Origin: Penicillus capitatus
Taxonomy: Eukaryota > Plantae > Chlorophyta
Assembly: GCA_965649825.1 (NCBI GenBank)
Contig: OZ287704.1
Span: forward strand, 298,101-362,100
DNA length: 64,000 nt
Direction of reading: 5' to 3'
Shown: piece by piece, positions 1-64,000 of the stretch
How positions within the stretch are numbered: the stretch's first letter is position 1
Layout: each line of letters opens with the position of its first letter
Translations under genes and position numbers: made by a program
The notes under the pieces: generated by a model
What the model was told of the DNA's origin: nothing
The model's input: the letters and a program-made list of their open reading frames with translations, nothing else
Databases searched by the model: none

Positions 1-481
1 CGACCACGCGGACCAGTTCGTCTTCATCATAGCCCTCAAATTCGACTCTAGAGGCAGAATGCTGAAAAGGGATCTTCGTGAAATCGGGCGATGGTACTGG
101 GAGAGCTCTTCTTGTACTTTCTGTGCCTCGACAGATGCGCGAGCTTTGGCATCTTGTGCCGTTTTCAGCAGTTCCGAGAAATTAGAGAATGGATTCTACA
201 GAACACGGCATGAGATGACATCCCTTCAGATGCCACCTCGACGTTGTCGCACTTTATCCGCATCGCCATTCGTTTCTTTAGAATTCCCTTCTCCAAAAAT
301 GCTATGCGTTCGACGGGGCAAGCGCGTTGCACCTCTGCCGCCGAGATCTCTATCAAGAAGTACGTTTGTGCGGGTGGTTGGTCGAGTGTGAGACGGACCG
401 TCGTTTCAGACGCGTCACACACCGAATCTGAGCATGGCGGATGTGTCCGCAGCGTCCCAGAGCGACGCGTGAGCGGACCAT
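1..481 (-). CDS. ybaB: Plastid YbaB/EbfC family nucleoid-associated protein (STIC2-like), 5' part; runs off window start
   Basis: Manual splicing from ATG 481 gives a basic transit-peptide-like N-terminus (MVRSRVALGRCGHIRHAQIRCV...), then SIFGEGNSKE...NPFSNFSELLKTAQDAKARASVEAQKVQEELSQVEFEGYDEDELVRVV. This matches the plant/algal YbaB pattern (V-E-A-x-x-V-Q-K/E-E-L...EFxGYxxxELxxV). Confidence 0.8.
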
Positions 482-545
482 CGTCGAAGAAGCGCCCAAC
501 CAAATCGAAGCCGTTTCGTCAAACGATCATCCCATTTTCGACAAA

Positions 546-3500
546 ATGGATGCGAAACCCGATGCCTTCGCTCCCGCCTTGCAATTCGAAGTCGGCCTTC
601 CCTTCACAGTCACACTATGTGACATAGTATGTGTCGCCAGAGTGCCTACTATGCAAGGAAACTCTTTCCTCTGGTGGAACGACTCGGCTCGGAGTTCGAA
701 GACGAGTGGCGCCTGCAGGTCAAGGACGTGGGTCTGTTCTTCAAACAACTGACCGGATTTCTCGAAACGGCCTTTGGCAGAAACGTATGTCCTTGCTGGC
801 GAGACCCCGATGGAGGTGTGTTCGTTCGTTCGGTTCGTTTAGTCGACGGAGAGACGCTTTCCAAAACTCCCGGCGCACTTGCTCCGAGACACCTCCATCC
901 ACGGAAGCGTGCTTTTCATACTAAAGACCTACCATACCTATCTCAAAGACAAAGGCATCGGTCCAATTGATTTTGAAAATACAGCTTGTCGTGAACAGGT
1001 ACACTGCATCTCCTTGAATCGCTGTCAATGGCGGCGGCGATTGTGCTTGAACAGAATCTGCAATTTCTGTCACATCTACGACGGACTTTGCTTGAGTGTG
1101 GATGGATGAAAATCCCTGTGGTCTATGTGGATCCCACGACGGGACAGAGCAGAGAGGAACTCGAAGCGATCGTGCATTCTTTGGGAGGACGCGTCAGTTC
1201 TTCGCCCAACGATCCGTCTATCACACACATGGTCTATCCCTTTGGACCGGAGGGCGACCCGGACGATGGCGTACAGTACCTCAGATCTCTCGAAACGAGG
1301 TTGGCAGAGAGATGGCGCAATAAAAGTGTGATAAGTGTGATGTAGACCGGGAGAATTCTTTGTGCATTACTGGTATTATCCGGACAGCTACGACAACTGG
1401 ATGCCAGCGGATGTGGCACCAGAGAACTTGGAACCGGATCGAAAACCGATTGGTCCCTGGAAAATCTACACACGGTTCATGCAGCCGCCCATTCACTGAA
1501 ACTTGCACCATGAACGGAGGCGTGTCTCTCGTGTGCGAAGGTGGTTGACAGACTCACAGAAGTTCAACGAGTGGATGAATCCAATCGATTACGAGACAGA
1601 AGAGTTTCAGGATGAACAGGAGGTGCTGCAGGAGCAACAAGACCAAGGAGAAGACACCAAAAGTATGGGATCTGTTGCTCCCGTGGCTCGGCTGATCTAT
1701 CGCTGTCAGCAATTGATGAGGAAGAGGAAGAAGAGGAGGAGGAGTCCAATGGTCTCAATTCGGATGAAGACGTCGATTCTGTGATGACGGATGACAAGAC
1801 GCAGCACAAACGAAAGAGAGATGCCCTCAATGAATTCCTCATATCGACCACTCCGCCGGCAGCCGAGACGAATGCCGTTGACAGTGTTCGTCGATTGAGA
1901 AGCGACAGTCATCGTCCGGAAGTGGATGAGACCGCCGCTGTCAAAGTGGCACCGAACGTGACCAAACACAAACCTCTGGACGTCTCCAAAGACGCCTTCA
2001 GTGGCGCTGTGGAAAACATTTCACACTGTGTCGAGTGTCCGAAGATGGAGGTCGATTGTGAGACGGAGTTGGACGATGATGTCGAGTACCATAAGCAACT
2101 CTATACGGTTCCTGCTCATGCAGCGTGGTTCGATTGGGATTCTGTGCATCCCATTGAACAGGAAGGGGTGCCACTTCGCCGAGGAGACGAGGATGGTGTT
2201 GATCCAGATTTCTATCAGAAGTGTCGGAATACGATGATCGATAAGTTTCGTGAGAAGTCCCATCGCCGATTGTCGTTTTCCGACATTCGCCGGAAGCTCT
2301 CGGGAAATGTGGACGAGATGAAGCGCATTTATGATTTTCTGATGAAGTGGGGATTGATCAACTACTTTCCAGCTTCCAGTTCCCATGTGGCAAAGAAAGC
2401 CAAAGGAGCTGTGGATGATGGGATCTCTGTCTCTGTCCCATCATCGGCGCCGCCCCTCATTCATTTCTCAAACTCTGTGACGCTTCCGGAGATGGATGCC
2501 GCCGTCACTCATGGCAACGAGCTCGCTTTCAGTCTGCTAAACAAACCGAATAAGTATGGCAAGACCGTAACGGATGCCAACTCGCAGCCAGGGGCCATTC
2601 GATGCAGCGCCATGCCATGGATCGAATGCACCGATACGTACTACCATTGCATCACCCAAGCAGATATCGATCTCTGTCAGCAAGCGTACTCTGAGGGACG
2701 CTTTCCGCCCGGAACCTCGGCAAAGGACTACATCAAGGTCAATGCGCTGGCTTCGGCGAAAACGGATGCCAATGGATGGACGGATCAGGAGACGCTGCTT
2801 CTCCTGGAAGCGATCGAGATGTACAAAGATGACTGGGCAGAGATTGCCGAACATGTGGCAACAAAGTCGCAGTTGCAATGCGCGATGCATTGGCTGACGA
2901 TGTCGATCGAAGACGATTTCGTGGACGATGTTCTCCGTCCGACGGAACAGGGAGCCTTTCAGGCGAGCGACGAAGACTTTATGAAACGGCTCCCCTTTGC
3001 AGATGCACGCAACCCAGTCATGGCACAAGTGCGTCACTCAAATCGTCATGTTGTCGTATTGACTGAGTATTGGACGATGATAGATTGCCTTTCTAGCAGC
3101 GATGGTGAGTCCAGAAGTGGCAGGTGCCGCTGCGCAGGAAGCATTGAGTTATCTGTCGCAACAGGATGGTGAAATGATGGATGGTCAGACGCAGCCACTG
3201 TCCTCTTCCACCCTTCCACAGAGCACAGGTTCGCAAAACTGAAGTCCCGAATGACACATCCTTGATGGTATGACAGCAGGAATGAGCATAGACACGATGC
3301 GACGTGCTGCCGTGGAGGGACTCAAATCGGCCACGATCAAAGCAAAGCTCCTGGCAGAACAGGAGGAACGCGAAATTCAGCGGCTGATGAATACTGTTCT
3401 CCATTCTCAAATCAAGAAAATTGAAATCAAGTTGAACTACTGTGCCGAACAAGACAAGGTCCGCCGCCTTGCGCCGCCACATCTTGTCGCAGTTCATTTT

Positions 3501-3673
3501 TCTAGGCTCTGGATGATGAGAGGAGCCGTCTTCAGTGTGTCCGGCAACGTGTGCAGCCAGACAGGCTGCAATTTAGACCTGCTTCAAATTCGCAGGCCGA
3601 TACGTCAGCGGAGGACACAGACATCAGGTCTCCAACAGATAATGGTGTATCCGAACAGCAGGGACATACGTAA
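546..3673 (+). CDS. SWI3: SWI/SNF complex subunit SWI3/SMARCC (N-terminal MarR-BRCT-chromo module, SWIRM, ZZ-like, SANT, C-terminal coiled coil); multi-exon
   Basis: Exons encode FFKQLTGFLETAFGRN, VHYWYYPDSYDNW and WLTDSQKFNEWMNPIDYE (SMARCC N-terminal module). They also encode VPAHAAWFDWDSVHPIE...FYQKCRNTMIDKFRE (SWIRM), WTDQETLLLLEAIEMYKDDWAEIAEHVATKS (SANT) and KAKLLAEQEEREIQRL. TAA at 3671-3673. Confidence 0.93.
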
Positions 3674-3782
3674 CCGTAACCATGAGTGACCGACCGATTG
3701 TTGCAAACACATGTCATGTCCCGGACAGAATTGATTCGTAAATGTCTTTTTGGATAAGACAGACAAACAGACAGACCATCGC

Positions 3783-6700
3783 TCAGCGGCGTCGGTAACG
3801 TCGTCCTCCATACGTAAAGGAAGCCTGTCCACCGTGATGTCCTCGTCCTCCTTTCGAATACCGATGGTGACCACTGCTGTGCCAGAACTCATCCTCTTCG
3901 TCCTGCTCATGCGAAGCCAACACGCGCTCTTTGATCAACGATCGATCGGCGGCTTCTTGATTATCGTGGTCTCTCTGTCGCACGGCCATCGTCACAGACA
4001 ACGGTACCTCCAGGCGACGAGAGGTATCGTCTTTGCCGCCTTTCTTGAGCAAGACTTTGAACGGCATCTTCTCCGTCGGCATTTCTCTTTTGACATTGGC
4101 ATCGTCGATCGGTTTGATCTGATCGGGTGTCAATCTCTGATGCTCCTGTAAGAGAGCCTGTAGACCCTGTTCGAATTCGAGATCGATCTCGGGTGCGGCA
4201 TGCTTTCGCCCGTGTTCCACCACATCGTCGTCATCCAACCCCACGCCTTCGATCGACTCATCTGTCTCGGCTATTTCTTCCTGCGATTCTTCCTCGTCGC
4301 CTTCCGATCCACTCTTGCCAGCATCTGCCAGAATTCATATGTTCTGAAATGGCGTGACGTTTATAGATGGCGACATGCACCCACCTTCTTGGCTGTTGAG
4401 TTCAGCTTCGATTGCCTCGACGGCTGCGTTTGCATCTTCGAATGAAGTGAATCTGCATGTTATGTCGTCAGTCCCTCTCAGCCACATCTTTGCTTCATGT
4501 ATTGACGTACCGTTCCAAATCTGGCCTGAGATGCTCAAAGACGTCAGAAATCTCGAATTCGATGTCCATCGACAACGGAGGCTTGCTCAAGATATACCTC
4601 TGAAAATACACAAGAAAGCGATCCATCTTCTTCTTTCCGGTTCCCTTGCCAAAATAACGACCGCACGTTTTCAGAACAGTACACACCTGTCAGCACATTC
4701 TCCATCCATATCACACAAGTGCTTGAACTCGACGGCGAACCATTTTGATTCGAAAAGCGTCTCCAGGTGGATCCATCTTGGCCATCTCTTCGGGCGTCGC
4801 TCTGCCAAAGCTCAGCATCCAGTACAGCGTCTCAAATATTGTCTTGGAATCGATGAGTCTGTAGTTGTAGAGCTCTCCAAAGAAATGCACGTGAGCCACT
4901 CGATGCTGATAGAGTCCCAAAGAAGGAAGTTCCATTCCCAGTTGAATCTCCTCAAGTACAGCATCCACCACACTCACCGCCAAACTGTCATTGTACTTTG
5001 CCAGTCCCGAACACAGTGATGCCACCAGCGGAACTCGAGCATAGAGCTTGACATTAGCCTTTAGCATACAGTGCACCACAAAATTCTCATGCTCTTCCCA
5101 AGAAAGCTTTCTGAGTTTTTTCAAGACTTCACGGATGGTGCTCTCCGATAGGAAGGTGAAGATGAGATGACGGATGTACTCACGAATGGGTGGCCGTCTC
5201 TTACGCCGGACGCCACTCTTGGGCGGCTTACACTGAAAGTAAGCATTGTCAATCAATGCTCTGTGTCTGGAATCCAGATTCTTAGCGTTCTTAAGACGGT
5301 TCATCTGTTCCAGCCTGCTCTCCATGCGTCCCTGCGTCTCAGGCAGACGCACAAAATAACTGCCGGCTGTCTCGATCAAGGCGCACGCTGCGTCAATGTT
5401 CATATGTGTGAAGTCATCCAGAAGCTGCTTCAAACATGTGAACACGGTCCCATAGTTGATTAACTTGAACTTGCACAGCTCTCCCATATAACGCACGTTG
5501 CTGATCCGAGGCTCCAGTGAGTACGTGCCTGGATCCTTCTTCGCCAAGAGGGCATTGAATTCCTGTTCGAGATGGGCCGCGATGCCAGCTGCCATATCCG
5601 GAAAGACTTGACTCAGATTGGCAGTAATCCGAGCATAGAACGGAATCAACGGCAGACATCCTTTGGGAACGTCACAGAGTGCTCGATTTAGTCGTTTCTT
5701 GGTGGATTTCGAATTGATGTAGCAGAACTCGATGGAAATCTCATCCGTCATATCCCGTGTATAACAATTGCGCAGTTTCTGCAGCAATGCATCCATCTTC
5801 TTGTGTGATGTGACGGATCTCTGTTTGGCATGCATTTCTTCGCTCTCTTTTGGCGTCTGATCTCCATCTGTCGCCTCGGATGTCGTTGCTGTCGTCTCGT
5901 CTTTCTCTTCGATTCGGCCCAAGAGCAATGGAGGCACAATCGAGCGCAGATCGGGCAGAACTTCGTAGAACTCCCGAGTCTCAGCATCGTCGTAAAGCGG
6001 ATGTGTCTGTGCATCCTCAGAGACATCCACCACCTAGACAATACCCGAAGCGCTATCTGTTTCAACATATCGTCCGATGAATGGAGGGGTCACTGACCTG
6101 GACGCCGCCACCTGCAATACGTGCCATCTTGTCTTCCGGAAGGGATGGCATTGTCTTGTCCAAAGATTCTGCATAGTTCACGATCGTGCTGTACAGATGA
6201 TCGAATGCCTGCGTCCAGTCTGACGTCAGATCGCAATAAAGGAAAAGAATAAGGGAGGGTGACTTTTCGCTTGATCTCGTATTCGGCTGCAAGATTTTCT
6301 GGCAGTTCTCCCTTTGCATTGAGCACACGTGTGTTTTCATTCTCTGTGTCCCGTAGCTTCTTGTGTTCGGCAAGCACAGCCTCGAACCAACGATCCAGAG
6401 CAGATGTCATCAGTTGACGCAACTCCAATGCGTCGTTCTCCGATATACGAAATCTGCGATTGCATCCGACTCGGTTTTGCTTTTGTGAGCAGAAGGCACC
6501 GTACCGTTGATGGGTTTCTTTAACGAGCTTCTCATGTGCATCTTGTGCAGATCTCCATGCATTCCGAACCTCCTCTGATGTATCCTAGATGTGACGGATG
6601 TGACAGCGTGTCGTCAATTGCTCGATCGAGATCACTGTCGGCGGTTCTTGAAATTTCAGAATACTGAGAGACAACTGCTGAGGAAGATGGAGCATCTGAG

Positions 6701-7651
6701 TCCGACCGATCTTTGCCAAGGTCGTTAGCAATATGACATTCTGTAGATGCATCTCTGGATCTTTCTCATACTCCACACCCGTCTACAATTCCATCGCTCG
6801 ATAGGGAGTTGCACACACGCACAGCCGTACGAGATCTTTCGCAATACGGAGGAGCACATGCAGTCCATCGAAGATGCCAGCCAAATACAGTTCGATCAAC
6901 AAACGCAGACATGACCGCCGCCGGGCAATCATTATCTTCACTTCCTCTGAAATGTCAGTCACACGTATCAGTAGGGGAGTGCGTCTCTATAAGATCCAGG
7001 ATCTGACCTCCTGGTGTTTTGGATAGATAACTTTTAATCAACGCCTCCTTAACACCCTGTGCGAAATCTGTATACCTCTGGTGTAGCAAACTGCAGATCT
7101 GGGTAGCAGAAGTCACGTGTGAACAGTCAGTAGTCCATCGCGATGTGACAGCGTCACCTCAATAGCAGCCGGCATATCTTTCCCTCGTATGACAGATTCT
7201 GCAATTGCCGTTACCACTTCGCTCACATACTATACCCCCATCTCCTTCGCACGGACTGGATCCAAGAAGAGTGAGATCACACTTTCGTTTGGTTGACACG
7301 CTGCACATCTGCACAGAGAGACTCCTTGTCTTTGAGCGTTATGCTCTTAAGTTTTCGAATCAGTCCATTATTCTTCTTGAAACTGGAATCACACAGCATC
7401 AATTCTTCCTCCGTCGGCTGTTGGGCATTCAAATTGGCCTCTCTTCTGTTCCTTTCCGTTTCGTACTGCTCCCGGACCTTCTCAACCTGCTCTGCATACT
7501 CCTATACACCGACGTCTTTTCAATGCGCTGCCCTGTTCCGCCACTTCACCTTCCATTCGGGCACAGACGTCTCCCAGTCATGTTCACCATGTTCCTCGGC
7601 TGGTGCATCGACAGACATAGCCGCGACGATGATGCCGTCAATGGACGTCAT
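3783..7651 (-). CDS. UPF2: Nonsense-mediated decay factor UPF2 (MIF4G domains, acidic region, C-terminal Upf2 domain); multi-exon
   Basis: N-terminal exon CDSSFKKNNGLIRKLKSI; MIF4G motifs RYMGELCKFKL, HFFGELYNYRLIDS and YFQRYILSK; C-terminal MPFKVLLKKGGK. Start is ATG 7651 or 7618. Confidence 0.93.
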
Positions 7652-7724
7652 CTTGCCGATTCTCTTCTTTTTGGTGTTGTACACTACGGGGTGTCGCTCG
7701 CGACGAGTGGCGTCGTTGTGCGAT

Positions 7725-9113
7725 ATGAAACCGTATCTTGATCGTGACGATCAGATAAGAGACACCGCGGGGCTCAGCTGGAACGAAGTACGTCTCGATC
7801 TCTGGCGTTGGCGTTGACGGTATGTACGTGCAGTGCCGCCGGAAAACGCGAGAGCGACGGAAGAATCGCCTGATATCGCTCTTGAAACCAGGACTGCGTC
7901 ATCGTCACTCCAAACGACGACCATCTCCGCTGTTTACATTCTGCCACGGAGCCACGTTTGTCGTCGTCGGTTTCGCAGCTGCGTCTCGATCTCGTGGATT
8001 TCTGTCAGATGCGATGTCGTGCGAAATCTGCTCGGACGCTGTCGACCGTCTCGGCGTTCGCGCCTGAAACTGCGTGACGGTCTCCGACGTCACATACCGC
8101 ACTGTTTTGTACAGATGGACCCTCTGCCGCCGCTGCCGGTTCGGCAAGATTCGACGATGAGACATTTGACGCCTGAGGAAGGGATTCCAGAAGAATTGAG
8201 TTTGGCACAAAACGAAAGAGCGTCCTCCGCTGCATGCTCGTTTACACATATCGAAGGCGTGTTAGAACGGTTAACAATTGCCAAGTCATCAAGGCAGGAG
8301 ACACCACGAATCAGTGTGATCAGTGATATCGAAGGGATTCCGGAAAGGCAATGGATCTTCTCTGTGAGGGTGGCCAATAATCCAAGGATCCCGACAGAAA
8401 TGGATCAGCCTCTGTCGAAACGCGATGAGGGACGAGACTCGACCAATACAGCACAGGAGGTATCGAGAGGAACGGTGCACGAGCCACTCCATCCACCCAT
8501 CATCTGCGACATCGACCCGCAAGATGACGAAACAACGCAGCAGAGTGAGATGCCGATGCCTGTACCGGAGGAGGCGATTGTTCATGATGTGGAAATGGAG
8601 ACAGCGGTCACGATGGAATCGATTCCGCCAATGGAAGCCGTGTCTAACACATCGCACCATCAAGGAACTGCTAACGCATCCGAGATCTCTAGTTCCTCAG
8701 TGTTGGACCGTCAGACGCTGCCCAGAGAGGAGAGTTTTGCGCCGATGGGGTCGGATGGTTTCACTCCTCCTGCAGCTCCTGCTGAACCATTCATCGTGGA
8801 AGGCCATATAGACGAGGAGAAACGCAGCAGTCTGTTGGGTAAGAGCATGCAGATCTATCTGCCTAGAGTGTATTCTGCCTTGGTGTCTTGGTTACCAGGG
8901 AGTGATATGGGTATGCAGTGGGTGAATGGTTGCCGTCGCAGTCAGCGTAATCGATGCAAGCCTCTGCGTTGGTGGGATGGCGAGCACAAAGTCTATGGCA
9001 GGGAACACCATACTATGGCAACAGTAACGGGTTACGTGACGAAGAGTCCCAAGCCAGAATGGCCAAGACCTTCTCCTCGAACAACGACAACTCGAACAAA
9101 ACGATCGAGATAA
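7725..9113 (+). CDS. CENPC: Centromere protein CENP-C (low-complexity body plus C-terminal CENP-C motif); 5' exon structure uncertain
   Basis: C-terminal RRSQRNRCKPLRWWDGEHKVYGREHHTMATVTGY fits the CENP-C motif (RRSxRxRxxPLxxWxGE) with the plant-type YGRxHxxxxTVxG extension. The remainder is S/T/P/E-rich. Confidence 0.75.
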
Positions 9114-9232
9114 CGATGGGCTACGGCGCTGTTCGAAACACTTAGATGCTGATGACAAAGGCACGAACGATCCATGCCTGCCTGTTAACCAATCACCCAT
9201 GGGGTCGAAAAACAGAGAGAGTGTCGGGGGCG

Positions 9233-12200
9233 TTATTTTGCATCGTACCATGTGACATCGGCCTTGCAGTCGACAGCCAGATCCACACGTAAGGGATTGC
9301 AGTAGCCGCCATCTGGTGTTGGAAACGGTCTCTCCATGCACTGCACGACCAATGACATAGCTTCATCTTTGAAAGCTGCGGGTCCTTCTAGGATGACTTC
9401 GTCGTGGATTTGAGAAAGAAGTCTGAAGCCCAACTGTTTTAACGGTTTATTGCTGTCGATTGCCAGCATGGCAGCTGTCACGATATCGGCTGCACTGCCC
9501 TGGATGGGCGTATTGATGGATGCCCGTTCGGCATGAGCGCGCAATCCTCCCGATGATCGGATCTCCGGAAGGTTACGTCTTCTGCCCAGCAATGTTGTCA
9601 CATAACCTGTCTGTCTGGCGTTCCGAATCGTGTTCTCTTGCCACTCTCGGACCTCTTGACGATCTGAGTACCACCTGAGGAGTGTCCATTGCATGTCATC
9701 TTTCTGTATGGCTGAAACCGATGCTCACCGTTGTAGTGTGTCTTCGGCCTCCTGGAGGCTGACCTCCCAATCCTTGGCAAGGCCATGAGGCGTCTTGCCG
9801 TAAGCGATAGAAAAATTGAGAACTTTGGCTCGGCGACGTTCGGAAGCGAAGACATCCTTCACAAGCTTCACGTCTTCACTGTCGCCGTTACCTCTCTCCA
9901 AAGCGACCTTGCCTAACAGCAGTGACTGGGATGGCCTCTGTCCAAATGGATGGTTCATGCATACATACCCTCTCTGATAGCCTCCTTGATGTGATCGTAC
10001 ATTCCGGCGGCGGTTCTGGAATGAAAGTCGCCGCCACTTTTGAAGGCTCCCAACATACTTCGGCAGTTTGTCAGATGGGCCAAAATGCGCAACTCCAGTT
10101 GCCCGTAGTCCGCCACAATCAACACATTCCCTTCTGTCGCTGTAAAAGACTGCCTCACCTGAATCCATACCACACGACACTTTGTGCAAAATCGAGAGAG
10201 CCTACCTGCCTTGTATCGATCTTTCTCCAGAGCTGGTTGGTTCTGCAGATTTGGCCGTCGGCAGCTCAACCGTCCTGTCTCAGTATTGAGATTCATGCTT
10301 CCGTGAATCCTGCCATCCGGTGTCTTAATTCTGTCATCTTGCAGCGGAAGAATAAACGATGCCAGAAGCGTCTTGATCGCACTGATCTCTAAGAGAGCTT
10401 CGACAGCGACGCATGCCTCCAGTCCTTCGCGATGATCATCAAAGGCAGCGTAGAGTGGACCCAAGCCATGTTCAGCCATCGTCTGGTTCATGATGGCGTT
10501 CTCTTCTTCGATATCTGAAACGATCGACATATCTTCATCCGGAATGCCAGAAGCGTCGGCACTGAGCAGATCGGACAGTTCATTATCGATACGGACATTG
10601 TATGTTTCTTCTAGAAGCTTCTGAGCAGCGCCAGGCTTCCCAACTAAAGCCTTTAGGGCAAGGGCGCTGACAGCTGGCCATCCAGCAGCGGTGAAGACTT
10701 TGGGGGTCAGAGGACATGGCTTTCCTTTGTCCCACAGTCCATGCAGCTCCACTGTCATCAGCTTCTTCGGTTTCTTTCCAGATTTTCCTTCTTGTATGAA
10801 CTTCGTATACTCTGGACTGTCCACCTGAACCACATCGTTGACCCTTGACTTCTTTTTAACGGATTCTGGACAGGTGTACCTTCAATTCTCGCACGAACTC
10901 GACGTAATCCATCTCGGAGTTGTTCTTGTCTCCCTCTCCGGATGCCTGCTTAGATTTCTTTTGTACCTTTCTTCGGCGAGTTCCGGCAAAGAGCAGTGTT
11001 CGAACTTGCGCATCGCTGCTTGGATTCATGTAAACGGCTCCTTCGACACGAGATCTTGCCCACGAACGAAAGCGTCCCATCGCCTTCTCCTGATCGATTT
11101 CTGCACGTGCTTGTGCCTCTTTCAGGTGCTCCGTATTTACATAGAAGCCAACATCCTCCATCTCTGTAAGGAGTTCACCAAAAGGTCGCCAGACAAGACA
11201 ATAGAAATCCCACAATGTCTTCATTTGCGGATAACAGACGCTGATGGAGGGGTCCATCACGCAACGGAACTTTGTCCGATCTTCGAGTTCGCTCTTGAGT
11301 TTGTGATAGAGATCGTACGTCGCTTTGGCATCTCTGGCAGAGTAGTAGATCCATCTCGGACGCAAGTGTTCATCCAGCTGAATCGTCTCGACGGGCGGCA
11401 CAATAACCGTAAGACCAAGGGTGCCATCTCGCTTTTCCTTGCGTTTCCCAAAAATCTTCTTCATCGAAATCTTCTTGCTCTCTGAACTCTCGAGTTTCAA
11501 CTAGACGCATGTGTCATGCAGCAGAGAGATAGTTTGGGATTCTGCACTTCTTTGGCCGTGGACAATGCTTCGAGTGAATATCCCTTTCCTTTACGAGAAG
11601 TATCCCACAGGCGTGCCATGTGCATCGTATCTCCTCCAAATCCTCGACAATGAATATGCATGTTTGTCATGACGTGGCGATCAAAACCATAATTATGCCA
11701 CACTTTCAGAAAACTACTGTCTTCGAAGAAATCCTTAAAGATTGCAAAAATCGCCTCGGTATATTCGGCGTCATCACCGTCTGATGACATGACAGCCCTG
11801 ATTTAAGATTTGTGTGACATTGGACATACCTTTGCCCATCGTGTCCACCCACAGATGCGTTTGCGGTGCCTCCGAGGACTCTTTTCCAAAATGGACATTT
11901 CCACAGTAGACAGAAAAGCACGTGACCGTTCCGTGTCCTCTCGGACTCTCTTTCAGCACATCGATGTTCTTAACCTCCGTATCACAGGCGAAGATTCGCT
12001 GCGGATTCTCTCTTAATGCCCGTCGCAATGTCGCCATGGCATGACGTGCCTATAACCAACCAACCGTCGCCTATCTCATCCATGTTTCACCGAACACGGC
12101 AGAACACCTGCTCCAGATTCTCCACAGCAAAGATTCTCTTTGCATTTTCCGACACCAAACGCTCGATCTCTTGTTCTGTACTCTGTTCTTCCTCAAGCTG

Positions 12201-12775
12201 CAACACTTCATCACGTCAAAAGAAGCTAGGAAGAAGTCAGACAGCGCTCACTCTTTTGTCTTCGGCGTCTTCTTTTTTCTCCTCCGCATCATCTGCGATC
12301 TCTGAAGAGACTGTACGATTCATTTGTGTCACGGTGTTGCCTTGACTGGTGATCCCATTTGAGATCGACGAAGGATGGCAGATGCTTGGCGGATTAAAGG
12401 AACCGCTCTTGTTGATAAAAGCTCCCCGTACACGATTCGTCATCGCCATGTCGTGCGACCGATGACGCAGTCTCTCCTCTTCTTCCCGTGTCGTTTCTTC
12501 CTTTGTCTGTAATCCATTGATTTCCGTCGATTTCTCACCTGTCCATCGGATTCACGCCTTAACGATCAATCACATCATAGGCACATGCTTTTTATCGCTT
12601 CTGTTTGGGCCTGGGTACCGGATACACGGAAACTATTGCGCAAACGATCGACGATGTGGCGAGACGGACGATCGATCGCCGACAGAACGCGTTTTGGCAC
12701 GAGACCGATGCCGTTTCCACTGCGGCGTTCTGCACGTCTCGCCTCGCTCTGTACTGTTGGCAGAGAGGCCCTCAA
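9233..12775 (-). CDS. POP: Plant/protist organellar DNA polymerase (POP, family A; 3'-5' exonuclease plus polymerase); start uncertain
   Basis: FACDTEV, VWHNYGFDRHV and WIYYSARDAKAT (exonuclease I-III); TETGRLSCRRPNLQNQP, LIVADYGQLELRILAH, ERRRAKVLNFSIAYG, INTPIQGSAADIV and LSQIHDEVILE (Pol A motifs), with POP-specific inserts. Confidence 0.92.
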
Positions 12776-13018
12776 TGATGTCCTCAGCAGTGACCTTCAC
12801 CGGCAGACTACCACTAGGCCGTCAGGATGGATCCATACCGGACGCTGCTCATTCCGACACTCGACTCGAGAGGCACGACATCCGGAGGGAGCGACATGAA
12901 CATTCCTGTTCCCAATCGACGCACGTCTGTCTGGATCGAACGCGCCAGAGCGAGAGAAGAACGCGATGTCACGTCGAAGCCAAGCGTCTTGTCACAGTCG
13001 AAATCTTGACGGCCGTCG

Positions 13019-14685
13019 ATGACGCCGGAATGGAGTGTCAAAGGAGAAGGACGCGCAAACGTGGTGTTTGAGTATACAGGCAGCGATTCTGATTGGGTAA
13101 CCCGATCGATGCTGCTCAATCGCGACACTCAATGGGTCTTCAGCGCGGAAAGGTCCTCCGAGTGGCAAAGAAACGACAGATAGAACTGGAACTCGGCGCT
13201 GAGGAGCTCGAAAAAGAGCTGTGGCAAGGGACAGCCCTGACGGACAAGACAAGTCGGTCGCTTAGCCATGTCCTTCAGTTCTGCCCGACATCGTGCTGTA
13301 GCAAGATTGGAAAAGAACGTCGCCTATGTTCAGTCCGTCATCGGGCCGAAACTCGGACAGCATTTTATTGAACATGGAGTGAGAATGCCTCGCTCTGGAT
13401 GGCGCGTCTAAGTGTGGCGGCGGTGATGATTGGTTAGAAAATTGTGGAGGTTCCACGCGATCTCTGCGTGAGGCATGGGGTCGAGTGTCAGGGATGGCTA
13501 TTGCCAGACAGCACCGTCTTTACAGAGGAAGGTATGACCGAACTAGCAGAAAGATGGATGGTTCTTTGAATGGTAGAGGAGGATGGGTGGCGTGACTGTG
13601 AACGTGTGTTTAGTCTGGAAATGAAACCAAAGTGCGGTTTCATTCCGGATGCGAAGACGATCGATGCATCGAATGCATTAAAGAAGAAAGCACCCCGTTT
13701 TCTGCTCCATCAATACCTCAAGCTCAAACAGGCGGATGACGTGCTCTGGCCTGTTCGCCAACTGACGGTTGCGTTTAGGGAAGGATCCCGCACATGAGTG
13801 ATTACTCACCATTGGAGTTATTTTCGGAGAATGTTCCCCAAATGCAACGCGCTTTGATGAAATTGATGCATAAGCCGCAGGTGCGTTCCTGCCGCTCCGA
13901 TTCTGGAAGAGAGACTCACCGTCATGGTCGATTTCCAGAATAATTTAGCGCTGTTTGTGGACGGCAAGAGACTGCCAGTGACAGAAGACGGGTTGATGAA
14001 TGCACCTGTATTTAGGGTGTTGCAAGAAGTCCTCTCTCCTCTCCTCACCCACCAGAATCGCAAAACGATTGCAGTGCTCTTAACAGATCTTGTGGCCAAA
14101 GTGCTGCACAAGGAAGGTCAGTGATCGCCATTGCGCCCTCTCTGTTGTTAAGACGTATTGCGAACAGGCATCCTGAAAAGGATTCTGGCAGTTCAGAAAC
14201 TAGATAGGTATGATATCGAAGGCATCTACCCACTCTACTGTCATCTAAGAGACCAACGCATCCGCCATGCCGCAAAGGATGGAATCTCTTGTCGATTGGC
14301 ACACGTTCCTGATCGCTTATCGACGGAAAAGAATCGCAGAACGATGAGTCTAAGTTGTCTAAAAGCTCAGGAGTCATTGAAGCAGCTCTCTGTCGATGCG
14401 CAGCTTCGTCTGCTACGAGATTGGTTGATTGCCACCACTGCAAAAGACTGCAGTATCTTTCTCACTTTCTGCGTGGTCCGAACACGCGATGGTGAGGATC
14501 GGGTGTCGTCGAAGACACGCTTTCCCCATTCGTTGACAATAGAGGACAGCAACGTTAAGCTTCTTTACAAAGTTCAGTTATGTGATTTAGACTGGAAACC
14601 GCTTTCTAAAATACCTTACCAATTTCAGCTGGACCAGCACATTCTGACAGCTGCTGAAAAGTACAGGGACGTGTATTCTTTTTGA
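13019..14685 (+). CDS. IPK1: Inositol-pentakisphosphate 2-kinase; multi-exon
   Basis: MTPEWSVKGEGRANVVFEY...GKVLRVAK, LEMKPKCGF, QKLDRYDIEG, WLIATTAKDCSI and DLDWKPLSKIPYQFQLD are IPK1 family motifs. Confidence 0.9.
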
Positions 14686-15449
14686 TTGGTGGTCAGCGTG
14701 TGCATGGGGCGGAGCGTCGGTGGAATGCTGCACGTACATGCGACAGTACACGGGTAGGCACATCGTCGCAGAGAGGCATGACGGTGATATGGCCATGTTC
14801 GTCCTTGGACGAGACCATGACACAAGTGTCTCTCCATCCACTCCTGACTCTTCTCATTGTCGAGAGAGTGCGTCTCTCTCTTCGGCAGTGAAATCTTGAC
14901 GCCGCGCGGCCGGCGGCGAAAGAGAGAGAATGGCACTTTTTATTCGACAGGCATCACGCGGCTCCATTACGTGTATACGTGGACCTCGTCACAGCGAAAG
15001 GAAACCCAGTGCCGCGTGTCTCTGGACTGGACGACGGATGCGTGAGCTCCATCATGCGGTTTGTCGATTGTTATGCCCTTCTCGCTTTGTTCACCGTTCG
15101 CGTACTGTCTAAAAATTACAGTTATCGAGTGGCGGTTGCTTCCATTGCGGAAGAGCCATGAGGACCATCCGAATGTCAGGTTCTCGTTCGGCGAGGTCCA
15201 TCGGTTAAGGACGATTAAAAATGAATGGTCCGACGACCAAAGGTCGTAGTGAGATCCAACAGAACGGGTGGCCCAACCGACGATCAAGAGTCTCTACCAC
15301 AAAGTTGCTTCCGACGTGGTTACATAGTCCTATTTCGATGGCTCTCGGCGCACCTTCGGTTAACAAGCTGCCTACAAATACCGAAGCAGTTTCCCATGCA
15401 ATCACTATCGTTTTGGTAAACGTTCGAAGTGTTTGGGCTCTTTGACAAC

Positions 15450-17242
15450 ATGAAGCTTTCTACGGCGCTCCTTTCAGTCGTTGTGCTCCTCGTGCGTCTT
15501 CATGCGAACCTGCGATTGAAAGCCTGGCTAAATGTGGAACGCAGGGGGCCTTGTCAACTGTGTCTGCACGTTCAGTTTTGACTTTGCCAGGTAGACAATC
15601 ACACCCAAACACCGTTCGTCTATGAACCATGGGACGGGGGAGACGTTAAGCTTCGCCGTTTGTCACGTCAATTTCAAAAATTCGTTGCGTCTCGTGTATC
15701 ACATTGAACGGGACGACGATGTGTCGAATTCCGCCCGAGGTTCTCTCCCTTTTTCGAGTCGAAATGGGATAGTCGGTCGGATTAGAAATGCCTGCTCGTT
15801 CTGCCTGTGACTGAGCATCGATACGTTTCTCGCTTATCGTTTGAGGAATGGATAACCGTTAGTAGAATTCCGCAGGCGAATGGTCGATTCACTTGCGCCC
15901 GGAGTCGTAGAAATTTCAAAATCGAGACAACGCATGCTTTGTCGCCCATTGAGGACGCCGATGCCTCTATCGTTTTACTAACTGCCTTCTTAACGCAACC
16001 GTTGTGAATCGATCGCTCTTTCACCACGTTCAGTCATGGGCTAACAATGGTATGATGCTTTGTAGCAGCAAAATGTGGTTATGACAGCTGCGACAAGTGT
16101 GCTTTCCCTCTCAAATGCGTGTCAGAAGAGAAGGACGAATGCAAACGTATGAGTGTTGTCTGTGTCATGATGATGCTTATGTATGTTTGTATTGAGCAGC
16201 TGTTTGCACAATTGTGAAAGACGATTGCAACAAAGGTAAGTTTGTTCCCTACACGTTTGCGTTCTTATCACATGGCTGCAGATTATGTTCCAAAGGAAAA
16301 ATGCGAGACGAAATGCGTAAAGGTGCCGTTCAAAAAGTGCGACAACAAAGAGGTGGAGAAATGTGATGTGAAAATTGAGAAAGTCTGCAAGAACGTGCCC
16401 AAGAAAGAGTGCAAACCTGTGAAGAAGCAAAAATGCGAAGATGTGCCGAAGAAGGTCTGCAAGAAAGTCCCAGATACTGTTTGCAAGAAAGTTCCCGATG
16501 TGAAATGCTACGACGTTCCAAAACAAGAATGCAAATACGTGCCAGACTGCAAAGAGGTCATTGTCCCGAAATGCATCGATGTCCCTGAGAAGAAATGCGA
16601 GAAGAAGCCTGAGAACAAATGCATTTACGTGCCGAAGAAGGTCTGCAAGAAAGTGCCAAAGACAGAGTGCCCGAAGGTTTACAAACCATGCAAGCTGGGG
16701 GACAAATATTGCACATCCCCCAAGTGCATTACCGTCTATAAGGATGAATGCAAGGTCGAGAAGGAGGAAAAGTGCACGCCTGTCTACAAAAACGATTGCA
16801 AAACCGAATATGTGAAGAAATGCGTCGACGAAAAGAAGAAGGTCTGCGACAAGAAGGAGGTCTGCTTCACTAAGACAGAGAAGAAGTGCGAGAAAACTCA
16901 GAAAGACGAATGCAAGACAATCGAGAAAGAAGAATGCGAGACCATTACAGAGACAGTGTGCAAGTATGTCGACGAAGTAGAATGCGATGACAAACTGGTG
17001 CCAAAATGCGAAGACGTTCCGAAAAAGAATTGTTACACTGTTACCGTACCTGACTGCAAGACTGAGTTCAAGGATGAGTGCAAGGAAGAATGCAAGCCCG
17101 TGCCAAGTAAGGACGACATGTCCTGTTGCGTGTGTATGAATAGTGCGTGATGCTCTTTGCAGGTATCCCTAAACCCTGTGAACCGAAGAAGGTTTGCAAA
17201 CCGGTCTGTGTAAAGAAGATTTCTTACTGTTGCAAATACTGA
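15450..17242 (+). CDS. Secreted cysteine-rich C-x7 repeat protein A (K/E/V/P-rich), about 6 exons
   Basis: Signal peptide MKLSTALLSVVVLLGALSTVSA assembled from exons 15450-15491 and 15545-15590. Main exon in ORF 16242-17150 has CKKVPxxV-type repeats; last exon ends KKISYCCKY* (TGA 17240-17242). Confidence 0.85.
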
Positions 17243-18324
17243 GGCAAGTACAGAGAAGGAGGGATACTTGTCCTGTTTTGCCGTTCTGCCATTCCGAAAC
17301 ATCAACTTATGACTCAATAGATTGTAGATAGATTATCGCTGTGTACAGTGCTGCGAATTTTCACGGATGCAATGCAGCGCCTGTGATCTCTATCTCTAAG
17401 AAGCATAAAGTATTGTTCACGAACTATTCTTGTCTGCCGAGTTGTGATAAAACGCGATTGCTGCGCGTTGGTTTCCTTTCTTTGTTGACCTGAGACTGAC
17501 ACCCCAGTTGGGAGAGCACGTCGTTGCTGAACAATCCGGTTGATTGAAATCATTTAACCTACTTGAAATTTGTGATACATGAGCTTCTTTCTCGCGTACG
17601 TTCGCCGATGTCGTGCCACGGGCAGAGTACATCTGCCGCTGTGCGAGGAGACATTCTTGGTAACATGCAAAGCGACCTGTCAGGTGACAGTTCTTATCTC
17701 TCAGACTTCCTGCCCCGTCTCAGCGGAAAAAGCTAAACCATTGATTCTGTTTCGTTTCAATACGCCATTCCATGCCTTCGTATGAAGGCTAGAATCTTCA
17801 GCTGCGTTTGAAGAACGGTCGGCTGTTTGCATGAAATTTTTCCGAGGTGGAAATGTCGAACATTTCTTGTCTCGAATGGCTCTTAGCCACAGCAGTCCTC
17901 TCAAATGGCTCAAATCGCTCACCGAGACAGTTCATCCCTTGCTGGCTTCGTACCACAGGATGTAACGCGACCTTGGACGGCCAAAGAGGCCACTGTCTAG
18001 TGGTCGAGGAACAACGAGGCAATCTATTCGTTGTATTTGAGTCAACACCAACCAACAGCCAACAACGCATTCGCTTTTCTGTGTCTCAGAGGGATTCAAG
18101 GGAGAAAACGGTTTGAAACTGTCCCCTCAGAGCAGCGGTCCTCCTGTCTCGATCTATTGATGGACATGCTGAAATCAACGTGAGGTTTGCAGAAGAAGTT
18201 CTGCCACAACCATAGGAACAGCGGTTAGATTGTTCGTGCGGGCGAGCATAAATTCTGAAGCAGGCTTTCTTTGGCACTCGACTCCACTGCACTTGCCATT
18301 TTTTTGCGAAGAATCCTGACAACG

Positions 18325-20515
18325 ATGCGTACGTTCCTGCTTTGGTCCGTTGCATGTATCCTACTGGTATGCTCTTTACCTTCTCGGCATACGCGGCATC
18401 TGAGACTACATTGCTTTAGAGTACAGCCTTCCGCTCCGAGGCACGTACCTTGCAAGGCGAAAAGGATATTGAAATCACTATCACAAGTACGAAAGCCAAG
18501 GCGTTTAGGGCGTCGACCATTAACGGATTGTCGTTGTGTAGCTTGCGACTATTGTAAGCCTGGATACAAATGCGTTGCAAAGAAGTTCCAAGCATGCTCA
18601 GACGGTACGCTTGCTTTGATATTCATAGGCCCGTGAAGAATTCTGTGTGCTGCAGAACAAATCTGCGAAGACGCGGAAGTGTGCGTTCCTGGTAAGCCTT
18701 AGCAGACGCCTCGGTCTTTGGCGGTTACACTTGTGGGTGGTGCAGATCCGAATCCGCCGAAGATTTTCTGCGAACACGAAGAGAAATGCGAGACCGTTTC
18801 CAACAAAACGTGCAAGAAGATTGACATTGAAGAGTGCGAAGAGATTATTGAAAAGAAATGTGGACCAGTTCCTCGCAAGGAGTGCAGACTGGTGGCAAAG
18901 AAAGAAAACTGCCGCATGACTCAGGAGGAAGTGTGCGACAAAGTGCCAGAGCACGTCTGCACGAAAGTCCCGAAGGAGGTCTGTGACAAAGTGCCAGACA
19001 AGGAATGCAAGAAAGTTCCGGAGAAGGTCTGCAAGAAGGTCCCCGAGAAGGTTTGCAAGAAAGTTCCCGAAGACATCTGCAAAAAAGTGCCGGAGGAAGT
19101 GTGCACAAAAGTCCCTGACAAGGAATGCAAGAAAGTTCCTGAGAAAGTTTGCAAGAAAGTTCCGGAAGACGTATGCGAAGATGTGAAGGATCAGGTCTGC
19201 ATTCCCGTTGAAAAGTGTGACAAAGTGCCACGCGAAGTCTGTAAACCAGTCGAGAAGCTCGACTGCCCTACAAAGAAAGTGGAGGAATGTAAAAAGGTCC
19301 CTCAAGAGAAGTGTGACAAGGTGAAGGTGCCATTCTGCAAGACGGTTCCCGAAGAGGAATGCAAGATCGTCAAAACCAAAAAGTGTGATAAGGTTCCAGA
19401 ACAAAAGTGTGAGAAAAAGACGAAGAAGGTGTGCGGAGACCTGGACGATGGCAAGTGTAAGACGATCCCGATTAACATCTGCAAAGAAGTGCCGAAGAAG
19501 GTCTGCAAGCCAGAGCCAAAGAAGTTCTGCGGTGACGAACTGGATGGCAAGAAGGCCGGTTTTGGATGTATCATCAAGGACGATGTCGTCTGCAAAGAAG
19601 TGTATCAAAAAGTTTGCGCAAAGATCGAGAAAGAGATCTGTAAAGGCTACGGATTCCCACTCTGCGAAGATGTCGAGGAGGAAGAGTGTGAGGAGGTGGT
19701 CGTTGACAAATGTGAAGATGTCGATGAGGAAGTGTGTGACATCGTTGACAAGAAAGTGTGTGACGAAGTCGAAGAGGACAAGTGTGAAACGATTGAAGTC
19801 GATGATTGCAAACTCGTTGACAAAACCGACTGCAAGACGATCACGGAGGAGAAATGCGAGACGATCTTGGAAAACAAGTGTACAACGGTGGACGACTGCA
19901 AGGATATCGTGAAGAAAGATTGCAAGAAGGTCGACAAAGACGTGTGCGAAGACATCGAGAAGGATGTCTGTGAAGACATCGAGAAAGATGATTGCAAGTT
20001 TGTGGAGAAAGATGTCTGCGAAAAAGTCGACAAAGACGTGTGCGATGATATCGAGAAGGATGTCTGTGAAGACATCGAGAAAGATGAGTGCAAAGATATC
20101 GAGAGAGATGTGTGCACAACGATTGAGGAAGTCGCCTGCAAAGATATCGAGAAAGAAGTGTGCAGCCTGGTAGACAAAGAGGTTTGCGATTCGAAAGAAG
20201 AACCGGAGTGTAACTATAAAGACTATGAGGAATGTATCGATACAATCAAGAAGGGCAACTGTCAACTTGTTGCCAAAGACGTCTGCAATGATGAGCCCAA
20301 GGAAGTGTGCAAGCAAGTCCCAACTGGCAAGTGTGACATTCCACCCGGTAAGGCCATATCCATGACATCTGGTTCGCTCTGATGATGAATGATCTGTAGC
20401 TGAGAAATGCGGCAATACTGCTTGTGCTTATGGTACAATGTGTGAGATAAAGAATCAATGCCGACCTGCTCACTGCAAAGAGAAGGAAGGATACTGTTGC
20501 CTGCCTCTCTGGTGA
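18325..20515 (+). CDS. Secreted cysteine-rich C-x7 repeat protein B (basic N-half, acidic C-half), about 6 exons
   Basis: Signal peptide MRTFLLWSVACILLSTAFRSEA. Main exon in ORF 18718-20382 has CKKVPEKV then CEDIEKDV repeats; last exon ends EKEGYCCLPLW* (TGA 20513-20515). Confidence 0.87.
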
Positions 20516-20904
20516 TCCACCAAACCAAAGAATTTTCTGTCGGTGCGCTACATGCCACCGTCCGCATATTTTATAAGATGAATTGAAGCTAACTTGGGAG
20601 ACGCTTCGCCAAAGTAATAAGTGGTATGTGACGGACTTGATCTGCGATTTTTTGAGACATGACTCCTAAGTCGAGATCCCTACGTCTACCGCTCTTTCTG
20701 CTGTTACCAGTTAATGTGTCTGGTGGAATTTCCTCGTCATTTGATTACACAAGCAATCGATGGCAGTATGGGTTTGAACTCGCTGCCGTGGATTTAATGG
20801 GTTTGTTTGACACATAAATCGAGTTGACTGAATCTAATTCATTCTGTTTTGCAATATCCTCTTCTCAACGCGCGACGCATGCAGAACACGTCGTCTCGCA
20901 GAAA

Positions 20905-22505
20905 ATGGAGTCCGACAAGAGGTCACTCTACTGAACGCATTCATCAGCTCTCTTAGTAGCCATGAGAATCAGGCGTGGCCAATCGGTACCAAGCATCGAA
21001 GTCGCATGAAAGCAACGATGCCTATATGGAAAGGTTCGAAACGGCCTTCCGGAATCTACAGACACTCAATCTCGAGACAAAGCCCAGGTGAGAGGTCTCT
21101 AAGTTTCGCCGCCCTGTTGGTGATGATGGCGACGACTTTCAACGTGCGCGACGATTCTGATGGTCACGTGCGACGACGTGTCGTGTCACAGTTCGTCGTC
21201 GGTCGAGACGGAATACAAAGGTCCGACCTCTGCGCCATCGCCGCAGAAAAGTTACGCAAAGTCGAGATGGGCACATGCAGAAGTCCAATCAATTGCAGGG
21301 ATAGATCCAGATCCAGGTAAGGACGACGCGTAGCGGCGGCCGATCTGTGACGTCAGTATTGACAGATACATCACTCGATATCTCATCGCTTCCGCTGCTA
21401 TGCAGCAGCGTTGACGAACACGGCGACGAAATCGCCGTCGGTTCGGCAGATCACGGCGTCTACGTTGTCGATCTCGTCAAAAAACGGATCAAGCGGACGC
21501 TCTATACGAAGAGACATGGACACAGCGAGTATGTGTGTTCGCAGCCATTGGCGTACGGATCGTTATTCTGTGTCTGTCAGGTGGGTGACATGTGTGACGC
21601 ATACAGACGAGGGTCGGGTCGTTTCTGGAGGCATGGACAGCAAACTGTGTCTGTGGCACCGAGATGCGACGACATGTCTCGATCTCATCGGCCACCAAGG
21701 CTCCATCTCCGGCGTCAAATGCCATGGAGAGGCGATCGTGAGTGCCAGCTACGATAAAACAGTGAGAATCTGGAACGGTCGGAATGGCAGAGGCTATGCG
21801 ACACTTACCGAACATGCGGCGCCGATTCTGGATCTCATCTCCGGTCCGGCGCATCTCATGGCCACAAGAGATCGAGGTGGAAGCGCCATCATCTGGGATA
21901 CCGCATCGGCGGCACTCGTATGGCGTTTAAAGAAGATTCACAAAGGGCATGTGACGGCCATGGAGTGGATTCCGTCAAATGCATCCACTGCCGCACCTGA
22001 CCATCACCATTTCTTAACGGGAGGTCACGATGGGTTCCTGAGAATGTGGGATCTCCGCGATCGTGCCAATGTCTTCAAAGCCAAAGTCCACGGTGTTCGA
22101 GACACCGCCGCCGTCAACGTGATTCTGACCCATCCCGTCAACACGAATCTCCTCATCACCTGCGGCGCAGATAAAAGCGTCAAAGTACGGCGCGTCGAGA
22201 TGGATCGAAAGGACGATGTCGATGTCTAGGTCTGGGATCGTCGCGATGCCTGTGCCAGTTCGTTGTGGGAAGTGGGTCTGCTCGATTCTCCGTACTCTGC
22301 CGGATTCTTCGGTCGTCTGTTGATCTGCAGCGGAGGCGATGGATCGCTTCTCGTTTTGGACGTTGAATCGCTGGACGTCAAACAAATGATCAACACCCAG
22401 CAACACGCCATGCGGTTCATCCATGCCATTCCCAATCAGCTGATCTGTGGAGGAGATGCTGGAAACCTCTTCCTCTACAATGCCACGTCCACCTCGTCTG
22501 CTTAG
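20905..22505 (+). CDS. WD40-repeat protein of unknown function; 5' exons uncertain
   Basis: GHSEWVTCV..GRVVSGGMDSKLCLW, GHQGSISGVK...SASYDKTVRIW and HKGHVTAMEW...LTGGHDGFLRMWD repeats. Confidence 0.8.
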
Positions 22506-22724
22506 CATCGACACGACTCTGTGCAGATGGGTGTGTTGCGCGCGATCGTGCTCCGACGAAACGATTCAAAAAATAGTGTCCTTCCTTACATGTCGAATCG
22601 AGAAAGAGATAACGGAACAATTGTCAACCATCAACGCATCCTGACTTTTCGCTATCGAAGTCACGATGCGATGAACGTGCTTCACAAAAATCAATTAACA
22701 AATGACAAGAATCGTCGACCGATC

Positions 22725-25700
22725 TCACGGGTGTTGCTTTGGAGACGTCGCTTCGTCCAAAAGGTAAACGAGACCTCTGAAATTGAATCCGCTGTGATTC
22801 GATAGTGACATCTCACATGTACGACTGGTTGAGTAACCATCTTTGCAGTCGGATGGATAGCTCATGTGTTGCAGAGCCGAAGCAGTCAGCTCAGGATATC
22901 GCATGCCACGATCGCCGGCCATCCCGCAGCAGGGAACGCCGCTGGGGACCACCTCGTGTGCACACTTGCTCGCCAGTTCCAAGAAACTGCGTTCGATGCC
23001 CATCTTCTTGGAAGAACAGGGGACATGAACGGCGATGGAATCACGAACCTTCGTAAATTCGAGCTTGTCCATCATGAAGAGCTTGAAGAAAGTGACTGGC
23101 TCATAGAGTGAGAATCTGAGTTTGGAATTGGCACCTCCGCTCTTGATCGTGTAGAGACAGGGGCTCGTGTCACACACGACAGGATATTTGCCATTCTCTG
23201 ATGCTTCGAGAATGGCTTCTTCCATTTCATTTAGTTTGTTCTGGGCAGCTGTTTTGAATCCTCTCGTGTTGAACATCATGCCGCAGCACAGGTTCTTAAC
23301 GCCCTTTGGGTAGATCACCTCAAAATTAGCTTTTTGGAACAGAGAGAGCAGCTTCTCGTGAACTGAAGCCGTTTCGGAGTCGCCATGAGCAGGTCCCATC
23401 ATACGGGTGACACAGGCGGGTATATAAACGACTTTCTGAGGCACTTTGGACGCGGATGGCTGGACTGGATAGGGATCGGGCAATTTGGATGCACCCTTTG
23501 GCATGTAAGGATTCCAGGCGGGAACATAGTTCCCCGACAGCCGATTGAGCGCCTCCGAGATTTTCACCAGCGGCGTGGAACCCATAATCCGATGCGAAAA
23601 GCTCACGGCATTCAGCAACGGTGGCACCATGGTGTTCATGAATCCAAAGTTGTTCGCCAGGGAGATCGAGATGCGATTGGCCGTTGTCTGCGGTTCCAAC
23701 AGATCCACTCTGAGCGATTTAATCAGCTCTCCCGTATTGATCTTCACCGGACACTTCTCTTGACACATGCCATCTGCTGCACACGTCTGCTCGCCCTGAT
23801 ACTCAAAGAGCTCTTCAAATTCCTTCAGCCTCTCCTCCTCCTGCGGCGTCTTCTGTGACAAGGCTCTCAAACGGTTGATCTCACGGAAGACAGTGATACG
23901 CTGACGAGGGGTCAGACTGAGATCTCTGGAAGGACAGTTACTCTCACAGAAACCGCACTCAATGCAACGGTTGACGATGTCGTGAGCTGGAGGACTAGGT
24001 TTTAAGAACTTGACGTGTGTGGAGGGATCTCTGTTGAGCACGACACCTGGATTGAGAATGTTCTCTGGATCGAACAGCGCTTTCAGTTCCCACATTAATT
24101 CATAAGCCTTCGTTCCCCATTCCATCTCCACAAAAGGTGCAACATTCCTCCCTGTTCCGTGCTCTCCTTTCAGCGATCCGCTGTACTTTGTAGCCACGAT
24201 GTAGCTCATCTCTGACATCATGTCTGAAAAACGCTGCACTTCTTCTGTGGTACGAAAGCCTTGGGAGAAGATGAGATGCAGATTGCCTTCCAGCGCGTGT
24301 CCCAGACAGCAAGCATCATTGTAACCATAGCGCTGGAACATGTCAATGAGATCTGAGGTCATGGCTGCGAGATTGTGGACGGGACATGCCACATCTTCAA
24401 TCAACATGGATGTTCCTGTCTCTCTTGCGGCGCCCACCATTGGAATCAATCCCTTGCGCACATTCCAGTATGTTGTGTAGACTTCGACATCCTCAGTGAA
24501 GGGATAGGCATCGAGTGCCTTGAGAGAATTGGCTTGGTTCCCAAAACGGATTTTCCCTTCTTCCAACACATTGCTGACCTCTTTGATGCGTTCTTTCAGA
24601 TCATCGGCCGACCGTCCTCTACACTCAATCAGCAATGCAGCTGCCATAGGGTCTGCGCCATCGATATCTGGTACGAGCTTTGGCATCGTCTCATGCAGCA
24701 TACATTCTCTGAGACATGCACGATCAAAAAGCTCAACGGCATCGACCGATGTGCCGTCTCTCAACAGCGAAGCCGCCCTGCACGACAGCTGCCTCGCTCT
24801 GATCATGTGTAAAAAGAATGGAACGTACGTGCAGGCATCTTCCAAATGCGGAAAGACAATGAACGCTGAAGCTTTGTGTGGCCATTCAGGAACGGTATTG
24901 TACGTTGCTTGAGAGATGAAAGCAAACGTCCCTTCGGATCCAATCATCAGTCTTTTGACAATCTCAATGGGATCAGAAATCGGAAAATCGACCAAAGCAT
25001 TCAGAGAGTAGCCCGTTGTACATTTGATCGAGAACTTCCTCCGAATGAGACTCACCAGTTCTCTATCCTTCTGCACGCGTTGGACGAGCGACACAATTCC
25101 AGCAATCAGCTTCTTGTGACTCTGTAGGAATGCCTCGCGACTGGCTGGGTCACTCGTGTCCAATACTGTTCCATCCGCAAAGACGATACGCATGTCCCTC
25201 AATGTATGATACGTATTCTGCGATACGCCGCAGCACATTCCTGACGAATTGTTGGCCACGATGCCGCCAATCATGCAGCTATCGATCGACGATGGATCCG
25301 GTCCGATCTTGTACTGCACGGGGAGCTTGTGTTTGTTCTGGTATGATTTGAGAATTCGATTCACTTCTCCGCCGATCAGTCCCGGCTGCACCGTGATGGA
25401 ACTCCCATCTTCCTAACAAGACCATGCCGTACTCAGTAGATGACTTTCGTCCAACTACGTGGTCCTTACATGGACTGTATAGTCTCGGAAATTCTTTCCG
25501 GTGTGCGAAAGCTTAAGTAAGACGGAATCAGTGATAGCCTGTCCCGAGAGCGATGTGCCTGCTGCTCGAAAAGTCACTGGGACTTTGTGTTTCGAGGCGA
25601 TGGGCAAAATGCGTCGAATCTCTTCTTCGTTAATCACTTTGACGACGAGTTTGGGATTGAGGCGATAGAAACTGGCGTCGGTGCCGTACGCAAAGGTTCG

Positions 25701-26078
25701 CACTTTGTCCGTGAAACAACGCTTCTCTGGGATGAAATCGCCGATCTCTTTCATGAAGTTCTGGTAGCGGCCATCATCGTGGCGCTCACCGTCGACGTTT
25801 TTGAACACTTTGGTCGCTGGATCCTTTTTGCCAACACTGTCTGCCACAGAGACGGTGCCAAACACGTCCACGGCGACATTCGGAACAAAGACCGAGTGCT
25901 CGAGGGCAGGGTCCTGCTTCGGTGCTGTCATGACGCTTCGTGTGCTCTCTGATATGGGCTCGCGCGACACGGCACTGGTCGAGACGATGCGCATCGACGC
26001 AGTACAGGATGACGACGATGGGTGTCGCAGCTCCTGCGCCAGAGACGCGAGGGTTTTGCTCAACTGCCGGCGCATCAT
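22725..26078 (-). CDS. GYD1: Mitochondrial FAD/Fe-S glycolate (D-lactate) dehydrogenase, chlorophyte GYD1 type (FAD_binding_4, FAD-oxidase C, 4Fe-4S, CCG domains)
   Basis: Arg/Ser-rich presequence MMRRQLSKTLASLA (ATG 26078); YGTDASFYRLNP, FRAAGTSLSGQA, SLKGEHGTGRN, CIECGFCESNCPS, CAADGMCQEKCP and CCGMAGDRG. A probable in-frame 51-nt intron lies near 24770-24820. Confidence 0.9.
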
Positions 26079-26373
26079 TGTCAGTAAAGTGGGAAGAAGA
26101 GCGACAACGCGCTGAAACAGCAAATCTTGTAGAATTTATACTACTGTCATTTGAGGGTCGCGATGATGCGACGGACGTGCATCGAGTCAATCGAACGTCA
26201 TGCTGCAGTAGATGGCGGAGAGACTGGAGGTGTCTTGATATCGTCAATCTCTCGACTGGCCATCCATTGATCGAAAGCGATGGACAGGAGAGCAGGATCG
26301 TCCGTGGCTTGTTGCTTGAGATGATCATACAGACACGTCGACGCATCTAATTAAGAAATTCGGCTCGCTCGCC

Positions 26374-27291
26374 TCATCGATGCTTTTCGTAACGCATACC
26401 CTCCGATCGGGACGCAGGCGTTCGAAAGAACTGCAGCTGGGCGAGGAGGAGATGTGCTCGAGCCTCGATCGCCTTCTCTTGTTTCCCTTGAACAAGGATT
26501 TCCTTGAGCTTCGCCATCAAATCATGATCGATCATAGCGATCGAATTGATAAGACTGTTAGCCATCATGTTGATGAGGCATCCTACGTCGCACCTGCGTA
26601 CGCCACGATGATAATGCAGCCTTACCGACCCAAGAGAGATTTCTGTGCGGTCCGGTTTTCGGACGCGGACAACAGATCGACGTTTTTCGCGATCCACCCG
26701 CAAGCTCTAAGCACATTCTGGGAGAAACTTGACGATGTGATCTTGAGTGCGATTTCCACTTTGCTGATGGGATCGATGGATAAATTCGTCAGTGCGTGAC
26801 TCACCGCTGCGATGACGCCTTCGTCGACGGATCCGCCCACTAACAGAACTAACGTTTTCAATCCCCCTTCATTCCGAACACATCGCCGAACGTCGCTACA
26901 AACGAGGTGACGTTTGCCGAGCCACGATCGTGATCACAGACTTGTCTAACGCCGCACTGGCCAATGCTGTGCACAGCGACGCGCACATCGCGCACTCCTT
27001 CGCCTCAAGCCCTGTAGCGGTTCCCGCCGATCGAATCGCGCCAGCTGATCGCAACCGCTCACGCGTTTCAGATTTCTGCTGTAATTCCTTGAGCTTGAGG
27101 CATAGAAGTCGAATCGTTTCGGCCGGAATTTTGCTCCGATCTTGTCTCCATCGTTCCATGCACTGCTCATCGAAGGTTCCATCACACAAGGCATTGTTTT
27201 CGAGGTGTCTTGGTGCGACTTGTTCGATCGCCAGACCGATCTCTCCGACGTCGTCATCGGCATCGCGGCCCGTCGCGTCGCTGCGATCCAT
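26374..27291 (-). CDS. Armadillo/ARM-like helical repeat protein; multi-exon
   Basis: Consecutive exons with ARM-like helices (RERLRSAGAI, LVLLVGG...VIAAVSHALTNLS, VLRACGWIAKN) linked by GT-AG introns. Confidence 0.6.
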
Positions 27292-27353
27292 GATTCCGCA
27301 GTATCGCGTTAAGTCTGGAGTGCTTTGAAGTTTACGCCGGGTACGAGGGAGTC

Positions 27354-29217
27354 ATGCAGTCCAACACAACAGCCTCCTACAACCGCAACCGCCGCCAAAA
27401 CGTCTCGTCGAATCCGAGTGCTTCAGCATTTCCGCGAAGAAAAATGCTGAACACCCTCAAAGGTAACGTCAGCTGTGTCTTATTCTGCACTTGGAACCGG
27501 TAGGATGATGCAGGAGCGCTCTGCCGAGGGAGTTTCGTCGTGTTCTCGAGTGCGACGGTGTTCGACCGCCATCATCCTTCACGACAGAAGATAAGACGCA
27601 CGCCCTTATCTATCTATCCCCGTCTCGCAGCGCCGATGACGGTCGTCGAGACTCGACGTTTGACGAGCACAGCCATACGGCGACTAGTACCGCCGAAGGC
27701 AGAGACGAATCGTATAAGTCGAAATCTGAGCTGAGCGGTGCGTGTGTGCCATACAGAGCGCCGCCTCTGAGGAACTCCTATTGAGTCGAGTCCGATTTAC
27801 GGTCCCCGTTCAAGTAGACTTTGGCGAGACTGTCAAAGTCGTGGGGAACCATCCTGTTCTTGGATCATGGGATACGGAAAATGGAATAGAGCTTGAATGG
27901 AAGGATGGACATATCTGGGAGAAACAAGTACACATTACACCCGGGGAATATGAATTCAAAGTATGACTGCCGCCACTGTTGTCCTTTCGTCATATGAGAT
28001 CTGCGATGGACAGTGTGTCGTTGTCTGTTCTCGGGGATTCTCTCGATGGGAACCCGGTCCGAATCGTGTGCTCAAAGTGAGAGTGACGGGAGAGGAGAAA
28101 TGTGTGAGCTGAAAAGGTGTGCGTGTGTGCAGATCGCTGAAGGACAGACAAGTGTAAATGTGGGATGTAAATGGTGGCATACCAGTATGAGCAATATCAA
28201 CTTCCTTCCCCCGTTCTCTTTCGAAACGCGGAGTGCCGTGGAATCTCCTTCTGGCGACAGCAAGGCACAGAGGGAATCCAAAGAAGTTGCCAAAGAGCAC
28301 GTACTGCTCGAAATGGTGGCAGCTGGTCACTCCATTCCTCACATAGCCAAGGCTGAAAAGAAGGGCGAAGATGCATTCTTTGTCTCGACGGCACGCAATG
28401 GTGTCATCGGATTGGCCGATGGCGTCAGCAGTTGGAGCAAGGAAGGCATCGATCCATCGATGTACTCCACGGGGCTCATGAAGGAAGCCAAACGAGCCAT
28501 CGAATTCTCTAGTAGACTCTATCTTCACATACAAAGCAGATTTTTATGTATTTTGTGTTGCAGAACGAAAATTCAATGCCAAAGAATCTATGATGATGGC
28601 ACAGAACAAGAATGCTGTGATTGGTAGTAGCACATGTATCCTGGCAGTGCTCGAGAATAATATTCTGGATGTCGCCAATGTGGGTGATAGTGAATTGAAA
28701 ATCATACGTGATGGCAAGATCATATTCTCTACACAGGTAAACCTACCTGCCGATCGCAGCTGTCTGCACAGGAGATGTCTGTCTTCAGCCGCAGGAGCAC
28801 GAATTCAACTGTCCTTATCAGCTAACGTGCATGGATTACACGCGCGGCGATCGTGCATTGGATGGAGATCAGTATCAGTTTTCTGTAGAGGAAGGGGATA
28901 TCTTAGTCATGGGTTCGGACGGGATTTTTGACAATATATGGGACGATGCGTTGGAAGAGACAATCGCTGCCGCTTTAGTTGGCTTAGACCGATCGGAGTT
29001 TGCAGCAATGGCCGTTGCCAATGCTGTTGCCATGGCTGCTCATCAGAACGCACAGGATACGACTTTCTATTCTCCGTGGACCGATGGAGCCACACGGGCT
29101 GCCGGTCAAACAAGTATCGTCGATGAGTTGGTGCTCAAGAAGACGGAGAATCCATACATGGGTGGTAAGATGGATGATTGTACCGCTGTTGTGGCATTCA
29201 TTGCAGCGCAATCTTAA
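27354..29217 (+). CDS. CBM20 starch-binding domain fused to PTC7/PBCP-type PP2C phosphatase; probable transit peptide
   Basis: VRFTVPVQVDFGETVKVVGNHPVLGSWD...LEWKDGHIW (CBM20), then GEDAFFV...GLADGVSSW...GIDP, GSSTCILA, ANVGDS, GDILVMGSDGIFDN and GGKMDDCTAVVA (PTC7-like PP2C). Confidence 0.88.
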
Positions 29218-29413
29218 TTTTATTTGGCTGTGGCAAAATTCAAGATCTGTCTCGGGCAGCTGCAGCAGTTTCGTGCTGAGTGTCAAAAATAACGCGCCGC
29301 CAGTGTAGCATCATCGCACATAGATTCTTTTTATTATCATTAATCCCTTTAGATGGACTCATTGGCCATTCTTACGTATACTGGCAAAAACAATGTCGTG
29401 GAATTCGTTAATG

Positions 29414-29455
29414 GTTGTCGTTGTCGTTGCCGTTGTCGTTGCCGTTGCTGTTGTT
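29414..29455 (+). repeat. Short (GTTGYC)n microsatellite
   Basis: gttgtcgttgtcgttgccgttgtcgttgccgttgctgttg read directly. Confidence 0.7.
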
Positions 29456-30352
29456 ATGCAGAACGTCATTTCACGATGAGATGATTGATGGTGTTCACCG
29501 ATCCACAAGGCGTTCCGCCATCAGTGATAACATAAACATGGCCATCGAGGCTCCTCAATCCAAACGCACCAATAGTCCCCTCTTTAAGAAAAAACGAACC
29601 CGGGAAAAGGGATCGACGCACTTACAAGGCGAAATCTCTGGCGACGATGGCGGAATGACATTTCGCTCTCTGCAGTACTCTTGGTAGAGTCGATTCTTGA
29701 TTTGTGTCAAGTAGTCTGTGATCGACACCGTTTTGACGGCAACTTTGAGGTTAAGATCACGGAAGCAACTGAGAATATCTTCTTCCTCCGACTCGGACCA
29801 GGACTCGCTGCTTTCGTGAAACGGATCTCGAGCAAAACTCGTAAAACAGATAAAGGGAGGAATCATATGAGGTTCGGGAAACGCCTCTTCCAAACAGGGG
29901 ACGATACTGGAGAGAAGTTTCTTCAGTTCGGAGAGACGTTCGACGAGGAGAACATAGACAGAAGCCTCGGTGAGCAACTTGCGATGAAATTCGACAATCG
30001 ATGTCGTGCCGATCACTCTCATCGTCACGTGAACGATCTTCTCTTGATGCTCTCCTACAGCGTAAGTCAATTTCTTTCCTAAACAACGGAAACATTATCG
30101 ACATCGTGTCGATGAATGGCGATTACGGAAAGAACGCCACTCGTCTTGGAGGAGACGGAGCCTCAGCCATTTATAAGGAACACTTTTCTCGTCATCGGCA
30201 TTCGTCAATGCGATGACATTGAGATGGAGAACGGCAGATCCAAGTGTCGTGGTCTGCGCCGCCACGGCACGAGCGATCTGTTCGTCGATAAAGGGCGGTA
30301 GAGACGCATCCACGGCAGAGGCCATTCGTTGAACGACGTCTTTCGGCAGCAT
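29440..30352 (-). CDS. Uncharacterised spliced protein (about 250 aa); 3' end uncertain
   Basis: ATG 30352 exon joins through a 48-nt GT-AG intron (phase 1) into the 29555-30070 frame (RKKLTYAVGEHQEKIVHVTMRV...). A further GTAAG donor follows near 29625. Confidence 0.5.
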
Positions 30353-31085
30353 GCGTGGCAGCAGTACGTTTCTCTAAGAACAGCGTTGCAAAAACGAAGA
30401 CAAGTGATCGTGCCAAGCCAGACGTCAATAGTTCTCTGTCGCGTCGGAATCGGCTCGGAATCGTCATTCACGGTGGGGTAGTAGAGAGGAGGCGATGGAG
30501 CTGTTCTGCCGTGGATACTTCGTTTGCGTTTGTGCCGTGGCGAATTTGCGTCGAGTCGATCGTTGACTGTTCGCTGCGACCATCTGCGATACATTTGAGA
30601 TGACATCGTGGAAGACAGACACGTCGTCAAGAACAAAGATGACGCTTTCTTGATGCGACACGGTCAATGATCGATCGATGTTCACAAACGATTCGAGACG
30701 TGCGACCGATCGTCAATCGATCAGAGGCACGGGCATGAAAGTCACCACTATCGAAAAAATCGCACATCGCGAAACGATCGAAGGAACAGTCAGAGCAGTA
30801 TCGGATTCTGCGATCGATCTGGTGAAATCGTCATACCGCACGGAATCAACGAAACGTCGATGAACAAGATACTTCAGCGGCTGGAACATGCAGCCATTGC
30901 ACGAGATCCTCTGCTTAACGAACGAATTTTATTTTCGGCACCCGGGTGGATCACTCACTATATAGAGTGCACGTGTTGTCATTTACTCATTCACGTCACG
31001 GAGTCTGACCCGTATCTAAATTTGCGCGAATCGCAAACGACGACAGTTTTTGTAAAGAGCGAAAGACGGTACAGCGCAGTAAGCT

Positions 31086-34000
31086 ATGAATTCACAGTCA
31101 CGACTCAGGACCTTAATGTCACGACCATTCAATCGATTTTTTACGGACAAACGACAGGAACCAGTGAAGGAGTTCAGTGAAGATGATCAGAAACGTATGC
31201 GGCGGATGTTGAGCAGAGGTATCGTGAGTGTGCGGGAACTGGTTGACCGATACAACAAATCTGACGACACACATCGCAAACTGCTCCTTCCTTGGCTCAA
31301 GGACTTTATCAAATACATTGACGACACAGCAGGTGTGGGTCTGAGAGGTGGTCGATTTCTGGAATACGCAGAACTTGCGAATGTCAGCATCCACAGTGAG
31401 AAAGACAAAGAATTTCTGCAGAATCTCCTTGAAAGCTTGAGCAAGAGAATTAAAGAGGAGAATGATTTTTCGACAGAGCACCTCTTTGACGCATTGCATG
31501 ATGTTCTCATGCGCATGGACCCGAAAGCGTTCGAAAATCGCGGGATTAAATTGAGACAGCTGGTGGACAATTTGATTGCGGCGCTCGAACAGCAAGGGGA
31601 TGTTCCCGATCACTTGCTGGCAAGGCACAGAACTCCCATTTACGCAATCCACCAAGCCCTTTTTCTCCTAAAAAATACGCCGGGATACAAACTGACTGAA
31701 AAGATACAAATAGAGCTGTTTCAGAATATCGAAAAATGCCAAATAGTAGGGATCGAAAAAAACTTCTATCCCTATCACTACCAATGCCGTTTGGTTAAAC
31801 AAGGAATTTTGCGATTAACGGCCAAGACAGAGAAGCCGCCATGGATACAGAGACTCCATGCTTCTCTTTATGCCTGCTGGGGTGGGATGTACTTTCTTCA
31901 CATGCTGAAAGGTCTCTGTGCATTGGATTGCGATCCGAGTGCCGCTGAGGGCGTTATGAAGAACTTAATAGAAGCGCGCAGAAGACTCAACATGTTGACC
32001 ACAGAAGTTTGGTACGATAAACTTCAGGCATATCATGAATCCATCATCAAGAGTCCGATGGACGCTGCTGGTGTCGAATCCGAGACAATTTTGAAAGAAG
32101 TGCCGGAGAAATCGGCGAAGGACCTGCTGTTTGGTATCCTTCGTGAACTCTCGACTGCTGTGCTTTCTGATCACGAATCGTTAAGCAGTGAATCGTCTAC
32201 GCTGGCAAGTACCTGTTTCGAGAGACTGTCTAGCACGCTGGACATGTTGAGCGCCAAAATCGGACAGCAGGATTTCAAGAATGATCCGTCCTTTCTCGAG
32301 CCAGTTCTTAATGCGCTCTGCGAGATATATATTCGTAACAGTGATTATAGAGAGAAAACATGGTCAATTCTGGAACGTCTCGCATTGAATCAAGAATTCC
32401 AGTCTAAAAAGCTGCTGCCTTCTTGGGCGAAAGATGAAGAAACTTTGGAAACGCATATCAGGGATCTCTCGAGGAATCTGAAAGGCAGTCGACACAACAT
32501 TCTCTTCCATGAGGTTCGATCGAATCTTACCTGGTGGGTGGATGATGAAGATTTGACCACGGTCGCGGAGGCATTGAAGAAAGCGTACACTAAATCGGAT
32601 CCCAGCAGCGTAAATCAACACCTATCTCGAAATCGAATCGTCAACAATATCGTTGTGTTCTTGCAGATGCAATCGCCTTCGGTCCACTCAAGGAAGATGG
32701 AGATCGAAGATCTAAGATTTTCCTTTGCTATTCGGGGCGCTGTCTGTTCAGACGAAACGAACATCTTGGCATCGGATGAGAGCCGGCGCTCGTGGTGGCA
32801 GCAGGAAATGCCAAAGAGAATGGAACTTGGCCTTGCAGATATCTTAATAGAGAACAAGATTCCTGGCTTGGCAAAAATCGAATCTGGAAAAGCTCGCAGA
32901 GTTCTCTTGACGGGAAGGCCATGTACTGGGAAGTCGACTTTGGGCAGAAAAATTGCGCGCGGCTGGGCGAATGGCTCTATCATCGAAGGCTTCGACATGG
33001 TGTACGTGCTCGATTCTAAAATGATCTACAGTGGACATGATCGCAGTCAGGATGTATCCTCTGCCCGGAAGACTTTGCAACAGATGACAGCAACAAGTCT
33101 GATATCAGAATTTAGGATAGATTTCACGGATGACTTGGAAAAAGTTATTGATCATAATCTGGATCTCGATACCACTTTGCTTATCATCGACGTCGCAACG
33201 ACAGGGGATTTCATGTATAAATGGATCCAGCAGGCGATGCAACGATCATGCAGTTTGCTCGTGTTACGAGATCCCATCAGTGCGTGGCGTGGTGAGGTGA
33301 AATTCGATGTCGAATTGGAATTGATTGGGCTGACGGACGATCAGATGATTGCCGACATTACTGAGTACTTTGAAGGACGTGCACAAACGGCACGTGACCT
33401 GAAGTCCTTCTTGGGAAGGAGTCCAGATGTCAGGCGAATGGCGCATCATCCATTGACGCTGGAAACGCTGTGCCATATGTGGGATAACTCCGAGAAGGGA
33501 CAAGACCACATTTCAACGATTCCTCGATCTGCCTTGTATTCCAATGTGATCGATTGCATCACTATGAAACGTACTAACGAATTTGGAAGAACGAAGGACC
33601 AGAAGGAATTCCTCTACGATCTGCAGTCGGCAGTTTTCAACCATCTGATCAAGAGCAGCCCTGCGAATTGGACTGGATTCGATGGGGAGGTCCACATCCC
33701 GTCGGTGGCTATCAAGAAAATCACTTCATCGTTGATGCAGCCTAAAGATATGGATGATGTTTTGAAGTTTAAAGCGTATTTCTTTGGAAAGCATATCGCC
33801 AGTATTCAGAGGGGAGACAACAAGAAGGAGAGAGAACATGTAGACGCCTTCTTGATGGATCATATGTACGAGAGTTCGTGCATGACGGCCATGTGCATTG
33901 CCGTTGAAGACACTGCCGATCACGCGCCTACGACGATGGAGCTGCTGTTATCGTTCGTCGAGGAAAAAGCGGCCGAGACCATCGGTCTGCAGCCTCTGCT

Positions 34001-35666
34001 TCTGAAGCTGACACTCATCGAGAGCTTTCTCTCTGCCGATGAAGACAGAAAGAGAACTGTAAAAAACAACGTTTCCTCTATCATCAACGCTTTCATAGCT
34101 TTGATCAAACGGAATGCAGAAGAGGACACGCCGTTGTGGAAAGTTCTGGTGAGACAGCTGGAACAGATGCCATTGGTACGCGAGGCATTTCCCCAAATCG
34201 ATAAAGAATTCAAGAAGAGGTTGAAAAACGGATTGTATCTCTCTCCTTCAAGCTTTGAGTCTGCAGCGAGGCTCTTTCGCGGAGCATCTCCGTTTGGGAA
34301 AGAACTCATGAAAGAATTAATCGAAGACTACCCGACAGCAAGCCCAAATGTGCAACAACAACTGATTTTATGCATCTCCTGCATCCTGACCCACGCTCCA
34401 GATGCTAGCAGTAAACTCATGTCGCACATAAAGCAGTCGTTGGAGGACTCTGCTGATCTCAAAGTTCGTATTGTTGTTCTGGAACGGCTCGATGTATTTA
34501 TCTCGGCATCACCAAAAGACAAGGATGAATTAATAGATTATCTTCAGCGAGCCATCAGGAGTGATAACCAAAGAGTGGCGAAGACAGCCTGGCGACAAAT
34601 CTCAAAATGCATCCAGCTGTTCAGCGATGAACAAAAAGAACAGCTTTGGAAGGAGATGAAGAACAAGGTGAAGAGCGAAGAATCGTTTATGAGGGGAGTT
34701 GTCATGGAACAGATCGGTTGTGTATTCAAGGCGATTCCAAGCAAGAAAATGTTTCTCATCGATCTTCTGCGGAATGCTCTGAATGATAAAGAAGAAGAGG
34801 TCCTGATGGCCGCGCTCGAACAGATTCCTTATTTCCAATCAAATGAGCTGCAGAAGGATGGAGATGGTCATCCTTTGCGCAGAGCATTCTCCAAAAAGAA
34901 TCACAGAATCTGCAAATTTGTGATGCGACAGTTGAAGCATTTTGTCGAAGCCGTACCGAGTGATGAAGCCTTGTGTATGGAGTTACTGAAAGAAGGCTTG
35001 GAGCACAAGAATAAGACGGTCCATGAAACAGCCGTCGACGAAATTCCCAATCTCTGCTCAGCATTGCCCCATAGAAGAGACGACCTTTTCGAATTGTGGA
35101 GAACAACAGTCACTGATGGAGAGTCGAGAAAATTCACAGGCATAAAACAGATCGGTGCGATGACGCGCCTCGTGCCAGAGAGAAAGGACGAAATCCGTGG
35201 CCTGCTGACGAATGGAATACATCACACAGACGAAAATGTGAAACAGCAGGCATTGCTACAAATACCGGAATTTGTTTGTGCGACGGACGAGAAGCTTCCA
35301 GGAGTGCTGGTGTCTCTTAACACTGCACTGAGGGATAAAAGCAGCATTGTGCGGGAAGCGGCGCACAAAGCCATTCAGCAAACGTCATTGGCAGGGCTTA
35401 TCGAACTGGCTTGGATCGATATCCTTGGTTTTAAGCAGGAAATTATCAAAGAGATCGGCTACAGGTTGCTCGACGCCGCAGTAACGGTCACACCTCTGCC
35501 AGATGACAAGGACGGAAATTGCTTAAGATTAACGGCGTACACATGGTCCGGCAAAGTTGAATGGGATCGGCTCAGCTCGAGCGTTAAAGATCTTGTGCGG
35601 TCTATTGTGAAATCCGTAAACGATGAATATCCTGAACTGTGTCAAATGCCTAAAGTATGTGAATGA
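31086..35666 (+). CDS. Intronless 1526-aa STAND/NACHT NTPase with N-terminal helical domain and C-terminal HEAT repeats (NLR-like)
   Basis: RVLLTGRPCTGKSTLGRKIARGWA (Walker A), FDMVYVL, LELIGLTDDQM...YF and MAHHPLTLETLCHMW (NACHT HD1/WH). HEAT-like repeats follow (LKVRIVVLERL, LRNALNDKEEEVLMAALEQI, LNTALRDKSSIVREAAHKAI). Confidence 0.85.
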   Translation: MNSQSRLRTLMSRPFNRFFTDKRQEPVKEFSEDDQKRMRRMLSRGIVSVRELVDRYNKSDDTHRKLLLPWLKDFIKYIDDTAGVGLRGGRFLEYAELANVSIHSEKDKEFLQNLLESLSKRIKEENDFSTEHLFDALHDVLMRMDPKAFENRGIKLRQLVDNLIAALEQQGDVPDHLLARHRTPIYAIHQALFLLKNTPGYKLTEKIQIELFQNIEKCQIVGIEKNFYPYHYQCRLVKQGILRLTAKTEKPPWIQRLHASLYACWGGMYFLHMLKGLCALDCDPSAAEGVMKNLIEARRRLNMLTTEVWYDKLQAYHESIIKSPMDAAGVESETILKEVPEKSAKDLLFGILRELSTAVLSDHESLSSESSTLASTCFERLSSTLDMLSAKIGQQDFKNDPSFLEPVLNALCEIYIRNSDYREKTWSILERLALNQEFQSKKLLPSWAKDEETLETHIRDLSRNLKGSRHNILFHEVRSNLTWWVDDEDLTTVAEALKKAYTKSDPSSVNQHLSRNRIVNNIVVFLQMQSPSVHSRKMEIEDLRFSFAIRGAVCSDETNILASDESRRSWWQQEMPKRMELGLADILIENKIPGLAKIESGKARRVLLTGRPCTGKSTLGRKIARGWANGSIIEGFDMVYVLDSKMIYSGHDRSQDVSSARKTLQQMTATSLISEFRIDFTDDLEKVIDHNLDLDTTLLIIDVATTGDFMYKWIQQAMQRSCSLLVLRDPISAWRGEVKFDVELELIGLTDDQMIADITEYFEGRAQTARDLKSFLGRSPDVRRMAHHPLTLETLCHMWDNSEKGQDHISTIPRSALYSNVIDCITMKRTNEFGRTKDQKEFLYDLQSAVFNHLIKSSPANWTGFDGEVHIPSVAIKKITSSLMQPKDMDDVLKFKAYFFGKHIASIQRGDNKKEREHVDAFLMDHMYESSCMTAMCIAVEDTADHAPTTMELLLSFVEEKAAETIGLQPLLLKLTLIESFLSADEDRKRTVKNNVSSIINAFIALIKRNAEEDTPLWKVLVRQLEQMPLVREAFPQIDKEFKKRLKNGLYLSPSSFESAARLFRGASPFGKELMKELIEDYPTASPNVQQQLILCISCILTHAPDASSKLMSHIKQSLEDSADLKVRIVVLERLDVFISASPKDKDELIDYLQRAIRSDNQRVAKTAWRQISKCIQLFSDEQKEQLWKEMKNKVKSEESFMRGVVMEQIGCVFKAIPSKKMFLIDLLRNALNDKEEEVLMAALEQIPYFQSNELQKDGDGHPLRRAFSKKNHRICKFVMRQLKHFVEAVPSDEALCMELLKEGLEHKNKTVHETAVDEIPNLCSALPHRRDDLFELWRTTVTDGESRKFTGIKQIGAMTRLVPERKDEIRGLLTNGIHHTDENVKQQALLQIPEFVCATDEKLPGVLVSLNTALRDKSSIVREAAHKAIQQTSLAGLIELAWIDILGFKQEIIKEIGYRLLDAAVTVTPLPDDKDGNCLRLTAYTWSGKVEWDRLSSSVKDLVRSIVKSVNDEYPELCQMPKVCE

Positions 35667-35951
35667 ATCCGCTGCTCTGTCTGCTCAAAATTGCTTGCGA
35701 ACGAGAGCAACGGAAAACGATTTGATGATCCTTCCGTCTTTCTCCACATCGCTTATTCCATCTGAGACGGCTATTCCATTGGAGATCACATATCTATATG
35801 TGCTTTATCAGTCATGTGTGATTTGCTGGTCACCGAATGTGGTTTGCCCTTTGCAGTGGTTTTGTCGACATTAGAGGTTTCTGTAGTTTCTAAATTGCGG
35901 CCTCTGCCTCTGCCTCTGTGACGCCATCGGAGAAAAGACGTTTTCACAGCC

Positions 35952-36567
35952 ATGCACCATGCATCGTTCGCTTGCCATATACCGAGGCGATATCTCTTGA
36001 GCACTTCGTTTTCGTCTATCGCGAGTATTCTTGGACAAACATCGGCACGGCGATACTTGCCACTACAGAAGCAAGGCATCACCGAGTCCTCCAAAAGAAC
36101 ACCTTTTCCGCGTCAGTTCTTCGACAATGGCACTGCGGAAGAACGACCTTTGCAGGTTCCGGCAGATCTTTTGCCATGAGTGTGTCGGGAACGGGATTCT
36201 CGGCTGCATACGTGACGGTGCCCGATATGGATACAGGTGCGTTGAATGACGCCGGATTTTGGGAGATCGTCCTATACTTACAGGAAAACGCATCGGTCGT
36301 GCTTTGATCGCTGATAACCTAGCCGCGTGTGTAAACATCATTCCGGGACTGACATCCATTTTTAAGTGGGAAGGCGAAGTGACCGAAGACAATGAATTGC
36401 TGCTCATGATCAAGACGCGTTCGGAGATCGTGTCTGAATTGACGGCAAAGGTCGAGAGTCTGCATCCTTACGATGTCTGCGAAGTAATTTCGGTACCGAT
36501 AACGGATGGAAGCAAAGCGTATCTCAAATGGCTTGATCAAAGCATCAAGAATGCTGCAAAAGTGTGA
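35952..36567 (+). CDS. CUTA: CutA divalent-cation tolerance protein with organellar transit peptide; 3 exons
   Basis: AAYVTVPDMDTG|KRIGRALIADNLAACVNIIPGLTSIFKWEGEVTEDNELLLMIKT...LHPYDVCEVIS. Confidence 0.92.
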
Positions 36568-36899
36568 TAAACACGCTTTTCTCTTATACTGCTTTCGGTG
36601 TCACTGTGAATCGACGCTATTAAACCATCAAATCTCCCTCAATCGGAACCCTTAGACGATTGAACAATCGAGAAGCCCTGATTCAATCGATAAGCGATCG
36701 ATCGATCGAAATTGTTACAATCGACACCCGTCGATGACAATCGAACAAATCGAAACCGGGTCAGAATCGGGTCAGAATCAAACATACTGCGACACCTGCT
36801 TCTGATCAATCGACTATGGAGACAACAGTGATCGATTTGTAGTTTGAAGATCGAAGATCGCACGTCTATTGTTTGATAATCTTATGCGTGATTAATAGC

Positions 36900-37500
36900 G
36901 TACTTAGAGTTCTACTAATCGGGAGGTCAATGGATTAATCGACAGTACGAACAGTGGTGGAGCTAGCAAATCCTTAAGGCTACTAGCATATCCAACAGAC
37001 AGGTGGCACTTGTATCTTTGTACGAGAGAGGACGCTATGTTACGTGTCGAGAAATCACTGACATTGATTTTTCTTTGGTAGCCGACTCTGAGGCCAAGGC
37101 AGCGGCAAGTAAGTGAGTCGTGGAGGAGAGTTCCATTGAGGCGAAGGGAGCAAGGGGGAGAATTCCGGAGTCGACTGAGCTTCGCCAACTTGCCTTTTTG
37201 TTCATTGATTGCCATGTATTTTCGGCAGCCCAGTTTTCCAGCTGACGTACGACGTCTTGGATCCAACCGAGGTCTTCGAATGTTTCTGCAGAGGGACACT
37301 TAGGAGGAAGTCATCTGCAAACATCCTGAGTTTTGCCGGGGAGTAATATGATCTGCTGCATCGTTAAGGAAGCAGATGAAGAGTGTCAGAGAAAGTGGCG
37401 ATTCCCGCGGCAATCCGAGCATCGGTTTGTGTTCTTGGCCAGTTCCATTCAACTCGAGAGGCATAAGTGGTCTGAAGGGAAGCCATTTATCAGTTGTACG
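36900..37500 (-). mobile_element. Degenerate non-LTR (LINE) retrotransposon reverse-transcriptase fragment
   Basis: Minus-strand frames separated by frameshifts read GLPRESPLSLTLFICFLND (cf. GxPQGSxLSPxLFxxxxND), LRMFADD, QLENWAAEN and MAINEQK...LRLNGTLL...CRCLGL. Confidence 0.8.
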
Positions 37501-37717
37501 CTGGACTGACAGCTCGGTTAATGTTATGCTCGACTATAAAAGCGTCATTGGTAGCTAGGGGTTCGTAGCGTTGAGCGTACATCGTTTTTAACAAGGCAGA
37601 CGGTCTAGACGTCCCGACGGTTTTGTTCATTGGCGTTGTGGCCGCCACCTGGAGAAAGAACCGTTCTTCCCCCGTTCATTCCGAGAGATAAACAACACAG
37701 ATATCTCAAGCGACAGG

Positions 37718-39471
37718 ATGGACAATCAATGGAAACCTACTGACAGTCCTAGACACTCTACAGAGGAAGGACTCGACTCATCTGCATCTTTGGATGTTCA
37801 GACGGCAGCGATGGATTCCGTACAAACAGCTAAAACGCATCCATCTCCTCGACAGTGGAAAAGTGCTTGGCGACCGTCTGCCGAGCCTATGCGTGTCTTC
37901 CTCTTGCTGACTATCTTCCACATGTTTGTCTATCTCGACAGAGGTCCTTTCGTGCTTCCGGTGACTGTCATCGATTCTTTTGCCGTGCAGGGTCGATTGC
38001 AACAAACGCAGTCAATGGTCATCAGGCCAGAGAAGATGAGGAAACCAGTGGCTTTCGAGTAAACCGTCAGTCAGACGGATAGTCTGGCTTACAGTATTTC
38101 TGTTAAAGGCCGAATTGGAGATGTCCAATCTCCAGAATGGATTCCTCTCTTCTCTTTGCATGATTGGCCGTCTTGTCGGATGCCTGATCACCCCGCGCCT
38201 GTCGCGAAGCATCCCGCCTCTGGTGGTGATCGGGTGTGGAATGGTCATTTGGATTGTGGCGATCGCTTCTTGTGGACTGAGCTTCAATTTCTACACTCTC
38301 GCCGCATGTCGATTGCTTGCCGGAATTGGCCAAGCCCCTCTGTCTACCATAGGAACCATTATCATCGGTAGATGACTTCATCTTCCGTCAAAGAACATTC
38401 GTGTGAACAGTGTGGATGTTGGTAGATGATGTTGCCCCGGAGGAGAAAGTGAGCACGTGGTTTTCCATTTTCGAAGGCGCAGGGCCAGTAGGGGCTGCTG
38501 TTGGGTTTTTCTACGGCTCTTTCGTCGGAACACGTCTATCGTGGAAATATGCCTTTTATTTTTTAGCCATCACTGCCATACCTCCTGTCATCTACTGCTT
38601 CCTCATGAAGCGTTTCGATCTCAAACAGACTGCAGATCAACAAGAAGGCAAGGACTGTCCCGAGCGCTTCTCCGTCCTATGATTGTGTGTCAGGAAAGCC
38701 GGATTCCGAAAAGACTCTGTGGATCGACATGAAACAACTTATGTCCAATATCGTCTTGGATTTCTCGATCGTGGGAATGTCCTTACACAAAGGATATATT
38801 GTGTGCATGGAGTACTGGGCTGCACGAGGCTTCGAAGCTGTGTTTCGTACGGACAACGTTGACATGACTCTAGCGATCGTACTGATCACGGCCAGTGTTA
38901 TCGGATCGCTAGCTGGGGGTCGACTCTTAGATACCACACTCGGTAATCCATCACCTTCTCCATCATGCCTATCAGTTTCTTAACACAGGTGCCACCATTC
39001 CGGCATCACTCTGCTTGTGCGGAGGATCGTTGTTTGTGGTCTCCGGTCTTTCTATCCCTGCAGCTCTTGCCTTGCGTAGCTATTTCGCATTCATTGCAGT
39101 TTTCAGCGTCTCTTTTCTATTCGTTTTTATCCCTCTAGTATGTCTACACGACAGTCAGCGTCATTCTTTATGGGACTGTGTCTTAGGGTCCAGCGAGTGC
39201 TGCCACTCTTTGGGCTGCGCCAGAGGAATTGCGCCCTATCAGCAGGAGCATGTCTGTTGTGCTGCAACAGATTCTTGGAGGTATTCCGGCACCAATGCTA
39301 TACGGTGCCGTCGTGGATTGGACAGAGAGAACCGAGAGTGAAACAAACGCCCATCGCGTCGCGATTGTGATATCGACGCTTTTTGTATGTGGCGCAACCG
39401 TGCTCTTCTTTATCGCCGCCATCATCAGTTCTAGATTCGAGAACGACAAAGAAACCCACCCACCGGTCTAA
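37718..39471 (+). CDS. MFS transporter, Spinster-like (paralog 1)
   Basis: FHMFVYLDRG, GLSFNFYTLAACRLLAGIGQAP, DDVAPEEKVSTWFSIF and QQILGGIPAPMLYGAVVD. Confidence 0.85.
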
Positions 39472-40635
39472 GAATAACTTGCACAGCACTGAGAGAGAGA
39501 CATACGCTTTTGTCACAATTTTTTCTCAGTATTCAAGCAGGTTGCCAGCGCAATGTGTTGTAGCTCTTTCAAGATGCTCACTTAGTAGAGTGCTGTATGG
39601 GCAGAGACGCATTAAAGATCAGAGAACTTGAACCGGCACTGGAAGCAGTGAACCAATGATGCATTGTCTATTGGCAATCTAATCTTCGATATCAGCGCAC
39701 TTGTCGAACGAACGAATTCTACACTGAATGTTACGTGTAACGCACAAACGAAATGCGTTAGTGCACAGATGCGATGGTTCAGATGAACCTTCCTCGCGAA
39801 CAAGAAGCCGCACTAGCATCGATTGTGTGCGTCCTCATCTGCCACTGCCAAACCCCTCGATTGACAATTATTATCATCGACTTCGACCAATGGATATCTC
39901 TGCGACAGACTTCTCAATCATCGATCGTTTAACCCTGAACGAACTCATTCCGTCAGTACAATGACGCTTCCTACGAGGCACGAACGTCGATTGCGCCATA
40001 CTGTATGTGATCACCATTCTTTCTATCGCATGTTTAATGCGTAACCATTTTCGATGCGCGATGAGGCAGCGCCTTTTAAGATGGCGGCTCAATCCGTCCG
40101 TGCATGTCTTTCCTTAAAGTCCTACATTAACTCTGTCATCGCATGCGGTGAGATCGATGATCGACGTCTAAATCGAACCAGGCATCGCTCTTTGACGATA
40201 ACACGTCGATCGATTCGACGTAAGGCCTTCGCGGATCTCATCGTAAAGTACTTTGATAGATCATCATTTGAGAGATTTGTATCCTTCTATACTGAAAGAC
40301 TGCCTCGGCTACACTTTCTTCTGCGAGTTTTTAATGAGACGCAAGTATCCTCGATGCGATGATCGACAGCGTCGCTCCGTTTGCGATCTGATCTGTCTGG
40401 TTTCTTCTTTTCTGTTGCAAGGCGGTGCTGTCTCGATCACGCGTCGATCGAAAGTGACGAAAGGCCGATCATAAGGCCAACCGTGCGTAGCACAATCAGA
40501 CAGTAAAGCGAACGGGTGCAGAAGCTAACGATTCTACGCCGATCGACGCGACGTCCGTCGATTTCCCAACTCGCCGCGCCCCTCCATCAGCAAAGGTCGA
40601 AATGCCATTCATTTCTAAGATGAGACCGGAACCGT

Positions 40636-41406
40636 ATGGAGTTGGCGACATTGTCTATCGAGCCATGCTATGTCTACGCAAACATTCCTCCGGCGGATGC
40701 TTGCGGCCATCGCGCAAATGCATGGAATGTAGAGCATTGGACGCAGGTCGAGACGAAACCTGCAAGAGACCCTGTGAAGCTTGTGCTGCATAGGAGGTCC
40801 GACTTCGAGTCATCACCAAAGGCGACGAGCTTTGTGTGAAGCTCTTCGACAAGGCCAGTGGTAAGAGAGACGCCGAAGCGCCCTTTCCCTTTAGCACTTA
40901 CCCTTTTGCAGGAGACCTCTTCGCGGAGTGCCCCGTTCCTAACGACGTCCCTGTCCAAACTGTAACCCCTAGCTATGTGTCCTGTCACATCGGCTTAGTC
41001 TATGCTCAGGTCGTCGAGCCCGTTTTGGACAGCTCACGTTATTACGTGATCAAAATCGTGGATCCCCACAGCGAAAAACACGCCTTCATCGGCATTGGAT
41101 TCAGGTAATGCCCAACCCTTGTATGGCTCCGAATGCCAAGAGGTAGTGGGTAGGGAACGTGAACGGTCTTCAGATTTCTTGACGACCATCAACGATCACC
41201 GTCAGTATCTGCAACGCAAGAAGCGGGCCGAAGAGATGCGGCTTTCGGCAGCTAATCGTGACCAGAGTATGACGGACTACCGTCTGAAACCAGGAGAGAA
41301 AATCGTTATTCGATTGCCCGGACAAAAAGGGTCATCCCATGGACCAGCTCGACTACCCGCAGAGGAGGATGAGGAGGAATGGGGCGAGTTCGTCGGGACG
41401 ATGTAG
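40636..41406 (+). CDS. NECAP: Adaptin ear-binding coat-associated protein (NECAP)
   Basis: CYVYANIPP...GHRANAW, LFAECPV, VEPVLDSSRYYVIKI...HAFIGIGFRER, DYRLKPGEKI and C-terminal WGEF motif. Confidence 0.9.
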
Positions 41407-41445
41407 ATCGCAATGTGACATGACCGTCTTGTCGTTCGAACAGAC

Positions 41446-43363
41446 ATGCCGGACTCGGCTATTGTACTCGAAGTTCCTGCGAAACTGCTCAAACAACAAA
41501 CGCGTGGCGTTCTCTCGATCTGTACTTCGAAACTCAGATGGGCACCCGAAGATACTGTAGAGGCTGTGCCCTTCGAAATCCAGACGGACACGATCACAGG
41601 CATGCCGCAAAAGCTGCCCGTTTGTTCGTTCGTCAACGCCTCTCCGTCTTCAAGGTTGGCAAAAGGCAAAGGGAAAGCCCTTCCTGCGCATCGTCTCCTC
41701 GGCAAGGGCTATCGTCTTCGAGTTCGAGGAAGATGCCGTACGGGACAGTGTGGAGAAAACACTGCAGCCCTTCATCGCTCCTAATACTGAATCGACCGGA
41801 GCAAAGGCTACGCAACACCCGACTGCGATCGCTAAGGAACAGTTCCTGCGACAGCACCAGTCGATCTCTCCTATCTCCCTGTCCCTCTGACGACGATCAA
41901 TGTGACAGGGATCTGAACGAGGTGTACAAAACGCTTGTGCAGCCAGGATTGCTGTCGGATTCGGAATTCTGGATGTCCAGAATGCAGCTGCTGGAAGATA
42001 TGGGAGTCATGACCTTGGAGAAAGAACAGTCAGTGGGTCTGGCTTCGACATTGATGTCAGACATCTCGGAGAGACAGAGTGGTGGTGATACCATCAATTT
42101 GACACCGGAGTTCATTCAACAGATCTTTGCTGAGCGACCACAAGTGAAGATAGCCTACCATCGACATGTACCAGCGGATATGGACGAAAAAGAATTCTGG
42201 CTTAAGTACTACAAACACCAAGATGCTGTGGAAGTGCATTTCTCACTCACGATTGCAGAAAAGAGTGACCAATGATGTGACCTGCTTAGAAAAAGAGGAG
42301 AATGATGATTGAAGGGAATGTACGCGGTGCACATGAGATTGATGATGAATTTGCAGATCTGTTTGAAGCGACGGCGACAACGACCGAAAGTGCCACATCT
42401 TCCATTACTGGCGATGCCGATCCCACAGTCAATCTGATCTGCAATGACAGAGAAGCTACGGATGGGTATGGACTGCTCCATAACAAAGCAATGGCCGACA
42501 AGGTATTCCAGCATCGTTTGATGATATGCTGGTCGTTGATGAATGGCACAGGCAGGATCGTCTACTCGACATGCCCCTGCATCGTCCGATATTACTGCGG
42601 AGATCAACGACCATGCAGCTGTCGTCCTGCGCAGCCTTGGATCTCATACCACGGCTGACAAACCACACGCTGTTCTGGCAGAAGGCCAGTCAGAACATCT
42701 CAAGGATAGGAAGAAAGTGAGACATGCGACGTTGAACATCCAGAGAGATGTCAGGGAAGAACATATCCTTCCTCGGACGAAGAGACAGAAAAGTGCGATG
42801 CCCGTCGATGAAGTTCCACCACCAACGTCCATTCTGACAACGCAATCGATTCAATCGCTCTCTTCCTCCTCGATCAAAGTACCACATACCTCATATCCGC
42901 ATGAGGTAACTGTGCGGTTAAGGTTTTGATGGAACTGCACTACGGCGGCGATATGCGCGAGGATGATGGATCAGGAGCTGTGCGTGGTATGAGTCCTGCA
43001 GATGGATTGCCCGTCGAATTGCTGGACACCCTTAGAAAACATGCACTCGTCATCAACGAACTGCTTCGTCATTTCTGGACATCGTATCCAGTAAACTCCT
43101 CTTCCAAAGAGATCCGAATCACAAAGCTGAAAGAGACAGTTATCTCGCGATTCGACAAGTAATGTCGCCATGCACTCCTTGACGCATTTTCGTCACACTG
43201 AGTGCTGTCCAGTATGAAGCGTCTGCGTTCCAAGGCGACATCCCCACAAGAAAGTGCTCTGATTCAGCAACTTCTAAAACCTATCCAGGCGCAGATCAAT
43301 GCCGTGATCGATAAGTACACCACAGAGCTCGAAAGCCGACAGCGACATATGTATCATGCTTAG
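41446..43363 (+). CDS. TFB1: TFIIH p62 subunit (PH domain plus two BSD domains)
   Basis: N-terminal PH-like domain; BSD motifs VYKTLVQPGLLSDSEFW and INLTPEFIQQIFAERPQVKIAYHRHVP...EKEFWLKY; C-terminal NELLRHFWTSYP. Confidence 0.85.
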
Positions 43364-43632
43364 TAAACCTAGAACCCTTTGCTGCGTTTGTTAAAACGTT
43401 CAGTGCATCAGACACTGTCTGCAATACTACTGTTCTTCACATCAAGGTCACTTTGTCATGCTGATTGCATGGTTCTGTTTTTAATAAGCACGTCTCGGCC
43501 AAAACCACTTCCCATTCTTCTATATGCATGGATCCGTGGGGATCCACATTTCTTCCTTTTGCCGTAGGACTCTTCTCTACTGTATCGGCGTTTTTGCTTA
43601 CAACGACGACGTCCAGTTCAGCCAGAAACGCT

Positions 43633-44583
43633 TCAGCTGTCTGAAACAGCCGAGATGATCATTCCATCCATCGCAGCTCCATTCAGATGCTCTGCTGCAC
43701 GTTCGGCGTCCTGACCTACGATGTAATTCACAAATGCCATTCCTGTGCACATCTGTGCCATATCCAGTCCAATGTTGATACTCGAAATCGCTCCATATTG
43801 CGCAAACTCTCTATAAAGCCTCAATTCCGTCGCTGTCGGTGGCAGGTTACACACAAAGACTGCCTTGGGCGAAGTGATCTCTTCTTCTGGACTGCTCTCC
43901 AGTTTCGGCTCCACACCATTATTCATCGTGGTGTCGCAGTCAAACGACAGACAAGAAGCAGCTGTTCGGCATAGGGCCTGATGTCGATAGGCGATCGATG
44001 CCGATACAATATTCTTGCGAAACGGCATACGTCGGCAGCGAAACTTCTGTTCCTTAACGGTTGAGTACTTAACGGTCATTGGACCAAACCCTTCAACAGT
44101 CGCACCATTCAACTGCGCAATGGTTTCACGTGCCTCGTCGATCGAACTGTAGCGCACGAGGCCCACACCGCCACGCGCGGGGATGGCACTGTTCAGTACG
44201 CGAACGGACACGACGATGCCAAACTGCGAAAAGTACTCCGTCAACTGCTCCGATCCCCAATAGCTAGGAAATCCTCGAACAAAGAGATTGTCGTTTTCAA
44301 CCAGCGCCTTGTCGAGGAGGTTCTTCTTTGGGTCGACGTCGAATTCGGCTTCACGCACTTCGAGGCACTGACCCCCAATAACGCGCTTGTCCATAGTCCG
44401 AATCGCGCTCGAGGCTTCGCTTTGAGATGCGAACTTGACAAATCCGAGTCGTTTATCGCCAATGTGGCGCGGTTCGAGGATCTTCACGGAGACAATGGCG
44501 CCATAGCGTTCGAAGAGATAGCGCAGATCTTCCGTGTCGAATCCGACGGGGACGCCACGAATATAAACGTTGCTGTGCGGCAT
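43633..44583 (-). CDS. Intronless three-RRM RNA-binding protein (ELAV/Hu-like layout)
   Basis: RRM1 NVYIRGVP...GFVKF, RRM2 NLFVRGFP...GLVRY, linker, RRM3 VFVCNLP...AFVNY; single 316-aa ORF. Confidence 0.85.
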   Translation of the reverse strand: MPHSNVYIRGVPVGFDTEDLRYLFERYGAIVSVKILEPRHIGDKRLGFVKFASQSEASSAIRTMDKRVIGGQCLEVREAEFDVDPKKNLLDKALVENDNLFVRGFPSYWGSEQLTEYFSQFGIVVSVRVLNSAIPARGGVGLVRYSSIDEARETIAQLNGATVEGFGPMTVKYSTVKEQKFRCRRMPFRKNIVSASIAYRHQALCRTAASCLSFDCDTTMNNGVEPKLESSPEEEITSPKAVFVCNLPPTATELRLYREFAQYGAISSINIGLDMAQMCTGMAFVNYIVGQDAERAAEHLNGAAMDGMIISAVSDS

Positions 44584-44694
44584 TTCAAAATAGAAAGAGG
44601 ACGAGAGATGCGGTTTCGCGTTTAAAAGCGTTGGAGCTGTCTTGTCCGATGTGACCTGATGTGAGCTAAGGGCGATGAGAATGGAGAAGATGGA

Positions 44695-47089
44695 ATGTTA
44701 CGTGTCGCGTCTGCTCTGCGACGTGCGCCGTCCTCATACTTAGTACATCGTCTATCCACTACGAGGAATTGTGTAAGGATGTATGCTGCACACAACAACG
44801 ACCTCGTGGCGCCACAGACGCCAAACGCCAAGACAGAAGTGAAAAACGCCGCCGGATTGCTGGACGCCAAACAAACATACTACGAGAAACGTGTCTCGCT
44901 TTTTGAGCAGTACTACGAACGCGAGCTACAAAAGGTCGAAGCTGCGAAAGAGGCAGCGATTGCTCTGAAAGTCGTTTTGCCGGACGGGACGGAGAAAGAG
45001 GGGGTATCTGGGGTAACAACGCCTTTGGATATCGCTGGGGAGATTTCCAAGAGCTTGGCCAAGAAATCGATGGTGGCCAAAGTGAACGGGGAGGAATGGG
45101 ATGTCACCCGGCCTCTAACAGGGGACTGCTCTCTGGAGCTTTTTGGTTTTGAAACGCCTGAAGGGAAAGAGGCAAGCCGATGGCGTTGTACTTCCACTTA
45201 CTGGTGTGAGACGTTGTATGACATCTAGGCATTTTGGCATTCGAGTTCTCATGTACTGGGCCTTGCATTGGAGCTGCAATTTGGAGTGGACTTGACAGTG
45301 GGGCCGCCGATTGAAGAAGGGTTTTACTACGATTGCTTCATGGGAGACAAAACACTGCATCCAGATGAATTGCTGCTGCTGGAAAATCGAATGATGGATG
45401 CGATAAAGGCAAAGCATCCACTGCAAAGAATTGTTGTCTCTCGACAGGAAGCACTTGCCATGTTTCAGGAAAACAAATTCAAAGTACGGTCCATGCTCTC
45501 GTTTTTCAAACATGGATAGAGGAGTTTTGTGTGACGGTGTGCAGATTGAGATATTGAATGGACTGGATCCTGATGCGACCATCAGTGTCTACCGCTGCGG
45601 ACCGATGGTGGATCTATGCACCGGTCCGCACATCCCGAACACAGACCTCATCAAAGTAGTGTTGCTCCATATCCGCGACAGCCATTGGGCAATGCCATGT
45701 GCTCTCTAGGCTGTTCACGTGATTTCCGCATCCCGGGCCTTCTGGCGCGCCGATGTTAACAGAGAGCCTCTCCAACGCGTCTATGGTGTGACGTTTCCAG
45801 ATATCAAACAACTAAAAGAGTTTAAACGTCGCATGGAAGAGGCCAAGAAACGGGATCATCGTTTGCTCGGCACCAATCAGGAGCTGTTCTTCTTCCATCA
45901 ATGGTCTCCAGGAAGCTGTTTCTTCCAACCAGCCGGCACAAGAATCTACAATGCATTGCTCGAACTCATCCGAGAGAAGTACTGGGATTACGAATACGAT
46001 GAAGTCTTGACTCCCAGTATCTTCAATTTCGAGTTGTGGAAGACATCTGGTCATGCCTCGCACTACAGAGAGAACATGTTTGCGTTCGACGTAGAGAAGC
46101 AGGAGTACGGATTGAAGCCTATGAACTGTCCAGGGCACTGTTTGGTGTTCCGTCAGGCGCGGCGTTCTTATCGAGAGCTTCCGCTTCGGGTAGCAGAATT
46201 CGGTGTCCTGCATCGAAATGAATACAGTGGAGCACTGCAAGGACTGACACGTGTTCGGAAATTTGTCCAGGATGATGCACACATCTTCTGTCGTCCGGAT
46301 CAGGTGCAGCAAGAAGTGGAAGACTTTCTCACGTTCATGGACGAAGTGTACACCATTTTTGGACTCGAGTACACATTGGGTCTCTCCACACGTCCTGAGG
46401 GATATATGGGAACGTCTGAGCTATGGGACCAGGCCGAGCAATCCTTGAAGGATGCCCTGGAGAAATCTGGACGTCCGTGGGAGCTCAACCCAGGAGACGG
46501 CGCTTTCTACGGCCCCAAGATCGACATCACTGTCTTCGATGCTCTCCGTCGAAAGTATCAGTGCGCCACCTGTCAACTCGATTTTCAGCTACCCATTCAG
46601 TTCAAACTGGAGTATCAGACAGAATCCAGCATGGAACGTCCAGTCATCGTGCATCGTGCCATTTTGGGATCACTGGAGCGCATGTACGCCATTCTGATCG
46701 AACACTTTGGCGGTAAATGGCCTCTGTGGCTCAGTCCACGCCAAGTCATGATCGTTCCCGTTTCCGAAGCGACAGCCGACTATGCAGCAGAGGTGAGGAA
46801 GAAGATCCGTAAGGCGAGGATTTTGGCCGAAATCGACGATAGCAGTGCCACGATGCAGAAGAAAGTCCGTTCAGCTCAGCTGGCACAATTCAATTATATT
46901 CTGGTCGTCGGTGAGCAAGAGAAGGAGGCAAAGACGGTCAATGTCCGCACAAGAGACAACGTTGTGCACGGAATGCACTCTGTCGATGCTTTTGTCGAGA
47001 TTGTGTGCAAGGAGAAGCTCGAACGCCATTTGGCTTCGGCCTTTGTTTCAAAGGAGCAGCCCGAGACGTCGACCACGCCATCGAACTAG
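44695..47089 (+). CDS. TARS: Threonyl-tRNA synthetase, eukaryotic cytosolic type, with N-terminal presequence
   Basis: TGS domain, [50 protein letters not shown] and anticodon-binding domain. Confidence 0.96.
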
Positions 47090-47267
47090 CAACGCTCTGC
47101 TGCTTGACATGTTATCTACGTTGTCTGATGCGACATCCCGTCTTCGCGTCCTTTCGCCGTATCTTCATGCGTCCTTTCGACCGTGGAACGGCCCTGTCAG
47201 CGACAGGTGCCCTGAAGGGAATGGATCCTGACCGCTACCGCGGCAGCTTTCCTGTTTTGCGATTTCC

Positions 47268-48552
47268 ATGGAGTGGGCTTCTCGAGCATCTGACGCTCTC
47301 TTTTGGCACGCCGCGTTCGGTCAGAGCGCGCCAATAAACAATCATTCGATTTCGCAAAAAACAACGTCGAACGAAGTACATCGCGGGGGACACGTTGCAT
47401 GGTATGGATGACCGACGGCGTGGTTGCAGGACGTCGTCTTCGTTAAGCGGGAGAAGAGCGCAGAAGATAATGACGCCTCGTGGACGCTTTACTGTATCTG
47501 CGACGGACACGCAGGAATCGAAGCTGCGCTACTCATCAAGAAACGCCTCTGGACCTCACTGAAGAATCGGCTTCCGAAGACGCAGCCCGACCGGACGAGC
47601 GGTTTTGCGTCGTGGGCGGCGGAGATTCGTCAAGCGATAAGGCACACTTTCGCTGAACTGGACGAAGAATTCTCTGCGCAGTGCGATGACTGCGATTCAG
47701 GTCCACCCCTACTTGCGTCACATGGCTGATGCATCTGGTTATTAGGTAGTACACTGACGATCGCCCTGTCGTGCGGCTGGTTCTTGACGGTTGCAAACGT
47801 GGGAGATAGCGAGGCGGTGATTGACACCGGCGTCTCCGTCGAGGTTATGACTGATTCGCATCGGCTGGAGGAATGCGAAAAAGAGATAAATCGGTTGAAA
47901 CAAGCAGGCGTCACCGTCGCCCGGCTGGGACGCGATTTGAGGAGTCCAGCCCAACAGGGCGACATCGGTTTGGGACCTCAGCGCTCGTGGCCAGGGGGTT
48001 TGGCCAATTCCCGTTCAATTGGAGATTTAGAAGGAGGACGTCACATCGTGGCGTCACCTCACATCAAACAGGTAACTCGATACTCGTGTGAGAATAGAGA
48101 GTGAGACTGTCCCATAGTGTATCTTGCCGAAAAAAGGCTGTCGTTTGATAATGGGATCAGATGGGTTGTGGGATATGGTGGACCGCCAAACCGCGGGTAT
48201 CGTGACAAGAGCGAACAGTAATAAGACTTCTGCAGAGCGGTTAGTCACTCTTGCAGTGTTTCGTAACGACTGGGTGGTCCATGACGACATAACCGTCCTC
48301 GTCGTGGATTTTCAGCCTGAAGGCGGTCAGGATTTCCACCAGATCTGTAAAGGACTCCGACGGAAGAAAAGAGGCTCACGCTTCGCATGCTTCTGCGCGG
48401 CAGAAGTGAACGAGCCTGAGACAGATGATCATCTGCTTACACACGTTGCCTCAGTCGATTGTGTACAGGATCCTGCTGGAATGATTTTCGCTTCGATCGA
48501 GAACGCTGGAGATGCTACGATGACGGAACGCAGCAGTTCTGTCGACTTGTAG
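47268..48552 (+). CDS. Protein phosphatase 2C
   Basis: ATG 47268; NE|DVVFVK, CICDGHAG, VANVGDSEAV, GGLANSRSIGD, LIMGSDGLWD and HDDITVLVVD. Confidence 0.9.
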
Positions 48553-48728
48553 CAGTTTTCTTAGCACGATCCGAATGGCCGTTTTCTTTCTTTCTCCTTT
48601 ATTGGTGCCTCTCAGCCTTCCTCTTAATCTTTTTCTATTTAGTATCTTCTCCCCCCTTAAACACATGTAGTCAGTGTTAGCTTAGTTGTACGACATAATG
48701 ATCTCCACGCGCAAGACGGCTTCGTCAA

Positions 48729-50480
48729 ATGCCGTCGTTGTCTGTTCCTTTCGAAAAGTCTGTAAGATCCTTATCGACCAAACAATGGGTGACCCCATTT
48801 CGAGTGCTCTTATTCATGTCCGCCGTTTTCTTTCTTATCTACATCGATAGAGGTGCCCGACGCCAACGACTGCAACACACAACACCAATACGCATCCGCT
48901 TCTCATAGGAGCCATTGCTAGTAATGGCGTGAATGGCAAGAAAGAGACGACGGAACACGTCCACGTGCCCGATAACTCGACGACGGTCATCGAAGAAACG
49001 ATACCGGGTTCTGGCCTGCAGGTGTCACTTTGTTCTCACATCATAAGAACTTCGGGATGGACTGTTCATTAGGGTGAACTTGGACTCAAGAATTCGGAGA
49101 ATGGTCTGCTATCTTCTATGTTTATGGTCGGAATGGGCCTCGCCATTCCTATCTGCTCAGAAGCGGTCTATCGCTTCAATGCCTTCCGTATGACAGGGTT
49201 AAGTCTATTGGTCTGGTCTATCGCGACGATTCTCTGTGGATTCTCCTTTAATTTTGCGACCATTGCTATCTGTCGCATGTTTGTGGGCATTGGCGAAGCG
49301 GCCATTATCTCATTAGCTCCACCTTACATAGGTAAATGGACCACTGTCTCTTCACTTCCTAAACTGCTGTCCATGTCTCGCGTCTATCAGATGATCATGC
49401 ACCGTCTGGGCAGAAAACACTGTGGCTGTCTTGTCTTTTTGTGGCAGTACCTGTTGGATATGCCATGGGTTATGGATATGGAGGCGTCATCGGGGAGCAA
49501 CTGGGATGGAGGGCCGCTTTCATCATCGAAGGGATTGTTATGTTACCGTTCGTTCTCTTCTGTTTCTGTGCAAAACCATTGAAACTCAACATGAAGACCG
49601 CCTCAGGACAAGAAGGCAGGACTGCCACTTTTCTCACTGCAGAAAGTACTGACCGTCTTTTGATAACAGATCCCAGAGAAGATGCTGAAGAGCACAAGGT
49701 CGTCACGTTCTGGAGACACACACGCGAAATCTTCTCGCATACTGTCTATGTCTATATCATTATTGGCTACATCTTCTACACCACCTTTATTGGTGTCCTT
49801 GCGTATTGGGCAGCTAAGGCAGCGAAATCGGTGTATGGAATGGAAGACTATTTTACTGGAGGCATTGCTGCCGTCTTTGGACTCTCTGGTGCACTGCTGG
49901 GAGGCTTTATCCTCGATCGCATCGGATCCACCATTTCAAGAGCACTGGCCATGAGCTCCGTCTGTTGTATTATTCCTGGAATCATTGCTTCACTCGGATT
50001 CTTACTGCAGCCACCAATGGGTATTTTCCTTATCCTCTACTCCACTTCTCTCTTGCTTCTTTTCTCCCTTCAAGTACGATCCTGCAGAAGGCTTTTATGG
50101 TAAAGAAGCTTTATGGACTGTTCTAGGCTCCGGTGCAGGCTTCTATTCTGTGGTGCATGCCTCCTAATCACAGGACTTTGGCAAATGGGCTCTCTGTCCT
50201 TCTCATTCATCTCTTTGGTGATGTTCCAGCTCCGCCGTTGTTTGGAGCGTTGTTGGATGAATTCAACACAACGATGAGCGAGAAGGACTCCTACAGCAAG
50301 GCGCTCTGTTTGACGGCGACGGTTCTTTTGGCGGCAGGAGTATTCTTTATGAGAGCGGCATGGGTTGGTCGGACAGCCAAGGATTATCGATATCTGAATG
50401 CAGAACAAGAGGATAGCCTACCAACCCGGGAGTCCTCTGTCGACTCCTCTGAGGCTCCACATATGCCTCTACTAGCATAG
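48729..50480 (+). CDS. MFS transporter, Spinster-like (paralog 2)
   Basis: LIYIDRG|AIASNGVNG, LLSSMFMVG, CRMFVGIGEAAIISLAPPYI and IHLFGDVPAPPLFGALLD. Confidence 0.9.
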
Positions 50481-51437
50481 ATCTATAAAAATTTCTGCAC
50501 TAAAAGAATTCTTTACACTGTGAGTGGATTTCAATTTGAGGGTGTTGGATGGATGCTTGATAAAAAAGAGTACTGTTGACTGAAGTGTGTGTGGTGCAAA
50601 AAATAGCTCAGGGTCGATAACGTCTATCAAAGTCCTAATGTAACTGCAAATCTGCCAAGCACCCGACCTTGACGCAGAATGCGTTCTTAGAGAAACGTCG
50701 CGGCAATGGCGACTCAAGATGTGAGTGTTCTGCAGATCACTCTTGCAGAACTCTTGCTGATTGATATGACATTTATTCCTCCAGGTCACCATGGTAAGAC
50801 GTTTTCGGTTAAGTTTTGAATCGTTCATGTAGCTACCTATCTCTCTCAGTCGAGAAGGCAGGGCTTTGATTCGATAAACAAGATAAAAAAGCGCTTATCA
50901 TAGAGTGGAAGATGAGATACCCGGAGATGCCCACCCTATCTTTCATCCAAGGAAGATAGTACTTGCAAGTCATGGATTTGCGAAGTCAAGGCACTTTTCA
51001 AAACTTACCGGAAGAAACCGAAATCCTCTCTCCGTGTATGTTCTTGCAGCGATGAGTGTTCCGTTTAACTGTGGAGAAATCGTTTCCTCTGGGACTTCGG
51101 CGCCCGCTGAGCCGAGTGGGAAGAACGCACACAACTGAAAAGCAGTGCTGGCAGTTTTCGCGACTCTTTCGGGATACTGTTCAATGATCTTCAAATGGTC
51201 TTCGTTTTCGACGACTGTCCAACAGGATCCCGAGCAATCCTACATGCAGTCCGATGTCGCTGTATAAGCACGTCGCATTAAAGATAGCAAAGTGTCTCGT
51301 CGAATGTCGCGATCCATCCATCGATAGCTGCGAATGGACTATTAGAAACGATCTATCGATCGGCACCGAAAGTCGGCCGTATCGAGCGTTGTGATGAAAC
51401 AATCGATCGGCATGCCTATTCCTATAGAGAGTAGTGG

Positions 51438-51461
51438 TCAATCAATCAATCAATCAATCAA
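51438..51461 (+). repeat. (TCAA)6 microsatellite
   Basis: tcaatcaatcaatcaatcaatcaa read directly. Confidence 0.85.
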
Positions 51462-53093
51462 CGCGAATGGCCATATCGAGCATCGAGATCCACCATTGAT
51501 TGAATGTCATCAAAAGCGACGAACAAGTTACCAACCGATAGTTTATCTAGTTGTATCGATTGTCTCGGACGAACAATCAAGCATGATCGATGGTAACTAG
51601 TATGACAAATCGACTGATCGCAACGAATAGTCTTATCGACCCTTGCGAACAATCGATCAAGCAATCGATCTTTACGAATGCTGCTATCGTTCCTCTCAGA
51701 TAGTCGATCGTTGCGAATTGTCGATCCTATTGAAATTCGCAATCAATCGCTACGAATATAATGACCCGTAGAGATAAAGAGATTTCAAAAATTTATCATC
51801 TTAAAGGAGTCATGTCGAACAAAGAGACCGAACGCGAACAAAAGACGTCGTGCAGAATATAATGTTTACAATACATTACTATTTCATCCATCGTAGAGCA
51901 CCGATCCATGCAATGATGCACAGCCACCTCTTCTTGTGCACTTGACATGTTGTCACGAGAATACTTTCGAGCAAGGCAATATATTTGTCTTCGTTATCGT
52001 GACTCATCGCTACGATATCGTTTTCACTCCGCTAGCATCGTTCTTCTTTCACAACATGTAAGGATTTTTACTGCGACGTCTACAGGAAACTCATCGTTGC
52101 TCATAGACTCCAGTTCCCAATGCTCTATCGATTGCACCATTTGGCTTTATTATAAAGAGTTTTTCGGCCATCGTCGACGAAACGGGAACCGTTGTTTGTG
52201 ACAGACACGTCAATGCAGTCAGTTCCTCGAAAAAAAACAAATAAGGATCGTCCCAGGCTCACGGAGTTACCCAAGTTCTTCGACTTTGCTGAAGTGTCGT
52301 TCACAGTGATCGCGTCAAACGATCTGCCTCATTCTTCTGGCAGTTCTTCTGTTAGATCCTACGTGAGATACCTACAGACAGAGCAACTGCTCTAGGAATC
52401 ATTTTCCATCAGTATATTAGTCCTCGACGAATCGCTGTTTAAACAAGCGACTCGTGATGGATGCCGCCCATCGCATCCGAACAGATGTACAGGGTACTAG
52501 ACACGTCCTGTCTACGTGGCATCCTCTAGAGCTTGTTGTATAGCCATGCAACCTTGGACAGAAGAGTGCAATACAACAGATATGCTTGGCTGGCATCGGA
52601 TTCGGCAATCACAACGTACATCTGCAGTGCCATTCAGCGAGAAAACTGTTCCAATGACGAAGTTCTTTTCGTTACATGGCAAAGGAGAGAGTCTTCTCTA
52701 GCCGAAGTCGACCTTAGCAGCTTTGATAAGGTGAAGATCTCTCGTCCTGGACGAATAAGCTCATTTCGCAGTGTAACGGGTGAGTATCGTTCGCTCATAG
52801 AGCGAGAGTAATCACGCGCAACAGTTCAGAGGTTCAATACGGGGAGAATGGCCGCAAAATAGACAGGTCTCTGCTATGACTGCCTGAAAAACAGATGAGA
52901 TTTGCTGCACGAGACACAGGAAAACCGGGACGAAAGACGCTGATGATGGCCGGTACAGTGGTATGATACCTCGGACGACATATAGATTCGATCACGCATT
53001 CCTGTGGTCGGCTTTAATTCGAATCTTGCATTTTAGTCCGATCGAGAAGCGTTTCCCGTTCGCAGTCGTATAGACCCTTTCCTGCGTGTAACC

Positions 53094-55120
53094 ATGAAGT
53101 GTGCCGTGTTTTATGCGTGGACATGTCTTCTTCTGGTCCTTCGCACGACATCTGCCAGCCAGGGTACCGCCGTCTCTAAACCATTCCTTCTCTCAACGAA
53201 GCGCGTTGCTATGTGAAAAGGAGCTTTGTTGACCACGACACTGGACATCGGAGACACGCATCCGCGCGTCGACGCTGCCGAAAGAAGCCATGAAGCGTAT
53301 CAGGTGATCGTGCAGATTTACGATGGGTGACTGCAGCCGCGGAAGCTATCTTCGCAGGTGTTCGTCAGAAACAAGGAGAGCGTTGAGGCGAACAGCAATG
53401 AAGGGCCGACTCCTCTGCATCTGGCAGTGGCAGACGGACGAGCAGACGATGCGAAAGTGCGACATGTCTGTTGACAAGGTTCGTCGAGGATTGGCATCCG
53501 AGCAGGTATTGCTCAATGGAGGAGCCGACATCGAAGCAGCGGACGAGACAGGGCTGACTCCTCTCTACTATGCAGTTTTGGCCGAGAAGGCGGAGATGAT
53601 AAGGGTGAGTGAGTGTCATTGACTGTCCGCTGATGGCTGCGCGAGTATTTGCAGGTTCTACTCGATCAAAACGCAAAGATCGAAGCGGCGACCTCTACAG
53701 GATGGACGCCACTTTTCTACGGCGTCTGCACTAAGAACGTGGATGTGGTCAAAGTAAAAACCCAGAAGATGTTCAAAGCTCCACAGATATGAGCTTTTAC
53801 AGGCTCTACTCGTTGGCGGCGCTAACACTAAGGCGATCGACACGAAACATAACACTCCACTCCATTACGCATCGCTCTTCGGGACCGCTGAGATCGTAAA
53901 GGTCCGCCCCGATCCGAGTAGTCATCTGTGGTAGACAGTTGATGGATTCTCCAGGCTCTTATCGGTGGAGGAGCGAATTTGGAAGCGATGGGCGAAGGAG
54001 GACAGAGGCCACTCCATTGTGCAGTCCGCTCACAGAACATGGATCTAGTGAAAGTGCGTTGTTTCCTCGGGGAAAATCTATGATGACATCCTCTGCAGCT
54101 TTTACTCGATCGAGGTGCGACAGTCGACGCGACGGACAGTGCTGGACAGACGCCGCTTTTTTGGGCGGCTGCTCGAGGAGAAGTCGAAGTCACCAAGGTG
54201 TGATGCGGATCCGCCGAGGTTTCATCAGCGACACACGTCGCTGTAGGTTCTACTTGGCCGAGGCGCAAAGTCTACGGCAACAGACAGTCACGGACATACT
54301 CCAAGTCAGTTTGCAACGGAGTATGGACACTACGATGTGGCAGAGGTGCGTGGCAGTATTGATCGGTTCAGGTTGTACAAGGGCAGCTGTCGATGCAGAG
54401 TCTCTATCAGATCGAAGAGTTCGACGCGGCAGGCATTCGTCCATCTGCCGGTTTGATTCAGGCAGCGCAAACTGGAAAAGTTGAACTCGTCAAGGTGTGA
54501 AAAAGAAATTGTGCTTCGCAGTTTCGTAAAGCAAGTCTGCTGACGCAGGTTCTGCTTGATCGAGGCGCAAACATCGAGACAAAAGACAACAGCGGTTGGA
54601 ATGCACTTCACCGTGCAGTATTTGCTGGTAAAATTGAAGTCATAAAGGTACGTCGACCCAACGGATCGCCGTTTCCTGATGTCGCCGATCGTCGTCGGCG
54701 CAGGTTCTACTGGACAGAGGTGCAAACGTCGATGCGTCTGACAACAATGGCTGGAATGCACTTCACCGTGCAATTTACAGAAACAACGTTGAATGTGTCA
54801 AGGTATATTGACGCGTCGGATCGCCGTTTCTTGAAGTCAACGACCGTCGACGCAGGTCCTGCTTGACCGAGGTGCAAGTGTTTCTGCTGCTGGAAACGAC
54901 GGTCAGACTCCACTCCACATTGCAGCGCGTTATTCACGTATTGAGCCCACGAAGGTAAGTTATATAAGTATTTGGATTCTATTGCATTTAATCTGTTGGA
55001 CAGCTTCTGCTTGCTCATAAAGCGTCGACGAGGGTCAAGGACAAATCTGGAAGGATTCCGTGCAATCTCATAGGCGGATCTGGCCAGACTCGATCTACGC
55101 TTCAGTCTCTTTTGTGTTAG
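53094..55120 (+). CDS. Signal-peptide-bearing ankyrin-repeat protein (about 11-12 repeats, one per exon)
   Basis: MKCAVFYAWTCLLLVLRTTSASQ, then mostly 99-nt exons such as VLLDRGANIETKDNSGWNALHRAVFAGKIEVIK separated by phase-0 introns; TAG 55118-55120. Confidence 0.88.
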
Positions 55121-57159
55121 ATTTTGTGTCTAAGGATTTCTCCGACTTGTTTTAGCCTGTCATCCATATGTCAGGCATGTTCCACTGGATGAAGCTGGAG
55201 TACAGTGCTCCGTCTTAATTGTCTGCATACTTTGTTAAAGATGCTATTATTTTTGAGCCTGTTATCCACGTATCAGGAAAGTTCCACCGAGTCTACTGGA
55301 GCTGCCTTATAAAGCTCCATCTCAACAGTCAGCCTTGAGTAAAGATTTCAATTGTTCTGTGTGTTGCTCTGCGAACCGAAGAATCCTGCGAACCCTCGCG
55401 CAGGAAAACGATTGCATTGTTGACATTTTCACAGCGCTCGTGTGATGGACAGACACGACGGGATATCTGTCAACCATTCCTGTCCCGGTACTTCAGATCC
55501 ATCGTACCTTAACAGTTAGAGCATGAATCCTGCGAATCCTGCGAATCCTGCACCAGACGAATTCGCCATTCAAATCATCGAGATGGACCTTGCTAAGAGA
55601 TGTATGCGCATGAGATATCTTGCGCGTTTGCCGTCGCGATTATTCCGACCAATGCATCTATCGAATTCTAGTGTATGCGAAAAGAACGCTGCATAAAAGA
55701 CACCGCCCTTGATTGATAAGATAAGACAGCTTTTGAGATTTAACAAAGAAATCCATTTCTGCTCATTGTAAGGAGATAAGACACATGATCAATCAACGTT
55801 GTCTGATCACACCGAGTGAGCATTCTTTTTGCTCGACAGAATGTCCGCGTACACGTTTGGGTACCGTGGACTAATTTCTCCATACTCTCAATTGTCAAAA
55901 CTACTAAATTGGCCTCGCGCACGCCAATCGATTTGTTTTTTAAGCGAATGAATGATATGAAAAGTAGATGAATAGTGTCAAGAAATACATAACACACCCA
56001 TCACGTCACGGATCGGAGTTTACAAATGTGCTCTTGCCAGCCTCCCCAATCAAGCGTGATTTCCGGACAGTTCCACAAAATTGAGTCCTCGACCGAGTCC
56101 ATCCAATTGCCGGTGTTATACGCCCATTGGTTTTTTGTTGAGAGTAATGCAGGAACGATCAGCTTTGATCTGCTATGCACGACGCGCTTCTCCTTGTTCG
56201 TGCATTTCGATCAAAATCTAAGAATCTTGTTTGCTCTTTCGGGCAGAATCCCTCGATGGACTTTCGGCTCGAATCATTGTTGTAGTCTTTACGAAAAGAG
56301 TAGACGCCAATGTTGTTCTTATAATACACCATGAAACTCGCATCAGATTCCTCGAGTTTCAGATCAAGAAAGACATGAAGATCGGCTTCTAACGATCGAT
56401 AGATCGATCATATGAAATAAAAAAGAAACATTCACCGCCAAAGTGTACGCCACCATCGATGATCGACCTAACGGTGTCGAATTGGAATCGCACAGAATGA
56501 TGGCAGAGAAGAACAGGATGATAGATTGCGGCAGAGACGTCGGATCTAATGTATTGAAATGAACCATGTTTGTTGCATGCGAGCCAACTTAGAGCGAGTT
56601 TGGCATGGAGCTCAAAGACGTCTTCGGTCTATTCTGAAAGAGCATGTGGTGCTCTGGTGTCTTGAAAGGAACCAAATAGCATGCGTGATATGTTCTACGA
56701 TCAAGATGCCGCTACAGAGAGAGGCCTGCAATGATGGAACGATATGGACAGAAACACAATGACGGCCGCGCTGAACGATTTCCGGTTGAGAATGACGATT
56801 CCCAAGCAATAGTGCAACGACACAGGTTCCTAGGGATCGCGATTCATACACCACACCGACAAGAGATAAATCGATCGGTCGACATACTCTTTTTTATGAT
56901 TCACTGGGTAGGTTGATGCAACAATGCACAAAATGTCGTATAGGAACCATCTTTTCTCGATTTTGCATCCATTGTACCGAAGTCGATAAACGTACGATGC
57001 ACTGCATGAAACTGAGGTTTCTTTCATCTTGCACCTACGTGTCGATCGCAACAGATTATCGAAACCAACGGCGCGCGATCGTCAAAGCGACCATCTCATC
57101 GATATGTCTTGCCGATGACTAATCGCGATGCCGTGTCTGGCGGTCTCTTACCTGTACTG

Positions 57160-57385
57160 ATCGATCACTCATCAGCAGCCATCGGGCGACCGATCACTCA
57201 TCAGCAGCCATCGGGCGACCGATCACTCATCAGCAGCCATCGGGCGACCGATCACTCATCAGCAGCCATCGGGCGACCGATCACTCATCAGCAGCCATCG
57301 GGCGACCGATCACTCATCAGCAGCCATCGGGCGACCGATCACTGGAATTTGTGACATCGGGCGACCGATCACTGGAATTTGTGAC
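57160..57385 (+). repeat. 29-bp minisatellite upstream of the polyamine transporter
   Basis: Unit ATCGGGCGACCGATCACTCATCAGCAGCC at 57181, 57210, 57239, 57268 and 57297. A partial copy precedes these, and two 30-bp variants (ATCGGGCGACCGATCACTGGAATTTGTGAC) follow at 57326 and 57356. Confidence 0.95.
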
Positions 57386-57574
57386 GTACTTGATGTATTA
57401 CGATTCTTCCTTCTCGTTCTCCTCCGTATCTTGACGTTATTATAACTGCCACGTCGCGTCGCGCTTGTTACGTTCCACGACTTCCGAGAGGGTAATATTT
57501 GCCGTCTGTGCCGTTGACGTATCAAAGACAAGCATTCTGTCTCTATCGACTGCGTGCAATCTGTTCTCCTTCTA

Positions 57575-59233
57575 ATGAGCTCTGAGCACGGCACTCCACG
57601 TTGCACTCGGAAACGACCTCTGTCGTTTGTGTCCGTCGTCGCCATCATTTTCTTCGAGGTGGCCGGAGGGCCGTTCGGCATCGAAGTCTCGAACCTATTT
57701 CTCTCTTGTCTTCCTAACTTCGCTGCAGGATTCCGTTCGCTACGGGGGTGCATCGTTGGCTCTCCTTGGTCTCCTGGTCTTGCCTATTCTATGGAGCATT
57801 CCAGAGGCACTCGTAACAGCTGAGCTAGCTACAATGTTTCCCGAAAACAGCGGCCCGGTGGCGTGGGTCACCGCAGCGTTCGGTCCATTTTGGGGATTTC
57901 TCGAAGGAGCTTTCAGTTGGATCAGCGGTGTCGTCGATAACAGCATCTACCCTCTGTTCTTGGCACGCTATCTTCAATGGTTCTTTCCTATTCTGCAACA
58001 AACGTTGCCTCGCAGGTACCCAACCCATATCCACCGATCTCCTGAGATGGATTCTTCTAATAGAATCTTTCTCATAGCGAGTTCTGTGGGTATGTGTTAT
58101 CTCAATTATCGTGGACTGGGGTTGGTGGGGAGAACAGCCGTGGGACTAACCCTGTTCATTCTCTGCCCCTTTGTGGTGCTTACGGTTATGGGAATCGACC
58201 AGATCCATCCATCCCGATGGTTTGAAATGCCAGATCCTGACCGACTTGATCTTCCAGCCTTCATCAATGTTATGTTCTGGTCGGGCACACTGCCAAAGAG
58301 GGAGTGTTGGCTGTAGTGCTGTCGTATAGGAACATTAACTATTGGGACTCTGTTGGGTCGCTCTGTGGAGAGATTAGCAACGTGACGACTGTATTGCCTA
58401 AGGCACTGTTTGCGGCAGTGATATTGGTTTGTTCGGCCTATTTCGTGCCGGTTTTGGTAGGCATCGGAATTATGGGCTCGGAAGATTGGCCAGAAGGCTT
58501 CTTCGGTTACTTGGGTCGTCAGGTACTTCGCATTGCGCTGCCCCATCACCCACCACCTTGACACGATGGCTTTGCTGTTGAGGTGGGCGGTGTCTGGTTA
58601 GAAGGATGGATCATTCTCGCCGCTGTTGCGAGTCAGATGGGACTGTTCATTGCAGAACTCTCAAGCGATTCTTACCTGGTGCTGGGGTTAGCAGAGAAAG
58701 GCGTGCTGCCCAAAAAATTGGCCTCCCTTTCAAAGCACGGCACACCGACATATGCTCTGCTACTCTCAGGCTCTGGCATCAGTGCCATGTTGATCAGCTT
58801 CAATTTCATTTCGGTGGTTGAAATGTTAAATGTCGTCTACTGCTTTTCCGAACTGCTTGAATTCTTCGCTTTGATTAAACTAAGAATGACGCTGCCGAAT
58901 TCTCAAAGGCCTTTTAGAATTCCTTTGGGAATCAGGGGATTGTATGCCATGCTGCTGCCTTGTTCCCTGTTTCTCGTTGCTATCATTGCAATTCCTTTTG
59001 TCACTTTGGACTGGGAGATCATTTCGTTCACGATCATTTGTTGGATCGTCAGTGTCGGACTCTATTGCTTTCTAGAACATGCCAAAAAGCATCAATATCT
59101 AGCGTTTAGCCAAAACGACCTCCTTACGTTTTCTTCTGAATATCAGATGCTGTCGAACACGGGACATAATGGTGCAGAGCACGGTGGTGGCGATTCACCG
59201 GAACAGATCGAGACAGCCGAATCTGCTCTGTAA
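57575..59233 (+). CDS. APC-superfamily polyamine/amino-acid transporter (PUT/RMV1-like)
   Basis: IIFFEVAGGPFGIE|DSV, WSIPEALVTAELATMFPENSG, NINYWDSVGSLCGE and AELSSDSYLVLGLAEKGVLP. Confidence 0.92.
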
Positions 59234-59459
59234 CGAGAAGCATTATGATAATATGTACATTTGAGAAAACAGTGCCAACCAGGATTGCTTCCGGTTTACA
59301 TCCACTCATGTGTTAGGTTCAACATGAAAATGCTCAGTCTTAGTAACGCTCACGTCCAAACCTGCCTAGTAGACTAGTAAAAAAGAAGAAATGGCTGTCT
59401 AGTAGTATATGGGCCTGAAATGGCGGCGGCCCTAGTACACAGATGATGCAAGATGTCAT

Positions 59460-61250
59460 TCACAGAGGATCCAACTCTCGAAGCCAGCGCGTGGCGATCC
59501 ATTTCTCTCCCATGATGATGGGCTCTGCTGCATGGAGCGATGTCTTGTCTTCCTTACCTTCTTCTGTTCGAGACCAGAAGAAGACTGCTCGTCCACGTCT
59601 GGGAAAAATGCGCAGACCTCCACGCCTTCTGTCATTCTGCTTCTTGAATGGTGCATAATACAGCTGTTCTGCACCTGGAAGCTCCGGCGAGGCTAAAGGA
59701 AAGTATGTGGCGCCTCCAGCTTCCGTATCTCTGCATGCACAGTCACACATTTCGATAAGACGTTGACGATTAAAGCGATTACTGAAGATAGACGATGAGC
59801 GTGGCCGCTCTCATGTGTGATTGTCCCTGTCGGACGTCATAGTGTTCTGCATAAAATTCGCCAATGTGATAGCGTACAGCTGTTCAAAATGAAGAATGTG
59901 TGAAGGAGAGACGGTATGGATGGGTGGATACCTTGGAGAGATTCGTTTGGCTTCAGCTGACGCCCTTCGTGAATCTCAGGTCTCTCAATGAGACGAAGGA
60001 GCTTTTCTTCGACGGTCTTGACGACAGGGGTGCGACTGAGACTCCCTGTGAAGAACATACTGGATGACGTGCGCGACGGCGTCTCAGTGCCTGATGTGGA
60101 CAAGGTCACACGCTTGATCAACGAGTAGAGAAAGGGGTGACCTGACGATACGCGACTGCGGTAGAGCAGAGGCGTTGCGATCTGGATGAGTTCTTCACAC
60201 TCATCTGTCGTCAAGAAATGCTCCACCATGAAAATCTTCGGCGACGCAGAGATCTACACAGACCATGTCGTTCCCACGCATTCATAAAAAAGGACGCAAA
60301 TCAATGACCTTGTAGAGTTCCGGCTGTTTGTCGCAAAGAGTGATGAACCGAGGGGGAAAGAGACGTGTGTCGCGAACCCAGCAGAAACGCAAGCCGATGG
60401 TCAGTCGAGGATGAGGGGTGGTTCGATTGTTGAGCAGCTCAGTGAACGTCGTCACGTTGTGGATTCCAACGACCGGGTCTCGGGACGAGAATCCATGATC
60501 TATACGAACAAAGAAGGCGGCGTCGAATGGCGACGACGTGTGATCAGACACGTACGTAATGCCTGGACGCACAGCGTCGCGCCGCCCGCCGCGATCGATA
60601 GAGTAAAATGCGCGTCGATAAGAAACGGCTCCCCCAACTGTCCATTCACGCTCTGCGCGAATCTCCTTGTCAAAATACACAGAACGAAAGAAAGGACGCC
60701 TACCTCCAGATAGACCGAAATGGCGTCGTTTCGGTGGTCTTTCGGGGCAATTGTCAATCGCCTATATCGATGACCTAAGCTCGATCTCACTTCTACCAAG
60801 CGCGTACCAAAGGAGTCGCGTTCCGATCGGATGGAATCGAAAAGAACTCGACGAGATGAGTCTCGGAAGTGGAGAGTATGACGTGACATAGGACTCCGTC
60901 TCCAGCAACCAATGTAACGCCGACACATCCTCACCTGTACGTGATCATCGATCGTCGATCGTCGAAGATGGCGAGGATATACTCGACACTCGATCTTCGA
61001 CTTCGAGATGCCCTTGCGCTGCAAGAATCTCTGCAGCGATGCCTGCTGGACACGTCACATCAAGCGACAGCTGACGAGATAGGGGGCATGCCTGACCTTG
61101 AATGGGCCATCGTGTTCCGATGGGTCCGACTTCGGTGGCGCATCCCGCTGGAGGCGTAAACGATCGCGGTATCGGATGGAGTCGTGATCGTTTACGGGAG
61201 GGACGTCGAGTCGACGCTCTCATCTCCGGCGTCTTCGATGCGACACCCAT
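59460..61250 (-). CDS. P4H: Prolyl 4-hydroxylase (2OG-Fe(II)) with long N-terminal extension; start uncertain
   Basis: EHFLTTDECEELI, RTSSSMF, YAEHYD, RAATLIVYL, GGATYFP and SLHAAEPIIMGEKWIATRW. Upstream exons are only tentatively joined. Confidence 0.78.
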
Positions 61251-61504
61251 GCGGAAACTCTCGACGTTTTCGATCGATTTCAGCGGCGAACGCGGTTGTT
61301 CGTCGTCGATCGGTACCGACAGAGCGTCTCCCATCGAAAAGATCTTCGATCAAAACTTGACAAGTTTGAAGTGCACCGCGAAATCGCCTCAAAGAATAAG
61401 AAGCCGACAGCGAATGACGCTATAAGTACCCTCGTGTCACATCATTCCGATCAACAGATGACGGAAAGCAACGTCACATCATTGCAGCGCTGTCAAACAA
61501 CAAG

Positions 61505-64000
61505 ATGCATCTACGATGCGAGCTGCGTGGACACGAAGAAGATGTACTCTTGCCTTGTGTCCCGCAATGATTGGAAGAAGCTGCCTTTGACGTTAGGTGC
61601 GCGCTGTTATCGTCTGTCCGTTGGGTATCGTCACCACCTCACGCGACAAAACAGTCAAGATATGGAAAGAAGTGTCTGATACTGAATTCACACTCGACAA
61701 GACATTAGTCACGAAGAAGCGTCTTTTCATCGACATTTGAGTGAGAAGAGTGACTTAGGTGGGCCATGAAGATTTTGTCGTGCCAGTTCTGTGGATTCCA
61801 CCCGGTTCTCTTCCCCAATTTCCCGAAGGAACGATCGCGACCGGTCCCGCACTATCATCCCTGAGTCAAATCACACTCAACCGCATTCTGTTTCGATAGG
61901 GTCCAGAGATGGAAGCATCATACTATGGGATGTCGATAATGGCATTCCTGCCCTCTATTTACTCGAACACAAACAACAAGTCTCATCGTTGGGTATCTTA
62001 TCCGACGGAACCCTTGTGTCCTCCGCCGTCGATGGGTGGCGTCTGTCAATGTCATCACTTTCTGTATTGATCGAAGTGGTTCAGGACACTGAAACTGTGG
62101 AAAGAGAGTAACTGCGTGCGCACTCTGGAAGGACATGAGGGATCGGTGGTTTCGTTGATGGTTTTGCCAGAGGATCATATTCTCTCAGGCTCCATTGACA
62201 AGACTATGCGCCTGTGGCATGATGGTTCTTGTATCTCTGTGTTCTCTGGTCACTCCGATACTGTCCGGTAATGTTGTCTAATGCTCTTTAATTTTCTCAC
62301 TCTGGTCACACAGTTGCCTGACGTTGGCAAAGGATCTAGGCATCATCTCTGCCTCCCATGATAAGACACTGAGGCTGTGGTCTATGGAGGGAGACTGTAT
62401 GACCGTCTACGAGGGCCATGCCGAAATTGTTTACTCGTGTGCTTTTTCGGAAGATCGACGAATTTGTTCAGGCATTGTGCAGTGCATGGAAGCTGACTTC
62501 TCCTGACAGGAGAACTGTAGGCAGCGAAGATGGTACAGCGCGAATCTGGAGTGTCGATGGCAAATGTTTGAAGAGTATTTACCATCCAGGATGTGTCTGG
62601 GCAGTGACTTTCTTGCCGAATGGCGATTTGGTCACTGCTTGTTCAGATGGCATCGTTCGGGTATTCTCAGAAGATGAGAATCGACTGGTCATCATACTCT
62701 TCTAGACTTTTTGCTGAATCTTTGCTGATCCAGGCGCCTCCAGAAGAGAGGCAGAGTTTTGAAGCTGCTGTCAGTATAAGGCGAGAAGAGATCTTGGCCG
62801 CCAGAAAGGGAACACTGCCGCCTGGCGTCAAAGTTGAGGATCCATCCGTACTGTATATGCCCGGGGCCAAGGATGGGGATACCAAGATCATTGCCGAAGG
62901 ACATGGCGCCAGTGCTTATGTATGGAGTGCAGATGATCAGGAATGGAAGAAAATGGGAGATGTTCTAGGAACACAGCCGGGTGAACTTGCTTCTGCCTCA
63001 AGGGTACAGCATCCAAAGATGCAGATCATACTCTATGTGTGAATGCAGTTTCATAATGGACAAGAATGGGATTACGTTTTCGATGTCGATTTTGAAGACG
63101 GGGCTCCGATGAAGAAACTCTGTATGAACAAAAATGAAAACCCTATTGAAGTCGCCGAGCGGTTTCTCCTTGCTGAAGATCTGCCCATCAACTACAGAGA
63201 TCAGGTGTGCTGACAACAGCATGGAGTCCGCTGCAGAGTCGTGATCTAGGTGGTGCAATTCTTGATGAACAATACACAAATGGGTGATGCCCTGAAACAA
63301 AATGCTGATCCATTGACAGGGGGCAGTGCCTATCAGCCTGCCTCATCAACAACGTCTTTTTCAAATGGGATGGGAGCCTTCGGTTAGATTCCTCTGCAAA
63401 AAGCAAAATTGAGGATCCTTGGTTTGTAGGGGAAGCATCCATTACTGCGATGTTAAAGTACTGCCCCATGAAAAACTACGTCCTCTTCAACATTCTGAAA
63501 TCAGTTGAACCGATTGGAAACAAGCTCAGAGAATTCAATGAGCAGCTGAGGGCAAACGAGGCGTCGCAGTCCATTGCTTTGTTAGATGCAGAGATCAATG
63601 GTTCATTGCTCTCACTGTGAAGCCCTCGCTGTAAGGGGCATCTGTCGTAGAGGGACTGAATCGTCTGTTAGGAGAAGTTGAGAAGATCGCTGCGGGTCAA
63701 AAGGCATCCTTGACGCAGCCAGATTACGATCTGCTGTCAAAAATGGCTCAATTTCCTCAGGATAAAATCTTTCCAGTTCTAGACCTGTGTCGATTTCTGA
63801 TCCTCGATGCCACGTTCCAAGACACACTCATCTCTCTCATCGGCACTGATTTCAATGGTGTGTACGGTCTCTCTCCTACATGTTCTGATTTCTGTATGGC
63901 TTTAGGTGTTCTGGCAGAACCAATGACTGCGTTGGGTCCACATCAGTTATCACTGTATCTACTGACGAATGCCTACGCGCAGCCTAAATGCAGGGCAGCA
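61505..64000 (+). CDS. PLAA: Phospholipase A2-activating protein / Doa1 (WD40, PFU, PUL); runs off window end
   Basis: LRCELRGHEED, SASHDKTLRLW, GSEDGTARIW, HPGCVWAV...GDLVTACSDG, WDYVFDVDFEDG...NENPIEVAERFL (PFU) and FPVLDLCRFL (PUL). Confidence 0.92.

What the first reader, a model, noticed from the sequence alone, without database searches (positions are those of the whole stretch)
15450..17242. Protein A has palindromic cysteine spacing: a predicted disulfide-zippered giant beta-hairpin
Seen in the spliced translation: the gaps between Cys read outward from the central turn (CPKVYKP-C-KLGDKY-C-TSPK-C) are N-side 7x5, 5, 7x9, 3, 9, 6, 3, 7 and C-side 7x5, 5, 7x9, 3, 9, 5, 3, 6. The two arms are near-perfect mirror images, including the odd 5-, 3- and 9-residue rungs. 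My count is 48 Cys in the mature chain, an even number. K-rich rungs (KKVPDVK, KPVKKQK) face E/D-rich rungs (EKTQKDE, KYVDEVE). Inference: the chain folds back as one antiparallel hairpin stapled by about 22-24 cross-strand disulfides. At about 0.33 nm per residue and about 150 residues per arm this is a roughly 50-nm rod, secreted as a wall, adhesive or wound-plug fibre. I know no named algal family with this design.
Basis: partly seen in the sequence, partly recalled or inferred. Interest (0 to 1): 0.9.

Follow-up and report, generated by a model that had tools for sequence, protein, structure and literature searches.

The report
Giant disulfide-laddered beta-hairpin protein
A green-alga gene encodes a secreted protein whose cysteines are spaced as a mirror image around a central turn, and several independent tests indicate it folds into one very long two-stranded ribbon stapled by about 23 disulfide rungs, a design shared by an undescribed protein family in copepods and predatory bacteria.

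Summary
They form a near-perfect palindrome around CKLGDKYC, reached by 3 of 20,000 shuffles.

- A larger tandem paralogue, B (18325-20515), is mirrored too. Its odd 5-residue rung sits at rung 14 on both arms (rung 6 in A), and each arm is exactly 293 residues.
- 222 library proteins resemble A. Of 126 non-redundant ones, 46 have exactly mirrored arms with their own odd rungs; 1.6 are expected by chance.
- Charges co-vary only in the mirrored register. Rung position 5 on one arm against position 5 on the other gives 205 opposite and 11 same-charge pairs. In A the count is 8:1, in B 17:0.
- Proline sits almost only at even offsets from Cys.
- AlphaFold2 on a copepod homologue alignment gives two paired 100-residue strands (pLDDT 84).

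There is no Pfam, NCBIfam, PDB or literature match.

Untested: the disulfide chemistry, monomer hairpin versus antiparallel dimer, the exon-1 join, and the function. A direct model of A failed (pLDDT 36).

The parts
15450..15495 (+). Protein A exon 1: start codon and hydrophobic N-terminus MKLSTALLSVVVLLV (probable signal peptide). The 3' end is tentative.
   Evidence: ATG and hydrophobic stretch read. Exon 2 requires a phase-1 donor; the candidates are 15496, 15553 and 15562. The signal-peptide call is by inspection only.
16066..16146 (+). Protein A exon 2: outermost N-terminal Cys rungs (Cys1-Cys5).
   Evidence: Acceptor ttgtag and donor GTATGA. Searches show the Cys frame running from this acceptor to the donor. 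My reading of the sequence places a TGA at 16053-16055 in this frame, just upstream of the acceptor.
16200..16235 (+). Protein A exon 3: rungs KPV / TIVKDD (Cys6-Cys7).
   Evidence: gagcag acceptor and GTAAGT donor. The KPV rung mirrors the KPV rung of exon 5.
16282..17106 (+). Protein A exon 4: the bulk of both arms and the turn (Cys8-Cys43).
   Evidence: Continuous reading frame within the 16242-17150 ORF. Gaps 3, 7x9, 5, 7x5, 6, 6, 4, 7x5, 5, 7x9, 3. Diverged 24-nt direct repeats and no inverted DNA repeat.
16689..16712 (+). Central turn: Cys25-KLGDKY-Cys26, the mirror centre.
   Evidence: Best mirror centre at gap 24; coordinates.
16098..16691 (+). N arm (Cys3 to Cys25, introns included): basic, Val-Pro type rungs such as KKVPDVK, net charge +17.
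16710..17233 (+). C arm (Cys26 to Cys48, one intron included): Thr/Tyr/Glu type rungs such as KTEYVKK, net charge +2. Proposed partners satisfy Cys i + Cys j = 51.
17163..17242 (+). Protein A exon 5: outermost C-terminal rungs, the ...SYCCKY end and the stop codon.
   Evidence: ttgcag acceptor. Without this splice the frame runs on to ...MSCCVCMNSA*, as the unspliced ORF shows, and by my reading that ending replaces the mirrored 9, 5, 3, 6 rungs.
18325..20515 (+). Tandem paralogue, protein B. Exons 18542-18604, 18656-18691, 18746-20347, 20400-20515, with a probable start at 18325. It has 79 Cys, centre CGDELDGKKAGFGC at 19528-19569, and two arms of 293 residues each.
   Evidence: Mirror 7x13, 5, 7x12 is exact on both sides. 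N arm net charge +10, C arm -45.

Best explanation
Protein A is a secreted protein of a chlorophyte green alga. After removal of a short signal peptide, the chain folds back on itself at Cys25-KLGDKY-Cys26. The N arm (basic, C-x-K-V-P-x-x-x rungs) and the C arm (C-x-T-[VI]-[YTE]-x-x-x rungs) run antiparallel and in register as one two-stranded beta-ribbon.

Cys recur mostly every 8 residues, always at an even period within the arms. They therefore all lie on one face, at non-hydrogen-bonded sites, opposite their mirror partners (Cys i with Cys 51-i). About 23 cross-strand disulfides result, plus one local Cys1-Cys2 bond.

The other face carries Val/Ile at rung positions 3 and 7. Position 5 holds a charged residue that forms a diagonal salt bridge with position 5 of the facing rung. 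Proline occupies only outward-pointing (even) positions. There it costs no inter-strand hydrogen bond, and it should block edge-to-edge sheet growth.

The product would be a thin, stiff, highly charged rod of roughly 50 nm, and about 95 nm for paralogue B. Both termini lie at one end and the turn at the other.

Shown here: the mirror, its recurrence, the register-specific covariation, the proline rule, and the predicted fold of a relative. Inferred: disulfide formation, that pairing is within one chain, stiffness, and the role. I take the role to be a structural or spacer rod of the extracellular matrix or wall.
For: - Gap palindrome in A, reached by 3 of 20,000 shuffles.
- Paralogue B is mirrored exactly for 26 rungs per arm. 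Its 5-residue rung is at rung 14 on both arms (rung 6 in A), a Gly-containing rung is at rung 4 on both arms, and both arms are 293 residues.
- Relatives: 222 representatives at E<=1e-3 and 29 at E<=1e-10. Of 126 non-redundant hits with at least 12 Cys, 46 have exact mirrored arms of at least 5 rungs that include a non-7 rung; 1.6 are expected from shuffling.
- Arm length co-varies. The Bdellovibrionota-type series [11, 7xn, 5, 7, turn, 7, 5, 7xn, 12] has n = 7 to 14, always equal on both arms. Copepod rungs of 15, 11 and 19 residues recur at mirrored places on both arms; I read them as 8-residue units that lost a Cys on both arms together.
- Net charge of mirrored rungs correlates at r = -0.26 (n = 517). 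At rung shifts of +-1 to +-5 the value is -0.04 to +0.15. The mirrored register gives the lower charge product in 42 of 48 proteins (p = 1e-7).
- Position-specific covariance is strongest for position 5 with position 5 (a5-b5, -0.456 against -0.08 in controls), then a6-b2, a2-b6 and a3-b7.
- The a5-b5 pair is opposite-charged 205 times and same-charged 11 times in register. Shifted registers give about 27% opposite and 20% same. Within A the count is 8:1, and a2-b6 is 7:0. Within B, a5-b5 is 17:0, a6-b2 10:0 and a2-b6 15:0.
- Proline is at 0-1% at odd rung positions and 2-57% at even ones. Position 3 is Val/Ile/Leu in 50-92% of rungs. In A, proline is at even offsets 24 times and odd 5 times, and 39 of 47 Cys periods are even. 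The odd cases lie at the turn or the termini.
- AlphaFold2 on 14 aligned copepod domains gives mean pLDDT 83.9 with strands 11-110 and 117-216. From the invariant Cys positions, I compute that the strand ends and all nine Cys pairs sum to 227, so they share one mirror centre.
- No inverted DNA repeat underlies the pattern.
Against: - AlphaFold2 on A's own main exon, run without an alignment, gave no usable model (pLDDT 36). The confident model is of a distant relative (E about 1e-3 to A).
- No close relative of A or B was found, so covariation for A rests on its own 14 seven-residue rung pairs plus pooled distant relatives.
- The similarity scores could be inflated by the shared 8-residue periodicity, so common descent with the copepod and bacterial proteins is not established.
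- A's mirror is imperfect at the turn (6 against 4) and at the ends (6/5, 7/6, 5/0).
- The mirror and the covariation are equally expected for two chains paired head-to-tail.
- No data here show oxidised Cys, secretion, expression, or any function.
Confidence: 0.72

Rival explanations
1. Antiparallel homodimer or domain-swapped polymer. The N arm of one chain pairs with the C arm of another chain, giving a two-chain ladder of double length or an open-ended fibre instead of a closed hairpin.
For: A palindromic Cys spacing and mirrored charge covariation are exactly what head-to-tail pairing of identical chains also needs. Family members with 78-266-residue inserts between the arms show that the arms need not be joined by a tight turn. 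Extra terminal Cys (the C-terminal ...YCC in both A and B) could make intermolecular links.
Against: The centre of most members is a short loop of 2-20 residues. The loops read here contain Gly, Asp, Tyr or Pro (KLGDKY, GDELDGKKAGFG, HGYGYHQE) and are closed by a Cys pair. That suits a turn. Intramolecular pairing is strongly favoured by effective concentration during folding. AlphaFold2 folds the single chain as a hairpin, although it was only offered a monomer.
Confidence: 0.12
2. Beads on a string. Each Cys bonds its sequence neighbour, or the Cys stay reduced or bind metal. The chain would then be a series of small C-x7-C loops or a flexible Cys-rich polymer, and the mirror would reflect only similar end effects on a repeat array.
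For: C-x7-C arrays arise easily by tandem duplication; diverged 24-nt repeats are present. A's own structure prediction was disordered.
Against: This does not explain several observations. Odd rungs and lost Cys always occur at the same distance from the centre on both arms in dozens of proteins. Charges co-vary only in the mirrored register and at specific positions. Proline avoids odd positions completely. B's two arms have identical total length.
Confidence: 0.06
3. Gene-model or chance artefact. The mirror in A is produced by the chosen exon joins or by chance in a low-complexity repeat.
For: The outer mirrored rungs (9, 3, 6/5, 3) depend on three unverified splice joins, and exon 1 is uncertain.
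Against: The inner mirror (3, 7x9, 5, 7x5 | 7x5, 5, 7x9, 3) lies in one uninterrupted exon. B repeats it within a single 1.6-kb exon. The shuffle tests give 3 of 20,000 for A and 46 observed against 1.6 expected for the family.
Confidence: 0.02

Closest known systems
Cystine-ladder beta-hairpin peptides (theta-defensins; protegrin-, tachyplesin-, arenicin-type antimicrobial peptides)
   Same: Two antiparallel strands are joined by a turn and held by parallel cross-strand disulfides at mirror-related Cys. The literature uses 'cysteine ladder' for exactly this motif (papers listed; structural details are from my own knowledge).
   Different: Those peptides are 16-25 residues long with 1-3 disulfides, spaced every 2-4 residues. 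They are cationic, membrane-active effectors. A has about 23 rungs at 8-residue spacing over about 150 residues per arm, follows a repeat grammar, and has no sequence similarity to any chain in the PDB.
Long beta-hairpins of beta-pore-forming proteins and phage tail knobs (the Foldseek hits)
   Same: These are the only solved structures Foldseek matched to the predicted copepod hairpin: very long two-stranded hairpins.
   Different: TM-scores are 0.19 or lower and rmsd values are 9-86 A. To my knowledge those hairpins exist only as staves of oligomeric barrels, are amphipathic, lack disulfide ladders, and hang from globular domains. A's rungs are charged at several positions on both faces, and A has no other domain.
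Single-layer beta-sheet rod proteins of bacterial surfaces (SasG/Aap G5-E repeats, 'periscope' proteins) and the beta-ribbon stalk of bovine ultralong CDR H3
   Same: Thin beta-sheet rods without a hydrophobic core serve as stiff spacers, with length set by repeat number. This parallels the n = 7 to 14 arm series in the bacterial relatives and the members that carry a large insert at the hairpin tip. The comparison is from my own knowledge and was not tested.
   Different: Those rods are three-stranded or much shorter, are not disulfide-laddered, and in SasG the termini lie at opposite ends. No sequence or profile match was found.
Small proline-rich / late cornified envelope proteins (octapeptide Cys-Pro-Lys-Val repeats)
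   Same: An 8-residue repeat rich in Cys, Pro, Lys and Val in a cross-linked structural protein. A giant-virus 'late cornified envelope-like proline-rich protein' was a weak structural hit (28% identity over 69 columns).
   Different: No Pfam match was found. To my knowledge those proteins are cytosolic, have no mirrored arms, and are cross-linked through Gln/Lys-rich ends by transglutaminase. A has a signal peptide and few Gln.

Membership tests
Unnamed mirror-Cys hairpin family detected here (copepod LOC131885432 / TCAL_12911 / Tk03869 types; Bdellovibrionota type) | Cys spacing palindromic about a short loop or insert, with odd rungs mirrored | tested here: met
   A. B. Relatives.
Unnamed mirror-Cys hairpin family detected here (copepod LOC131885432 / TCAL_12911 / Tk03869 types; Bdellovibrionota type) | 8-residue rung grammar: Pro only at even offsets from Cys, Val/Ile at position 3, charged residue at position 5, Val-rich position 7 | tested here: met
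   The compositions of A, B and 46 other proteins agree. In A, Pro is at even offsets 24 times and odd 5 times.
Unnamed mirror-Cys hairpin family detected here (copepod LOC131885432 / TCAL_12911 / Tk03869 types; Bdellovibrionota type) | Opposite charges at position 5 of mirrored rungs, only in the mirrored register | tested here: met
   A 8:1, B 17:0, pooled 205:11 opposite to same; shifted registers about 27% to 20%.
Unnamed mirror-Cys hairpin family detected here (copepod LOC131885432 / TCAL_12911 / Tk03869 types; Bdellovibrionota type) | Common descent (sequence homology beyond shared periodicity) | tested here: inconclusive
   phmmer E-values reach 4.6e-26, but the queries are periodic and compositionally biased. 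Arm order differs: the Val-Pro arm is first in A and B and last in copepods. Convergence is not excluded.
Cystine-ladder beta-hairpin peptides (theta-defensin, protegrin, tachyplesin types) | Antiparallel two-stranded hairpin with mirror-related Cys facing each other | tested here: met
   Mirror, register-specific covariation, proline parity, and the AlphaFold2 model of a relative.
Cystine-ladder beta-hairpin peptides (theta-defensin, protegrin, tachyplesin types) | Cys actually oxidised to cross-strand disulfides | not testable with these tools
   Needs non-reducing mass spectrometry. Only the secretory N-terminus and the mirrored long rungs that I read as paired loss of Cys bear on it.
Cystine-ladder beta-hairpin peptides (theta-defensin, protegrin, tachyplesin types) | Small size (about 16-25 residues, 1-3 disulfides) and sequence relatedness | tested here: not met
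   A is 355 aa with 48 Cys. No PDB chain matched at E<=10.
Beta-pore-forming proteins (Foldseek hits) | Amphipathic membrane-spanning hairpin attached to an oligomerising globular domain | tested here: not met
   TM <= 0.19. The rungs are charged at several positions on both faces. No flanking domain and no Pfam match.
Small proline-rich / cornifin proteins | Match to the family profile, Gln/Lys-rich transglutaminase ends, cytosolic location | tested here: not met
   No Pfam family at E<=10. A has a hydrophobic secretory N-terminus and few Gln.

The most novel reading that the evidence does not exclude
A and B belong to an undescribed class of secreted proteins found in green algae, copepods and Bdellovibrionota. 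Each domain would be a single two-stranded beta-ribbon, roughly 30 nm long in the copepod model and about 50 and 95 nm in A and B. It has no hydrophobic core. Its stability would come from a ladder of about 9 to about 40 disulfides, together with diagonal salt bridges. Its length would be tuned in evolution by adding or deleting rungs on both arms at once. It would serve as a molecular rod or stalk: a pure rod in A, and a carrier of a tip insert or flanking domains elsewhere.
Probability: 0.6. Interest if true: 0.88.

Novelty: new variant of a known kind. Interest (0 to 1): 0.82.

Why it matters
If the fold is confirmed, this is a structural-protein architecture with no solved or described counterpart. 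It would be a core-less, nanometre-thin rod, tens of nanometres long, built from one hairpin and a disulfide ladder.

It would:
- give a simple, testable sequence grammar (mirror Cys spacing, proline parity, the position-5/position-5 salt bridge) for annotating 'dark' proteins of copepods, predatory bacteria and algae that currently match no family
- offer a natural template for length-programmable protein nanorods
- provide a test case for oxidative folding, since about 23 or more disulfides must form in register
- show that mirror symmetry in Cys spacing is a usable search key for proteins of this kind

For the alga itself, it points to an unrecognised component of the secreted matrix of a Bryopsis-related chlorophyte.

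Tried and rejected
- AlphaFold2 on A's main exon without an alignment gave pLDDT 36, which is uninformative.
- There were no hits for A or its relatives in Pfam, or for A in PDB sequences. NCBIfam gave no hits for the bacterial relatives.
- Six literature searches on palindromic Cys spacing, disulfide ladders, CX7C repeats, beta-ribbons and Bryopsis wound plugs found nothing about this family.
- The search for close relatives or orthologous loci of A and B in JGI metagenome contigs found none.
- The look-up of a long window ORF in assemblies found nothing. The RRM gene located the source contig.
- The scan of genome contigs failed with the bacterial alignment and with P0062. A neighbouring ABC-F gene then placed P0001 in Bdellovibrionota.
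- Rejected: a DNA palindrome as the cause. There are no inverted repeats, and the reverse complement of a Cys codon does not encode Cys.
- Rejected: my own first reading of B as having a two-rung offset between arms. Cumulative lengths show a local one-residue slip, (8,7,7) against (7,7,8), and equal arms of 293 residues.
- Rejected: the 42-nt exon 1 ending at the good GTGCGT donor (15492). Its phase does not fit exon 2.
- Rejected: the 605-aa antisense ORF 18598-20415 as a gene. It is a shadow of B's codon-biased repeats.
Full report
**What is in the sequence.** The window is eukaryotic, about 50% G+C, with long ORFs split by short introns. It is part of a 593-kb contig of an ENA metagenome assembly (ERZ25074695). 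Its threonyl-tRNA synthetase exon is closest, among named proteins, to chlorophyte green algae: Bryopsis sp. 73%, then Tetradesmus, Parachlorella and Chlorella at about 70%.

**Gene model of protein A.** At 15450-17242 on the + strand, GT..AG joins that preserve the Cys-rich frame give five exons: 15450-15495, 16066-16146, 16200-16235, 16282-17106 and 17163-17242. The product is 355 aa with 48 Cys, 25% Lys, 13% Val, 12% Glu and 9% Pro. Only the exon 1/2 join is insecure. Exon 2 must be entered in phase 1, and the available donors (15496 GTCTTC, 15553, 15562) are weak. The N-terminus MKLSTALLSVVVLLV looks like a signal peptide; this is by inspection only.

The Cys-to-Cys gaps are [4,2,5,7,3,6,9,3,7x9,5,7x5,6,6,4,7x5,5,7x9,3,9,5,3,6,0]. 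With a free centre, 3 of 20,000 shuffles of the gap order do as well. The inner part of the mirror lies in one uninterrupted exon. The outer rungs (9, 3 and so on) cross splice junctions at both ends, so the mirror and the gene model support each other. No inverted DNA repeat exists, only diverged 24-nt direct repeats. The reverse complement of a Cys codon is not a Cys codon. The symmetry is therefore a property of the protein, not of the DNA.

**A second copy in the window.** A six-frame scan for C-x(3-9)-C arrays found one more locus, immediately downstream. By my reading, protein B (about 18325-20515) has the same exon layout, intron phases and ...YCC C-terminus as A. It is larger, with 79 Cys and a centre at CGDELDGKKAGFGC.

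- Outward from the centre, both arms of B read 7x13, 5, 7x12 exactly.
- The odd 5-residue rung is at rung 14 on both arms of B and at rung 6 on both arms of A.
- A Gly-containing rung sits at rung 4 on both arms of B.
- Further out, each arm has one 8-residue rung, arranged (8,7,7) against (7,7,8). This is a one-residue slip that re-registers after 25 residues.
- Each arm is exactly 293 residues from the central Cys to the last Cys.
- Each paralogue's N arm matches its own C arm and not the other paralogue's, which points to self-pairing.

**The pattern is a family trait.** A word-indexed search gave 14 weak, unnamed hits without Pfam domains. An exhaustive phmmer search of 1.84 billion representatives gave 222 hits at E<=1e-3 and 29 at E<=1e-10. 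Their Cys gaps are strikingly palindromic, each with its own irregularities:

- [19,7,15,7,11,7,15,7 | 8 | mirror]. This type comes from copepods, named only 'uncharacterized protein LOC131885432' or 'hypothetical protein TCAL_12911' of Tigriopus californicus. Tk03869, probably of Tigriopus kingsejongensis, has exactly mirrored arms of 21 rungs.
- [11,7x7,5,7x4 | 78-266-residue insert | 7x4,5,7x7,11].
- [9,8,7x5,9,8 | 8 | mirror].
- A series [11,7xn,5,7 | 4-9 | 7,5,7xn,12] with n from 7 to 14, always equal on both arms.

One member of that last series lies on a bacterial-looking contig whose ABC-F gene is 70% identical to Oligoflexia/Bdellovibrionota genomes.

Of 126 non-redundant hits with at least 12 Cys, 46 have exactly mirrored arms of at least 5 rungs that include a non-7 rung. 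Shuffling the gap order predicts 1.6. Many of the rest look like fragments, judging by their short lengths. The long copepod rungs (15, 11, 19) recur at mirrored places on both arms. I read them as 8-residue units that lost a Cys at the mirrored place on both arms together. That is the evolutionary behaviour expected of disulfide partners.

**Direct test of arm-to-arm contact.** I used the Cys as anchors and compared mirrored rungs in 48 proteins with a well-defined centre, A and B included.

- Net charges of mirrored rungs are anticorrelated (r = -0.26, n = 517). Pairing each rung with a partner shifted by 1-5 rungs gives r between -0.04 and +0.15.
- The mirrored register has the lower charge product in 42 of 48 proteins (p = 1e-7).
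- Resolved by position in 427 seven-residue rung pairs, the signal is sharp. Write a_k for rung position k on the N arm and b_m for position m on the C arm. The a5-b5 covariance is -0.456 against -0.08 in shifted controls. Then come a6-b2 (-0.20 against -0.02), a2-b6 and a3-b7.
- The a5-b5 pair is oppositely charged 205 times and like-charged 11 times in register. Out of register, about 27% are opposite and 20% are like.
- In A alone, a5-b5 is 8:1 and a2-b6 is 7:0. In B, a5-b5 is 17:0, a6-b2 is 10:0 and a2-b6 is 15:0. The shifted registers of the same proteins show no such bias.

**What geometry this implies.** If Cys faces Cys, residue a_k lies opposite b_(8-k). The even-position signals (2/6, 6/2) are then lateral neighbours on the Cys face. 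The odd-position signals (5/5, 3/7) are the (i, j+2) diagonal on the other face. I derived this geometry by my own reasoning, starting from a recollection of Gellman-type hairpin studies of lateral and diagonal pairings. It is what a right-twisted two-stranded antiparallel ribbon should show when the Cys occupy non-hydrogen-bonded sites. It was not tested against coordinates here.

The composition agrees:

- Proline is at 0-1% at odd rung positions and 2-57% at even ones. At even positions the backbone NH points away from the partner strand.
- Position 3 is Val/Ile/Leu in 50-92% of rungs, position 7 is Val-rich, and position 5 is charged.
- In A, 24 of 29 prolines and 39 of 47 Cys periods are even. 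The exceptions are at the turn or the termini. In B the counts are 33 of 36 and 69 of 78.

**Structure prediction.** A's main exon alone gave no usable model (pLDDT 36). An alignment of 14 copepod domains gave mean pLDDT 83.9 and exactly two secondary-structure elements, strands 11-110 and 117-216, around a GYGYH turn. From the invariant Cys positions, I compute that the strand ends and all nine Cys pairs sum to 227. The predicted hairpin axis therefore coincides with the Cys mirror. I could not read the coordinates, so S-S distances were not checked.

Foldseek found only generic long hairpins: staves of pore-forming proteins and phage tail knobs at TM <= 0.19 in the PDB, and TM < 0.3 in BFVD. 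Pfam, NCBIfam and PDB sequence searches were empty. So were six literature searches, apart from the 'cysteine ladder' of theta-defensins.

**Best explanation and limits.** A is most likely a secreted, core-less, two-stranded beta-ribbon of about 50 nm (B about 95 nm). About 23 mirror-pair disulfides (Cys i with Cys 51-i) would staple it, and diagonal salt bridges would reinforce it. Proline on the free edge of one strand would discourage lateral aggregation. Both termini lie at one end.

- I put in-register antiparallel arm contact at about 0.9.
- I put a closed intramolecular hairpin, rather than a head-to-tail dimer or polymer, at about 0.8. Sequence data cannot separate these two.
- I put actual disulfide formation at about 0.8.
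- The role as a structural or spacer rod of the wall or matrix is an inference from shape, charge and secretion, at about 0.4.
- Whether the algal, copepod and bacterial proteins share ancestry or converged on the same grammar is open. Arm order differs between them, and the HMMER scores are helped by periodicity.

**Comparison and novelty.** It works like a cystine-ladder beta-hairpin peptide, scaled up 10- to 30-fold and made periodic. It is not a member of that family or of any other known family that I could test. I rate it a new variant of a known kind, because cross-strand disulfide stapling of a hairpin is an established principle. As a protein family and as an architecture it appears undescribed.

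Noticed in passing
window 18325-20515 (+): Tandem paralogue B is a roughly 600-aa version of the same design, with 79 Cys. Its N arm has net charge +10 and its C arm -45, and the two arms are exactly 293 residues each. In B the start codon (18325) is in the same frame as the Cys-rich exon 2 with no stop between them, so intron 1 may be absent or may use a GC donor at the position homologous to A's.
   Followed up: partly
window 18598-20415 (-): A 605-aa open frame lies antisense to B. It is an Phe/Leu-rich shadow ORF created by B's Lys/Glu/Asp/Val codon repeats, and it is almost certainly not a gene.
   Followed up: no
P0001 on L002 5334-7187; P0049, P0053, P0059, P0062 and others: A coherent bacterial family has a signal peptide, a conserved lead-in (..VPDTCYR.VQ.G), a mirror hairpin whose arms vary from 7 to 14 rungs in step, and then a C-terminal domain of about 200 aa that matches no family. 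A neighbouring gene on the P0001 contig places it in Oligoflexia/Bdellovibrionota (predatory bacteria).
   Followed up: partly
P0055 (807 aa; marine eukaryote transcript catalogue): A mirror hairpin with arms of 14 rungs or more is fused N-terminally to a flavin amine oxidase domain (PF01593, E = 2e-49). This suggests the rod can carry an enzyme.
   Followed up: no
P0004, P0050, P0052, P0084, P0091, P0093, P0097, P0139, P0140: In these 'split' members the two mirrored arms are separated by 78-266 residues or more of charged or Lys/Ala/Leu-rich sequence. If the arms pair, the insert sits at the tip of the rod, giving a stalk-and-knob layout.
   Followed up: no
P0057, P0003, P0115: Some proteins show more than one mirror centre, for example P0057: ...7,15,15,16,7 | 19 | 7,15,15,15,7... 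and then 7x5,13,7 | 9 | 7,13,7x5. These look like tandem hairpins.
   Followed up: no
P0013 family (Tigriopus and marine metatranscriptomes): In copepods the hairpin domain is flanked by Gly/His/Tyr-rich and (A/S)PSY-type low-complexity repeats, and it is preceded by a conserved PGPYG..PNFKC motif. The flanks resemble cuticle or matrix proteins. All members are annotated 'uncharacterized'.
   Followed up: partly
P0054 (614 aa): About 30 near-identical CxDIPSPE octapeptide rungs follow an unrelated N-terminal domain of about 390 aa, with no second arm in the sequence as recorded. This is either a fragment or a one-armed variant.
   Followed up: no
window 22725-26123 (-), 31086-35666 (+), 43633-44583 (-), 44695-47089 (+): The neighbouring genes look unrelated to A and B. 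By my reading of the ORF translations they are an FAD-linked oxidase with Fe-S motifs (D-lactate dehydrogenase-like) and a 1526-aa single-exon protein with a P-loop-like motif; these two were not scanned against any family library. The other two, an RRM protein and threonyl-tRNA synthetase split by introns, are backed by Pfam hits. No wall or secretion genes were recognised next to A and B.
   Followed up: no

Follow-up and report, generated by a model that had tools for sequence, protein, structure and literature searches.

Mirrored cysteine octads in two secreted paralogous proteins of the green alga Penicillus capitatus: candidate giant cystine-ladder hairpin rods

What kind of protein is encoded by two neighboring genes whose products carry a cysteine every eighth residue, with a spacing that reads almost the same from either end? 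This question is raised by a locus in the window that we analyzed, a 64,000-nucleotide stretch of DNA from the siphonous green alga Penicillus capitatus; the genomic context of both genes is nuclear and of the Bryopsidales type. A preliminary description had placed two secreted fiber genes on one strand about 1.1 kb apart, and our gene models (Table 1) agree: two paralogous genes of six exons each, both on the + strand, begin at 15450 and finish at 20515, with 1082 nt (1.08 kb) between the stop of gene 1 and the ATG of gene 2. All ten introns are GT-AG and nine of them measure 46-56 nt; exon 1 (42 nt) and exon 4 (36 nt) have the same length in both genes, with identical phases. As had been described, the signal peptide is split after the 42-nt first exon in each gene (MKLSTALLSVVVLL/GALSTVSA in gene 1 and MRTFLLWSVACILL/STAFRSEA in gene 2), the caps lie in small terminal exons (with the strings CDKCAFPLKCV and CDYCKPGYKCV on the N-terminal side and SYCCKY and GYCCLPLW directly before the stop), and the entire ladder of repeats is held by one large exon.

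In gene 1, read-through of an unspliced intron 1 meets a stop, and exon 2 is the sole phase-compatible exon that gives an intron 1 of 53 nt; with it the signal peptide becomes a complete canonical one, V and A occupying -3 and -1. The end of this exon is the least certain boundary because of its weak GTAGAC donor and the 475-nt intron 2 that follows. In gene 2, as read from the sequence, removal of intron 1 requires that of intron 2, since the frame otherwise stops. The mature proteins are of 347 aa (~40 kDa, pI ~9.4) and 619 aa (~70 kDa, pI ~4.9) respectively, and both are rich in Cys, Lys, Glu, Asp and Val. The whole proteins align in BLASTP from the signal peptide onward (E=1e-22) at 35% identity, and the frame is never lost; with the shared exon plan, this bears out the suggestion of a gene family. 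The expectation that the caps align significantly held for the C caps, where none of 5000 shuffles reached the observed score (6/5000 with Cys held in place). It held only marginally for the N caps (206/5000 for full shuffles), whose similarity by itself mostly reflects Cys spacing, since 1304/5000 Cys-fixed shuffles reach the score. Within the N-arm tandem array of gene 2, codon usage for the invariant V4 and P5 varies among 3-4 synonymous triplets. By the evidence of their sequences, the two genes are a real, secreted, paralogous pair.

Table 1. Coordinates within the window of the two genes and their parts
Feature	Position	Strand	Description
Gene 1	15450-17242	+	369 aa; ATG 15450, stop 17242
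Gene 1 exon 1	15450..15491	+	42 nt; signal peptide residues 1-14; ATG, GTGCGT donor
Gene 1 exon 2	15545..15590	+	signal peptide remainder (…GALSTVSA/RSVLTLP)
Gene 1 exon 3	16066..16146	+	N cap (KCGYDSCDKCAFPLKCVSEEKDEC)
Gene 1 exon 4	16200..16235	+	36 nt; N cap, 2 Cys; length and phase match gene 2 exon 4
Gene 1 exon 5	16282..17106	+	entire ladder
Gene 1 N arm	16314-16670	+	Cys9-Cys24; C-x-x-V-P octads
Gene 1 hinge	16668-16727	+	Cys24-Cys27; gaps 7, 7, 5
Gene 1 C arm	16725-17081	+	Cys27-Cys42; within exon 5
Gene 1 exon 6	17163..17242	+	C cap (…CEPKKVCKPVCVKKISYCCKY, stop); preceded by 56-nt GT-AG intron
Gene 2	18325-20515	+	641 aa; ATG 18325, stop 20515
Gene 2 exon 1	18325..18366	+	42 nt; signal peptide start
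Gene 2 exon 2	18420..18486	+	signal peptide end and short pro-region (STAFRSEA/RTLQGEKDIEITIT)
Gene 2 exon 3	18542..18604	+	N cap (TCDYCKPGYKCVAKKFQACSD)
Gene 2 exon 4	18656..18691	+	36 nt; N cap, 2 Cys
Gene 2 exon 5	18746..20347	+	ladder
Gene 2 N arm	18787-19530	+	Cys8-Cys39; within exon 5
Gene 2 N-arm tandem array	18934..19173	+	units 14-23, CKKVPEKV type; 24/72-nt periods; TRF rows 18929-19166
Gene 2 hinge loop	19531-19566	+	GDELDGKKAGFG, 12 residues
Gene 2 C arm	from 19567	+	from Cys40; within exon 5
Gene 2 C-arm tandem array	19921..20160	+	units 55-64, CEDIEKDV type; 48/96-nt periods; TRF rows 19930-20153, 82-88% matches at period 96
Gene 2 exon 6	20400..20515	+	C cap (AEKCGNTACAYGTMCEIKNQCRPAHCKEKEGYCCLPLW, stop); preceded by 52-nt GT-AG intron

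Examination of the cysteine spacing revealed a palindrome around a central hinge in both proteins. In gene 1 the gaps run 8x9, 6, 8x5 in the N arm, 7, 7, 5 in the hinge and 8x5, 6, 8x9 in the C arm; the palindrome thus includes one 6-residue unit per arm, along with the cap gaps of 4 and 10, and 18 consecutive Cys pairs (Cys7-24 against Cys44-27) have residue numbers that sum to 415. The ungapped symmetry score was reached by 27/5000 shuffles and the gapped score by 0/1000. In gene 2 the gaps are 8x4, 9, 8x12, 6, 8x13 before the hinge gap of 13, and 8x13, 6, 8x14, 9, 8x4 after it; the 6- and 9-residue units are matched across the arms, and 1/1000 shuffles reach the gapped score. The symmetry of gene 2 is imperfect: one section has 14 octads in the C arm against 12 in the N arm, and its 79 mature cysteines are odd in number (39 on the N side, 40 on the C side). 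The claim of two additional cysteines on the N side is therefore right for gene 1 (25 against 23, C1 and C2 being the extra ones) and wrong for gene 2. The recent tandem arrays of gene 2 are exact mirror partners, with unit i matching unit 78-i. Hence the earlier idea of symmetric repeat gain finds good support in the matched odd-length units and the mirrored arrays, and fails only in the detail of the 12 versus 14 octads.

The two arms also differ in kind. In both proteins the chain runs from the N cap through a basic arm of C-x-x-V-P-x-x-x octads and a short hinge to an acidic arm, with Pro-free octads of the form C-x-x-[VI]-[ED/YT]-x-x-x, and the C cap. The N arms carry net charges of +16 in gene 1 and +14 in gene 2, the C arms -4 and -46 respectively. 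Charges of mirrored units anticorrelate in gene 1 (r=-0.48, permutation p=0.033) and in the inner section of gene 2 (r=-0.68). Direct cross-strand charge pairs on the Cys face of gene 1 comprise 10 favorable and 0 unfavorable ones, and in gene 2 pairing is best in the predicted register (21:7 in the inner and 19:2 in the middle section). At the level of overall residue charge pairing in gene 1, the true register was no better than registers shifted by whole rungs.

Database searches recovered two sets of proteins with comparable features. The closer set consists of Bryopsis sp. KO-2023 BSKO_06085 (P0024), an annotated gene for a hypothetical protein, and the intron-free Logan transcript P0021, with 27-29% identity and E-values of 1e-4 to 4e-6. 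They come from the same algal order and share the signal peptide, the C-x7 octad arms and the N-cap C..GY.C and C-cap CG...C..G..C of gene 2, the latter encoded there in exon 6; shuffled sequences attained the scores of these cap alignments in 26/5000 and 8/5000 cases. The CG...C..G..C module is missing from gene 1. Like the Penicillus genes, the Bryopsis homolog is multi-exonic with small terminal exons; unlike the pair, it stands alone, at a locus that is not syntenic. In place of the simple hinge seen here, the Bryopsis homologs have an irregular, Cys-rich center, their arms are only partly mirrored, and the YCC terminus is absent.

The second set, drawn from marine animals and plankton, comprises octad-Cys proteins that form ~216 clusters at E<=1e-3. 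Exact mirrored runs with irregular gaps occur in 74 of 189 related proteins; the mirrored, unannotated members include one from a copepod (Tigriopus californicus TCAL_07128, P0150) and many from marine metatranscriptomes. Within mirrored arms 747 of 753 gaps are even (6, 8, 12, 16, 20), as expected if all cysteines were to occupy one face of a beta-strand, and where a Cys is absent from one arm its mirror partner is absent too (16 with 16, 20 with 20). Proteins of the P0150/P0153 type, all of them unnamed and without a Pfam domain, resemble the Penicillus pair in their signal peptide, in Cys every 8 (or 12/16/20) residues mirrored about a hinge or linker, and in having one C-x-x-V-P arm and one Pro-free T/V/Y/E arm. 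They differ in arm order (the VP arm is last), in linkers that are often of 100-300 residues, in other caps and, in some cases, in extra domains. Their relationship to the Penicillus proteins may be one of either homology or convergence.

A structural model could be obtained for one family of this second set. With an alignment of 15 sequences, AlphaFold2 predicts the P0153 family as one monomeric hairpin with strands at 50-133 and 155-238 (84 residues each), at pLDDT ~85-95 along the strands; blocks of 10 residues across the entire hairpin region score 74-95. The strands begin and finish at mirrored cysteines (first Cys 50, last Cys 238), and 9/9 Cys pairs sum to 288. When gene 1 is aligned with P0153, the two VP arms match each other, as do the two remaining arms. 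The large exon of gene 1, run as a single sequence, gave no confident structure (pLDDT 36); the fold is therefore transferred from the distant P0153 family, whose arms come in the reverse order.

Taking these observations together, we regard it as moderately probable that both proteins are giant cystine-ladder hairpin rods, lengthened by octad duplication and with a possible extracellular structural role. The chain would fold back at the hinge into a two-stranded antiparallel beta-ribbon, each N-arm Cys facing its mirror C-arm Cys and forming a disulfide with it in the ER, to give a predicted ladder with a rung at every eighth residue, ~22 of them for gene 1 and ~38 for gene 2. Cys and Pro would share parity at non-hydrogen-bonded sites, so that Pro would cost no ladder hydrogen bond; octad positions 3 and 7 could form K-D/E pairs next to each rung, and the V/I of positions 4 and 8 would lie on the reverse face of the ribbon. 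Assuming a rise of ~0.33 nm per residue, the rods would be ~45-50 nm (gene 1) and ~85-95 nm (gene 2) long, and are predicted to be stiff and protease-resistant. Tandem duplication of octads would change rod length, and register would survive only with matching gains in both arms, which could account for the mirroring of both the irregular units and the young arrays. The basic gene 1 and acidic gene 2 paralogs may associate with each other. The least secure element of the proposal is that the rods might serve the wall or a secreted matrix as structural or cross-linking elements. The observations of the preliminary description are confirmed in part and its interpretation is partly supported, the rod idea itself gaining from the mirrored spacing and from the single giant beta-hairpin of the related family.

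The same ladder might instead connect different chains, with the N arm of one molecule pairing with the C arm of another in domain-swapped dimers or in head-to-tail polymers that build a covalent fiber network. The mirror symmetry demands pairing of an N arm with a C arm, not that both belong to one chain; furthermore, the arms of the copepod-type relatives are separated by linkers of 100-300 residues, the Cys count of gene 2 is odd, and the two proteins are opposite in net charge. However, both proteins have a very short hinge, of 12 residues in gene 2 and of three nested, Cys-bounded loops in gene 1, which favors closure within one molecule, and the AlphaFold2 hairpin of P0153 is monomeric, making an inter-chain ladder rather unlikely. 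We consider equally unlikely that the proteins lack a defined fold and are flexible Cys/Lys-rich cross-linking substrates, like cornified-envelope SPRR or plant wall proline-rich proteins, made insoluble by intermolecular disulfide, Lys or Tyr cross-links, in these algae perhaps within the wall or the wound plug. Such a view would fit the Lys content of 19-25% of the mature proteins, the several VYK/YVPK motifs of gene 1, the unconfident single-sequence AlphaFold2 run, and the best Pfam match, that of the gene 2 VP arm to Cornifin (PF02389; E=2.5e-7), although its 31.4 bits fall short of the gathering cut-off of 34.8 bits. It gives no reason for the cysteines to be mirrored, for 6/9-residue units to match, for gaps to be exclusively even or for arm charges to anticorrelate. 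Moreover, SPRR proteins are cytosolic and cross-linked by transglutaminase, and are not known to carry a signal peptide.

More doubtful still is a helical arrangement, in which each octad would be a short Pro-capped alpha-helix and the arms side-by-side screw solenoids with Cys in the core. This draws on the sole PDB sequence match, that of the gene 2 VP arm to HeliScrew4 (9zem; phmmer E=1.3e-6), which has Pro in register but no Cys at all. Against it, beta-branched V, I and T dominate the fixed octad positions, the 6-residue units and the 12/16/20 gaps of the relatives suit strand parity and not a helical repeat, and AlphaFold2 gives pure beta structure for a relative sharing the C-x-x-V-P octad. 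That the frames are chance readings of a low-complexity tandem repeat is highly improbable: while the antisense of the large gene 2 exon is open for 605 aa, and the records contain no identical or nearly identical protein, the uniform introns, conserved exon lengths and phases, signal peptides, intact paralogous frames, synonymous-codon diversity and homologs that include an annotated gene and a transcript all argue for genuine genes.

How, then, do the proposed cystine-ladder hairpin rods compare with known systems? No match for this architecture was found in Pfam, PDB or the literature, and a mirrored giant cystine-ladder rod is without a solved or annotated counterpart. SPRR/cornifin repeats, like those of the gene 2 VP arm, are 8 residues long and contain a single Cys and a K-V-P-E core (KVPEP unit), but SPRR proteins have neither an acidic partner arm nor mirror symmetry. 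HeliScrew4, a design with Pro at helix position N1 (bioRxiv 10.64898/2025.12.04.691947), likewise repeats every 8 residues and keeps Pro at one position of the repeat; being designed, alpha-helical and Cys-free, it differs otherwise, and its match is a coincidence of repeat pattern. Foldseek searches of the PDB with the P0153 model recovered only long two-stranded hairpins (E down to 1e-5), namely those of phage tail/knob proteins and the stems of beta-pore-forming proteins. These are of a different fold, since the TM-scores are 0.07-0.17; they are shorter, have no disulfide rungs and are stabilized inside oligomeric barrels or tubes. The cystine ladder motif was defined for theta-defensins (Conibear et al. 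2012, as cited in PMC6327110), and these, like the two-rung gomesin and tachyplesin, resemble the proposed rod in that parallel disulfide rungs link their two antiparallel strands. Such peptides have ~18 residues and 2-3 rungs with Cys 2 apart, and are often cyclic and antimicrobial; the Penicillus proteins, which bear no sequence relationship to them, are of 40-70 kDa and would have ~22-38 rungs, here predicted only, spaced 8 apart along strands of 130-250 residues.

The window is nuclear chlorophyte DNA, dense in housekeeping genes and with uniformly short GT-AG introns. Its threonyl-tRNA synthetase exon (45719-47086) shows 94% identity to unnamed proteins encoded on large ENA metagenome contigs, 78% identity to the counterpart from Caulerpa lentillifera and 73% to that from Bryopsis sp. 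KO-2023, which places the alga in the Bryopsidales, the siphonous green algae. The segment 37636-62427 is collinear, at ~85% DNA identity, with two contigs of ENA ERZ26696514 (L003 and L004; 368 kb and 1.6 Mb) that are 99% identical to each other and probably represent two haplotypes of a sister species; ~7 kb of the window at 50.6-57.5 kb corresponds to ~1.6 kb in this relative. A further single ORF of 1526 residues (31086-35666, forward strand) resembles STAND/NLR-like NTPases: it contains the Walker A motif GRPCTGKST and ends in HEAT-type repeats. The exact protein is absent from the record; exact look-up of a window ORF returned nothing. Amidst these genes lie two tandem six-exon genes, here termed gene 1 and gene 2, separated by 1082 nucleotides. 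A tblastn search recovered no third paralogue in the window.

Features of the two-gene locus and its surroundings (window coordinates)
Feature	Coordinates	Strand	Remark
SWIRM+Myb gene	1781-3172	+	ordinary neighbour
MIF4G gene	4711-6033	-	ordinary neighbour
Family-A (organellar-type) DNA polymerase exons	9233-11500	-	ordinary neighbour
Inositol-pentakisphosphate 2-kinase exon	14158-14685		flanks the locus
Gene 1 exons	15450-15491, 15545-15590, 16066-16146, 16200-16235, 16282-17106, 17163-17242	+	369 aa
Gene 2 exons	18325-18366, 18420-18486, 18542-18604, 18656-18691, 18746-20347, 20400-20515	+	641 aa
Gene 2 young array, N arm	18929-19166		units 14-23; TRF, 24/72-nt periods
Gene 2 young array, C arm	19930-20153		units 55-64; TRF, 48/96-nt periods
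WD40 gene	21411-22229		flanks the locus
FAD-oxidase/4Fe-4S D-lactate-dehydrogenase-like gene	22725-26123	-	ordinary neighbour

Both proteins open with a signal peptide encoded by exons 1 and 2, which we called by rule (a hydrophobic start, positions -3 and -1 being taken by small residues): …VVLLGALSTVSA precedes RS in gene 1 and …ILLSTAFRSEA precedes RT in gene 2, leaving mature proteins of 347 and 619 residues with ordinary termini. Exon 1 (42 nucleotides), exon 4 (36 nucleotides) and all the intron phases are the same in the two genes and, as the preliminary description had claimed, small terminal exons encode the cysteine-rich caps while one large exon encodes the repeat ladder. All ten introns are of the GT-AG type and nine of them measure 46-56 nucleotides. 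The sole uncertain junction is intron 2 of gene 1 (15591-16065), which is 475 nucleotides long with a weak donor (GTAGAC), and may contain an unnoticed small exon or point to another boundary for exon 2. Read-through of gene 1 intron 1 is impossible because the frame stops, and the terminal introns of both genes are supported by the homology of the spliced C caps to each other and to that of a Bryopsis protein. Introns 1 and 2 of gene 2 total 108 nucleotides, so that without splicing an open frame begins 5' of the ATG and continues as far as exon 3 (18271-18636); their retention would yield an in-frame, arginine-rich N-terminus with additional cysteine (…DCRCVACDYC…).

The kinship of the two genes is upheld by a BLASTP alignment that runs from the signal peptide onward (E=1e-22, 35% identity). 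The loci lack DNA similarity outside the coding repeats, and the duplication is therefore old. The cap strings quoted earlier are all found in the sequence, and the proposal that the caps are shared stands for the C caps, whose score by themselves is reached by none of 5000 shuffles and by 6 of 5000 with the cysteines fixed, but is marginal for the N caps (206 and 1304 of 5000, respectively), whose match reflects mainly a common cysteine spacing and, once the cysteines are fixed, offers marginal evidence of homology. In composition both proteins are rich in cysteine (13-14%), lysine (19-25%), aspartate plus glutamate (19-26%) and valine (12-13%), and they differ in net charge (+22 for gene 1 versus -37 for gene 2) and pI (9.4 versus 4.9).

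Between the caps each protein consists of two arms of octads, i.e. eight-residue units with a single cysteine, flanking a hinge. Gaps of eight make up 28 of the 47 intervals between cysteines in gene 1 and 61 of the 78 in gene 2, and the succession of gaps is a palindrome centered on the hinge, which takes in the odd six- and nine-residue units as well as the inner gaps of the caps.

Gaps between successive cysteines in the two proteins
Protein	N cap	N arm	Hinge	C arm	C cap
Gene 1	5 3 6 8 4 7 10 4	8x9, 6, 8x5	7 7 5	8x5, 6, 8x9	4 10 6 4 7 1
Gene 2	3 6 8 6 6 11 6	8x4, 9, 8x12, 6, 8x13	13	8x13, 6, 8x14, 9, 8x4	5 6 6 5 7 1

The palindrome is exact in gene 1, where adding the residue numbers of two mirrored cysteines gives 415 for 18 pairs in a row (Cys7-24 with Cys44-27); when the gap list is shuffled, its mirror score is reached by 27 of 5000 permutations without gaps and by none of 1000 with gaps. 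In gene 2, whose gapped score is reached by one of 1000 shuffles, the palindrome is exact save for one section with 12 octads in the N arm versus 14 in the C arm, the sole break in symmetry being two surplus C-arm octads between the tandem array and the nine-residue unit. The two C-arm octads without mirror partners lie within units 66-68 (20185-20259). The earlier claim that the N arm carries two more cysteines than the C arm applies to gene 1 and fails for gene 2, where the mature protein divides its 79 cysteines 39 versus 40. At the N-terminal end, the first cysteine of the gene 2 CDYC motif (position 18544) is homologous to Cys2 of gene 1, the likely partner of which is Cys1. Gene 2 has no counterpart of Cys1, so that its first cap cysteine may remain a free thiol and could bond to another molecule.

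The two arms differ in chemistry in a complementary fashion. The N arm follows the consensus C-[KDE]-K-V-P-[EKD]-[KE]-[VEK], which is basic with one proline, and the C arm C-[KE]-[DT]-[VI]-[EDY]-K-[DE]-[VEK], which is acidic and proline-free. The N arm accordingly has a net charge of +16 in gene 1 and +14 in gene 2, the C arm one of -4 and -46, respectively. The charges of mirrored units anticorrelate in gene 1 (r=-0.48, p=0.033) and across the inner 13 units of gene 2 (r=-0.68), and the direct charge pairs of gene 1 on the predicted face where octad positions 3 and 7 of the two arms would meet comprise 10 favourable and no unfavourable ones. As a test of register, residue-level charge pairing is informative in gene 2 and non-discriminating in gene 1. 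An inverted repeat in the DNA does not account for the symmetry: a reverse-complement repeat would give no mirrored protein, and the consensuses of the arms differ.

Growth of the arms can be followed in gene 2, which has a young tandem array in each. The arrays stem from separate duplications that differ in unit size and sequence, yet when the hinge register pairs unit i with unit 78-i each array mirrors the other exactly, as is predicted by compensated growth of a paired structure. Within them the invariant valine and proline are written with 3-4 synonymous codons, and three units that all read CKKVPEKV are told apart by synonymous changes alone, a pattern indicative of purifying selection at the peptide level.

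To obtain relatives we used both proteins as queries in word-indexed searches, which returned 25 and 29 weak matches, and ran HMMER with the large exon of gene 1 over the full set of 1.84 billion representatives, which returned 216 matches at E<=1e-3 (best 5.5e-26), none of them annotated. Close orthologues were absent from the two word-indexed searches and the full HMMER scan alike; a scan of JGI metagenomes with the gene 2 exon gave 58 pattern matches and no confirmed one, and literature searches on cysteine-rich proteins of Bryopsidales, the Caulerpa wound plug and the Bryopsis genome gave nothing on this family. Only two matches, BSKO_06085 of Bryopsis sp. KO-2023 (P0024) and a Logan transcript (P0021), have cap motifs like those of gene 2. 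Their N caps share C..GY.C after the signal peptide (CKPGYKC in gene 2, CRKGYSC in P0024 and CRDGYEC in P0021; 26 of 5000 shuffles reach the score), with which CAFPLKC of gene 1 agrees in spacing only. The C-cap motif CG...C..G..C (CGNTACAYGTMC in gene 2 versus CGKNTCELGQKC and CGDSVCKIGQTC in the relatives; 8 of 5000 shuffles) is lacking in gene 1 (3643 of 5000). The Bryopsis gene is likewise multi-exonic with small terminal exons; it is solitary and its locus is non-syntenic. Together with the Bryopsis proteins, gene 1 and gene 2 form a small bryopsidalean family.

The remaining matches, which include TCAL_07128 of Tigriopus californicus and many marine metatranscriptome proteins, have the design in common with this family and not the caps. 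Exact mirrored runs of at least six gaps, irregular ones included, occur in 74 of 189 proteins, e.g. 12, 8x7, 6, 8x4 / 146 / 8x4, 6, 8x7, 12 or 20 8 16 8 12 8 16 8 / 9 / 8 16 8 12 8 16 8 20, and 747 of the 753 gaps inside mirrored arms are even. Moreover, where one arm lacks a cysteine (a gap of 16 or 20), the opposite arm lacks its mirror partner too, a paired loss of the kind that classically marks bonded residues. Gene 1 and gene 2 combine one C-x-x-V-P arm with one proline-free arm, in an order reversed relative to the marine proteins, and by design they belong to this broader, unannotated class of mirror-symmetric octad-cysteine proteins. A separate unannotated family (P0146, P0173, P0176, P0180, P0184-P0188 and P0196), with a signal peptide and a conserved C-terminal domain of ~250 residues, displays the mirrored ladder 12, 8xN, 6, 8 / 5-10 / 8, 6, 8xN, 13. 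The antisense of the large exon of gene 2 (18598-20415, reverse strand) holds a 605-residue open frame, longer than the 554-residue sense ORF. Prokaryote-style gene callers could choose the wrong strand here, which may be a reason why ORF sets of related genomes contain no gene 2 orthologue; the class may be under-reported if such callers take the longer antisense frame.

AlphaFold2 gave no usable model for the large exon of gene 1 in the absence of an alignment (pLDDT 36). For the marine metatranscriptome family P0153, a 15-sequence alignment yielded a single hairpin with strands at 50-133 and 155-238 (pLDDT ~85-95 within both strands, and 74-95 when the entire hairpin region is taken in blocks of 10 residues). 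Its ladder cysteines span 50 to 238 and the mirror pairs sum to 288 in all nine cases; the model therefore sets each cysteine opposite its partner. Foldseek searches of the PDB with this model recovered only long hairpins of phage tails and pore stems (TM 0.07-0.17), which are no real counterparts. In alignments the VP arm of gene 1 matches its namesake in P0153 and the other arm the other, with the chain order swapped; the common octad types and mirror spacing are the grounds on which the fold is transferred to gene 1 and gene 2. In the two-stranded antiparallel beta-ribbon so predicted, even spacing would bring every cysteine to one face, at the non-hydrogen-bonded sites where disulfides form, and valine or isoleucine at octad positions 4 and 8 to the opposite face; proline at position 5 would cost no ladder hydrogen bond because its parity is that of the cysteine.

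In the best-supported model each protein would form a cystine ladder of giant size, its hairpin making a rod in which a predicted disulfide rung joins mirror cysteines every eight residues; the rods are estimated at ~45-50 nm long for gene 1 and ~85-95 nm for gene 2. The rods might have an extracellular structural or cross-linking role, and the opposite net charges, together with the putatively unpaired cysteine of gene 2, suggest that the two proteins might interact. We tentatively propose a fuller reading, which as a whole is possible though rather less than an even bet: that these are members of an undescribed class of fibrous proteins in siphonous green algae, marine arthropods and plankton, built as a single two-stranded beta-ribbon tens of nanometers long with a disulfide staple every eight residues; that length is set genetically by octad number and alterable only via compensated duplications in both arms; and that here the basic 45-nm and acidic 90-nm rods of adjoining genes co-assemble into an extracellular structure. 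Should the cystine-ladder model be right, the proteins would provide a clear-cut natural example of co-evolution in structure at the level of repeat number, in which an insertion in one arm needs a match in the other, as with the young arrays of gene 2 that lie opposite one another, and a candidate for a little-known protein part of the walls, trabeculae or wound plugs of giant single-celled algae; the rods could also act as nanoscale spacers of defined length. The fold principle, for which there is no solved structure, Pfam family or literature, would then recur in hundreds of clusters of algal and marine-animal proteins.

Known families were weighed against this model, and the proteins fall outside SPRR/cornifin, the HRGPs and PRPs, and the metallothioneins. 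Pfam searches with both large exons yielded only a sub-threshold match to Cornifin and noise, the former confined to gene 2 (PF02389; 31.4 bits, below the gathering cut-off of 34.8) with no match for gene 1 at E<=1. SPRR proteins are cytosolic precursors that lack a signal peptide and have Gln/Lys-rich ends for transglutaminase; both our proteins have a signal peptide, cysteine-cap ends and a partner arm. Proline- and hydroxyproline-rich wall glycoproteins of plants and algae are poor in cysteine and distinguished by uninterrupted Pro/Hyp repeats (SPPPP, PPVYK); here there is a single proline per octad, in one arm only, at 13-14% cysteine, and VYK occurs solely in gene 1, as isolated motifs. 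Metal binders of the metallothionein type are cytosolic, with clustered C-x-C, C-C or C-x-x-C motifs; outside the caps the present cysteines lie eight residues apart, in proteins with signal peptides. By sequence, the PDB gave only the designed HeliScrew4, a match of repeat pattern. The nearest named concept for the cystine-ladder model is that of the theta-defensins and of two-rung hairpin peptides, in which two antiparallel beta strands are joined by parallel disulfide rungs within ~18 residues, often cyclized head to tail. The proteins described here are unrelated to these in sequence and would be a fibrous form about ten-fold larger, with predicted disulfides; if the ladder model is right, they would represent the cystine-ladder hairpin enlarged ~ten-fold into a rod of genetically programmed length.

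What the first reader, a model, noticed from the sequence alone, without database searches (positions are those of the whole stretch)
18325..20515. Protein B: a longer, charge-zippered version of the same hairpin, with a two-rung mismatch
Around the central loop (C-GDELDGKKAGFG-C) both arms have 13 x7 rungs and then one x5 rung (IPVEK / TTVDD). The two atypical Gly-rich rungs (GDLDDGK and KGYGFPL) fall at the same position, rung 4. Further out each arm has one x8 rung followed by four x7 rungs. Between the x5 and x8 rungs the N-arm has 12 rungs and the C-arm 14. The N-arm is basic (CKKVPEKV) and the C-arm acidic (CEDIEKDV); for example EKKTKKV faces EDVEEEE. My count is 76 Cys. Inference: a roughly 90-nm polyampholyte hairpin. 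The two surplus C-arm rungs are either an assembly or allelic loss of 48 bp in the KKVP array, or free Cys for intermolecular cross-linking. The acidic face could bind Ca2+.
Basis: partly seen in the sequence, partly recalled or inferred. Interest (0 to 1): 0.85.

Follow-up and report, generated by a model that had tools for sequence, protein, structure and literature searches.

The report
Giant disulfide-laddered hairpin protein gene
A Caulerpa-like green alga encodes a secreted protein that most likely folds back on itself into a roughly 90-nm two-stranded ribbon pinned by nearly 40 disulfide "rungs", and look-alikes that no searched database or paper describes occur in predatory bacteria and copepods.

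Summary
Protein B (18325-20515, +) is a real six-exon gene under purifying selection (dN/dS 0.13). It encodes a 641-aa secreted protein with 80 Cys. Spacing reads 4x7, x8, 12x7, x5, 13x7 | x12 loop | 13x7, x5, 14x7, x8, 4x7.

The hairpin reading is strongly supported:
- The spacing is mirrored, not directly repeated (chance about 9e-4).
- Charges of facing rungs anticorrelate (r = -0.67).
- Neighbouring paralog A is mirrored out to both termini.
- Of 85 look-alike proteins, 65 have equal arms, from 6 to 21 rungs.
- An AlphaFold model of a bacterial member (pLDDT 77.7) is one long beta-hairpin whose turn sits at the centre of the Cys palindrome.

The 12-versus-14 mismatch is not an assembly or allelic artefact. 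It is identical in three other contigs from two assemblies, including a species 84% identical (dS 0.61), with all 66 main-exon Cys conserved and no indels.

- The N-arm is only weakly basic (+9), the C-arm strongly acidic (-45).
- The mature chain has 79 Cys, an odd number.

No Pfam, NCBIfam, PDB or literature description was found. Function is inferred to be a rigid extracellular strut. Calcium binding is untested.

The parts
18325..20515 (+). Protein B gene, start codon to stop codon. Six exons: 18325-18366, 18420-18486, 18542-18604, 18656-18691, 18746-20347, 20400-20515. Product 641 aa.
   Evidence: Model built. All five introns are GT..AG and 51-55 nt long. Comparison with L003 supports introns 1 and 2: a 1-nt indel and a highly diverged 55-nt block lie in the introns, and a 6-nt in-frame indel lies in exon 2. 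dN/dS is 0.13 against L003.
18325..18366 (+). Exon 1, encoding most of the signal peptide (MRTFLLWSVACILL...).
   Evidence: Hydrophobic N-terminus read directly from the sequence. The same exon design is seen in paralog A (MKLSTALLSVVVLL) and in L003.
18542..18786 (+). N-terminal Cys-rich cap, with spacings 2, 5, 7, 5, 5, 10, 5. It spans exons 3-5 and is interrupted by introns 18605-18655 and 18692-18745.
   Evidence: It is homologous rung by rung to the N-cap of protein A.
18787..19530 (+). N-arm of the ladder: 4 x7, x8 (18886-18909), 12 x7, x5 (19201-19215), 13 x7. Rung consensus is K-K-V-P-E-K-V.
19531..19566 (+). Central x12 loop GDELDGKKAGFG, the predicted hairpin turn.
   Evidence: It is the centre of the spacing palindrome. 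It is conserved as GYGLDGKKAGFG in L003.
19567..20347 (+). C-arm of the ladder: 13 x7, x5 (19882-19896), 14 x7, x8 (20236-20259), 4 x7. The last rung is completed in exon 6. Rung consensus is E-D-I-E-K-D-V.
19435..19455 (+). Atypical rung 4 of the N-arm, GDLDDGK. It faces KGYGFPL (19642-19662).
   Evidence: Across the three species/strains compared, the pair changes only at the last residue of the C-arm rung (KGYGFPI in L003).
20188..20232 (+). DSKEEPE-C-NYKDYEE, two C-arm rungs next to the x8 rung that lack the V/I pattern. They are candidates for the two surplus rungs.
   Evidence: Identical in L003 and L008 and recognisable in the more distant L004 as DTKEEPV/WTKEYEE. Charge fit favours skipping them in the window protein but not in L003, so this assignment is tentative.
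19930..20153 (+). Tandem duplication with a 96-nt period (four rungs) inside the distal C-arm.
   Evidence: Tandem Repeats Finder: period 96, 1.9-2.3 copies, 82-88% matches.
18929..19166 (+). Tandem array with 24- and 72-nt periods encoding the KKVPEKV rungs of the distal N-arm.
20400..20515 (+). Exon 6: the C-terminal Cys-rich cap (spacings 4, 5, 5, 4, 6, 0, ending CCLPLW) and the stop codon.
   Evidence: Conserved in L003.
15450..17242 (+). Paralog protein A, the upstream tandem neighbour. A signal-peptide exon lies at about 15450. Further exons are 16066-16146, 16200-16235, 16282-17106 and 17163-17242.
   Evidence: It has 48 Cys with spacing 4 2 5 7 3 6 9 3 7*9 5 7*5 6 6 4 7*5 5 7*9 3 9 5 3 6 0, mirrored out to both termini.

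Best explanation
Protein B is a secreted structural protein of a Caulerpa-like siphonous green alga.

How it most likely folds (inferred):
1. After signal-peptide cleavage the chain folds back at the GDELDGKKAGFG loop.
2. The N-arm and C-arm run antiparallel as one long two-stranded beta-ribbon.
3. Each Cys bonds to its mirror-image Cys on the other arm. This gives a ladder of about 32 arm disulfides plus 6 or so in the terminal caps, spaced every 8 residues.

Geometry of each cell, from the rung consensus:
- Cys and Pro4 sit at non-hydrogen-bonded sites on one face, flanked by K2-D6' and K6-D2' cross-strand salt bridges.
- Val/Ile at positions 3 and 7 form a hydrophobic stripe on the other face.

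The result is a stiff, strongly anionic rod about 85-95 nm long with both termini knotted together at one end.

The two extra C-arm rungs are a fixed feature. Most likely they form a 16-residue bulge closed by its own local disulfide next to the x8 kink. One further Cys is left unpaired for an intermolecular bond.

Arm length evolves by tandem duplication of rungs, under selection that keeps the arms matched.

Function (inferred, weakest step): a rigid strut or cross-linker in the cell wall, trabeculae or wound plug.

Shown: the sequence architecture, its conservation and the family-wide arm matching. Inferred: the disulfide connectivity, the beta geometry and the function.
For: 1. The spacing is mirrored, not directly repeated. 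In B the x5 and x8 rungs are mirrored (chance 9e-4). The arms of A are exactly mirrored (chance 4e-3) and the mirroring continues into its caps. DNA duplication cannot produce a mirror image, so this points to selection at the protein level.

2. Charges of facing rungs anticorrelate: r = -0.67 (3 of 20000 permutations). For the inner 13 rungs r = -0.68 in the window and -0.76 in L003.

3. Arms co-vary across the family. 65 of 85 look-alikes have equal rung numbers, from 6 to 21. The predatory-bacterial set shows 4/4, 6/6, 7/7, 8/8, 9/9, 10/10, 11/11, 13/13 and 16/16.

4. The AlphaFold2 model of bacterial member P0160 with a 38-sequence alignment has pLDDT 77.7. Strands run 35-189 and 196-352. 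The only central break is 190-195, exactly the palindrome centre where every Cys pair sums to 385.

5. Parity fits beta-strands. Irregular spacings flanked by x7 rungs are mostly odd (315 odd versus 86 even). The even values (x4, x6, x8) are the ones seen as central-loop spacings in the hairpin patterns. Val/Ile at positions 3 and 7 and Pro at 4 are shared by the algal and bacterial rungs.

6. It is a real, constrained gene: dN/dS 0.13, dS 0.61, 66 of 66 Cys conserved and no indels against L003.

7. The caps of A and B are homologous, with paired spacings (7,6), (5,0), (2,-). This fixes x8 opposite x8 in B.
Against: - There is no direct structural or disulfide data for B.
- AlphaFold2 on B alone failed (pLDDT 38.6).
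- The supporting model is of a distant bacterial protein, and its mid-arm confidence is low (41-50).
- Relatedness to the bacterial and copepod proteins rests on composition-biased scores. The top two phmmer hits have 12 and 0 Cys, so the shared architecture could be convergent.
- B breaks the family rule of equal arms between its markers.
- The position of the bulge could not be fixed; the charge fit disagrees between species.
- The odd Cys count depends on my splice model.
- No expression or localisation data exist, so the function is conjecture.
Confidence: 0.7

Rival explanations
1. Same hairpin, but with no bulge. The arms pair one-to-one all the way out, and the x8 rungs are simply offset by two rungs. 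A one-residue beta-bulge on the N strand at rung 27 is compensated by one on the C strand at rung 29. The irregular cap rungs then pair imperfectly.
For: Counted from the loop, both sides have exactly 38 rungs, with 293 versus 292 residues to the last paired Cys. That leaves only the final Cys of the C-terminal CC unpaired, which matches the odd total of 79 (counts from the spacing list). N-arm x8,x7,x7 and C-arm x7,x7,x8 have equal lengths.
Against: Protein A has an unambiguous register, and its N-cap is 15 residues longer than its C-cap. Its terminal pairings (7,6), (5,0), (2,-) recur in B only if x8 faces x8. In the look-alikes I inspected, irregular rungs usually face irregular rungs. The cap spacings would mismatch badly: 5/7, 10/7, 7/5, 2/6.
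Confidence: 0.17
2. The mirrored spacing serves intermolecular pairing. Two extended chains lie antiparallel, the N-arm of one on the C-arm of the other. They form a rod about 180 nm long or, with staggered register, a disulfide-linked polymer.
For: A spacing palindrome fits an antiparallel homodimer as well as it fits a hairpin (inference). The arm mismatch and the odd Cys count would be tolerated in a staggered polymer.
Against: Intramolecular closure is kinetically favoured. The monomer AlphaFold model of P0160 folds as a hairpin with the turn at the palindrome centre. However, a monomer model cannot test dimers. Many bacterial members have tight x4, x6 or x8 centres suited to a two-residue turn. 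Copepod members carry loops of 145-323 residues between equal arms, which looks like a hairpin with an insert.
Confidence: 0.08
3. The arms are not beta-strands. Each 8-residue repeat forms a one-turn helix started by Pro, stacking into a helical-screw solenoid like the designed protein HeliScrew4. Cysteines then make local or inter-turn bonds.
For: The only PDB sequence hit is 9zem HeliScrew4 (E 3.5e-7), aligned in register with the KVPE repeats. Its paper describes 8-mer helical screws with Pro at helix position N1 (bioRxiv 10.64898/2025.12.04.691947). Single-sequence AlphaFold2 drew scattered short helices.
Against: The alignment shares little beyond the periodic Pro-Glu. The C-arm has no periodic Pro. 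That AlphaFold model has pLDDT 38.6. A solenoid does not explain mirrored irregular rungs, equal arms across the family, even-distance parity or facing-rung charge anticorrelation. The alignment-based model of a family member is all-beta.
Confidence: 0.04
4. The 12-versus-14 mismatch is an assembly collapse or an allelic deletion of 48 bp in the KKVP array.
For: The N-arm array is a 24/72-nt tandem repeat, a sequence type prone to collapse.
Against: The layout is identical in L008 (98.7% identical, a different assembly), and in L003 and L007, two contigs of a third assembly from a species 84.4% identical with dS 0.61. There are no indels and all Cys are conserved.
Confidence: 0.01

Closest known systems
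Cystine-ladder beta-hairpin peptides (theta-defensins, tachyplesin, protegrin, gomesin); properties recalled from general knowledge, review PMC13001179 was listed but not read
   Same: Two antiparallel strands joined by a turn and held by parallel cross-strand disulfides at mirrored positions.
   Different: Those are cationic antimicrobial peptides of about 17-25 residues with 2-3 disulfides spaced 2-4 residues apart. B is a 641-aa anionic protein with a predicted ladder of about 38 disulfides spaced 8 residues apart, and it shows no sequence relationship to them.
Small proline-rich proteins / cornifin (Pfam PF02389)
   Same: Eight-residue repeats containing K-V-P-E and Cys. They are extracellular or envelope structural proteins that get cross-linked. 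This is the only Pfam model that lights up.
   Different: The score of 31.3 bits is below the 34.8-bit cut-off. From general knowledge, SPRRs are small cytosolic transglutaminase substrates of animal epidermis, with no signal peptide. No mirrored two-arm architecture is known for them.
[quoted passage not shown]
   Same: A secreted, fibre-forming structural protein built of many tandem disulfide-rich units, with about 10% Cys.
   Different: According to the abstract read, CREMP modules are self-contained, with local Cys1-3 and Cys2-4 bonds and flexible linkers. B's spacing implies long-range bonds between the N and C halves and a single continuous rod.
HeliScrew4, a designed 8-residue-repeat helical screw (PDB 9zem)
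   Same: An 8-residue period with Pro-Glu at fixed positions. It is the only PDB sequence match.
   Different: It is a designed, Cys-free, all-helical protein with a hydrophobic core. B has Cys every 8 residues, a Pro-free C-arm and family evidence for beta-strands.
Uncharacterised look-alikes found here: secreted proteins of Bdellovibrionales/Bacteriovorax (e.g. P0160, P0344, P0362) and hypothetical proteins of the copepods Tigriopus californicus (TRY75543.1) and, from its Tk-prefixed gene name, probably T. kingsejongensis
   Same: C-x7-C rungs with a shared x-x-V-P-x-x-V tendency, mirrored irregular rungs, equal arms and a signal peptide.
   Different: The bacterial members carry a C-terminal domain that resembles Ig-like folds only weakly and have neutral Q/T/R/H-rich rungs. 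The copepod members have long inserts in the loop. B is nearly all ladder, has strongly asymmetric charge and has two unmatched rungs. Common descent versus convergence is unresolved.

Membership tests
Mirrored C-x7-C ladder-hairpin proteins (uncurated group defined here) | N-terminal signal peptide | tested here: met
   MRTFLLWSVACILLSTAFRSEA was read from the spliced model. This is judged by eye; no predictor was available.
Mirrored C-x7-C ladder-hairpin proteins (uncurated group defined here) | Long runs of C-x7-C, with Val/Ile at rung positions 3 and 7 and frequent Pro at position 4 | tested here: met
   B has 61 x7 rungs. Position 3 is V/I in 80% of them, and the N-arm has Pro at position 4 in 60%. 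The same pattern is seen in 452 bacterial rungs.
Mirrored C-x7-C ladder-hairpin proteins (uncurated group defined here) | Irregular rungs placed as mirror images about a central loop | tested here: met
   x5 lies 13 rungs from the loop on both arms. x8 lies four rungs from the outer end on both arms. The chance of both is 9e-4.
Mirrored C-x7-C ladder-hairpin proteins (uncurated group defined here) | Equal number of rungs on the two arms | tested here: not met
   There are 12 versus 14 rungs between the x5 and x8 markers, conserved in orthologs. By contrast 65 of 85 look-alikes have equal arms. Total rungs from loop to termini are 38 and 38, so the failure is local.
Mirrored C-x7-C ladder-hairpin proteins (uncurated group defined here) | Mirror-image Cys residues are disulfide-bonded across a two-stranded beta-hairpin | not testable with these tools
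   Support is indirect only. The AlphaFold model of P0160 places the turn at the palindrome centre. The model of B itself was uninformative.
Cornifin / SPRR (Pfam PF02389) | Score at or above Pfam's gathering cut-off | tested here: not met
   31.3 bits against a cut-off of 34.8.
Cornifin / SPRR (Pfam PF02389) | Gln/Lys-rich head and tail domains for transglutaminase cross-linking, and no signal peptide (from general knowledge) | tested here: not met
   B has a signal peptide, Cys-rich caps instead of Gln-rich ends, and only 11 Gln in total.
Cystine-ladder beta-hairpin antimicrobial peptides | Short cationic peptide with 2-3 cross-strand disulfides (from general knowledge) | tested here: not met
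   The mature chain is 619 aa with net charge -37.
HeliScrew-type 8-mer helical screw | Every repeat forms a Pro-initiated helix that packs apolar side chains in a core | tested here: inconclusive
   There is a sequence match at E 3.5e-7, but it is limited to the periodic Pro-Glu of the N-arm. The C-arm lacks the Pro. A family member is predicted to be all-beta.

The most novel reading that the evidence does not exclude
B belongs to an undescribed, cross-kingdom class of extracellular proteins: giant cystine-ladder beta-ribbons.

- A single chain is zipped by up to about 39 consecutive cross-strand disulfides into a rigid rod.
- Rod length is set digitally by the number of 8-residue rungs. Arms of 4 to 21 rungs were seen here in predatory bacteria, copepods and a siphonous alga.
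- In this reading B's conserved two-rung surplus and its odd Cys are a built-in knob plus a free thiol, used to link rods into a wall or wound-plug network.
Probability: 0.4. Interest if true: 0.85.

Novelty: new variant of a known kind. Interest (0 to 1): 0.72.

Why it matters
If the ladder is real, this would be by far the longest cross-strand disulfide ladder I know of. It would also be a simple rule for building a stiff protein rod of programmable length from an 8-residue unit.

That bears on three areas:
- protein folding: how are about 39 disulfides zipped in order?
- biomaterials and protein design;
- the poorly known wall and wound-plug proteins of giant single-celled algae.

It also flags a widespread protein group, 650 database representatives at E<1e-3 although many of these are compositional hits, that has no Pfam, NCBIfam, PDB or literature entry I could find.

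Tried and rejected
- AlphaFold2 on B's main exon without an alignment gave pLDDT 38.6 and was unusable.
- Two protein-database searches with B returned no ortholog, although orthologs exist. I reached them through synteny, using the neighbouring glycolate dehydrogenase gene.
- The top phmmer hits, P0148 and P0149, have 12 and 0 Cys, so E-values here are compositional. I did not use them as proof of homology.
- Two scans of JGI metagenomes for further algal orthologs found only one unrelated family member, L009. The N-arm of the more distant species L004 therefore stayed out of reach, because the contig ends inside the gene.
- Locating the surplus rungs by charge fit gave different answers in the window and in L003.
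- Rfam and tRNA scans of the window found nothing.
- Foldseek against the PDB gave no hit at E<=1e-3. The weak hits were mostly Ig-like domains, which I take to match the bacterial C-terminal domain.
- Literature searches on Caulerpa cysteine-rich proteins, wound plugs, cystine ladders, CX7C repeats and Bdellovibrio hairpins found no description of this family.
- I first used a gene model that read through the 5' region (677 aa, 85 Cys). I dropped it because that segment is poorly conserved and its Cys are not conserved in L003.
- Metallothionein-like metal binding and strings of local C-x7-C loops were considered and rejected. Neither explains the mirrored spacing or the matched arms.
Full report
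**What the window is**

The sequence is eukaryotic, with short GT..AG introns.
- The ORF at 22725-25391 (-) is a glycolate/D-lactate dehydrogenase.
- Its best named relative is Caulerpa lentillifera at 85% identity. Bryopsis follows at 71%, and other green algae sit near 67%.
- The window therefore comes from a Caulerpa-like siphonous green alga (Bryopsidales).

**Gene model**

All three reading frames across 18200-20450 were translated. One frame carries the whole protein once short introns are removed.
- My first model read through the 5' region.
- Aligning the 5' end with two orthologous loci showed a 1-nt indel and a very diverged 55-nt block. These fit introns. It also showed a 6-nt in-frame indel inside a conserved peptide, STAFRSEARTLQGEKDIEITIT.
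- The refined model has exons 18325-18366, 18420-18486, 18542-18604, 18656-18691, 18746-20347 and 20400-20515.
- Introns are 53, 55, 51, 54 and 52 nt.
- The product is 641 aa with 80 Cys, or 79 after removal of the signal peptide.

**Check of the observation**

The Cys spacing reads:

2 5 7 5 5 10 5 | 4x7, x8, 12x7, x5, 13x7 | x12 loop | 13x7, x5, 14x7, x8, 4x7 | 4 5 5 4 6 0

- Shuffling rung order within each arm mirrors both the x5 and x8 markers in only 9e-4 of trials.
- Corrections: the Cys count is 80 rather than 76. The N side carries net +9 and the C side -45, so the protein is anionic overall at -37.

**Why a hairpin**

The order of irregular rungs is reversed between the arms. It is not repeated in the same order, so gene duplication cannot have produced it. 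Inverted DNA would not encode Cys at those positions either. The symmetry must therefore be selected in the protein.

Protein A, the upstream paralog, makes the point more cleanly (model).
- Its spacing is 3, 9x7, x5, 5x7, then a tip of 6, 6 and 4, then 5x7, x5, 9x7, 3.
- The arms are an exact mirror (chance 4e-3).
- The mirroring continues into the terminal caps: (9,9), (6,5), (3,3), (7,6).

In B the net charges of facing rungs anticorrelate.
- r = -0.67, reached by 3 of 20000 permutations.
- The inner 13 rungs alone give -0.68 in the window and -0.76 in the ortholog L003.

**Orthologs and the 12/14 mismatch**

Database searches with B itself returned no ortholog. I reached orthologs through the neighbouring dehydrogenase gene.
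- L008 comes from another assembly. B is 98.7% identical there.
- L003 and L007 are two contigs of a third assembly. B is 84.4% identical there.
- L004 is more distant, and the contig ends inside the gene.

In L003, L007 and L008 the main exon has no indels, all 66 Cys are conserved, and the layout is again 12 versus 14.
- Against L003, dS is 0.61 and dN/dS is 0.13.
- The mismatch is therefore a stable feature under selection, not a collapsed repeat or a rare allele.

L004 retains the inner C-arm and the x5 rung, but it has only 6 distal C-arm rungs instead of 14.
- Arm length does change between species.
- The distal C-arm of B holds a 96-nt (four-rung) tandem duplication, and the distal N-arm is a 24/72-nt array. 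Rung duplication is the evident mechanism.
- The N-arm of L004 lies off the contig. The key within-lineage co-variation test could not be run.

**A wider family**

phmmer of B against 1.84 billion representatives gave 650 hits at E<1e-3.
- The scores are partly compositional. The two best hits have 12 and 0 Cys.
- I therefore judged hits by architecture. Many show the same mirrored design.

| Example | Spacing pattern |
|---|---|
| P0150 | 11 7*13 5 7 4 7 5 7*13 12 |
| P0157 | 14 and 14 x7 rungs |
| P0008 | 16 and 16 x7 rungs around a 42-residue loop |
| P0184 | 11 7*7 5 7*4 [145] 7*4 5 7*7 11 |

- P0184 is a hypothetical protein of the copepod Tigriopus californicus. P0174, with a Tk-prefixed gene name, probably comes from T. 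kingsejongensis.
- P0160 sits among bacterial genes (gidA, gidB, parA, parB).
- Its relatives include proteins named from Bdellovibrionales and Bacteriovorax genomes.
- Those relatives follow 11 7*n 5 7 x 7 5 7*n 12, with n = 4, 6, 7, 8, 9, 11, 13 or 16 and always the same on both sides.
- Over all hits with a recognisable centre, 65 of 85 have equal arms, from 6 to 21 rungs. The rest appear to be mostly fragments or proteins with several hairpins.

No Pfam or NCBIfam model covers any of these proteins. The only signal is a sub-threshold Cornifin match.

**Fold**

Irregular spacings flanked by x7 rungs are mostly odd (315 odd versus 86 even).
- Cys-to-Cys distances inside arms are therefore mostly even.
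- The even spacings (x4, x6, x8) are the ones seen as central loops in the hairpin patterns.
- That is what a two-stranded antiparallel beta-ribbon with a two-residue turn requires. All Cys fall on one face at non-hydrogen-bonded sites. (The rule is established beta-sheet geometry; applying it here is my inference.)

The rung consensus is K-K-V-P-E-K-V on the N-arm and E-D-I-E-K-D-V on the C-arm. Laid antiparallel, this gives:
- K2-D6' and K6-D2' pairs, and Pro4 opposite Glu4', on the disulfide face;
- Val/Ile at positions 3 and 7 on the other face.

AlphaFold2 results:
- On B alone it failed (pLDDT 38.6).
- On P0160 with a 38-sequence alignment it gave pLDDT 77.7 and strands 35-189 and 196-352.
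- The single central break, 190-195, is exactly the centre of the Cys palindrome. Every mirrored pair sums to 385, so each Cys lies opposite its mirror partner.
- Confidence is high at the base (87-95) and low in mid-arm (41-50).

Foldseek found no PDB analogue at E<=1e-3. The only PDB sequence hit is the designed 8-mer helical protein HeliScrew4, matched through the periodic Pro-Glu. I treat this as a rival fold, and the family evidence disfavours it.

**Length**

The arms hold 247 and 263 residues (counted). At about 0.33-0.34 nm per residue of beta-strand (established value) this gives 82-89 nm plus the caps.

**The surplus rungs**

Two registers are possible.
- Register (i): x8 faces x8, and two C-arm rungs are looped out.
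- Register (ii): pairing is one-to-one throughout. This gives 38 rungs on each side and 293 versus 292 residues.

I favour (i). The caps of A and B are homologous, and the pairings (7,6), (5,0), (2,-) recur only in that register.
- Under (i) the two surplus Cys can bond to each other.
- One N-terminal Cys is then left free.
- The rungs DSKEEPE and NYKDYEE, next to x8, are atypical, conserved and recognisable in L004. They are candidates for the bulge.
- The charge-fit test does not agree between species.

**Function**

Nothing here measures function. The architecture suggests a secreted, rigid, anionic, Lys-rich rod (115 Lys) that acts as a strut or cross-linker.
- In Caulerpa the obvious sites are the wall, the trabeculae and the wound plug. 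From general knowledge, wound-activated caulerpenyne products cross-link proteins there.
- Calcium binding by the acidic strand is possible but untested.

**Novelty**

Cross-strand cystine ladders are known in small antimicrobial hairpins. Disulfide-rich tandem-repeat structural proteins such as CREMP (PMC12723725) and SPRRs are also known. A single hairpin with dozens of evenly spaced mirror disulfides, arm-matched across bacteria, copepods and an alga, was not found in Pfam, NCBIfam, the PDB or the searchable literature. Absence from those sources is not proof that nobody has described it.

Noticed in passing
window 15450-17242 (+): Protein A, the tandem upstream paralog, has 48 Cys. Its spacing palindrome is exact in the arms and continues to both termini, which makes it the cleanest example of the architecture. 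In orthologs only rungs on the loop-proximal N-arm and at the tip vary: L003 has 7*4 6 6 5 5 and L008 has 7*2 6 7*2.
   Followed up: partly
window 18598-20415 (-): The antisense strand of gene B carries an open frame of 605 aa, longer than the sense ORF of 554 aa. It looks like a by-product of the periodic, stop-poor repeat sequence, and it could mislead ORF-based gene callers.
   Followed up: no
L003 14326-16140, L007 14327-16141, L008 15010-16659: The orthologs of B are called genes on public contigs, yet neither large protein search returned them. Synteny through the neighbouring gene was needed to find them.
   Followed up: partly
proteins P0356, P0357, P0360-P0362, P0364, P0366 (Bacteriovorax-type): These form a variant ladder. 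Spacings cycle 9-8-7 on one arm and 7-8-9 on the other, around five x8 rungs. The palindrome therefore has a 27-residue super-period instead of plain x7.
   Followed up: no
proteins P0006, P0184, P0216, P0198, P0166 (copepod or zooplankton type): Equal arms are separated by loops of 90-320 residues. In P0006 and P0184, the two whose sequences I read, the loop is rich in His, Gly and Lys. The acidic arm comes first and the VP-type arm second, the reverse of protein B.
   Followed up: no
window 31086-35666 (+): An intron-free ORF of 1526 aa has weak NACHT and HEAT-repeat matches. A similar large ORF lies at the corresponding position in L003, L007 and L008.
   Followed up: no
window 22725-25391 (-) and 21411-22229 (+): A glycolate/D-lactate dehydrogenase with an Fe-S domain and a WD40 protein flank gene B. 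The dehydrogenase served as the taxonomic and synteny anchor.
   Followed up: yes
window 19435-19455 and 19531-19566: The rung GDLDDGK and the loop GDELDGKKAGFG share a G-D-x-L-D-(D)-G-K motif rich in Asp and Gly. It is reminiscent of calcium-binding loops, and it is largely conserved in L003 and L008 (the rung is identical; the loop is GYGLDGKKAGFG in L003).
   Followed up: no
protein P0355: One bacterial ladder-hairpin protein carries a copper amine oxidase N-terminal domain after the hairpin. Foldseek gave only weak Ig-like matches for the P0160 model. This suggests the hairpin serves as a stalk for different head domains.
   Followed up: no
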